From: Pocillopora damicornis
Lineage: Eukaryota
NCBI RefSeq assembly: GCF_003704095.1
Contig: NW_020846526.1
Coordinates: 1 to 64,000 of the forward strand
DNA length: 64,000 bases
Reading direction: 5' to 3'
Both the position numbers and the translations under genes were made by a program. Positions within the stretch are counted from its first letter, which is position 1; each line of letters opens with the position of its first letter. This document shows, piece by piece, positions 1 through 64,000 of the stretch. The notes under the pieces were generated by a model. It was not told where the DNA came from. It saw nothing but the letters and a program-made list of their open reading frames with translations, and searched no databases.

Positions 1-394
1 AAAACTCCATTCATATGATATAGACATAAGTATATTTTAGCTTCTTTATGCAGTCACCTACCTAAATACCTCTATAAAATTTGACGACTTTTTACAAACA
101 TTTCATAGCCGAGAGCTACTGTACGCTACTGTCATTTTGGAGGCTATTGTGTTCCTAAAATTAATTTGATCATGTGTACATCGTTTCTGTGGTGGTAATG
201 CATTAAAACGTGCATCAAAAAACGTACCTCATAGCATGCATCTACCTAGGTACTTGGTAAACTCTAATAAGGACAGACTCTATAGCTTGTAGCCCTATGC
301 ATGTACCAGTCGTTTAAGGAAACCTTATGCTTTAAGTTTATTAGAAGACTGGGCTGTTTCTTCTTGTGGCAGCAGTGAATGAATATTTCATTCT

Positions 395-1114
395 CTAATG
401 ATGACACAGACTCTTAACCGCTTGAATTTCATGAAGGGCCTTCTGTAACGCAGATGCATAGTGCTCCTCAAGATTTGCTGTATGAGGGCCCTCAAAAGCC
501 TGAAAGATCAACGAGAGAATCTCAAACAACTTTCCAGACTTGGCAGACCTGGATGCATCAGAGTCTTTCAGTGGGTCTGTTTCATGTTTGGCAATTCCAG
601 ACTGAATTAAGGGGTTTGTTACCACCGTTTGTGTGTCTTGGTAGAATCCGTCACCAAAGAAAGGTAGATTGGGAACAGTAGAAGAGCCTGGATGCACCTG
701 TTGTATGCAAGGTTGTGTTTGATTTCCAAGCACTCGGATCCCTTGGCTGAAACATGGTCTTAGTATGGCGCCTAACTGACTGGGAGAAGAATCATTTTGT
801 TCATAGAGGAATGACCGGTCAGTGTGGGTGTTACTGGGAAACTGATCCAGAATCCCCAAGCTTTGAAGGTCTCTCCACCATTGCTCCATATCTCCATTTG
901 CGGCGACGCTGTTCATTTTACAGTCAGCTGCATTTTTCAGGCTCGTATCCGTAGTTGCCTTAGAATTTTCAGCTCTTTTGCAGTCAGTGCTTTTCTTGAT
1001 AAGGTTACCAAGCTTTGAGTTGATGCACATTGGGAGTACACAGTCTGAATTTGAGCAATGAACACCATTCTCTGTAATTGTGTGGTTGGGATCTTTCAGC
1101 ATTGCTAAGGACAT
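395..1114 (-). CDS. Uncharacterised 239-aa protein with a single TAZ-zinc-finger-like Cys/His knuckle near the N-terminus
   Basis: 720-nt stop-free ORF in AT-rich DNA. The ATG has an AAAAATG context and lies 14 nt after a good acceptor (ctttccttaccagttttgttcag, AG at 1130-1129). HCSNSDCVLPMCINSK matches the H-C-x4-C-x2-P-x-C-x-N-x-K spacing of the last CBP/p300 TAZ2 zinc site. A possible upstream non-coding exon donor (CAG|gtaat) lies at 2822. Confidence 0.6.
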   Translation of the reverse strand: MSLAMLKDPNHTITENGVHCSNSDCVLPMCINSKLGNLIKKSTDCKRAENSKATTDTSLKNAADCKMNSVAANGDMEQWWRDLQSLGILDQFPSNTHTDRSFLYEQNDSSPSQLGAILRPCFSQGIRVLGNQTQPCIQQVHPGSSTVPNLPFFGDGFYQDTQTVVTNPLIQSGIAKHETDPLKDSDASRSAKSGKLFEILSLIFQAFEGPHTANLEEHYASALQKALHEIQAVKSLCHH

Positions 1115-2029
1115 TTTTATTCCGCGATCTGAACAAAACTGGTAAGGAAAGTCATCGCAAAGAGTCGTTAATCAAGATTTTTACGGATCAGCGTGTTTTG
1201 AGCCAATTCTACAGCTGCCTAAGGTAAGAAGCATGGTCGCAAATTGGGTGGAGAATAACTTTCTACCACAAAGTCTGCAGGCAAATGGTCATTTTTTTCC
1301 ATGGCGTGATTTTCGATTGAGAACGAAGCACAAATTTCGGAATGCATTTCGCTTGCTTTATTAAATTATGGCAGAGTACTAGCAATGAGCTCTGTTATCA
1401 ACCTGGTAATTCGCGACTTTTGTTGGCTGTGTGAACTTCACTGTCAATGCATTAAAATGAATAAGCCTATTTACGTGTTTTAATGACACCTCTTTGAAAT
1501 TGGCCCACGTTTTCTGCCAACTTTTAATTTGCTCCTCTCTAATTTGTAGATTTTTAAAAAAATATTGATATTTTAAAATATCCATTTTTCAGTAGAGCAG
1601 AGGTTCTAAAATGCTCCCTGATAAAGCAAAAATCAAAATATGTTGATAAGTATTTATGATTCTAATCCCTGAAGTCGAGGCATGCATAGCTTTAATTTAC
1701 AGAAACACGAAACTTCTTCATCCATCAAATCTTGTGACTTCTTTACGAATGCTTGACTTTTTCTAGAACCAGTACCTTATGAAGGTCGTGCAGGATACAA
1801 AATTTGATCGATGTGTGTTCACTAGGCTTCATATCGTTGTTTATGTGGTACAAGTGAAGCAAACGGTAACAATAGTGAAATAATGAAAACAGTTTTCTTT
1901 ACTATAGCTATTGAGCCTTCAGAAAAATTGAAACGTTCCTTCGTAACACTTTCACGAGTCGTGGTTTACAGAAACAAACGATACTTACTTTCAATGTATG
2001 GACAACGTAAAGATTATTTTCGTTTTCGA

Positions 2030-2480
2030 GTAGCAATCATTGGTATTTTACCAGACAATACAATTCCTTTTACATCCCCTCTTGCAGAACAAATATCAAA
2101 CATTTTGTGTTATGTTTCCAAGGACTTAAATTTTTCAATTCTCTGAATATAGAAATCCAAAACATGGGCACACTTTCCCTGTTTAAGTCTAAGTTGCGAA
2201 CATTACTCCTAAGTTGGCTCCTTTGTTGTTCTTCTTTATTTATTTATTCTTTTTTATTATTATTGTTTTTTTTCTTACTTTTCTCACCCTGCTTAAGTAA
2301 ATGTTTGTTTGAGTGCCTACTGTTGTTGCTATTGTTTTATGTGTGTACGATCTTTCCTTTTCAACCTTAAATATTTTGTACATAAATCACGCCATAAAAC
2401 TGATACCTCACTTTTGAAAAAATATGAGGAGCCTGTAGCTCGCATAAGCTTCTTAATTTCCCTAGGGGTTTCCTCGCCCC
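2030..2480 (+). mobile_element. 5'-truncated LINE remnant (CR1/L2-group ORF2 C-terminus plus 3' UTR)
   Basis: The frame from about 2030 reads NHWYFTRQYNSFYIPSCRTNIKHFVLCFQGLKFFNSLNIEIQNMGTLSLFKSKLRTLLLS. This fits the HxYxTR...PxxRT...GxxxWNSL...SLxxFKxKL tail of CR1/L2-group reverse transcriptases. It is followed by a T-rich UTR and an imperfect GAGGAGCC...GGTTTCCTC stem. Confidence 0.7.
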
Positions 2481-3138
2481 ATGCTAAATCTTTAGCCATA
2501 TCATATTAATACTGAAGATGACTAAAGTTTGCACGTAAGTTATGCCGTCTTTATCATTTGGTTTCGTTTAGTGGTAATCTACTCTTGCATGCTCTCTATT
2601 TTCCTTCTTCGGCATTCACACAATCGTTATTTCCCAGGCAGACAAAGCCTTTCTTTTCTTTACTTCGACTGCCAAGCTATGGAATTCTATTAACTCACGT
2701 TTCACTGTAATCTGCCTTACATTATAACGTTGTCAGTCACGTCTTTGAACTCTTGCGGTTATGGATATGATTTTTAATATTTTTGTCAAGGGGAGGTCGT
2801 TGAGTAATAATCTCAGTATTACCTGAACGCTGTCACCGCCGGCGAAAAACCCTACAGACCTGAAAATTGGGTAAATTTTATTTTTATCAATATTCTAAAA
2901 TAGCCCACTCTCTTGGATTTTGGTGGCGTGAGAGAGAAAATTACCAATTGGCCAGCGTAAAGATTTTCGAAACTTCGACTTCAATACGTATCCAATTTCA
3001 CCGCTATTAAGCTGTTTTTTTTTCAGCCTGTGAAAAACAAATTATGTTTTCTCGTTTATAAAATTCTATTTTACGCCTCGGTGGACGTTTAGATAAAGGT
3101 CAAAAACCTTTGCTGGGTACTGGTGTTTGACTGGATGT

Positions 3139-3255
3139 AATAAACGACAATCAAGTTGCCGTTCTGCTCTCTGTTCCCGCATCTTGCCCTCAAATAAATA
3201 AACAACAAGCAAGTTGCCGTTCTGCTCTCTGCTCCCGCATCCTGCCCTCAAATAA
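3139..3255. repeat. Two-copy 58-bp tandem repeat
   Basis: CAAGTTGCCGTTCTGCTCTCTG(T/C)TCCCGCATC(T/C)TGCCCTCAAATAA starts at 3152 and again at 3210. Confidence 0.9.
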
Positions 3256-6033
3256 TCTCGCTTCTCGCTCTCTCCCGCCACCTGTTTTTCTGGACTTACG
3301 CCCTCCTGTAACTCTCCACATATTTGCAAATGAAATAGCATGATGTGATAAACGTTATTTTCATATGCTCGATGTTGGCTGAATGATTTAACATCGGATG
3401 TATAGCCAAGTAAATTATGCGGTTATGTGCTGCAGGCTAACTGGAAGTTGAACCGGAGAGGTTGGACAAATTCACAAAAATCCTGCGAACGGGGCCATCG
3501 GAATGGGGAAAGGCAAAAAAAATTGTGCTTTAAAATTTCGTTTGTGAAACATGGTATTGATGGTCCATACTACATCAGTGTATCCGCTCTGAACTTTGAA
3601 TTTACAATGAGGTGTCCTTTTCCACTGTCCTAACTCGCCGAGGGAATAAGTCNNNNNNNNNNNNNNNNNNNNNNNNNNNNNNNNNNNNNNNNNNNNNNNN
3701 NNNNNNNNNNNNNNNNNNNNNNNNNNNNNNNNNNNNNNNNNNNNNNNNNNNNAAAGGAGGACGACAAAATTACAGACAATCAGAGAGGCCGTTGTTTATA
3801 TTCAGAAACTCCAGGAGACCTTGACTGGAATCCGCCGCATCTGAGCGGAAGATGGTAAACATTGAGCAAGGTTCAAGTTTAAAATATTTCTTTAACAACT
3901 TTGTAAACAAAGTTAAATCATTAAGATTATTTGATATTTGTAAAGCAATTATCCTATTAATAGTGTAAAGTTGTAATATGCATGTTATTTTTTTAGTGAC
4001 CTTCAGTTACACTCAGATGTCCGTAAGTTTATGTTATGCCAACACGCATTAACAATTTAACCAAGGAAAAACGCTTTTGAGTTCAAAGCAAAGTTAAAAG
4101 AGCGTGGTTCTTACTCAGTCAGTACTTACTTAAAAATTACTTTGTACACGGATTACCACAACACAAGCTAAAAGCAGATATACATAGTCTTTAGAGTTGA
4201 CAGGAGTTACTCCTAACGCAATATGTTGAAAAAATGTTAACGTGTCAAAAATCAAGGGGATTCCGTAAAACGAAGATGGGAACGGCGGACTGCAAACGGC
4301 GGACTGCGAATAGTGGACGGAACAATAAAATTAAAATAAAAAATACAGTACCAAAAATTACGTCATTATAAGCAGAAACATCTTCGTATCACTGTTAGAA
4401 ATTTGTTGGAAAAGTTCGGAAAGGGTCGAAAATTGTTTAAGTGTTCTAAATTTTATACTCCACACACTCAAGTATTTAATTCTGCATCTTTCTATGTATA
4501 CAAACTTTCCGAGCTTTTTCAGACTGATTTCTGGCAGTAATCCCGAAGATATTTCGTCTTATGGTGACCTAGATTTAAATAATTCATCTCTGATGTTGTC
4601 TCTGTTTTCCACCGTCCGCCATCCGCTGTCCTCGCTCGATAAACTTGTAAACGGTTTGCCAGTACTTGTAACTTTATTCCAAATTTTTTTCTATTTTTGA
4701 TTTCTTGTGCTACGGTTTTCTCATTGGCAGAGAGCATTCTTTAAGTAGATTTTCCACGAGAGTGGCATTTTTTAAAAGATTTATAAACAAAATACTTTAT
4801 CTAATTTATTTTCAATTTTTAATTCCAGTAAAGTGGCCTTGCGTGACATCCAGCAAATTTGGTACTGGCGGCTTTGATTTCTCAGCTTATTCCAGTTTAA
4901 TTTCATTCACATTTTCCCTAAAAATGAGCAAACTCAAAGCCAAGTTGGCTTTAAGAATCATAGCTATTAAATGCTTTGTTTTTCAAAAAGCACGGTGTTG
5001 TTCAGTAGTTCTCTATATCTTTGTACACTACAGTGGTAAACCTTTCCAGTTTGTTGACTCTATATCAAAAAGATCTTAAAAGCTTTTGGTGGAAATTCTA
5101 AATAACAGTGACAGCCAACGAAAAACATCCTTTAAAAATCATCAGTTTTGTTACGCATCCTAACGTCAAAAAATTAAACAAAATCTATTTTACCAACCTA
5201 CCCCACCCATACTTACAGATCGCCATTCATTCAATGATGAGTGACAAGGTATGTTGCGTGACAACAGCTTTCTCTAAATTTGTATGCAGCTCCACAAACT
5301 CTCCTTCCATTACAAGTTTTTGACTACAGTACCAAGTTCGAAATAAATATTCCACTTGATTAAATTTTTAAACTTTCCGCTATAAGGTGTTGTAAGTTTT
5401 CTGTTACAAGCTTCAAAGAAGTTGAATTAGTTTATTTATTTAAAGGATTAAATAAGCACAAATCTATTGTCTTGATAACTAAAGATAATTGAAAAAAAAA
5501 AAGACAGATACATGAGAGTCCATGCATTTTTATCTGAAACTCATCGTTCGCTTACAAACGTCTCGCAAACTTGGAAGAAGCTTTACTGCTTACTTAAAGT
5601 AAGCTTCATGCTAAATAGACGTCAATTAAAATCATTCGTTTTCTCTGTTATCACTACAATCAAAAGCAACAGGTTGTCATTTGAACCATTTTTAAGCCGT
5701 TCAATACTTACGGATTTAATTAGAAGAAAGAGAAACAACAGCTCAGCACCATTGCTTCTTCTATCTTGGTTGTATCCTTTAAAAGAGTAATGGCAAAATA
5801 CATTGCGTAACTTGCATGGTGTTTAAAAGGCAACCCGAGAACAAGTCATTTATACCACCACTAAACGACATGAACAGTGCAGGGAATAAGGAATAAGAAG
5901 GAACGCACATACCTTGTTTTAACTGTCCCTTAAAGATCATCTACACATGTGGCTGAAAAGGGAGCGCGAATGAAAGAAAACGCTGGCTGCGAGAATTCGT
6001 TCCCAGTGTGCATTTGAAGATATCGCTGCGAGG

Positions 6034-6106
6034 TTATTCGGAATACATTATTATTCGGAATATATTATTATTAGGAATATATTATTATTCGGAAGTTCCG
6101 AATAAT
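6034..6106. repeat. 17-bp minisatellite (about 3.6 copies) ending in a perfect palindrome
   Basis: TTATTCGGAATA(C/T)ATTA units at 6034, 6051, 6068 and 6085; ATTATTCGGAA-G-TTCCGAATAAT at 6084-6106. Confidence 0.9.
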
Positions 6107-6664
6107 TACACAACAGTGCGTTGCTCAGTTCAGTTGCTGTGCTGACTCCCTCCATCCCTCAGGTTGGCGCCACGCGCCAACAGAAGAATCTGTCGTATGC
6201 ACGTAGGCCCTACAGAAAATAATTTCCCACGATCGCCTTTGAGAAAAAATTTTGAAAGAACATGATCGAAAACCGTTGTTCAATCGAATTTTCTCGTAAT
6301 CCTTACGTCCTGGTCTCATGAAATATTGAGAAAATTCACTGAAGCCCTCGTTTCATGAAATTGTCTGTTTGTTCTCTGTTTTCTACCGTAAAAGAACGCA
6401 AAAAAATGGCAAAGGGTGCGTTCCTTTGGGAGGATCCGGATTTGGATTTGTGATCCGAGATTACACAGATCATGTTGCACGAAAGGATCAGAGTTTAAGA
6501 CGAGCTCTCAGAGGATTCCAAAAAGTGCGCTATTTTAAGACGTGCGTCTACACGTGGGTTACTGAGCTCTTCCCTGAATGGCTCGTCTAACTGCACGGGC
6601 TTTTAGCGCGCACTATTCATTAAAAAGTACATTTTTCCGTGGTAAACTCAAACGATGGAATTAA

Positions 6665-7440
6665 GGGCCTGTTTACATGTAGGTGGGGGACCCCAGGTAG
6701 GTGAGGTAACGCGCGTAAGTTGGGTAACCTGCCTGTCCATATAATTTCTTATTTTATTTTGATCACGTTTACATGATAGGTGGGGTGACCCGCCCAGATG
6801 GGTTGCCAGGTCTGCCAGGTAGGGTAACCCTGTTAGCCGGGGAAACGTGTCAAGGTGGGGTAACCTGCCTAGCCGGGGTCGCGTTCATGGCAAAAAGTTC
6901 AAAAGCGAAACATGTATGTTTTAAAACTTTGTAAATTTCCCAGCCGTCTCATGGCAGAAATCACCGGAAAACGCAACGGACACACAAGGAGTGTAAAATG
7001 TTCACATTTCGGAATATTTAACGTTGTAAATCGACCTTATTTGGTTTCCCAAACTATTCCGTATAACGTATTAAGTCAACGGTTCCTCGCGAAACCAAAC
7101 ACCGCGTTACACAACGCGTGAAAAAATACATACATGTTCGAGAATTAATCTTTCGTCTTTTTCGAGGTAGGAGGTAGGGGACCCCAGGTAGGCGAGGTAA
7201 CCTGCCTAGCCATGGTCGAAAAATAAAACGCGTTTACATGCAATCTTACAACCCCAGGGTGCTGGGGTGAGGTTTCTTGAGGTTGTTGTTGCGCTTGCAA
7301 TTAAGGAGTTTGAACAGAGGCGTCCTAAGCTCACATCTTGAATAAGACGAAAGATTAACTCTCGGACACATACGTATTTATTCATGAAAGCGTCACGCGT
7401 TGTGTTTGGTTTCGCGAGAAACCGTTGACTTAATACGTTT
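6665..7440. mobile_element. Rearranged non-autonomous DNA transposon (PIF/Harbinger-like end)
   Basis: Begins TAA|GGGCCTGTTTACATG. The GC-rich subterminal motif GGGGACCCCAGGTAGG(T/C)GAGGTAAC occurs at about 6686 and again at about 7177. An internal inverted repeat of about 100 bp pairs 7065-7165 with 7336-7439. Confidence 0.65.
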
Positions 7441-7728
7441 ACATATTTGACGTTGAAAGTTCGATATGCGATCATTAACAAGAAGAGATAACAATTCTAA
7501 GAATTGTTTTTCTGTTGTTGAAAACTCATTTAAATTCTTCTTCACTTGAACTTGCGAACTAGTACTTCGTTAAGAGATTCAAGGAACTCCCAGTCATGTT
7601 TCACACAATCTCATTTATTTGGTTTTTACTTCACAACGCTGGCTCCAAACAACTAGTCACTTTAAAGCCGAGTAAATTCAAATGCATCAGATGACCTGCT
7701 GATGTAACTTTTCGCTTATCAAACCATA

Positions 7729-10700
7729 TCACCCTCTTTTCACGTGTTTATTCATTCTGTGGGTCTCCAATGCTTGTACAGCTTCGTCTGATTGGGTACC
7801 AGCCCTCCTATTCTCATACACATTCCTTCTACTCGCACAAGCGTCCGTCCACCGGTTCAATAATTTGATGTCCTCAATGTCTTCAATAAACTCGTCAATG
7901 TAGAGGTCATTGAACCTTAGACTCATCAGGGTGATGCACTTGTCTAACTCCTTTAAAGGAGGACCCTGGGTCTTGCCATTGGTTCTTTCGCTCCTACCGA
8001 TGTCGTTGTTGTTGTTACCCAGTTCAACAGAATCGTTTTCGTTTTCCCAGTGCACCTTTTTCTTCCTGTTATTGCCCGGTCCGGTATGAGGTGGTTTCCC
8101 GTCTCCTATGCAATGTAGTATCTCCTTGATTTTCCTCATCATAAATTTCCCAAAGCTAAATCTTCCTTTGGAGAACTGCGTAACGGTTCGGTTATTATAA
8201 ATAAGAATGGAAATGAAGATGTTAACCCATATCACTTGCAGACATATGTTGAAAACTATGAAGAAAATAGGACCAATGACATCATGAAAATCTTGGAGAT
8301 ATTTAGCCCCGTCGCTTAAGACTCCCTGGATGAGAAGGGACCGGAAAGCACTAGAGAGCGAGGAATACTCCTCCACCTCCCTTCCAAATTGAATGAATCC
8401 CAAATGAGTAAAGGCGAACATGAAGACGTAAAATCCTACTGAGCAGTTTACGAGTTCCAGGAAAGACGCCTTCGTGACATCAGACAAACGTTTACCATGA
8501 CCATTAAATCTGAACAGATATAGCAACTTCAAAGTGTTGAAAAACATTAATAAAGCCAAAAATGCTGTCTCCATATCATCGAGTAAAACGGTTCTGTCAA
8601 AGCTTATAAACTGGAAGACATTTTCATGAAGTTTAGTCGAGTTAACAGAGAGTTCTACCTCTTTAAAGATATGAGCGACTGCAAAGGAAATTGCTGCAAA
8701 GATCTGAACCACTTCAATGCAATTCATAAATCGACGGAAGTAGTGTTTTGTTTGTTGAATCATCTCTTTGGTTTCTTTGAAGACGAAGTAAACAATAAAC
8801 AACACGAACAATATCTGACAAACAAGATGAGCGACACTGTAGCCAGCTCCAATGTTGTACACGTGAAGAGGGTGAATCATGTGACCAGAAGCCACATAGC
8901 CAGATGGTGAGAACTCCACCGGTATCCAAACTGCACTAAACAGACTGACATGAGGGTTGAAAACTACAAATTCAATCAATACAGTACTAGTGTACTTGTC
9001 AAACCAGTTTAACATGTTCAGCTCAGAAATGACTTTCGTGGCAGACTTTCTGTCGTAGCCTAGCTCTGCTAGGTAACCACCCTGACTATAAAGAGGATTA
9101 AGTCTTCCCCAAAAGGGAAAGCTTTCGGTTTGCTCTGCTGTGGAATAACGCCAGGGCTTTGGGCAGACCTTGTTCAATGTTTCAGTTGATGAATTCAGTG
9201 ACGATAAAAGTGGAAGCCATCCTGGCTGATATAAATCCGTTTTATCTTCAGCTTCTAGTGAATATGACGCGATGCAAGAGTTGAATAGAGATTTCGCTTC
9301 CTTAACGACATGACATGAATCTAAAAGAAAGTAAAAGTCAAAAAGTAAATCTTTAACGGTTTACAGCATTTTACTGCCAGTCATCCTGCTGAAATATAAT
9401 ACACATATATGTATTTTCACCTTTCTTCACTCTTAGCTGTCTAAGGCGGGGCATCCCAACAAGGACTACATCACCTTCTCCAGTGAACGTAGTAGAATTT
9501 GAAAAAGCCAAGTCCTCACCGTCCTGGTAAATTCCTGGTAACAAAACGTCTTGAAGCCACTGCCACATGTTCTCGAGAGTCAAGATCTAACGAAGCAATG
9601 CAGTGTTAAAAAAATAATCTACATAACTGGAAATTCAAAGAAAATCAATCAGTTCAGTGTACAGTTATTATGAACTCATTTCCTTCCTGGTAGTCAACAC
9701 AAAGATACTATAAGTTGACAGCGATTCAATTTTTACCACATTTCGCCTTAAAATTGAAAATGCAAGCATGCTCACAATAGTACAGTAGATAAATGAAGGG
9801 AGGCTTGAACATACCTCATTCACCTCTCCAAATTTTTGCTCTAGTGAAAATTTCAGAGAATAACTGTACTGACTCCGACCTCCATAACACATGATCATCA
9901 GTATCAAAAGGTATAGAAAATAGCAGACTATCTTCTGTATCGCCTTATACACACGCAGTTCTCGCATTCGATAGATCCTCGCACGGCGCAATTCTTTCTT
10001 GCTCAGGGGCTTTGGTGAGACAATTTTTTCGTCGTTTTCATCCTCCTTTTGGCCTTCGGCAAAGATAACTTCATCAAAATGTACGACCGTCCTGGGAGTT
10101 TGAGCAAGTTCATCAGCATCCGACTGACAAAAGAACGACAAAAATAAAGCCACGACGACGATCTTTACAGGTTCGGTAACAAATATTTCCAAAAACAAGG
10201 ACATAACAATGGAGATAAGCCATTCCTCGCTTGTCTCTTTACCCCAATGTAAACTATATATAATAATAAAAGTTGCTGATGCAGCTGAAGAGATGAAACA
10301 CAGAAACCAGGCCAAGTAAACAAAGCAATACGGTAGAGTCATGCGAAGGCCTCTTCGGTATCGATGTTTCTCGGTAACCTTGTGGATGCTGAACCTTTCT
10401 CTAACCTTGTATCTTTGTTGACGTTGCCCTGGTGTGTCGACATTGGTTGCCACGTGACTGAAGATTCCTACTATTATCAAATTTATGGGCAAAACTACAA
10501 CAATGCTCTCCAATGCAATAATTAGTTGTCGCAAATTTAGGACTAGAGGGCCCATCCTAAATGTGCGCTGTTGCTGAACGTGCCCAGGAACAAACTGATA
10601 AAACATGGCACTGGCCAACATTGTGGTCAACAGAAGTGACAGGCAGCACGACAAACGCTGCACGCGAGTGAAGCGTCTACTCGGTGGTCTGGTTGCGACA

Positions 10701-13700
10701 GAAAACCACAGATGCCCATCACCCAGTTTTCCGGCTACCGTATTCCGGCAAGATTCCCAGAAATTTTTTCGCTTCCCGGCAGCTGAATCGGCAGCAAGAG
10801 TGCGATCTATTAATCCGTCGCCCTTCTCAACAGCTAACCACTTGTGACAGGTAAAAGTCTTAAGCTCCTGACTGAACGCGTCATAAATCTTGATTGTGTT
10901 TAGATACCAGGAGGGGCTTTCACCAGAGTTGTCATGCCACACGCGCACTCTCCGTAAGGGGCCAACATAACTCGGAACCGAGAGGGTAAAACACATTAAG
11001 CTACCTCTTGCAAATGGAATGAAGGAATCGCTCTTTAAATGATGAGGTCGACTGGATTCCATTTCGCCCTCAAGCACAAGATACACCTTAGCACTGGTAC
11101 CAGAATCAAACCAAATGCCTGTGGATATTTCAATCTCGTATCGACAACACCAGGGTGACAAAGATCCCAAAAATGGTTTATCGCCAATCTGAAATGAACG
11201 ACAAAGCGGACGTTGTTTGATGACTTTATAATTCTAATTTAAACACATTTAAAAGATGTAGAATAAGGTCATCATCCTCTCCTTGAGAAACATACTGACA
11301 CCTACCTTCAAAGTATCTTTCTTGTCGGCCTTCCGAACCCACAGTATAAGTATTAAGTAGAGTCCGAATACACAGCTCACTGTCATTATAACAGCTACAT
11401 TTCCAGTCTCTGGAATACGTTTTAATTCAACAAATACTTTGTCAAAATCGATGGGGTTTGGTGCCACGAACAATTCACCTCCAAATGCAGTCAAATGGTT
11501 GCAGTGGCAGTAAATCATGTCCATGGTTGTTGTTTCAGCCACCTGTTCATAATGCAAACCATTGTCAATAAGAAAACACTAAATTGTCTGTATGAACTTA
11601 GTTCCGCACTTGATTTGATAAAGAAAGTGGTTAGATAGCATTGACACTGAACAACAATGCTCACTTACCTTACATCCATCAAACGTCCATTTAGACATTG
11701 TGGTATTCCAATAGAGACAGGCAGCTGGCATGACTTGTATGGTGTAATTTTCATCGCCCTTCCTAAAGATTCGATTGCGTGGAGACTGTCCTGCTTTAGT
11801 ATCGTCTGCTGCAGGGACGTCTTTATATTGCACACATGCGCGTTTTGATCGTCCTTGCCCTAAGCACCGCCTATTCCTAGAAGGACTCTTTGACTTGATT
11901 TGTAATCCAATGAAGTAAATTCCTGTCTTTTTGATGAGTTTACTGTCTACGAGTACCTTATATGGATCAGTTGAGCAGTTGACATAACCAGACGACATCT
12001 GAGCGCAGGTCGAGAAGTTAGGGACGGTGACGTTTATATCACTGTTATTAGCTGAGGGTCGTTTTCCAAACTTAAGTGTCACAAACAATTCTGTTTTGCT
12101 ATTTTCTGGACGAACCCTCAGTATCAGAGTTATCCCTAAATGAGTGACATTTATCTTGTGGAACACAGTCTTACGAGTACCAACGGAGTATGATCGAGAG
12201 GTGTTAATTAAGTTGTAATTATTACGCAATTTGATAGTCATCGGCGTTGTCAGTTCTGTTACATTAAAGAGATGCCCATAGCTGTTTTTAAACTCAAGGC
12301 TGAAAACTCCACTTGTCAATCTCGCCGCTGAAGGGTGCCACGAGTAAGATACAAAACTTGTTGTGATCATCTGAAGCAAAAACGGAATTGTGAAATGTGG
12401 CCCACTAATCTACCTTTTCCACATAGAGTAAACTTCTAACTCAGACGCTTTGGTTCATAAAATAACTAAAAAATTTTTCTGGAAGAAAGCCTTAACAGGC
12501 TGTCACTGTTACTCTGATCTTCTGCTGACATGAGAACATACCGGTAAGCAATATGTGCACCATAATGTTAATAATTAAAAAGCGGCTTTTTCGTTGATTC
12601 TTAATACAAAATCTATTTTCTGCTTGATATCCATAACCTGTTGAGACTAAGGCGGGCAAAGAAAAAGACTGACTGTCTACATGTTGCAAATTAGTCAAAG
12701 AACAGGTGACGTTATTTCAATACCTGGCTATCCACAAACAATGTACTATTGCCGAACAGATTCGAATCTGAAGGAAGAGCAAAACTGTAGTCTTGGTTGG
12801 ACAAAACAGATCCTGGTAGCAAGTGAGGCTCCTCTCGGAAAATAAGCAGAGACACAGGCTGGGATGACAGCTCTCTTGGCTTCTCACCGACTATGGTTCG
12901 AGACAAGATGGTTTTTCCAACATTTTCCAGCGACTGTAAAAGGCCCAGAGCTCGTTCTCTTGACTATAAAATACAGTAAGAAAGGCAGCTGACTGAAACT
13001 ACGATTGCTAATTATTTTAATTTTCAGTATTTATATAAAAAATGTTGATACAATTCAGGGAGTGATTGAAGTAATTGAACCTACGAGGTAACTTAAAAAA
13101 TGACTTGGTTTTCTTTATGAATGAACTGGTCTGTGGATTAAGTTTCATTAGGGCTGCTCATAAGCTGATTGCAAGAAAAAAGCACATTAATTTGAGATTC
13201 CCTCATTCCCCCCCTTCCCCAGCAGAATGATTAACGACTACGATCGCTTTTTTGTAACCCAGCAGGAGCTCGCTGCTTCTAAAGATGTAAAGCCAACCAA
13301 TTCCGCCCAGGGTAAACGTCGCACTATTATACCTCATTCCTCCCTTGTAGCAGCTCAGCTGCAGCGTCTTGCTTTGATCTTTGTTGGACAGCAGGGTCTA
13401 GAGAACGAAGGCTTTTTCGTTGGCGGTGGACATGGGCCGAATCCACCTGGTGGGTGTCCCTCATCTCGTATTCTCTTGCCCAGTATGAAGACACCTTGAG
13501 CATGCCACCGAGACCAGCAGCAAGACTTCTTGCACCGTCCAAAAGCGCCTCGTAACTTTTCCCTGCTGAGGATTCTTCTTTCAAAACTGTAGTCATGGAC
13601 TGAAGGGCATCTGCTGCTGCTCTCTGAAAGTTCATCACCACATTGGTGTTCATTAAGGTTTCACAAACTATCATTCAAGGAGGACTCCACCTTCTCCAGG

Positions 13701-15042
13701 TCAAAATTGAGCTTTGAAAGTTGTTTAGAAAAATTTAATGTTTATGAAAAAAATAGATGCGTAAAAAAAAATTTACCTGTGCTTCTGCGGTAACTTCGCC
13801 AACAACCGAGACGGCCTCGGCTATAACCTTGGATATTTGTTGTATTCTTTCCACAGTCTCCACTTGTACAGCAGACAACTGTTTTACAATACTGGATTTC
13901 ACCTGCACAAAATAACGTTTACGAATGACTGTTACCTATAGATAGAAAGGCTTGTCGTGATCAGCATTTCACCCCAGAGACAAGTTTTCAGTCCAAAATC
14001 AGACCCTTTCCGGTGTCCATTGTTGCACAGTCCTCATACGGTGCAAGTTTGTCAACTTGTGGATAATTAATATTTGTTATTTTGAACTTGAAGTCCAAAT
14101 TTACATTAAGTTGTTTTACAATTCTTTGTAAATATTTAGCAAGTTTTCCGTCGGATTTTAAGAAACTGCTCATGAAAACCATTATCGAGTACTCACCCCT
14201 TTCTTCTTTTCTTTGAGCTTATTCTGAGGAATTTTTTCATCAACGTCAACAGCCACAATGGCTGCTTTGGCCAGCTGAACAGCCTGTGACAAGTCTCCTG
14301 ACTGAAGTAATTTATTCAACTGACTTTGGTTTCCAGTCGTCAACTGAACAGCGCGGTCCACAAGCCTCTCTGCGTTTAACTGAAGCTGCAGCACCTGATA
14401 TTAGATAAGAGGAAAAGTAATCAAGAGAATCATTTCAATAAACAAATGTTCAAAAGGAATGGGCAGAAGGTGCACGTTTTGATGAATTTGGCTTTTTCTT
14501 CTTTAAGAGGACGGGCTGCAAATTACTGAATCGCATAACGTCCGTATGTGAAGCCTGCATTGCAACCGTTTCAGAGCTGGAGCCAGTCTACAGCGGCCAC
14601 CATAACTGTATGCATCAAAAAATGTGTTTCTCTACCAAACCTACCCAACTAAGATGGTGGCCACATATTTCGCAAAGAGGTAATAAGCATTGGTCAACAT
14701 TTGCTGTTCAAAAATCTACCACTACTGCAAGACACCAGCTCGTAAAATCGACGCACGATTCTCACCTTTCATCATAAAGCAATGAAAAGTTTCAAACTGT
14801 CAAAATAATGCAGCCTCATAGAAAATTGTCTGAATTCGAATGCATTCGTTCCATACCTGAACAGGAGTCCTCACTTCAGTAAAGGCTCCGAACATGTCAG
14901 CCACTCGTACACGAAAGTCGATTGTAAAGTTTTTTATCTGTTGTCCAGCGGGAAGCGTTGTCTTAATACTTCTTTCCATCCCTTTGTATACAACGTTGGG
15001 AAAAACATCATCGATGAAATAAATGAATGAATACTGCAAAGG
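7729..15042 (-). CDS. Polycystin-1-like (PKD1L family) receptor/channel subunit, copy A, 5'-truncated by gap
   Basis: GT-AG exons (5' to 3'): 15042-14857, 14394-14197, 13902-13777, 13623-13333, 12963-12724, 12370-11669, 11542-11306, 11188-9815, 9586-9421, 9320-7729. They join in frame (about 1700 codons). Motifs: REJ end, GPS CLYWN...W...GC...CHCNHL|TAF, PLAT (VRVWHDNSGESPSWYL), FTRVQRLSCC, GMPRLRQLRV, KLLYLFRFN, GPIFF and multiple TM helices. Confidence 0.93.
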
Positions 15043-15142
15043 NNNNNNNNNNNNNNNNNNNNNNNNNNNNNNNNNNNNNNNNNNNNNNNNNNNNNNNNNN
15101 NNNNNNNNNNNNNNNNNNNNNNNNNNNNNNNNNNNNNNNNNN

Positions 15143-16411
15143 TTTTTGCTTAAATGGAGGGACATGTATACTGACGCCTGAATCCTACCTGAATGCAAGC
15201 AAACCTTGCATATGCCAAAAACGATTTTTCGGAAGATTGTGTGATGCTTATGTTGCTGGTAAGAACGTAGCAACAACTTTCCAATTCTTAATTCAGCATT
15301 GTCGAAAGCATTGTTGTAAGAATCTTTACATTTTTCAATCTTGGTTCCTTAGAGCGTTCGTGTCGAAGTCCGACCGTAGAGCTGCCTGGCCTGTCATCAA
15401 ATGTAACCTCGTTACTGACTGTACGTCGAGCCAATCAGCTTGTAATTTCTTCAAAAGTCAGTCTTGATTGTGAGCTTTTGTATGAGACAATATTTAACTG
15501 GGAAGTGTACGATCTGCATTCACAATCTCGTGAACATCCCTTTCTTTCAAGATACGGTGGTACCTCAGAATTTCTCATAAAACGAGGCAAGCTACCGGTG
15601 GGTATATACTTGGTGCGACCGACTGTTAAAATGGCGGGAACGCAAGTATTTGGCTTCAGTGAGGGCTACATCCGGGTCATTGAAAGTCCATTAGTTGCGC
15701 ATATCTCCGGAGGAACAAAGGTAGAAAGAGGATTCAATAAAACCTTGGTGTTCAATGCTTCCCTGTCACGTGACCCTGATTCCTTCAATCCTCCTAACGG
15801 TAAGATGACTACTTTACTCTGATCACGAAGTAAGACTAGATATATTTGCTTTTCTTAATTTACTGTGGTGGCCATCTTTTCCATTCTAAAATTCACGCTG
15901 ATAATTGACTGTACCCTCTTAGTTGAGAGCGAAGATGTTCCAATAGAAGATTCGTAGTCCACCATCAGGCGCACCTGTCCTCCCCTTTTTTCTTTAATCT
16001 TCCTCTCAGTTTCATTTCCTTTTTTTTTTTTTTTGCTGTCCCTGATGGTAACGTTTCTAGTCTCATCTTATCCTTTCTCGTAAAATGGAATTAAAAAAGA
16101 AAATACGCGAAATGGCCGTTCGGCAAAAGTACCTTAAGGTTACCTTCTATTTTTAGGTCTTCGTTTCACCTGGATATGCAGAAATTCTTCACAAAAGTTT
16201 TCTGACGATCTACTTGAAATACCCGTGGCCCTGCCAAGACCTTCAGCAGCCAATCTCGACCGTGGAGGATGTTTTGGGACTGGAGCAGGAAATATAGGCG
16301 GCAACCATTCCATTTTTAAGATCGACAGTAGCTATATGACAGAGAACAGTTCGTATTTCATAACAGTTGTGGTCGAGAAGCATCCGAGAAGAGCGTATTT
16401 CACACAGGAAG
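15143..16411 (+). CDS. Gap-bounded PKD1L fragment (EGF + REJ exons), probably the 5' part of copy A
   Basis: Exons <15143-15258 (FCLNGGTC...CICQKRFFGRLC, EGF-like), 15353-15799 and 16157->16411. They are collinear with, and diverged from, copy B exons 17182-17316, 17412-17858 and 18295-18589. Confidence 0.85.
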
Positions 16412-16599
16412 NNNNNNNNNNNNNNNNNNNNNNNNNNNNNNNNNNNNNNNNNNNNNNNNNNNNNNNNNNNNNNNNNNNNNNNNNNNNNNNNNNNNNNNNN
16501 NNNNNNNNNNNATCCGAGGGCAAAAGATAGATACTGATATTTTGTGTAGATCTATATAATTTATGGTAACACCCACGTGCATTATATGCATTTCTCTAG

Positions 16600-19500
16600 T
16601 GCCCAGTGCACCCCCGAGGAATTTAAGTTTGGTTCGTAGTGGCTCTTGGTTCATCGTCGTGGAATGGAAACCAGTCCCTATGGGCTATGAGAATGGTGTA
16701 ATCAAAGGATACAGGCTGGTATACAGTGTAAAGAATTCCAGGAATTCTATGTCTATGGCTGATGAATCAATTTATTCTGAGAATACTGCTGTTCTCTCTG
16801 GATTGGACTTTGACACTTGTTACTCAATCCGAGTAGCTGCTTTCACAAGGGTTGGTTCTGGAAATTTCTCGGAGCCAATCGAAGTGAGGACAAAAATGTG
16901 TAAGTAAAGCTCCAGCACGTCCTTTAGCAATACTAAAAATTTACTTCTCGATCACATGGCTTAAAATTTCAAAGGATGGTTGTACTCTTGTCAACTCAGT
17001 AGATTTGATGGAAGGGGACAGGTGATAAAATCCAGAAGGGTTGAGTGATTTGCAGATAAAAAGACATAGCTAGCTCACCTCTCTTTATGTATTCATTGAC
17101 TGACTTCTTCATCTTATCCTATACATCTATCGTTTTGTTTTTATCCACCAATCTCATCTATAATGTTCTTTAATTTTTAAGTTGACTCATGTGAAGGTGT
17201 AATTTGCTCAAATGGAGGGACATGTATACTGACGTCTGAATCCTACAGAAATACGAGTAAGCCTTGTGTCTGCAAAAAACAGTTTGTCGGAAGATTCTGT
17301 GATACCTATCTTGCTGGTAAGGATATAAAAACAACTTTCCGATTCTGAATTCAGAATTTATTGTTTCTTCAAAGCGCCAGAATCTAAGACTTTTCAATCT
17401 TTGTTCCCCAGAGCGTTCATGTCGAAGTCCGACTGTTAAGCTGTCAAGTTTGTCATCAAATGTAACGTCCTCCTTAACTGTGCGTCGAGCCAATCGCCTA
17501 ATAATCTCTTCAGAGGTCATACTTGATTGTGATCTTTCCTCCGAAACAGTATTTAAATGGGATGTGTACGATCTGCATTCGCAATCACGTGAACACCCAG
17601 TTCTCTCAAAATATGGTGGATCTTCAAAATTTCTCATAAGACGAGGCAAGCTACTAATGGGTATCTATGTGGTGCGACTGACCGTAAAAATGGCGGGAAC
17701 GCAAGTGTTTGGTTTCAGTGAGGGCTACATTCGAGTAATTGAGAGTCCATTAGTTGCGCATATAGCCGGAGGAACGAAAGTGGAGAGAGGGTTTAACAAA
17801 ACTTTGGTGTTCAATGCCTCCTTCTCACGTGACCCCGATTCCTTCCATCCTCCTCACGGTAAGTTGACTACTTTGCTTTTCTTAATTTACCGGGGCAGCG
17901 GCAATCTTACCCATTCTAAAATTTACGCTTATCATAAACAGAGCCCCCACAGATTATGGAAAAATATCTTGCCAACAGACGATTTGTAGTCTACGATCGG
18001 GCATACGTTCCTTCTTTTCCTTTGTTGAGTATTTTTCTTTCTCTCAGTTCCATCTCGTAGGGTTTCTTTTCCCCTGCTGGTAACTTTTCTAGTTTGATGC
18101 TGTTTATTCTTTCGTTTCAAACGGAATTTTCAAAGAAGTAAGTGAAAAATTTAGGTGAGTAGTCTTTAGAAAGAGTTGTCTCAAGACCATAGACGTCTTC
18201 ACACACTGCGACCTTTCTCATCTCATCGAACATGAGATTTGGTTGATGATTAATGCTAAATAGTTTGGCTCTCCTACACTGCATTTTATTTTAGGTCTTC
18301 GATTTACATGGATATGCAGAGATTCTTCACAAAAATTTTCCGACGATTTACTTCAAATGCCTGTGGCCCTGCCAAGTCCTTCAGCTGAAAATCTCGACCG
18401 TGGAGGATGTTACGGGACTGGAGCGGGCAACATAGGCGGCAACGATTCTATCGTTATTATCGACAGTGGGTATATGACAGAGAATTATTCGTATTTCATA
18501 ACAGTTGTGGTCGAGAAGCATCCGAGAAAAGCGTATTTCACACAGGAAGTGGTTATTTCTCCTGGTGATCCTTCAGAAGTCGAAATAAGGTACGATGATA
18601 GAACACATAAAAAAACAGGATTAACAAAGTTTCTTTTTTCGATGATTTAAGGGGGCTCTGAGCCTACGGGATAGACTTTGTATACTTTAAAGAAAAATGA
18701 ACCGTACCAAATTAAAGTCGGTTTTGAGCTACAGGTACATAAACCTCAAGGTACATCTAATATTATGTATTGGTCCTATAGTAAACTCATATGTCAAAAA
18801 CTGATCACAACCTTTAGAGAAATGATTTGACATTTTTTGAACAGCAAATGCGTGCTAGCACTTGCAACACTTAAAATGCAAAATTTGTAACTGATGGCTT
18901 TTCTTGCGGGCCGAGTATTGTATTTTGTCCCGCGCAAATGAAGACTTATAAATTACCACAAACACAGAAAAACATGCTGGCCCGAAATCATGGACAGAGC
19001 GTGAAAGAGCTGTACATTTTCTTAAGTAGATTAACTCAAAACATGCCCGTAGAGAAATATTTCAAAATTGGTAAATTTTACAAGACATATCTTTGTTCTG
19101 TGTCCTTTTAAATGAATTCATTTTTTTGTATCCAAGATGTGTAGATAACTGTGACTCAAAAGCGAATCCTTCTCGTCGTTTAGCGCTTGAGCGACTGTGT
19201 GAGAAGGTTGACTGCGAAAGAGGCCTCTCCTACCAATGGACTCTCTTTGAGGCAGTAGTAGCGAATGAGTCTAAATGGATTCAGGTCAGTGATTTACAAG
19301 AAAAAATTCGTACACGATTGAACTCGCCGAGAATCGTCATAAAGCCTGTGGTGCTGAGATTTAATAAGATTTACAAAGTCGTACTGACTGCTAAACGCCG
19401 CGGAGGGCATCCGGGTTTCTCAGAGTACCAGTTCGCCACTTATGGCTCCCCCACGGAGGGAAAATGTGACGTCACCCCTTTGTCTGGAAGAACGCTGGAG

Positions 19501-22500
19501 ACCACCTTCATTTTTGAGTGCAGTGGTTGGGAAGATCCAGATCGTCCCTTGCAGTATTCCTTCCTTTATTTCACCGATGACGATTTTCCCAATGTTGTAC
19601 ACAAAGGGATGGAAAGCAGAAAGAAGACAAAGCTTCCCGCTGGAAAAAAAATAAACAACTTTACAATCGACTTTCGTGTACGAGTGGCTAACATGTTCGG
19701 AGCCTTCACTGAAGTGAGGACTCCTGTTCAGGTATGAAAGGGGAGCATTTAGAGAAAGTTATACAGAGCCGCTTTATTCGGCAGGAAGGAAAGTTTGAAG
19801 GTTACTTTTCTATATCAATGAAATTGAGACGTGTAAATTCTGACCAATGCTCAGTACCCCTTTACGAAATGTGTGGCCGCCTTCTTAGCTAGAATTTTCG
19901 GAAAGACACGCTTGTAGAAAGCACTCATGACAGCCCCTGCCCCTGTCCATCTCGGAATCAACTGTAGTGCGGGCTCCCTCGGTGATCCCGTAAAGTATGG
20001 ACAAAAATTCATTAAAAACGTGCCGCTTCTGCAAATTTCTTTTGAAGATTCTTTATTGAAATGATTCTCTTTTGCTTTGCCTCTTATCTAATACCAGGTA
20101 CTACAGCATCAGATAAACGCGGTCAAGCTGTTAGAACGCGCTGTTCAGTTGACAACTGGAAACCAGAGTCAGTTGAATAAATTACTTCAGTCAGGTGACG
20201 TGTCACAGGCTGTTCAGCTGGCCAAAGCGGCCATTATGGCTGTCGATGATGATAAGAGAATTCCTAAGGATAAGCTCAAAGAATCGAGAAAAGCGGTGAG
20301 TGCACAACAAATAAAATCAAATTGCTCACTTTCAGCATTCTCCACTGCTCGGGAGGGGGAAAGGTTCTCCGTCTTATATGAACAGTGTTGGTCCTTAATA
20401 CGTTGATTAGGATGGTATTATCTCTATTACATATTTAATTTTTCTTAAACACTGAGAAAAAACTTGCAAAATTGCACTATTGAAATTCATTAAAATATCA
20501 AATTCATTAGCAGTTTATAGTTTATAGATAAAGAGGATATTTACATGGAATTATAATACTGAGTTGTAGATGCTGATCATAACTAACCTTTCTTGACAAC
20601 AGGTTGCATTTATGGACGTCATTTTTTTTACAGGTGAAATCACGGATTGTCAAGCAGTTGTCTGCTGTACAAGTGGAGACTGTGGAAAGAATACAGCAGA
20701 CATCAAATGTTATAGCCGAGGCCGTCTCGATTGTCAACGAAGTTACCGTAGAGGCACAGGTATATGTAGCTTACTGAATTTTTGTAAATATACATTTGCA
20801 GTTATAAACCTCCTTAGTTTGAAGGGAAAGGCTAACGAGCTTTGTAGTCAATCTTTTCCGATCCATCACCTTTGAAGAAAAAAGGGTAAAGTCGAATTTG
20901 TATTTTCTCCTCAAATGACACTTTGTGACGCCTGAATGCACGCTGATAAGTTGATAAACTTTCAGATAGCAGCAGCAGATGCCCTTCAGTCGATGACTAA
21001 AGTTTTGAAAGAGGAGTCTTCTGCAGATAAAAGCTACGAAGAGCTTCTGGACGGTGCGAAGAGTCTTGCCGCTGGGCTCGGTAGCATGCTCAAGGTGTTT
21101 TCTTACAGGGCTAGAGAGTACGAGGCACGCAACACTCACCAGTCAGATTCTGAAAATGTACACCGTCAACGAAGAAGCATTCGTTCTCTAGACCCTGCTG
21201 TCCAACCAAGTTCAAAGCGAGATGCTGCAGCTGAGCTGCAACAAGCGAAGAACGAGGTACAACAACGTGACGTTTCTTATAGTTTCCTCCATATCTTGAG
21301 GAGCAATGAGGTCCCGCTTGCTGAAAAAAAGCGGGAAGTCGTGACATCGTGAATTTTTGTTAGGGTTTGAGGAGGTTGATGCTAAACCGAGTTAATGCTC
21401 TCGTTCCTTGCAATCAGCTTAGAACCGATTTAGCGGAACTTTATCCACCAATCGGTCTATTCATAAAGTGAGAGCTATCTCTTAGGTTAAATCACTTCCT
21501 AAATTGTATCACCATTTCTTATTTAATGTTCATGATAATTAGTCTTGTTAATCCAACTTGGTTTCAGCCATAGGCTTAGCCTCGTCTGGTTTCCATTAAG
21601 ACTTATAACTTTACCTTGCAGTCAAAAGCTCGAGCTCTGGACCTTTTAAGGTCGCTGGACGATGTCGGAAGTACGATCTTGTCCCGAATCCTTGTCGGAG
21701 AGAAACCTAGAGAGCTTTCATCCCGTTGGGTGTTTCTGCTTGTATTTCGAGAGGAACCTTACTTTTTGTCAGGGTCAGTTTTGTCCAACCAAGGCTACAG
21801 CTTCGCGCTTCCTTCAGATTTAAACCTGTTTGGCAATGGTACACGGTTTTTGGATAGCCAGGTATGGAATTGACGTTAACTGTTCCGCCTCTGATCAGTT
21901 TTCTGAATGTCGCAATCAGTCAGTTTCTTGGCCTGCTTCACGCTCAACATACTATGAATTAATGCCAACACACAAACTGAATTAATGCATAATTGTGTTT
22001 AGGAAAGAATCAACAAAAGCCGGCTCCTTATTATGTTCATTAATTAACGTTATAATAAACACAATGTTTACCTTACGTTGTCGTACCATTGGAAGATCAT
22101 AGTGAACTTAACGCCTATTAATACCTCATTAGCCTTATATTTCACATGCAATTTCCATTAATTTTAAGATGTCTTGAGTGGTCTCGTCTGCCTAAAGAAG
22201 AGCTCGGGAAGTCTACTGTAGGTGGAGAAGATAAATAAGCAGGGCCACATTTCCTAATTGCGTTTGTATTTCAGATGATTACAACGAGTTTTGTATCTTA
22301 CTCTTGGCACCCTTCAGCGGCGAGATTGACAACTGGAATTTCCAGTCTTGAGCTAAAGAACAGCTCTGGGCATCTTCTGAATATGTCAGAACTGACAACG
22401 CCGATGATTATCAAACTGCGCAATAATCAACACTTAATTAACACTTCTCGATCACACTCCATTGGTACCCGTAAGACTGTGTTCCACAAGATAAATGTCA

Positions 22501-25500
22501 CCCATCTGGGGATAGCTCTGATACTGAAGATTCGTCCTGATGAAAACAAAACAGAATTGTTTGTGACTCTTAAGTTTGGAAAGCGACCCTCTGCTAATAA
22601 CAGTGATATAAACGCAACCATCCCTAACTTCTCATCCTGCGCTCAGACGCCATCTGGTTCCTATGTCAACTGCTCAAGTGATCCATTCGAGGTATTTGTA
22701 AACAGTAAGGTCATCAAAAAGACAGGTGTTTACTTCATTGGAATACAATTTAAGTCAAAGAGTTTCTCTAGGAAGAGGCGGTGCTCGGGGCAAGGACGGT
22801 CCAAACGCACATGTGTGCAATATAAGGAAGTCCCTGCAGCAGATGATACTAAACCAGGGCAATCCCCCAATGACCCTCAATTCAGTAAAGGTAATGAAAA
22901 TTACACCATACAAGTGATGCCAGCTGCTTGTCTCTATTGGAATAATGCAATTTCTGAGTGGACTTATGATGGATGTGAGGTAAGTGAACCTTTTTGATCA
23001 GCGTCAATATAATCTAACCATTCACTTCAGAAAATCAAGTGTAGTCCTAACTTCATATATAAAATTTAGAGCTCTCTCACTGACGATAGCGTGCATGATT
23101 AACAGGTGGCTGAAACTACAACCATGGACATGATTCACTGCCACTGCAACCATTTGACTGCATTTGGAGGTGAATTGTTTGTGGCACCAAACCCCATCGA
23201 TTTTGACAAAGTATTTATTGAATTACAACACATCCCAGAGACTGGAAACGTAGCTGTTATAATAACAGTGAGCTGTGTGTTCGGACTTTACTTAATGCTT
23301 ATACTGTGGGTTCGAAAGGCTGACCAGAAGGATGCTTTGAAGGTCAGTTAAATTCTAAGGAGAAGACTATGGCGTTATTCTACAAATTTTTTCTGTTGAT
23401 TTTGATCCTATTAAAATGAAAACATGTCTATTATTATCATATTTGCGTTTACTTTTTCGTCTATTGCAGATCGGTGATAAACCATTTTTGGGATCTTTAT
23501 CGCCCTGGTGTTGTCGATACGAGATTGAGATATCCACAGGCATTTGGTCGAATTCTGGAACCAGTGCTAAGGTGTATTTAGTGCTTGAGGGCGAGCTGGG
23601 ATCCAGTCGGCCTTATCATTTAAAGAGGGGCTCCTTCATTCCATTTGCAAGGGGAAGCTTAACGTGTTTCACCCTCTCCATTCCCAATAATGTTGGCCCC
23701 TTACGGAGAGTGCGCGTGTGGCATGACAACTCTGGTGAAAGCCCCTCTTGGTACCTAAACACAATCAAGATTTATGACGCGTTCAGTCAGGAGCTTAAGA
23801 ATTTTACTTGCCACAAGTGGTTGGCTGTTGAGAAGGCCGATGGACTAATAGATCGCACTCTTGCTGCTGATTCAACTGCCGGGAAGCGAAAGAATTTCTG
23901 GGAATCCTGCCGGAATACGCTGGCCGAAAAACTCGGTGATGGGCATCTGTGGTTTTCTATCGCAACCAGACCACCAAGTAGACGCTTCACTCGCGTGCAG
24001 CGCTTGTCGTGCTGCCTGTCACTTCTGTTGACTACAATGTTGGCCAGTGCCATGTTTTATCAGTTTGTTCCTGGGAACGCTCAGCAACAGCGCACATTTA
24101 GGTTGGGCCCTCTGGTCCTAAATTTGCGACAACTAATTATTGCAATGGAGAGCATTGTTGTAGTTTTTCCTGCAAATTTGATAATAGTAGGAATCTTCAG
24201 TCACGTGGCGACCAATGTCGACACACCAGGGCAACGTCAACAAAGATACAAGGTCAGAGAAAGGTTTAGCATCCACAAGGTCACCGAGAAACATCGATAC
24301 CAAAGAGGTCATCGGATGACCTTACCGTATTGCTTTGTTTACTTGGCCTGGTTCCTGTGTTTCATCTCTTCAGCTGCATCAGCAACTTTTATTATTCTAT
24401 ATAGTTTACAATGGGGTAAAGAAACAAGCGAGGAATGGCTTATCTCCATTTTTATGTCCTTGTTTGTGGAGATATTTGTTACCGAACCTGTAAAGATCGT
24501 CGTCGTGGCTTCATTTTTGTCATACTTTTGTCAGTCGGATGCTGACGAACTTGCTCAAACACCCGAGAAAGTCTTTCATTTTGATGAAGTTACCTTTGCT
24601 GATGGCCAAAAGGAAGATGAAAACGACGAAAAAATTGCCTTACCAAAGCCCCTGAGCAAGAAAGAATTACGCCGTGCGAGGATCTATCGAATGAGAGAGC
24701 TGCGTATGTACAAGGCGATACAGAAGATAGTCTGCTATTTTCTATACCTTTTGATACTGATGATCATTTGTTATGGAGGTCGGAGTCAGTACAGTTATTC
24801 TTTGAAATTATCACTAGTGCAAACATTTGGAGAGGTAATTGAGGTATGTTCAACCCTTAAACCCCTACGAGTAAAGAGCAATCTAATTTCTCCTTACAAA
24901 ATTACCTTTGATTTCCATATTCAGGTCACGGGAGGAAATGATCATTGAGTAAAGGAGCTCATGATAGTTAAACAAAGTCTCCTTGTTAGTACCTCAGGAA
25001 ATTTATAGAGAACAGTCTAGAGAATATGCAAACTGATGCTATGGTGTTAAGTACTAAGGCTCCTTTCATTCACCTAGTATACTATTGGCAACTTACTTAC
25101 ATTTTAAGTTATAGGGTAAGTATGGTAAAAATTGAGTCCCTGTCAACTCACATCATCTTTGTCCTGACGGGGGAGGGTAAGAGTTTCTGGTAACTGATAT
25201 AAACGCGCTCTTAATATATTGATTTTCCTTGCATTTCCAGTTATCTCAGTAAATTCTGATTTTCTTTTACGCTGCATTTCTCCGTTAGATCTCTTCTCAC
25301 GGGAACTTATGGCAGTGGATTCAAGACGTTCTATTTCCAGGAATTTACCAGGATGGAAAGGACTTGTCGTTTTCAAATTCTACTCCGTTCACTGGAGACG
25401 GTGATGCAGTCCTTGTTGGGATGCCCCGCCTCAGACAGCTAAGAGTGAAAAAAGGTGCGAACATTTATATTTTTCAACAGATATAAGTGGTAGTAAATAT

Positions 25501-27490
25501 TAACAAATTGCTTTTACTAAATAGTCTACTCTGTCGAAAATAAATGAATAAGAGGCATACGTTTCTAAAGAAACTGTAGTGCTGGTCTGTAAGGGGCATG
25601 ACAAGATGATTTAGTTCGTCAACTGAATTGATAATGTAAATTGGTCACTCAAGAGAACATCAAATGAATATAAATTGAGTTTACATTTTCTTTTTACCCA
25701 AAAGAGTTTCTTAAGCTGATTTTTGGAGCGTCAGCCTTTTTGGCCAGAGCGAAAGAGTCTGACAAAGGGCTCAGTAACACTCGAAACGTACGCTTTAGAC
25801 TCTTTGCGATGAGTTTTTCCTTTTGCTTGAGTTTTTCCTTTTTTCAACATTTGGCTGTGCAAACCAAAGTTTTTTTGAAGGTTTAAAAATACTGTGCACC
25901 GTTTAAGATTTAATTTTTAATTTTCACCTTTTAGATTCATGTCAAGTCGTTAAGGAAGCGAAATCTATTTTCAACTCTTGCATCGGGTCATACTCACTAG
26001 AAGCTGAAGATAAAACGGAGTTATATCAGCCAAGATGGCTTCCACTTTCATTGTCACAGAATACCTCAGCTGACACATTGAACAAGGTCTGCCCCAGGCC
26101 CTGGCGTTACTCTACAGCAGAGCAAACCGAAAGCCTTCCTTTCTGGGGAAGACTTTATCCTCTCTACAGTCAGGGTGGTTACCTAGCAGAACTGGGTTAC
26201 GACAGAAAGTCTGCCACGAAAGTCATTTCTGAGCTGAACATCTTTAACTGGTTTGACAAGTACACTAGTACTCTATTGATTGAATTTGCAATTTTCAACC
26301 CTCATGTCAGTCTGTTTAGTGCAGTTTGGATCCCGGTGGAGTTCTCACCATCTGGCTATGTGGCTTCTGGTCACGTGATTCACCCCCTTCACGTGTACAA
26401 CATTGGAGCTGGCTACAGTGTTGCTCATCTTGTTTGTCAGATATTGTTCATGTTGTTTATTGTTTACTTTGTCTTCAAAGAAACCAAAGAGATGATTCAA
26501 AAACTAAAACACTACTTCCGCCGATTTCTGAATTGGATTGAACTGGCTCAGATCTTTGCAGCAATTTCCTTTGCAGTCGCTCATATCTTTAAAGAGGTAG
26601 AACTCTCTGTTAACACGACTAAACTTCATGAAAATGTCTTCCAGTTTATAAGCTTTGACAGAGCAGTTTTAATCGATGATATGGAGACAGCATTCTTGGC
26701 ATTATTGATGTTTTTCAACACTTGGAAGTTGCTGTATTTGCTCAGATTTAATAGTCATGTTAAACGTTTGTCTGATGTCACGAAGGCGTCTTTCCTGGAA
26801 CTCGTAAACTGCTCAATAGGATTCTACGTCTTCATGTTCGCCTTTACTCATTTTGGATTCATTCAATTTGGAAGGGAGGTGGAGGAGTATTCCTCGCTCT
26901 CTAGTGCTTTCCAGTCCCTTCTCATCCAGGGAGTTTTAAGCGTCAGGACTGAATATCTTCAAGATTGTCATGATGTCATAGGTCCTCTTTTCTTCATAAG
27001 TTTCAACATGTGTCTGCAAGTGATATGGGTTAACATCTTTATCGCCATTCTTATTTATGATTACCGAACCGCTACGCAGTTCTCCAAAGGACGATTTAGC
27101 CTCGGGAGGTTTATGATAAGGAAAATCAAGGAGACTCTGCTTTGCATAGGAGATGGGAAATCATCTCATAAGGGACTGGACAGCAACAGGAAGAAAAGGG
27201 TGCATTGGAAAAACGAAAACAACAACAAGGACATCTGTAACAGCAAAAGAACCCACGGCAAGTCCCAGAATGCTTTTTCAAAAGAGTTAGACCGGTGTAT
27301 CACCCTGATGAGTCTAACGTTCAATGACCTCTACATTGACGAGTTTATTGAAGACATTGAGGACATCGAATTATTGAACCTGTGGGCGGACGCTTGTGCG
27401 CGTAGAAGGAATATACCTGAGAAAAGGAGGGCTGGTACCCAATCAGACGAAGTTGTGCAAGCAAAGAAAATAAAGAGTCGAGCACCTTAA
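16600..27490 (+). CDS. Polycystin-1-like (PKD1L family) protein, copy B: FN3-EGF-REJ-GAIN/GPS-TM1-PLAT-polycystin channel; start codon and signal peptide not in the assembled sequence
   Basis: GT-AG exons: 16600-16899 (FN3), 17182-17316 (6-Cys EGF), 17412-17858, 18295-18589, 19137-19731, 20098-20295, 20634-20759, 20966-21256, 21622-21861, 22275-22979, 23106-23342, 23470-24843, 25289-25454, 25935-27490. Phases are consistent, 6665 nt in total (about 2220 aa), no internal stop seen. Most exon sizes equal those of copy A. Confidence 0.94.
24850..25057. mobile_element. About 200-bp MITE (TTAA/CCCTT-ended, piggyBac-like) in a PKD1L-B intron
   Basis: Flanked by TCAA (24850-24853) and CTAA (25054-25057). 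The equivalent copy A intron reads gtatgt-TCAA-gcctccctt with no insert. Confidence 0.85.
25501..25885. mobile_element. Insertion containing a palindromic Penelope-related repeat with a decayed hammerhead core
   Basis: The intron is 480 bp in copy B and 100 bp in copy A. It contains GTTTCTAAAGAAACTGT (reverse complement of the tail at 41780 and 50807) and TCTGACAAAGGGCTC...CTCGAAACGT. Confidence 0.7.
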
Positions 27491-30400
27491 TTGGAGATCC
27501 TCTGAATGAATAGGTACGTGACGAGAATGTACTGTGGTTTGATAACTGAAAAGCGTGACGCAGCACGTTATCTAATAAATTCAAATGTAATTGACTTTAA
27601 AAGAACGAGTTCTTTGGAACCAGGGTTGTGAAGCAAGCACCAAATAAATTAGATTGTGTGAAACATGACTGGGTGTTTTTTAATCTCTTGACGTAGTATT
27701 AGTTCGCAGGTTCAAGCGAGGAGGAAGTTTTATGAGTTTTTAACAGCAGCGAAATAATTCTAAGGATTATCATTTAAAGTTATGAATGAGCGCAAATCGA
27801 ACTTTCACAATCAAAAATCATCCATTACGGGGGAGGGGAGACACTCCTGTGCTTTTGGACACAGAAAGCTACACTTTTGGGGCTTCAATTCTCACGGGTA
27901 AAAGCCGGACAGATCATCGCCCCATCACCGTTCTTAAAGGCCTTCACTACAAGGAAAGAAAAATTCCCAATTCAATTTCTATTCAAGTTCTATTTTAACC
28001 TCATCAAGGAACGATCTAAGTTTTGTGAAAGTTTTGTGTGATAAGGCTGGACGTGTTGCTCCGCCGCCTTGATTTATATCAACCACGTTTCGAAGGCTAG
28101 ACCATTAACTCTTTATAGATAGACTATGCTCAGGCTGACATTTATTATACTCACGTCTTTGCATAGCATGAAAAGAGACGAAGGATTGTGTGGCCGTTTA
28201 AAGTTAATTTAAAGTTAATTTAAAGTTAATTTAACATGTAATAATTCCATACATTTAAAAGCAAGTCTGTTGTGGTTTTCTGAAGTATAATTATTACCAC
28301 TTAAGTGCCGTATCTTTGCTTTACGACCGCCCGACTTTTTTAGCTCCTTATAAATAATTCCTTTGAGTCATGATGGGTTAATCAAGTATGATTTTCTTTA
28401 CCCTGCTCCTCATATATTTTCAGTCGCTCAAAACTCCATAACGCTCACTCCATAAAATCGGATTTAGTAATTCAGCCATTTTTTTCTTCACTTTGGTTCA
28501 TATGTGACTCTGATCTGCCTTTACGTCCCATTTTTGTTCGTTAGCCTTTATGAAGAGATTAAAAACTATTGTATTGCACTTGAAATCGCTATTGCCACTT
28601 AACCGATAATCTGTTAGGTTATTTACCTGAATCAACTATTGTAAGATATTCAGTTCGTCCGTTCGAGTTCTCTGACGAAACTCAGGCTTCTAAGGTACGC
28701 TTTTCCAGCTTATGTTTTTATCGTCTTGACCAAAAAATGTCATCATAATGAACACAAACTGCTCGCCGCCAAACATCTCACATTATAACTTCATCAAAGA
28801 ACCAATAACCAATCAAATGTTGTTCTCAAAATAGTCGCACCGCAGGAACGCACATTAAAAATTAGAATTTAGAAAATGATCATTGGAATAGGGCTATGTA
28901 AGTGGGATACAGTCTCTGAGTTTATAATCGCTTGCCATGACTTAATTCCACCTCTTTATCCCATTGAGGGCTTTTGTGGGTTTTATTGAGACATGCGCCA
29001 AAACACAATAATTCACGAGACCTTTAAGAGTTGTAAAGGTGATTCACAATGTGGGCTAATTTTCATATTTTCATTGTTGGTATGTTGACATAAGTTTTAA
29101 TTCAATTCTTGTTAAAAAGTGAATCGATGAAAGAACTGTCAAGAACATCCGCCTTCCCAGAGTAACCCCCATGTAACTGGATCATGTCCAAGTCGTTTCA
29201 TTTTCACAGTTCCTGCCTAAACGTTCACGACATTTTTCAGCCGTCTTGAAAGGCGCCCTAATCATCCCGGGATAAAACAAAAATCAAACAAGAACAGGAA
29301 AAACCTCAGCACTTATTTGCAACTTCATACTCTGGCTCTCTATAGACAAGAAAAAGATCAGTAGGTAAGTTCACTGATTAGATAAGTTCACTGATTAGGT
29401 TGACACGTTTTTCATCCTTTTTGCTGACTGATTGATAGCCAAATTTGAAATAGTAAATACTGTTGTGGAAATCAGAATACTCTGTGTGAAGGTTGGAAGT
29501 ATACAGTTTCGCAAACTCCCCTCTAAACTCACCTTCATTCGATCGTGAATTGTAAATATCAGTAATTCTTAGCCTTTAAGAATGTAGAGTGAATCATGTT
29601 GTCTCAAAACATACGCATTTCCGTTCGTTAATCGAAGGATCAAGTGCCGAAGCACGGGCGTCTTGCACTCCAGTTCACATAACGGGAGTTTTTCTTCTGT
29701 AACTTGGTCACAAATCATTACATCTGGACTAAACGACCATAATAATTTCACTTAAGACTTGATCGGCGTAACAGTCGAAAGTGTAGGTTATGTACATTCT
29801 TAAAAATTAAAGACACGTGCACTCTGAAGATGAAAAGTGTAGCGACATTATCAGGCCACCAAATACTGTTGTGTGACAGTCACACATATCTTTCTTAAGA
29901 GTGACAAGTTTCAGGAGGATGCGTCTGTCTTTACTCACTACTCTTGGTTCTTTTCTCACTCTCCGCGAATACGAGGGAAGTTTAAGTTTTTGTTAAAACT
30001 ACCACGAAATAAGTTATAAAATATACCGATATACCTCTCTCCTTTCGTAAGGTCTAATATGAAATCGTCACCGCGTAATGGTCACGAAATATTACAAAAT
30101 TAGCTTTAAATCGCTGGGAAATAACTAATTTAAGATTTTTCTGTTATACAGATATATAGATATATTTATGTACATGTATCTATTTCCCGTTTTCATACTT
30201 TTTAACGAAATAAATAGACAAATTACGACGTCTGAGATATACCTCCTTAAAAGAGATACGCCGTTATCGGGGGAGATGGAAATTGTTTTTACCGAGCTAT
30301 TGCTCTTTTGAAGGATGAAGACAGCGATGAAAAATATGTGGAAATTTCTAGATCAAGTGAAAGTTTGTTAGAAAAAAATTAAAGGTTTTTAAGCTGACAC

Positions 30401-31579
30401 TTTCCTCCACAAACTTCTTGGAGGATCTTGTCAGGAAAAGCAATTTCACGGGAACTCCGGCAGAAACTATGGACATATATTCAGATATGCATCGCTCCTT
30501 TTGCAACCCATTTGTACCTCATGACTTATCGTCGCAGAAGACAGGGCTCAGTTTTGAACCAATTATCAACGCTGGTTCGTTCTCAGTGATCACAACAAAA
30601 AAAGCAATGTGGGTGTTTGATCCCTTAAATGTATCACGATAATAATTAATGCTCAAGCACACCGTTTCAATNNNNNNNNNNNNNNNNNNNNNNNNNNNNN
30701 NNNNNNNNNNNNNNNNNNNNNNNNNNNNNNNNNNNNNNNNNNNNNNNNNNNNNNNNNNNNNNNNNNNNNNNCTGGCGCGACTACTATGTCAGAATATTGA
30801 TTAAGTTTGTTGGTATAATCATTAGCTGCCAAGTTGCATACATACAAAGCCAAACTCTATTTTTTCAGTTGCCCCAGAGAAATGACCACTAATGTTATGC
30901 AAGTGTCTATCTTAAATTGCTTAAAAATAGAATTCGGAAAATTCAATAAAGGTGAAAGAAATTATGAAAACAACTTCCAATCATCAGTTTTACGTATCTC
31001 ACTTTTTAAGAACAATGGTTTTTGTGAATAATATTGTTTGATTTGCTTTAGATCATCATAGGTGTAAAGTACGTTTTTCTTTAATTTTCTTGAAACACAT
31101 AAATTGTATTTAAAATCACAAGGTTCAACTTTTGCTAAAACGGGCTCAATTGATAAGAGGCGAATTTTTTTTTTTCGGAAACCATCGGATAAGACAATCT
31201 GCTTGTAAAGCAAACATCTTCAATACACCAAAATCGATTTGCGCAAATTGGTTCTTCACAACCCATTGTTATTTCTCTCAGGTGAACAATTACCCTATCG
31301 CATACTGTCATTTTTGCACAAAAAGACTTTTAGAGGCTTGTTGGAGTACATGTAAACAAACCTAACGCTGAAAAAACCTTCTTGTCTTCAACAAACATGA
31401 AAATCCATTCAGAATCGTTTCATTTTCTTTTGGAATCTGCAGTGAATGGCTCGATCTCTTGCGTCACGCAGGTGATACAAACACACTTGCGCCTGGCGTT
31501 TCTCGGTCTTTTGAAAAAATAATTTGTTCTGCGGCTGACTTCAAACATTCATTTTCTTTTTTTCAGTCTGGCTGGCAGA

Positions 31580-34500
31580 ATGGCAATTCGCTGGCTTGCT
31601 GTTCTGTGCGCTTGGGCGCTTATAGCGCAATTTACTCTTTCATTGCCCGAGGAAGAATACCCTGAAGAATTTGAACTCGATGAACCCGAGGGTAAGAAGT
31701 AGATTTTTTACCATAAAATGATGCCTTCGAATCTCTTCAAACGATTTGCAAATAAACTGAATGAACGAAGGAACTCTGCACTTGTACACCTATATCAGTC
31801 ACACACTGACTAGAGGGCAATTAATGTTTTGTAACATAAGTACCTCTCTTGCAACTCCATACTGTGCTTCAGAAAAGTTGTTGAGTCAACTGCGTTTGGT
31901 AGGAAGTTGAATAGATGAAACCAACTGGTTCGTGAGATGAAAAATATTGGTTTTTTTTTTCTGGGATATCCCAGAAGATACGCTGGCTTTTACTTTTACG
32001 TTAGTATTTTACTCAGATGATTTACATTAAGAGCCTGAAAATCAAGGAAACTCAACCTTGATCTGATACAAGATCAACTTACCTTCAGGCACTTAAAATT
32101 GAAGGTTTCGAATTATTCAATGACAAAAGGCAAAAAATGTGTTATACTGTTACTCTGTCTTAATCTAACAACTATATTTTTCTATACTTTTCTTCGTGAA
32201 ACAGCTCCAGAAGAAGAAGTCAAGACCAGGCAAAGGAGACAAAGTAAGAAAATTAACCAGCTTTCCTCCTTTCATAGAGCTATCTATCTGACCTATTTAC
32301 CCGAAAGTTAGCCTCTTAAACCTAAGCTACAACACTATGGGTTTCACTAATTGGTATTTTCTCATAAATTTCGCTTTTAACTTTGAACAAAGTGGAATGA
32401 AAGGATCTCTAATCTTACAATTCTCGAATTCATCACGAAATATTGTCCAATTTTGGGCGCATTCAGAGTCATTGCAGCTGAGTACATAGAAACGCGAGGA
32501 TCTTGATCGACAAATAAAATCCCTAAAAGGGTTTATTCTAACTTCGCACACCCTATTTTGCGAAAGTAATCATAGAGTGCATAACTTCCTTAGGTGGTAA
32601 GCTTGTAATGGGTTGGTTTTTTCTCAGAGGGCACGGTAACGAATCCTGCTGTCTGATTGGTTCTTAGTGAGGTCCGGATTTTCTATCGCTATCCGCGGTC
32701 GGGTGCAGGAACGCTCTCGTGAGTTGCCTAGTAGATCCCTAGCTTCGTTGCCATTTTTCATAAATTTATTTCGTTTTAGCGTCTAGGTAATTTTTCCAGC
32801 AAAGCATGTTTTTAGCAAATCAAGCCAATTTTTAATTTATTAGTCCTCTCTTTTCTCTCTCTCTCTCTTTCAAATTACTTTAGTTGCCAGCCAAAAATTG
32901 GTTTCGAAATAAATCTTTTTATAATAAAGTTCGGATATAACGCGCGCTGTCATTGGTTGAAAGAGCGTGCTCTATGAGAGTATAGAGCATAGAGCTGAGC
33001 TAAAGCTGTCACGCCATCTGCCAAATTGTACTATGTTCGACCTTTTCCGGGACTTCTTTTTAGCTTTTTTCCGATAATAGAAGTAAAATTTCGGAACAAG
33101 CGAGCCGGCAAGTAGCAACAGAAGAACCAAACAAAGGTTTGTAAACATACCAGGCGCCGTAATTTACGTTATTAAAACGTGAGCAGATACGAAAATCCTC
33201 AAAGAAAAAACAAAATAGACATTCCGAGTTTTAAAGATATTCAGGCTCAGTTAGATTGCAAGCTTACGTATGGTAATAAAAATCAAACACAGCCAACACT
33301 CTTATTATTTGCTACAATGGCGTGTGCAAATTTGGTCTTTCTTCCACCGAAAAATTTAAGTCAAATGAGACACTTTAACTAGACCCTAGGGGATTGAATG
33401 CGGCTTTTTCTCGTCGAATTCCTTCGGTTTCTGTTGTGAAATTTACTACAAACGAACGGTCAAACTCCCATAACTTAAAAACATAGAATAAAATTTAAGA
33501 GGTATTCTTTGTTGAAAGTGAATAATACTTTCCGTATGATCATTGACTTTTGTTGAAGAAAAAAATTGTCGTTTGTGGAGTTTGTTTGCTAAACCAGTGC
33601 CGTTGTTTTTTTAAAAGTGTACATGCGCTCTTTTTTTCTTACGCGCTCTATAATTGACAGGTGTCAGATCAAGACAGCTACTCGTAAAAAACTGTACACG
33701 TTTTCACCTTTACGCAAATAAAAATGTTCGGTGAACCCTCCCTCTTTAATTTGCATTACCTCTGTTATCGTTATTATTTATTCGCTTGAAAATTACATTC
33801 ATTTTATGGAAGATCTTGCCGTAATTACAGCCCTAAATCATTAAGTTTTAGAAAAAAAAAGTAAAAAGTGTTATTCTCCAGCTTAGATCGGTTCGTATTG
33901 GGAAACACTGTGCCCGAGGTCTTGAGTACTGGTACCGACGGTACTCAAGACCTCGGGCACAGTTGTTCCCAAAACGGACCTCTAGGATGGTGAATAACAT
34001 AATATTACATATATCCCTCCCTTAAATCTCCTGCTGCAGCCTTATTTCACGGTAGTGGACTTATTTTACTCAGTGTTACTCTCCACGGTCACATTTTACA
34101 TTTTGATTTTATAAAATGTGTTTCCTTTTAGTGCTAGCTTTTTTTTTGGGTGTGATTGCACAATTGTCTCGCAAGGACGTAGTTTACTTCTTTCAGAGTC
34201 GACCATTTCGATCTGAAGTTAAACGAGGAGCCCATAAAAACATTCTTAAACGCTTTAACCACTAGAAGTGAGGTGAAGTTCTCCCAAAAGTTTAAAAATT
34301 TTCAGTTCGAGGCCTTTATCTTGATACAACACCAACTTATCGTTATTGATTTACAGGGAAAATTATAAAGGGGAGAGTTACAAACACGTTCCTGGCAATT
34401 AATGGTGGAGGGTTAACGGGATTTGAACCGTTGTATGTTGTATGTTCTATATAATAAACTGCGTCGCCATACTTCTTCTATGTTCCGAATATAAACTACA

Positions 34501-46749: not shown

Positions 46750-49700
46750 ATGGCTATGACGACCTGGATTGTTCTGTTTCTTTCGCTGTCAGCTTTGGTG
46801 CAGAAAAGCTTCGAAGGTAACAAATAATGCACAGAAAATTGGCTAATGTGAATGTTTATGGTTGTTTTCAGATAAAATTATAAGGTGGCCTAACTCCAAT
46901 AAACTAGAAAGATCATGTTCATAATGGAAAGTTCAGTTTTTATGCCTCACCGTAAAGTGAAAACCCTCAGAAGGTATCACCGGTAATACTATTGCTCTGA
47001 CTATCTCTGCTAATAAGAAAATTCCGTATTGTGACCGGCGAGCCCATCAGCAAATTCCTCTAATATGTCAGTTCCTGGTTGTAGTACGCTGTAGTACGAG
47101 CAGTGGTAATAGTATTCTGTAATAGATTTCTTTTTTTAAGTTCTTTAGTCACAAAGAAGAGCTTCAAATCTCTCCATTTGATCTTGAATTAAAGCGTGCA
47201 GTCACATGTAGTTTAAAATAGAGAACGTTGTTCATTTTTACTTGTGATAACTCGTCGAAGTGTAACTTCGAAGTGTAACCGCGTTAACGTGGGAATGTTT
47301 TCCCTAGGCAAGATAATCGCACGAACAAGTTTTTTCCAGTTATTCTCAGCTAGAAGATGTAACTGTGTTTTTGGAATGGAAATTACCATCCCGAAATCAG
47401 TAAACCTACCTGTAAAGTCCTATGACAAGACATTCTGGAAGAATATTCATGCATTTTATTCTTTTGAATAGCGAAACCGACAGCGATCTAGAATTAGGTT
47501 GAAACAGTCAAAATAATAACAAGCATGACCAAGCAATGGTACTTATTATGACTAGCATCTTCTTTCAGAACAAAGCATATGCACTAGTGAAACAGATGTA
47601 GTGTTCATAGTGGATTCCTCGTCAAGCATTCATATTAACAATTTCAATAATCAAATAAAGGACTTTGTGAAGAGGTCAGCAGCGGAATTCGGCGTTGCAC
47701 CGGGCAAGAGTCGCGCAGCAGTTATACTATTCAGTGCGAATGCTGAAGCCAAGATAAAATTTGGTGACGCCCCAACCCTGAAAAGCTTTCAGGCAAAAGT
47801 GGATCACTTGAAGCACCAGAATGGTGTTGCTACACGAATCGACAAAGCCCTGAAATTGGCAAAGGATCTATTTATTCCCGAGTCGAAAGAAAGAAAGGGC
47901 GTAAAGAAGGTTGCACTCCTTCTTACTGATGGGAAACAAACAAACGATCCGGGGACAGACCTAGAAGAAGCATCTAAGCCTTTACACGACGCAAAGGTCG
48001 TTACGATAGCCGTTGGTATTGGCAACAGCGTGGAAGAAACTGAACTGAAGAAGATAGCTAAGAGCAAGAACGATGTGGTTATAACTAAGAACTATACAGA
48101 CCTGCAAAATAAACTTCTGAGCATAATCAGCATTGCCTGTGATGAGGGTAAGTCCATCATATATTAACTCTTTAAATTCACAAGTGATCAATCAAGAAAT
48201 TTTCTCATAAAATCAGAACACTGTTTGACAAACATGTAGTAAGAATAAAGACAGTGTTCAAAAGGGGAATGTGAATTCTCAACGGTTATTGCTTGAGGGA
48301 AATTTTATACATATTGAAATGGAATTTATGAGAGTGTCACAAACATAATTTCTATAGTCAGAACACTCCCCAAAAATTTAAACAAATGTTGTGAACTATT
48401 TCGTATTTTCTTGCAATTTCGATAATCCTTTAGCCCGAGGAGGGTGAAATTCGAGACGCCCCAACAACTTACCATTCTGGGCATGCCAAAGCAATTCTTT
48501 GTTAAATGCCCGATCGATCTAAAGTTTGAAACGCGGGAAAGATGATCATCATAATATGCCAAACCCTGACTATTTCATGCATTCGCTTTATATTGAAAGA
48601 TATGTGATAAGGCAGTATCGAATGTTTCTTGTTCTTGGAATCTATTTTTATGCAGTTCAAGAAAAAATTTTTAGATAAACGAACAGAGCTCTATATATAG
48701 ACTACAAAATTATACGGGAAAGTACATATGTTTGTACCACGATTTTTCCTTGGCGTGCCTCTGAAATTCATAATAAATTCTCAATCTTAAAACAACAATC
48801 TATGAAAGAAAAGAGATTAAGGAAAATCCAGAGAGGATGGCAGATCATTGATGCAAAAATGTTGGAGATATTGCATCATTGTTTGACCTCTTCGTAGGTA
48901 ACTGTGCTTGCTTCAGCGGCTCATCATATATTACCGTTGAAAACTACGAGGATGAAAAGGCCCAAGAACAAGACGACATCCACTTTGAATTCAAGAGCTC
49001 CAAGCCGTTTGGAACAATCATGTTCGTTAAGGGTACCTATGACGACCAAATTCACGTGGAATATAATCATAACGACGAGCTGACGTACCTTGTGGACCTC
49101 GGAAAAGGTAAGGAGATTTTGTAACCGAGATGTAATCGACCGAACTTGTATTGTATGAGATTAAATAAACATTAAATATATATTTGCATGCGATCCACTC
49201 TCAGCAAATCGTTCTTAGAGCAACTTAGAAAAAGAAATGAGAAGAAAAAGTACTGATTTTAAAGAGCTTGAAACAAGATGCTTCAACTTTCAATTTTAAA
49301 AACTGGTTGACGTGGTCACTGTGATTTGTTTCCAGGGAAGAGAAAAATAATGGCAAAGGGCGTGAAGCTGGACGACAACAAATGGCACACGTTTCGACTT
49401 GAGCGAGTTGGACGTTCGTTCAACATAACCATCGACAATGCAAGTAAACCACAAGGTATAAGAGATATAGTTCATGTTATGAGGTCTAGTCAACAAGTTT
49501 TAAAAAAATAACATCAAGCGTAAGCCCTTTTGACGCTTAGTTTTCGTTTTTCACTGATGCATAGATTCGAAAGGTCTCCACGAATCACTATTGTTTATCC
49601 TATCATCCAGACAGAAATCAGTTGCTATGATTTATTCAGACTTTTTAAATAAATTTCTTCATTGGAGAAGCGATTAAGAATAAAGAACTGTTTCGAAAAG

Positions 49701-50360
49701 ATCGTGTTAGTCTGTATTTCTACTTTCGATCAGCAAACTGATCAGCGTCCATCGTGTTCGTGCCGTAATGTAATTGTGCATGAATGCATTTGAACATCAA
49801 CAACACGTGTCTCAAGAACTGATCGTTGATCTGATCTGAACTGTCTGATCGTTGTAACTCAGCACTTGGTGCAGATGTTAATTCTGTAATAATACATTTC
49901 ACTTTCAAATTTGATCTATTTGAAATAGTTGTATTTGTAATCTTTCAATTTTTGCATTGTCATGCATTTTATACATGAGTCTTGGGATCAGATAGAGAAG
50001 ATAATGATTGAATATAAATCAAGGGATTTCCACGAAGTAAGAGATTGTATCTTACTCAACCCATTTTAAATAGATCGGTAAGAAACAAACTTCTGCCTCA
50101 TTTGACTCTTTTCAGTATTATTATTACTATTATTTTTTTCAGCTATTGGAGAAGTTCCCGGAGAATACAACCGTCTCGATATACCAAAATCAAAGGGTTA
50201 TTTCCTGGGCGCGCCGAATTTTCCAAATTTTATTGGCTGCATTCGGGATCTCAAGGTTGATGGAGAAGCAATAATTGCAAATGCTGTGGGGGGAGCAAGC
50301 GGCTACTCAGTTACAAACAAGGATGAAATGAAATTATGCACCGAAAGTGACCAAGAGTAA
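46750..50360 (+). CDS. Secreted vWA + laminin G domain protein (397 aa)
   Basis: Exons: 46750-46816 (signal peptide MAMTTWIVLFLSLSALVQKS), 47569-48147 (vWA: DVVFIVDSSSSI, ATRID, LLTDGK, IAVGIG; MIDAS residues present), 48898-49107, 49336-49455 (LDDNKWHTFRLER), 50143-50360 (NFIGCIRDLKVDG...C). All introns phase 1; AATAAA at 50501. Confidence 0.9.
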
Positions 50361-50785
50361 GACTAAGCACTGCCACAAGGCAATTGATTTTAAAGTAAAC
50401 TGAGAATATGTAATTGTAATTGTAAATGTAGCCGAAAGACAAGTGATCCAGCAGGAAATTTGTTGCAATTGTGCATGATTCTTTGCAACGAAAGCAATGT
50501 AATAAAAGCTACTAATCTATGCTATGATTTGATTGTTGTAAATAATTCATTTAACATGATCAAGACTACAGGTATATGCCAAATTGGCTTATGATATTGG
50601 CTCAGCGGTTTTTTTTCTTGAGTCGCGAACAAGGTATCAACGTGGCGGTACTTGGTATGCATGAGTGGCACTCAACTATTTCTAAATCTTAGCAATTTGT
50701 TAGTAGTAACTTACTTGATAACGTGAATTGGCCTCTGTAAAGAGTTTCCAAGCTTTGAAACTATGCACTAAATTACTCTGTTATA

Positions 50786-50822
<37 letters not shown>

Positions 50823-53800
50823 ATTGCCCTCTTTATTTATTTTTAAATCTTGTTATGAAAATTCTTCACTTGCAACCATTTACACGACTTATTTCTTAAA
50901 AGAGAAGCGAGAATTTTCTCACTGGGACAAGGTTAAGAGGCCTCGGAGAGCCTCCCCTCCCCCCTTTCTCCCCTCCCCCTCCCCTCCCTCTGTCCCAAGC
51001 ACGGCCCAGAATATCTCATACTCTTCTATAAGTTCAGCTGTTTTGGTTCCCATATCCTCTTCAATTAACCTTTAATAGTTTTTTTTTCAGTGAATTGCGT
51101 GATGTATGAAAACTGTCCGGATGTTTTATGTTTTCCTTTTGACAATTTTTTTTCTAATCCTAAAGCAGAAGCTACAAATCAGCGCTCTATAAAACTCATG
51201 AAAAATAGAACAAGACTTACATTTTTCTAAAGGGATCGACTGATGTAAAAGATTAAAATTTGCTGTACAGAAGAATGATTGATTTTTTTTCCATAAGTGC
51301 CAAGGGATATTTAAAAAATTGGACAAATAAACTAGTTTAGCAAACAAAGATAAAACATTCAACACATTTCGATTTCCTTGCTGTTCATGTTCAGGATTTT
51401 TTTTTTTTTTTTTCATTATTATCATATTTCTTCTTTTTTGTGCTTTGTTTTGGATCATTCTTTAATTTAATTTCAATTTAATTTTTCACCGGATATTTGT
51501 ATATAGCAGCCAAAGGATAAGCATAGACGTCAAATCTGTGGAACATCTCAGAGAAAAAAACTGATAACTTTTGTTGTTTTGAAACGCTGCAAAAATCACT
51601 TCCACGCTTTATTTATTTTCGTTCCCCACGGATTCCTAACTACCTCCTGCTGAGGAATCAAATTGGAATCCATTACACTGGGCGTGATAGCTAATTAGGT
51701 CAAATGCATTTAGCTCGGTGATTAAAAATGTAAGAAAAACATAAATATTGAAAGAGAAGCGGAACTCAGAGGAGCAGAATTACAAGAGATATGGGAAACT
51801 GAAATTCATCGAGTAGCTATCACAAGAGGCATCCAATAGAATAAAAATTGTTGGTATCTTTCGTTAATTATCAGTTAGATCCCAGTTATTGCTGTTCAGT
51901 AATTTTGATTTTGTAATTCCGTTTACAGAGGATGAATATTTATCAGCTTATATTTCACTGATATTCCAACCCGAAATCAATATTCCTCCATTGACAGCCT
52001 AGGGCTCATGTCACATAAGTTTTGGACGATGATAAATAAAATTTTGTTTTCGGAGAATCCTTTTTTTGTTTATTTTTTTCCTAATCTAAGAAATAGTTCG
52101 GTCCTCAGTTGCTACTGGTGCTTAGTGCAATTTAATTCAAGAACCGAAGGAGAGCTGTTGGACTTCTCTAAGAAAATGATCAGAGATAAACATATGCAGA
52201 ATGTGTGCGACAAAATTACTTCATTTGCAGAATACAGCAAAATAACAGGGAGGAATGGAATGTTCTCCAATTTTTATCTTCTTCCTTCTCTAGATGGCGA
52301 AAGTTTGTACTTTGGCCTCTTGACTCAGATTCTTGTGATTGAAAGAAGAAGGCGTGGATTGTGGGAAGAGGTTGATGACGCTTGCGTGTAAAAGGGGCGA
52401 AGTTCATGATCAATTTTTGTGTCCTTTCGGAGTCACGGGCTACTGATTAAGTTTATTCAGCTTGTAGATCAAGAATACAACTCCCGATCATCATAGTTAT
52501 CCTACATCAAGACGTTGTTAGTGATTGTTAGTGATTATGATCAAGTATTCCGACCGTCTGTTTGATTGCATGGAAGTCCTGTTCAGCATGGCAGTCCTGT
52601 AAAATCAGCTAGTGCGCTTGTTAGCTTGAGTTAATCTTTTCTGGTTTAACAGCATTTTCTCTTCCCTTTAAAGTTCCAGAAAGGTATACTTTTTTGAACA
52701 CCAAGTAATACAGGTTATAATTAGATTTGAGTGTTTCCTGTAAGGAAGAAAAAAAAAACAATCTGAAGACTGGCTGAACCTGACCAAATTTGGAAACAAA
52801 TTGCTTTTCTAAACCTATAAGTACACTTCTATGTCATTCAAAGTCTGTGATAAGCTTCAAAAGATTCAAAACAAAAAGACAAGACCATAAAAATTTGTGA
52901 TTTACATAACAAAACATTTAGTCTGCCGTGAGCCTTGCCCGTTGCTCGAGTTTTGACCCCGCTTTCCGGTAAGTTTCATAACGCCCTCATCACTCCAGAA
53001 AGTTCAATTTGGACTGAAAGTTATATTTGGTGTTAGTTGTTTAAAAGTACCCGAAAAGAGCCGTGAAGAAAGAGTTCATTCAGAGGCTGACACGACAAGA
53101 CAATTTAGCCTTCAGACGTTTGGAGAATCTGTGGTGAAGCCGATAAAAGGTTAGTACGTAGTCTTACTAATGTTTAGTGAAATCGCTATTGTTTTGCCCT
53201 TCATGCCTTCAGTTGAGTAATATTGGTTGTCAGTAATGATCGCGTCTCTAAGTTTCCTGCGTATCCTGTAGTATCCGACTGTGGTAGATCTAGTTAGAGC
53301 ATTGTTCCTCTCTCATATGTCGAGCTGAATAAACAAACTTGTGTCGATAACAGAAATCCTAGATTACTCTAAAGATGTTTCTGGATGCCAAACTAGTTTG
53401 TCGTTGTCTTTCCGCGGGACAAATAAATTTTAAAGGGAAGCATGTCAGCAAGGGCGTTCCTACACCATCCTTCAACCAGTTAGAATTTATTCATAGTGCA
53501 GTTGTTTGGTAGAATGCTTTAAAAATTTTAATCTCCAAGAACTCACTACACTGTAAAGTTGACATTTAGTGTTTAGGAAGTTTTATGGCTGGATTTGTTG
53601 CTTACGAAAACATCACCGGGTTTAATAATTGTAACTTGTTATTCATCGCGTTGTTTTTAACTTAACTGCGTGGCATCTGGTGTAATGATAGTACCAATAA
53701 CAGAAATTTGAATATAAATGACACTAAATGAACCCTGAAGTAAAGATCTATTTACGTCAAGAGAAAATAATGTTTAACTGCATTTGATGCTATTTAATTG

Positions 53801-54743
53801 CGTAACGACTCCATAAATCTCTGTACTGCACTCGTACTGTGCGAGTTTCATTAAGTTTTTCACATTTGTATACGAATCCCCAAGCTGGGTTCGATTTTGT
53901 GTAATACTGTAATCTCGTAATAACTATGCTGTAAAGGTTAGTATTATGGCATTCAAAGAGATCATTTGTTCATATCTTCTCTAAACAATACGCTAAAGTT
54001 GCATTGTTTTGGCCTCAGGGTGAATTTCAAATTATATAACTTTCTCGCATCCCACTGTCACCGTCGTGAAGTACTCAAAGTCAAATCAGTATAAAAATAT
54101 TTTTTGGTGTCATTGACAAGGCAATATTTTGATCAGACAGGGACACGCGAACAGTTTCGGACTTCAATGCTTTTCCTAACAGATCCAAAGTATAGATTTT
54201 TGCGCCAGGACATTTAGTGTACAAAGTTAGGTTTCATTTTAGATTTTAATGCCAAACTTTCATTTCATGGCCTTGCTACTATATTCTTGTTATAAAGTTC
54301 GTACTGAGTTGTCGAGCTTTTACAGAAAAACTGAGGTTATATGGCGTGACAATGATAATTTGTCATCTCTTTCACTGCGTTATTTCCGGCTTACCGTGTG
54401 CCGCTGTCTGACTAGTATGAATTTCCTGTCAGCTCATGAGCATTACGCAATTGTAATCAAACCTGGAGTTTGTTTTGGGTGCATCCGTTCGAAGGAAAGT
54501 TCTGCTAACTAGCGGGACACGTTTCGCCCTTCAGTCTCACTGGTCAGTCATTTAATTCATATTTGTTAATTATTTTAAGTATATAACGACATATCTATGC
54601 TTCTGCTCGAGTCTCATTTTTTCTTTGCTTTTGTTTTTTTGAGAAAACATTCCTGCACGGAAACGAGTGATATTAAAATGAGGTGATCATAATACTGAAA
54701 ACTTTCTATGAAACATCTCCTTATAACGTCAATTTTAGGACTA

Positions 54744-54846
54744 GATAATTTGGCTCTATCAACTGAGTTGATGATGTATCTATAGGCCATCTTGCAGAGT
54801 TTCAGAGTTGACATTTTGAGGGTTAGCCCTTCGTCAGAGCGAAATT
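54744..54846 (-). mobile_element. Penelope-related repeat fragment with hammerhead-like core
   Basis: The minus strand reads TTCGCT-CTGACGA-AGGGCTAACCCTC-AAAA-TGTC-AACT followed by the ATCAACTCAGTTGATA tail. Confidence 0.7.
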
Positions 54847-55638
54847 TTACGACTCGTTTGATATTCAACCTAAAGTCGCAAGACCAAAGCAAAAATGGCT
54901 GAAAATCTGAAGGAAAAACTACATGTCTGTGTTTGTGTTCACTTAGAGCGCCATGGTCAAAAATGAATTCTTTTAGAGTCATAGATGGGAGGAACGTTTT
55001 AACGCTAGAAACAAATGTACTTCCTCTTTACTTTACTTAAAATAGCAATTACAGGGGTGCCAAAAAATTAAACTTATCTGTAGGGAGTGTGTGAGAAATC
55101 CACCTGACTGAAAGTAATATCGGGGGTCATTTCTTTCTATAATGCTGATGTGGTTGTACGTACAACAAACTTGATCGTGTGGGTGAAAGTGCACTTGTAA
55201 CTTGATACCTTGTTCGGCCTTTGTACGAAGATCAAAAACAAATGGAGCTTGGAATATAAATAGAAATTACGACGCCTTTCTGTTTTTATAATTCATTTTG
55301 TGGAACGAGATGATTTTCGCCTATTTCAATTGGTATTCCTCAGTAGCGAAGTCTCAAATAGTTTTTCGTAAGTTTTCATTTAACTTTTTCAGCATCACTT
55401 TCACTAAAAAAAACTTTAGTTAAGTTGAAACCGGCTATCAAAAGATGATCCATGTCCTCCTAAACTATCTTATTTATTTCTATTGCACCCCATGAAAACA
55501 TTACTAGTTCGGTATCCTTTACAGAAATAAGCTTATTTACTCTTCCGCCGAAAGTTCAAACAACGCTATTTTTCTCCGCGCCCGCTGTGTCTGAATGGAA
55601 GAACAGGAAATTCTTGCTTTTTTAGGAGACTTTAAGGA

Positions 55639-55723
55639 GCCAGTCGCATAGTTGACGCTTGTACCATGGGAGAGGATGGGTGGGCCAGTCGCATAGTTGA
55701 CGCTTGTGCCATGAGAGAGGATG
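55639..55723. repeat. Two-copy 45-bp tandem repeat
   Basis: GCCAGTCGCATAGTTGACGCTTGT(A/G)CCATG(G/A)GAGAGGATGG at 55639 and 55684. Confidence 0.9.
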
Positions 55724-57367
55724 GCTCCTATGGTCCACGACTCAATGTTTTTCGAAAATTGATCCGGATTTAATGCGCTTACTGGTGTGCATGGCAGCAA
55801 CAAATTTCATCAGTTTTTGTCTTTTCTGGGTTATCTTATGTATCGTAAAATAGGTGTGCTTTGGGGTTTTTATGTTGTTGACAATTTTGTAATGCAGCCG
55901 CAAGAATTAAATTCCAGCGTTTCGCTTCGGGGGAGGAGAGGGGTGCCAACACCCGAACAACATGGCAGTAATTAAACAATGACATGTTTCAAGACTTGTA
56001 TAGACTATCGCTATTTCACAAAATGTTGATTTACAAAATTTTTACAAAAAATTCCTACCATATTTAGTAATTGGCACTGTCAATTACTTTTTTTTTTTAG
56101 CCAGCTCGGTTTTAGAGTTTCTTTAAGAGCCGAAAAGTAGGTATACGCTTTAATTAATTTCATTAATTAAACAATGAAAGCGAAAAAAAGGTTATGCCAT
56201 ATAATTCCTACAAATGTAATGTAAAACTATTTTACATGTGGTACAGTTAGCAAATCCACGCCAAGATTAAGAGCTTGTTGCCATCACTGCGATTTTGTTA
56301 CAGGCGCTCCTTGATAAAATCCGCTCAGCACGAGAAGAATAGTGAGGTGCAGTTACTGAAAGATTATGAGATAAACTGATCTTTCTTTCACTTTGTGCAT
56401 TCCCTCTTCAGAAATATCAACAACTCGCGTGGTGGTCGTTTGAAGAGTGGTGCTTTCCTGTTCACGTTATAATTGTTTCACCGCAAAATATGTCTTAATT
56501 CTCGACCAATCAGAGCGCGTATATCCTCATAACCACCTTACCTAAGAAATCAATAAACATTAATTTTTCGCATGAAGTAACTCCACAGCGAACTTGTTCT
56601 TTCCAAAGAAGATTCACAGATTTTTGGTTATTTCTTGAGAGAAGCGTTTTTCTTTCTTTCTTCATCTCTTTCATTCTTCCTCTTTTTTTCTTCCTCTTTA
56701 AAACTGGACAACAAAAGGCTATTTCATGCTGGAAAATACTTCGGAAAAGCCATATGCTCGCCGGGCTAGCGGACGAATGATGGATATCATTGCGGCTTTG
56801 GTGATTTTTCTTGATGAAAGTTAGTGAAGGAAGAGTGAGAAGACTATTTTCATTTAGGTCAGGTCGTCTGTGGTTTCTAGGTATTTATGCTTTTAAAATC
56901 ATCTCACTGATATTGTATATCGTCGAAAAATTCTCTTCATTTAATTGGCCATAACTCCAACTCTTCATCTCTATGGTTTTTAATGATTATTGTAAAATCA
57001 TACCACGGAGCAGCAAAATTGCCTCCTGAAATTAACTACAGTGTGTTTGGTTTCAATTAGCGCTCGTTTCATGATCGGCTTCTAGTCTTTGAATGAGATG
57101 TCTTTGTTAAGAAACCATGGGTAAACTTTTTCCATCAGTTTGTTCTAACCTACGATACTGTGCAATCAATCTCGAATAAGGATTACGCTGATTACACGAA
57201 TAAAAATGTCTTTGAAGCCTGAATTCTACTGTTAGTCTGATGCATTCTCATTGAAAGTAGACAAATTTAACAGTGCCACTTAGATTCATTGACAGATGCA
57301 AAACAACTAACAGCGTTTGTCGCGTTCATATTGAAAATAAGGAAAATAGCTTTCTTTGCTTGCTCCT

Positions 57368-57579
57368 TTAATCCTTTAACTCCCAAGATCTCATTAGTAA
57401 TTCTTCTTACTGTCTACCATATAGTTCTTGTGATGTCAGTTTAGAGAATTTGGTATTGGATCAATGAATAATCCCCTAATTCATATTTTTCTTTATTCTC
57501 ATCTCTTGTCTGCTTGATATTGTAATGATGCTGGAAGGAGAAATTCTGTCTTGGTCACACATGGTAATTAAAGGGTTAA
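57368..57579. mobile_element. 212-bp TTAA-flanked MITE (piggyBac-like ends)
   Basis: TTAA-TCCTTTAACT...AATTAAAGGG-TTAA. Related copies at 42432, 60408, 63512 and 24850, and probably 34246-34417 and 48164-48335. Confidence 0.88.
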
Positions 57580-58890
57580 GTTGTTCTGTCCTAGTTTAAG
57601 GTGATTTGTTATATCCTGGCAAAAATCAAACTAATGACAGCCCAACACGAAAGCTTTTAATTTGACGGTCCCCGTGTGAGGTATTTTCACTCATGATCAT
57701 TTCTCTGTGAGAGGCCCGCAGAAAAACATAAATGGTTCATGTCATAATGATCTGTACTTCCTTTGGCCCCTTAACCGATGGTTAAGTAAACAGTTAACAA
57801 TATATTTGAATACGTTCGGTCAGGAGATTTGTGTGATGCCTCAGGGTTGATGAGTAAACAGTCGGTGCCTAACACAAGATCGACACATCACACTTTAATG
57901 CGGTTGGTGGCTGGCAGAGGAAACAATCTGAACATGGATTTCTCTTTAACCTAAAACTCTCATCATCGTTGCTAACATTAGGGAGAAGTACTAGATATTG
58001 AGCTTAGCTCGTGTCAAGTTTTCCTGTGAGATACAAGACTGCAGCAAATTATCAAGTGGTTTCTAAAGAAATGGTTGTACTCAGTCTGGAGGGATCATTT
58101 TGATCGAGCTGGCTGAAGTAACAATTTTCTTTGAAATATTATCTTAATGTGGGGCTCAGAAAATTTAATTAACTTAGTTAAACAGGAAATCATACGGTCA
58201 ATATCCCGGGTGAAAAATTACAACACCGCATCACGTAATACTTACAAAGATTTCTAGTACAGTATCTCTAAATTGCCAAAAAAAAAAAAATACTGTTCGA
58301 TATTGTGAGTGTGCGAAAACAGCTCCGAGAGAAGTGGATTTCAATCGGATGACAGCTTTTACGTCTAAAGGTTAAAATTTTGGCCAATTTTTGGCTAACA
58401 GTCAACATCTTTCCATTGTTGTCACCAGAAATATGTTTTTGTGTGAACTTTTTTAACGCCTAACGGTTAAACTTATGGCTGTTTTACGGCTAGCGGTTAA
58501 CCCCATTGAGACCCTCTTAGAAAATCACCTTAAGACTAAAACAAGTTTGTCTTCTGGTGTCGAGAATAGTTGATGGAAGCAATCTTATTTTTGCAAAGGT
58601 GATCAAATGTTGCTTCAGACTGCATGTTTTTAATTTCACCGTCTTTGAATACCAACCACAACATCAGTCACGGCAATTTAACACCGTCTGCTTTGTAAGC
58701 CAATATTGCCTCTTAAATGAAGTTTTGGCAGATATTGATGTTAACGCCTCTTGTGAATGAAATGAAATTAACCTGGTTGAGTTTAGACCACTTGTGTTTG
58801 GGAGTTTTGAGGAGAGCATAATCGTGGGCGTCCAACACACTCGAAAGTTAAAATACACTGCTTTCATTCTGATTTCAGGCGACAAAAACC

Positions 58891-61800
58891 ATGACGAAGA
58901 GGATATTTCTGTGTCTTTCACTTGTTGCGTTGGTGGACCAAATCATGGGTGAGTAGAAAATTAGTCAGCATAAAAAGCGAACTCGGAAAACTTAACGCCA
59001 CTGGAATAAGCTCAGAAAAGAAGCCTCTAACTTGTACGTACAAAAACCTTTTCTTTGTTCCACTTCAGTTATACGAGCTAATATTTCTCTGGTAGAGCTC
59101 TTCCACGCTATTAATTTTTAATTTCACGCCTTTCTCCAGGGTTTCTTATCAAATTGATCAAGAACTCTGCAATAGGTTTTCCTTATAACTTGTAAGTTCG
59201 TCATTCGTTCANNNNNNNNNNTAAAAAATATCAAATCTGTTTTTCATTTAAGAAATATGTAATTAATGAAAAATTGAATTAAGAAAAGATATTTTAGTCG
59301 AGCGCCATATGTCATTTCCGGAAACACTTAAAATTAACTGTTAATTGCGAAATGTAAACCATAGAGGGATTCTAGAATTTACGAATGGTGGTTAACACTA
59401 GTTATTGACATATTAATGAACTAAACAGTCGAACTGATTTCTTCCCTGATCCAAACTTAGGTATTGTAAATTGCTGACCCCTGATGGTCGGTTATTTTTT
59501 CCTTTCATAGTCACGCAAAGTGTCCGATTTAATTACGGATAAATGTTTTCTATAGTGGATTCCAGTTGTACAATGTCTATAATCTATAGTCTACCATCCA
59601 TATTAATGGACTTGATGGTCAAGTTATGTTGACTTTTGTTTAAAATATTACCCTGTAACGAACAAAGTCTTGCATTCCTTCTCTCGTTGATGATTCTGCT
59701 ATCGTCACGGACTAAATTTTTAGCTTGAAATGTATTTTTGAAGTTCAGAACTGAATGGTACATCGGTGGCGTATTTTTTTAGAAAAGTTCTTAAATGATG
59801 AAACGTTCTTAAATGATGAAACATTCTTAAATGATGAAACGTTCTTAAATGATGAAACGTTCTTAAATGATGTGTTATCAAAACCTATCGAATGCATGAA
59901 AAAGTATCCTTATGAGTTTAAAAGTAGATCACCCGTATCTCTCAGTTAGTAAGCGCACTTAGATTGGTCAATTCAACCTGCCGTATTTCATTGTCCGGCC
60001 CGCTAAATTGAATACATATAATAAATATCTTACTAACCTTGTTTTTCTCGGTCCATACTGTAAGTAACGGAACCTCTAATTCGGTGAGTAAGAACTACTT
60101 ACAACTTGTGATAATTGCTCTTAGGGATCTCTGTATGTCCTTCTCGTGAGATTCAGGCCACTCAAGGGGAAGTCACTTCCCCGAATTTTCCAGATGCCTA
60201 CCCTTCTGATGTAAACTGTGTTCTGACCATTGATGGTGGAAACAGTGTTAAAATCAAGCTGAAGTTTGAACATTTTGAAGTTGAAGAAGACGATAATGGT
60301 AAGTGCATTATAAACTAAACTTTTTCATTTGCATTATTTGTTAAAAGTCTTTTAAATATCAAGTTGTGCTAAATTTCTAATGTTCGCATAACTTTCTAAA
60401 GGTATTATTAACCCTTAAACTCCCAAGATCTGGTTGTGAAATCTCCCCTCTAGCTGCTGTGCATTTCCTTGTAAATTAGTAACAAGAAATTGGTGTTAGA
60501 TCAACAGAGCAATTTCTACATTATAAGTTTAAGCATTCTCTTTACCTGTTGGCTGAATAATGTATGAACACTATAAGGGGAAGTTACATGTTAATCAAAT
60601 CTGGTAGTTAGGGGGCTAATCAAGAACGTATCGCTAATAGCATGGCTCAATTTCTTCGTAGAAATTTCCAATTTAGATGTAATATTCCGCGCAAACATAG
60701 AATTAATACCGTGGCCGACAGCACAGCAAACAATTGGCTTTTGCGTCGCTTTAAGGCGCGCTGCGCACTCCTCTAATAACTTATGTGTGAGCTTCTGAGA
60801 GTAAACATTTTTTACGCGAGCGAAGATTTAAACTGTAAACCGATATAACTTATTTCGTAGATCCAAACGAGTGTAACTATGACGCTGTGACCATCATCGA
60901 TGGCCCAAGAACCTCTCGATACTGTGGCAGAAGAACTCCCCCGGAGTATACATCGACAGGAAATAAGATTTCCATCGGCTTTAAGTCGGACGAATCTTTT
61001 GAGATTAAAGGTTTCAACATCTCGTTCACCTCCTTCGCTGTTGAGACAGATCGTAAGTAAAATTGATTTGTGAGGGTAACTGGTCACTTCAACGACAACC
61101 AACTCGCGAACACCTTTGGTCGACTCGCCCACGCCTTTAATCAACTCGCCCTCAGTTGGCAAGTTGAGTACCCGGCCACTTCGAGTTGACCAAAGGTGTC
61201 GGCGAGTCGACCAATGGTGTCGCCGAGTTGGTTATCGGCGGGTTGACATGTCGGCGAGGTGACAAATGCTCAAAATGAACATCTGCCAAACGCTTCATTT
61301 CCTTAACATTCAAGATTAAATGTTTTTAACTGAGAAGCTCGGGCATGAGGGAACACTCTCTTGTGGGTATGGAGAAGCTGATATTGTAGTGTATGGTATA
61401 ATATAGTGTGGTACGGTTCAGTACGATATGGCTTCGTTTTGGTGCGATACAGGTATCTTTCGATATGATATGGTACGATTTGGTACGATAAGGGTATGTT
61501 TCGGTACGATATGGTACGGTTCGGTACGATATGGATATGTTTCGGTCCCATATGGTACGATTCGGTACGATGTGGATATGTTTCGGTACATTATGGTAGG
61601 GTTCGGTACGATACGGGTATGTTTTGGTCCGATAAGGTACGATTCGGTACGATATGGGTATGTATCGGTACGATACGGTACGGTTCTGAATGACACGGGT
61701 ATGTTTCGGTACGATGTGGTACGGTTCGGTACGATACGGATACAGTTCGGTACGATACGGGTATATTTCGGTGCGATGTGGTGTAGTAGGTTATGGTTCG

Positions 61801-62667
61801 GCTCGTTTCGGCGCAATACGCCCAGGTATGGAATAATAAGACGCGCTCAGCGAACTATGTGTTATGGCATGCTACGATATCAAACAAAAACAAAAAAAGC
61901 CAACCAGGATCACCTTCAATACTCAATTGAATACTACTCTATTCCGAAGTTTCTGATTTGGATAATGTTTTTCCTTCATTGTATTTTTCAGCACCAAAAG
62001 GCTCTGACATTTGTCCCACAAGAGAAATTAAGATCAAGCCTGACTCGCCAGAAACAATGAAAGGAGCGCTTTATTCACCAAATTTTCCCAACTTTTATCC
62101 AAACGACCAGAGCTGCACATTAACTTTGGACGTACCTGATAACTACAAGGCTGTTGTCACGTTCCAGAAGTTTGCTTTGCAATGTAAGAACAATTCCTGC
62201 TTTGTTATCAGTATGTTAAAAACTTTGCAACGAGTATTTTTCCTGAAAAAAACTTAGCAAGTTTCTCATATATATGTTATCGTTTTGCTCCGTAGATTCT
62301 GAGACGTGCGATTTTGACAAGTTAGTGGTTAGTGACGAGAGCGACAGTGATACACAGTGCGGGGGGGGCGCAGACCGGCTCCCTCCTTTAATAGAGAAAA
62401 AAGGAAGAGAAGTCAAGTTTTCTTTCACCACTGATAGTTCAACAACATCAACAGGATTCCAGTTGGAGTATAACATCACTCGTCTTGAAGAAGGTGAAAT
62501 ACCGGTATTTAAACGTGTATTACTGGAAAGGTTCGTCTGCGATCTAAGCTGCGTAGCAAGGGCTTGCATGGCAAAGCACACCAGTAGCACACTCGTGGGC
62601 CGGCTTCTGCGCGCGTGACTTGACACTTTTCATTGTCTGCGGTCAAGTACATTTTCTTTTGCCTGGG

Positions 62668-62702
<35 letters not shown>

Positions 62703-63500
62703 ATAACGAGGATTTTGTTTGTGACTAAAAGAATTTACCTGATCCCCTATTGAACTCTGAAGTATTCTAACGATCTCCCCTCATTGGGGAGTTGGGTTGT
62801 TCATGATCAGTTGCGCATGGTGGTTATGCGCAAATACCAATATCAAAAATCTATGTAGGTGGTATAATTATATTTTATAGCATAGTATTTACCGCCTCAT
62901 GAAAAAAACTTTTAAATAGACGTGAAAAACTACTGTAGATCAAGTTCATTTTATAACAGTACAACTACTGATCTTATTCAAGTGCAACTTTCGCTTTGAA
63001 TACATGTTTTCTATATTCTGCAATATCAACAATTGACTCTATCAGAGAAGCGCAGCCTGTATAGCCAGGCTCCTTAAGGGAGTAAGAAAAGAGAGGCTGG
63101 AGTGTGATAGGGATGAAAAAAGCTCTCATGTATCTACAGTTCCACCTTCATACTCTGACTGACTTCTCTTCCGCCCTCCCCCCCGGAAATCATGTGATCT
63201 CAAAGAAAATCCCCCGACCCCCCCCCCCCCCCCCCCCCCCCCCCCTGCGATAAATAATGACAGATTCCTAAATTTTTGTTGGCTGAACAGGTCGGTGTGT
63301 GTGTACCACAGGATTGGGTTATACAACCATTGCAAACTTCAAACCAAGAAATGACAGAAAGCACGATGATATCCGCTTTGAGTTTAAAAGTACTCAATCG
63401 AGTGGAATGATCATGTATGCCAAAGGATACTACAAGGATTATATTTACATTGGTTACAAGGATAGCAATGTTTTTATGTACCACATTGAGCTGGGCACAG
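58891..63500 (+). CDS. Secreted CUB-CUB-laminin G protein, 3' end beyond the window
   Basis: Exons: 58891-58948 (signal peptide MTKRIFLCLSLVALVDQIMG), 60125-60298 + 60861-61052 (CUB1: SPNFPDAYP, CNYDAV, YCG, FKSDES..KGF), 61992-62183 + 62296-62493 (CUB2: SPNFPNFYP, CDFDKL, FTTDSS..TGF), 63291-63500 (LamG start). All introns are phase 1 GT-AG. Confidence 0.9.
59787..59872. repeat. 18-bp minisatellite, about 4.8 copies
   Basis: (GTTCTTAAATGATGAAAC)n, intronic. Confidence 0.95.
60408..60619. mobile_element. 212-bp TTAA-flanked MITE
   Basis: TTAA-CCCTTAAACTCCCAAGATCT...GTAGTTAGGGGG-CTAA; same length as, and collinear with, 57368-57579. Confidence 0.8.
61082..61263. mobile_element. CpG-rich palindromic MITE-like element
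   Basis: ACACCTTTGGTCGACTCGCC (61110-61129) against GGCGAGTCGACCAATGGTGT (61201-61220) is 19/20 complementary; the ends are GTCAC.../...GTGAC. Confidence 0.75.
61390..61812. repeat. Pentamer-based satellite (GTACG/ATACG/GTTCG) with a roughly 35-bp higher-order unit
   Basis: Recurrent GGTATGTTTCGGTACGATATGGTACGGTTCGGTACGATAC-like units inside the CUB1-CUB2 intron. Confidence 0.92.
62669..63245. repeat. Opposed homopolymers G33 (62669-62701) and C28 (63218-63245) in one intron
   Basis: Counted directly; both runs are followed on their own strand by a GGATTTT(G/C)TTTG motif. Confidence 0.85.
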
Positions 63501-63511
63501 GTACCTAAGCC

Positions 63512-63705
63512 TTAATCCTTTACACCCTAACATCAGTATGCATAATCTCCATTCTGTTCTCTATACATTCCCTAAGGAGCTGATAAGGAGAATTTGTTTG
63601 ATAATCAAGAGCTTCTTTAGTAGGTGATTAGTTCCGTTACTCTCGTGACCCTAACATGTGTTTCATGGGTGATACTGTAAGGAGATTTTTAGATGCTAGT
63701 CACTT
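63512..63705. mobile_element. TTAA-ended MITE, reverse-complement relative of 24850-25057
   Basis: TTAATCCTTTACACCCTAACATCAGTATGCAT...CTGTTCTCTATA mirrors TATAGAGAACAG...ATGCAAACTGATGCTATGGTGT at 25004-25047. Confidence 0.8.
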
Positions 63706-63836
63706 TTTTAGCATTTTTCAGCATTGTCCAGTTTGAAAGTGTGGATGGCTGTTTATGAAGGAGTACTGAGTTAAAGAAACTTTCATGCTACTTCGGTGGT
63801 AGGGGGGGGGGGGGAATTACAAGATCGTTTGTTTTT

Positions 63837-63999
63837 AATGTAAACTAGCCACCGTGAAGTGTTTATAAAACTGACGTTTCGAGCAATAGCACAGTGCTAG
63901 GTTGAAGAGTAAGAGGCTAACGCTCGAGACGTCAGCTTCACAAAACTTTTTACGGTGGTCAATTTTTACATAATAACTCATGCGTCATGATCAGTTGAC
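63837..63999. mobile_element. Palindromic Penelope-related repeat (decayed hammerhead arms)
   Basis: CTGACGTTTCGAGC (63871) pairs with GCTCGAGACGTCAG (about 63922); the outer arms are CCACCGT/ACGGTGG. Confidence 0.7.
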
Positions 64000-64000
64000 A

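What the first reader, a model, noticed from the sequence alone, without database searches (positions are those of the whole stretch)
48898..63500. Neighbouring genes share one LamG module but carry different heads (vWA vs CUB-CUB), with opposite charge
Seen: exons 48898-49107 and 63291-63500 are both 210 nt, phase 1-1, and align without gaps at 27/70 identities by hand count (G.C.C..G..Y.T..N...DDI.FEFKS....G.IM..KG.Y.D.I...Y.......Y...LG). They share an unusual CxC at the domain start. One follows a MIDAS-intact vWA exon and the other follows two CUB domains. Both genes have a short phase-1 signal-peptide exon with the ATG just after an acceptor. The variable loop is acidic in one (EDEKAQEQ) and basic in the other (KPRNDRKH). 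Inference: a tandem family of secreted two-headed adaptors diversified by exon shuffling onto a constant LamG, possibly forming charge-complementary or CxC-linked heteromers.
Basis: partly seen in the sequence, partly recalled or inferred. Interest (0 to 1): 0.75.

Follow-up and report, generated by a model that had tools for sequence, protein, structure and literature searches.

The report
Tandem coral LamG genes, swapped heads
Two neighbouring coral genes for secreted proteins share a signal-peptide exon and a three-exon laminin-G tail but carry different front domains, a tidy though unsurprising case of gene duplication followed by exon shuffling.

Summary
The two 210-nt exons align without gaps at 26 of 69 residues, plus a shared split-codon Gly. 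In the 234-Mb genome they are each other's only significant match. There are two separate same-strand genes.

- Gene 1 (46750-50360) is SP-vWA-LamG, 397 aa. It has its own stop and an AATAAA signal.
- Gene 2 (about 52916 to contig position 65340) is SP-CUB-CUB-LamG, 449 aa. It has its own 5'UTR exon. All junctions inside the laid stretch are confirmed by RNA contigs.

The N gap lies in a gene 2 intron. RNA contigs of 4 of 4 runs join 58948 to 60125 across it.

The SP exon and all three LamG exons are colinear homologues, and all introns are phase 1. This points to a whole-gene duplication followed by a change of head.

CUB-CUB-LamG with an invariant CxC is an uncharacterised family found across Anthozoa. 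The basic loop is the family state, and the acidic loop of gene 1 is derived. The vWA exon belongs to a pool of at least 149 single-exon vWA cassettes.

There are only two members, not a larger family. Heteromers joined by charge or by CxC are untested, and gene 1 has no RNA evidence here. Interest is modest.

The parts
46750..46816 (+). Gene 1, coding part of the signal-peptide exon (ATG 46750, second ATG 46756, ends in phase 1, donor GT)
   Evidence: It is homologous to the gene 2 SP exon: blastn 46756-46838 against 58891-58975, 67% over 85 nt, E 2.7e-4. No RNA evidence.
47569..48147 (+). Gene 1, single vWA exon (579 nt, phase 1-1) with DxSxS, T and D
   Evidence: Pfam VWA 1.7e-32, 113.5 bits. 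Motif positions, boundaries. The closest solved relatives are collagen VI alpha-3 and mussel PTMP1.
48898..49107 (+). Gene 1, LamG exon 1 (210 nt, phase 1-1) with CxC and the acidic loop
49336..49455 (+). Gene 1, LamG exon 2 (120 nt, phase 1-1). A second phase-1 donor at 49443 is equally possible.
   Evidence: Pfam Laminin_G_1 27.0 bits (cut-off 24) on the open frame. Boundaries.
50143..50360 (+). Gene 1, LamG exon 3 with the GC...C cysteine pair and stop codon TAA (50358-50360)
   Evidence: It is 55% identical to gene 2 exon 3 (E 1.4e-15).
50501..50506 (+). AATAAA, 143 nt after the gene 1 stop; likely polyadenylation signal
   Evidence: This is a motif only, with no RNA evidence.
52916..53148 (+). 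Gene 2, 5'UTR exon. The 3' end at 53148 is shown. The 5' end is estimated from the 234-letter loose end of the run X10 contig.
   Evidence: The loose ends before 58877-58880 end in a 15-mer that occurs exactly once in the window, at 53133-53147 (0.08 expected by chance). The donor is AG|GTTAGT. Only the last 30 letters of the loose end were seen.
58879..58948 (+). Gene 2, signal-peptide exon (ATG 58891, ends in phase 1, donor GTGAGT)
   Evidence: The joint 58948|60125 is present in 4 of 4 RNA runs.
59212..59221 (.). Assembly gap (10 N) inside the intron between the gene 2 SP exon and CUB1a
   Evidence: RNA contigs splice across it. It was not filled.
60125..60298 (+). Gene 2, CUB1 first half (174 nt, phase 1-1)
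   Evidence: Pfam CUB 4.5e-11. The joint 60298|60861 is present in 4 of 4 runs.
60861..61052 (+). Gene 2, CUB1 second half (192 nt, phase 1-1)
   Evidence: Pfam CUB 1.9e-07. The joint 61052|61992 is present in 3 of 4 runs.
61992..62183 (+). Gene 2, CUB2 first half (192 nt, phase 1-1)
   Evidence: Pfam CUB 3.7e-07. The joint 62183|62296 is present in 4 of 4 runs.
62296..62493 (+). Gene 2, CUB2 second half (198 nt, phase 1-1)
   Evidence: Pfam CUB 7.5e-05. The joint 62493|63291 is present in 3 of 4 runs.
63291..63500 (+). Gene 2, LamG exon 1 (210 nt, phase 1-1) with CxC and the basic loop. The gene continues beyond the window on the same contig: LamG exon 2 at 64332-64442 and exon 3 at 65126-65337, followed by TAA.
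   Evidence: The loose end behind 63501 reads into exon 2.

Best explanation
Two separate tandem genes on the same strand of a stony-coral genome encode secreted mosaic extracellular proteins.

Gene 2 (SP-CUB-CUB-CxC-LamG, 449 aa) is this coral's member of an old, uncharacterised family found across Anthozoa. Gene 1 (SP-vWA-CxC-LamG, about 397 aa) arose from a duplicate of that gene. It kept the signal-peptide exon and the three LamG exons. Its four CUB exons were replaced by one vWA exon of the collagen-VI type, taken from the genome's large pool of single-exon, phase 1-1 vWA cassettes. All introns are phase 1, so the swap kept the reading frame.

After the swap the gene 1 LamG evolved fast. 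The basic loop that the family conserves became acidic.

Inferred function: both are matrix or cell-surface adaptors.
- The head binds a protein ligand. For CUB-CUB this would be as in PCPE-1 or cubilin. For the MIDAS vWA it would be as in collagen VI.
- The neurexin-type LamG binds a glycan or receptor partner.
- The invariant CxC is the only cysteine pair not accounted for by the usual disulfides within the domains. It sits in the first LamG strand of the model and probably forms disulfides between chains or outside the domains.
For: Shown:
- Gene 1 ends in a stop (50358-50360) with AATAAA 143 nt later.
- Gene 2 has its own 5'UTR exon ending at 53148, about 2.55 kb after that stop.
- A 1799-letter RNA contig (run X9) carries gene 2 exons CUB1a to LamG exon 1 in order, with loose ends reaching on at both sides. 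None of its listed pieces lies on gene 1.
- Five gene 2 junctions were seen in 3-4 of 4 runs from 4 studies.
- blastn of the two gene regions gives exactly four colinear significant matches: the SP exon and LamG exons 1-3. The heads do not match.
- Every exon length fits phase 1-1.
- LamG exons 1 and 3 match only each other in the genome.
- All four full-length proteins found by the exon-1 profile are CUB-CUB-LamG: Nematostella (two genes), a Paramuricea-type protein and one of unknown taxon. One search adds Actinia and Dendronephthya.
- CxC and a loop Arg are invariant in the family.
- Gene 2 keeps 41 of 45 family-invariant columns. Gene 1 keeps 21 of 30, or 22 after one misaligned column is corrected.
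- In the exon-1 tree gene 1 sits on a branch of length 0.92, against 0.28 for gene 2.
- The vWA exon has 149 matches at E<=1e-5, arranged in arrays. The best non-self match is 46% identical.
- Cysteine counts in the mature parts: gene 1 has 6 (vWA 2, CxC 2, LamG 2). Gene 2 has 12 (CUBs 8, CxC 2, LamG 2).
- The model of a close gene 2 relative has pLDDT 77.9 and places CxC in strand 37-41. It matches neurexin-1alpha LNS2 with a target-normalised TM-score of 0.79.
- Gene 1 exon 1 is open in all 15 cluster sequences read.

Inferred: the direction of the swap, the ligand classes and the role of CxC.
Against: - Gene 1 has no RNA evidence here. The single reads call went to gene 2. Its exon 2 donor is ambiguous (49443 or 49455).
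- No full-length vWA-LamG protein appeared in any search. However, this coral's own full-length gene 2 protein did not appear either, so these blanks say little.
- The tree rests on 69 residues. The support for gene 1's place is weak: 87/88 for the clade of 14 rows, and 87/44 and 91/79 for the inner forks.
- LamG exon 2 alone is not significantly similar in the protein search (E 0.07).
- Only the last 30 letters of the 5' loose ends were seen. An even more distant upstream exon cannot be excluded.
- Gene 1 has lost several family-invariant residues, and the loop Arg is R, Q or G among close relatives. That would also fit relaxed constraint.
- No functional data of any kind were found.
Confidence: 0.72

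Rival explanations
1. Gene 1 is a decaying or silent duplicate (a young pseudogene or a relic that is not translated), not a working vWA-LamG protein gene.
For: There is no RNA evidence for it here. It has a long branch (0.92). It lost 8-9 of 30 family-invariant LamG residues. The family-invariant loop Arg is R, Q or G among close relatives, and a block of 6 residues differs between two allele groups.
Against: All five coding exons are open, with AG/GT sites and matching phases. The MIDAS motif residues, CxC, the LamG cysteine pair and the core residues are kept. Exon 1 is open in 15 of 15 related sequences, and all of them keep the acidic loop. The vWA exon is open in relatives that are 93-94% identical.
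Confidence: 0.13
2. The two genes were assembled independently. A mobile three-exon LamG cassette was inserted behind two unrelated heads, and no whole gene was duplicated.
For: The heads are unrelated. All exons are phase 1-1, so any cassette could move.
Against: The signal-peptide exon is homologous as well, and it is colinear with the LamG exons. Both SP exons have an acceptor 9-12 nt before the ATG. The genes are adjacent, lie on the same strand and are the only two copies in the genome.
Confidence: 0.08
3. One reading: the two products pair with each other, through the acidic and basic LamG loops or through CxC disulfides, to form a two-headed vWA/CUB heteromer.
For: The CxC pair is the one cysteine pair left over in both proteins. 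LamG exon 1 carries net -9 in gene 1 and +3 in gene 2. The genes are neighbours.
Against: CxC and the basic loop are conserved in anemones and octocorals, where the searches found only CUB-CUB-LamG proteins. Their role therefore predates any heteromer and does not need one. Both whole proteins are net acidic.
Confidence: 0.1
4. Both models are parts of one long gene or one read-through transcript.
For: They are on the same strand and all exons are phase 1. Only 30 letters of the 5' loose ends were visible.
Against: There is an in-frame stop at 50358 inside the last LamG exon, followed by AATAAA. The gene 2 transcript contigs carry a 5'UTR exon that lies 2.55 kb past that stop. The longest loose end (234 letters) would end about 30 nt after a TATA-like CATAAAAA. 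Gene 2 has its own ATG and signal peptide.
Confidence: 0.03

Closest known systems
Anthozoan CUB-CUB-LamG proteins with only automatic names. Nematostella: XP_001626198.2 'CUB and sushi domain-containing protein 1', XP_032229661.1, XP_048587667.1 'neuropilin-2'. Actinia tenebrosa: 'dorsal-ventral patterning tolloid-like protein 1'. Dendronephthya gigantea: 'tolloid-like protein 1 X2'. Paramuricea: CAB4023290.1. Exaiptasia: KXJ09195.1 'Neurexin-3' (partial).
   Same: Gene 2 has the same order of parts (SP, two CUB domains, CxC, one LamG, then the stop). Its length of 449 aa falls within the 417-503 aa of these proteins. It keeps 41 of 45 family-invariant columns.
   Different: Gene 1 shares only the SP exon and the CxC-LamG part. 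It carries a vWA domain instead of the CUB pair and an acidic loop instead of a basic one. In my searches nothing is known about the function of any member.
Neurexin LNS domains (best match neurexin-1alpha LNS2) and laminin, agrin, perlecan and pikachurin LG domains
   Same: The fold and sequence family agree. Pfam Laminin_G_2 scores 66.7 bits on a close gene 2 relative. Foldseek against 2h0b gives E 2.3e-13 and a target-normalised TM-score of 0.79. The C-terminal cysteine pair is present.
   Different: Here there is a single LamG at the C-terminus of a small secreted protein, with no EGF repeats and no membrane anchor. The printed alignment to neurexin starts after the N-terminal CxC, so the CxC has no counterpart there.
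Procollagen C-proteinase enhancer 1 (PCPE-1: SP-CUB-CUB-NTR) and cubilin CUB pairs
   Same: It is a small secreted protein with a CUB-CUB head followed by one different C-terminal binding domain. The CUB pair of a family member aligns to PCPE-1 CUB1-CUB2 over residues 78-312 (E 1.5e-17) and to cubilin (E 5.6e-27).
   Different: The tail is LamG, not NTR. Nothing shows that it binds procollagen. The likeness in function is only my inference from the architecture.
Collagen VI alpha-3 N-terminal vWA domains and mussel proximal thread matrix protein 1
   Same: The gene 1 vWA exon is closest to these among solved structures (E 2.4e-53 summed over repeats, and 6.4e-33). It has DxSxS, T and D.
   Different: There is one vWA domain only, with no collagen triple helix, and it is fused to LamG.
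Exon shuffling of phase 1-1 modules in extracellular mosaic proteins (the textbook model, as I recall it from Patthy)
   Same: Every intron is phase 1, domain borders coincide with introns, and there is a large pool of single-exon vWA modules.
   Different: Here the result is seen in a tandem pair that still shares its SP and tail exons. That makes the direction and extent of the swap readable.

Membership tests
Laminin G / LNS domain (Pfam PF02210, PF00054) | Profile match above the curated cut-off | tested here: met
   The gene 1 exon 2 frame scores Laminin_G_1 27.0 bits (cut-off 24) and Laminin_G_2 24.5 bits (cut-off 22.9). Gene 2 exon 1 alone scores only 14.1 bits, below the cut-off. Its close relative P0008 scores 66.7 bits over the full domain. 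The joined models were not searched.
Laminin G / LNS domain (Pfam PF02210, PF00054) | Beta-sandwich fold like solved LG/LNS domains | tested here: met
   The AlphaFold2 model of P0008 has pLDDT 77.9 and pTM 0.75. Foldseek's top hits are neurexin LNS2, beta-neurexin, agrin and perlecan LG domains, with E down to 2.3e-13. This was tested on a relative of gene 2, not on the window's own joined proteins.
von Willebrand factor A domain with MIDAS | VWA profile match, plus DxSxS, a Thr about 70 residues later and an Asp about 30 residues after that | tested here: met
   Pfam VWA 113.5 bits (cut-off 23.8). DSSSS is at residue 15, T at 88 and D at 120. The motif definition is recalled. Metal binding was not tested.
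CUB domain | CUB profile match and four cysteines per domain | tested here: met
   The four half-domain exons score 23.5-43.5 bits (cut-off 21.4). Each half has 2 cysteines, so each domain has 4.
Anthozoan CUB-CUB-CxC-LamG family (unnamed) | SP, two CUB domains, invariant CxC, a basic loop with an invariant Arg, one LamG, about 420-500 aa | tested here: met
   Met for gene 2: 449 aa, 41 of 45 invariant columns, loop Arg present. Gene 1 meets only the CxC-LamG part (21 of 30 columns). It lacks the CUB domains and has Q at the Arg column. It is therefore a derivative, not a member by architecture.
Neuropilin / tolloid / CSMD / neurexin (the automatic names given to relatives) | Neuropilin: FA58C, MAM and a membrane span. 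Tolloid: astacin protease. CSMD: sushi repeats. Neurexin: several LNS domains with EGF and a membrane span. | tested here: not met
   Pfam finds only CUB and Laminin_G families (plus CUB-like variants) in P0020, P0032, P0033 and P0042. In the window's exons it finds only CUB, Laminin_G and VWA above the cut-off.
Exon-shuffled mosaic gene | Symmetric exons of one phase at the module borders | tested here: met
   All internal coding exons have lengths divisible by 3 and enter in phase 1. The gene 2 borders are confirmed by RNA joints. The gene 1 borders are predicted from AG/GT sites only.
Coral skeletal organic matrix proteins | Detected in a skeletal proteome | not tested
   The passages read in PMC4890752 list CUB-only, laminin G/EGF and TSP-VWA proteins. 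They list no CUB-CUB-LamG or vWA-LamG protein. Supplements were closed, and no proteome data were compared.

The most novel reading that the evidence does not exclude
The invariant CxC in the first LamG strand is a dedicated disulfide site between chains, and it makes this anthozoan family covalent dimers. In pocilloporid corals the head-swapped paralogue lets the same tail build mixed dimers. Such dimers would bridge a collagen-VI-type vWA partner and a CUB ligand. The acidic and basic loops would steer heterodimer formation. This would be a lineage-specific matrix cross-linker created by one exon swap.
Probability: 0.08. Interest if true: 0.55.

Novelty: new member of a known kind. Interest (0 to 1): 0.3.

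Why it matters
The pair shows the textbook mechanism for building extracellular mosaic proteins in a form that can still be read. The signal-peptide and tail exons are still recognisably shared, the head is exchanged, and every intron is in phase 1.

It also flags an uncharacterised anthozoan family, CUB-CUB-CxC-LamG. That family currently carries misleading automatic names (neuropilin-2, tolloid-like, neurexin-3). The pair could serve as a small model for how coral matrix proteins diversify.

It does not open a long-standing question, and nothing about it would surprise a specialist in matrix evolution.

Tried and rejected
1. Looking for vWA-LamG architectures elsewhere.
- The two-exon profile against 1.84 billion representatives gave 46 hits. 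I read 33 of these sequences and scanned 10 with Pfam. The full-length hits are all CUB-CUB-LamG.
- Two of the 10 scanned (P0019, P0021) are bacterial Big_9/cadherin-like repeat proteins. I take these for chance or compositional matches.
- Most other hits are short ORFs called on genomic contigs (one exon plus translated intron), so they say nothing about architecture.
- The search for homologous proteins with the LamG region of P0032 returned only Nematostella itself, 2 of 240 candidates.
- With the vWA exon, its length window of 106-336 aa excludes a 397-aa protein, and it returned only single-exon ORFs.
- With the family alignment it returned 6 proteins, none from stony corals.
- So I could not decide whether vWA-LamG exists outside this genus. 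P0012, P0013, P0015 and P0016 (LamG exon 1) and P0089-P0091 (vWA exon, 58-60% identical, on one 876-kb contig) are candidates whose context I could not fetch.

2. Skeletal-matrix idea. The passages read in PMC4890752 and PMC12549020 mention no such protein. Both full-text searches gave no paper on a CUB-CUB-LamG or vWA-LamG protein among the rows listed. Supplementary tables, such as the Nematostella matrisome list, were closed and may hold the family.

3. CxC as a leftover of an EGF domain (the C-x-C-x-x-G pattern, recalled). I considered this and set it aside. A leftover would not stay invariant in 11 of 11 family members.

4. Whole-protein charge complementarity. Rejected: both proteins are net acidic.

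5. Species identity. The assembly size of 234 Mbp matches the published Pocillopora damicornis assembly (passage in PMC9646523). The runs that hold the stretch are coral or marine metagenomes. The scaffold number is recalled. The name is therefore probable, not shown.

Exon peptides were handled one by one, and natural database proteins stood in for the whole.

Full report
**Observation.** Read in phase 1, 48898-49107 and 63291-63500 each give 69 whole codons. The other two frames hold stops. The two peptides align without gaps at 26 of 69 positions. This is far beyond chance. In a six-frame search of the whole genome (234,350,878 bases, 4393 contigs) the gene 1 exon found itself, the gene 2 exon (E 9.0e-12) and two matches at E 1.5 and 4.9. 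The reciprocal search found only the pair.

**The assembly gap.** The 10 N at 59212-59221 lie between a short exon that ends at 58948 and the first CUB exon, which starts at 60125. RNA contigs from 4 of 4 runs (4 studies) join 58948 to 60125 with GT..AG ends. The joint keeps the frame, and the split codon reads Gly. Both sides of the gap therefore belong to one transcript in the given order, and no coding sequence needs to be hidden in it. No listed contig runs through the gap, so its real length and the genomic continuity stay unknown. I did not fill it.

**Gene 2.** The joints define these exons:
- 58879-58948
- 60125-60298
- 60861-61052
- 61992-62183
- 62296-62493
- 63291-63500

Three joints appear in 4 of 4 runs. 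The other two (61052|61992 and 62493|63291) appear in 3 of 4. The loose end behind 63501 reads straight into the next LamG exon. On the same contig beyond the window (L005) that exon lies at 64332-64442. The last exon is 65126-65337, followed by TAA. The coding exons sum to 1347 nt, which is 449 aa.

The ATG at 58891 opens a hydrophobic leader that ends in phase 1 at a GTGAGT donor. Before 58877-58880 the contigs carry 143-234 further letters. The last 15 of these occur exactly once in the window, at 53133-53147 (0.08 matches expected by chance), and are followed there by a GT donor. Gene 2 thus has its own 5'UTR exon. If the 234-letter loose end is colinear with the genome, it starts near 52916. 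That is about 30 nt after a TATA-like CATAAAAA and about 2.55 kb after the gene 1 stop. I saw only 30 letters of those loose ends, so the start is an estimate.

**Gene 1.** The model rests on open frames, AG/GT sites and homology:
- ATG 46750 to 46816 (phase 1)
- vWA exon 47569-48147
- LamG exons 48898-49107, 49336-49455 and 50143-50357
- stop at 50358-50360, and AATAAA at 50501

A second phase-1 donor at 49443 is equally possible. The coding length is 1191 nt, 397 aa. The vWA exon scores Pfam VWA 1.7e-32. It carries DSSSS at residue 15, Thr at 88 and Asp at 120, which is the MIDAS pattern as I recall it.

**One gene or two.** The stop inside the last LamG exon, the AATAAA, the separate 5'UTR exon and the second signal peptide make two genes. 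The 1799-letter contig of run X9 carries gene 2 exons CUB1a to LamG exon 1 in order, reaches on at both ends as loose ends, and none of its listed pieces lies on gene 1.

**How the two are related.** blastn of 44000-50700 against 52700-66000 gives four significant matches, and they are colinear:
- the signal-peptide exon (46756-46838 against 58891-58975, 67% over 85 nt, E 2.7e-4)
- LamG exon 1 (E 2.6e-7)
- LamG exon 2 (E 1e-4)
- LamG exon 3 (E 9e-17)

The heads do not match. At the protein level exon 3 is 55% identical (E 1.4e-15), and again each finds only the other in the genome. Exon 2 alone is weak (34%, E 0.07, against 0.28 for the next match). All internal coding exons have lengths divisible by three and enter in phase 1.

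The simplest reading is a tandem duplication of a whole SP-head-LamG gene followed by exchange of the head exons. A LamG cassette landing twice is less likely.

**Which head is older.** The profile of the two exons, searched against 1.84 billion representative proteins, gave 46 hits at E<=0.001. Most are short ORFs from genomic contigs. The four full-length hits (417, 441, 449 and 503 aa) all have two CUB domains and one LamG. They belong to Nematostella (two genes on one 17.4-Mb record), a Paramuricea-type octocoral and an unnamed source. A partial Exaiptasia protein fits as well. A search with the family alignment added Actinia tenebrosa and Dendronephthya gigantea.

Their source names (neuropilin-2, tolloid-like protein 1, CUB and sushi domain-containing protein 1, Neurexin-3) are automatic, and the domain content does not bear them out.

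The loop is basic throughout the family. Gene 2 keeps 41 of 45 invariant columns. Gene 1 keeps 21 of 30 as printed, or 22 after correcting one column where a fragment was misplaced. CUB-CUB-LamG is therefore the old state, and vWA-LamG with an acidic loop is the derived one.

In a tree of 29 exon-1 sequences, gene 1 and its near-identical relative sit on a long branch (0.92, against 0.28 for gene 2). Four partial rows were dropped from that tree, and long multidomain and very short hits were never included. The gene 1 branch lies inside a clade of gene-2-like coral fragments, apart from the anemone and octocoral sequences. Support is modest, and 69 residues cannot carry much.

**Source of the vWA exon.** The genome holds at least 149 matches at E<=1e-5 (150 of 384 candidates were scored). 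Most are open frames of about 200 aa packed in arrays on contigs C4052, C1502, C255, C3313, C241 and C3843. The best non-self match is 46% identical. Closer relatives (58-60%) exist in another assembly, two of them, plus a 49% relative, on one 876-kb contig. Their ORFs also resemble gene 1 in the residues translated from the exon borders. This vWA lineage is therefore older than the genus.

**Is gene 1 alive.** Exon 1 is open in all 15 cluster sequences I read. All keep the CxC and the acidic loop. They fall into two allele groups that differ at 6 residues, and the family-invariant Arg column is R, Q or G among them. The vWA exon is open in relatives that are 93-94% identical. This fits a working but fast-changing gene better than a pseudogene. 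Without RNA and without dN/dS it is not settled.

**What the parts resemble.** A model of P0008, a natural 217-aa fragment close to gene 2, has pLDDT 77.9 and pTM 0.75. It places the CxC in the first strand (residues 37-41). Foldseek puts it next to neurexin-1alpha LNS2 (E 2.3e-13, target-normalised TM-score 0.79), then beta-neurexins, agrin, perlecan LG3, pikachurin and SHBG. The sequence search agrees. The vWA exon is nearest to collagen VI alpha-3 and mussel PTMP1. The CUB pair of a family member is nearest to cubilin, PCPE-1, neuropilins and MASP/C1s.

**Cysteines and charge.**
- Cysteines: the mature part of gene 1 has 6 (vWA 2, CxC 2, LamG 2). Gene 2 has 12 (CUBs 8, CxC 2, LamG 2). If the domains form their usual internal disulfides (recalled), the CxC pair is the one left over.
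- LamG exon 1 charge: net -9 in gene 1 and +3 in gene 2.
- Whole LamG charge: -7 and +3.
- Head charge: +3 for vWA and -16 for CUB-CUB.
- Whole mature parts: both net acidic, about -4 and -13, counting whole codons only.

**Mechanism, with its status.**
- Shown: there are two genes, they share SP and tail exons, the heads are exchanged, all introns are phase 1, and the family spans Anthozoa.
- Inferred: both are secreted matrix or surface adaptors. The head picks a protein partner, the LNS-type tail picks a glycan or receptor, and the CxC forms disulfides outside the domain, most simply between chains. The change of head and loop gave gene 1 new partners.

The heteromer idea is possible, but it is not needed to explain a CxC and a basic loop that are conserved in animals where only CUB-CUB-LamG proteins were found.

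**Literature.** Two full-text searches, together with passages from PMC4890752 and PMC12549020, turned up no description of these architectures. Supplements were closed and may list family members. The assembly size matches the 234-Mbp Pocillopora damicornis assembly cited in PMC9646523 (passage). I take the species as probable only.

**Limits.** Exons were searched one at a time, and database proteins stood in for the whole proteins.

**Verdict.** This is an ordinary but clean product of tandem duplication and phase-1 exon shuffling, set in an uncharacterised anthozoan family. Interest 0.3.

Noticed in passing
window 63505-63640: An abundant dispersed repeat lies directly behind the donor of gene 2 LamG exon 1. 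The first look found 2547 candidates in the genome. All 40 that were scored are 87-91% identical. It explains the very high depth in bin 63401-63600 and the mixed loose ends at 63509-63514 in the RNA contigs.
   Followed up: partly
window 59782-59872: An 18-nt tandem repeat with 5.1 copies lies in the gene 2 intron. Contigs of runs X1 and X4 lack 54 nt (three units) here, which is a length polymorphism.
   Followed up: partly
window 61410-61757: A 41-nt minisatellite with 8.5 copies lies in the intron between CUB1 and CUB2. It creates long false ORFs on both strands. Just downstream, at 61747-61782, contigs of three runs carry a 36-nt duplication.
   Followed up: partly
window 62665-62701 and 63218-63245: There is a G run of 37 and a C run of 28 in the intron before LamG exon 1. 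Read laying skipped these places as repeats.
   Followed up: no
G000 contigs C4052:294-396 kb and C1502:362-395 kb (also C255, C3313, C241, C3843): These are dense arrays of single-exon vWA cassettes, with dozens per contig on one strand. They probably belong to giant multi-vWA genes of the collagen-VI or matrilin type.
   Followed up: no
If so, this stretch of the contig carries several genes for secreted mosaic proteins. I did not examine it.
   Followed up: no
window 3653-3752, 15043-15142, 16412-16511, 30672-30771, 42020-42119: Five further assembly gaps of 100 N each lie in the window, outside the finding.
   Followed up: no
L005 (contig 64001-74000), about 73080-73999: Open frames downstream of gene 2 look like exons of an unrelated helical-repeat protein. 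They were not analysed.
   Followed up: no
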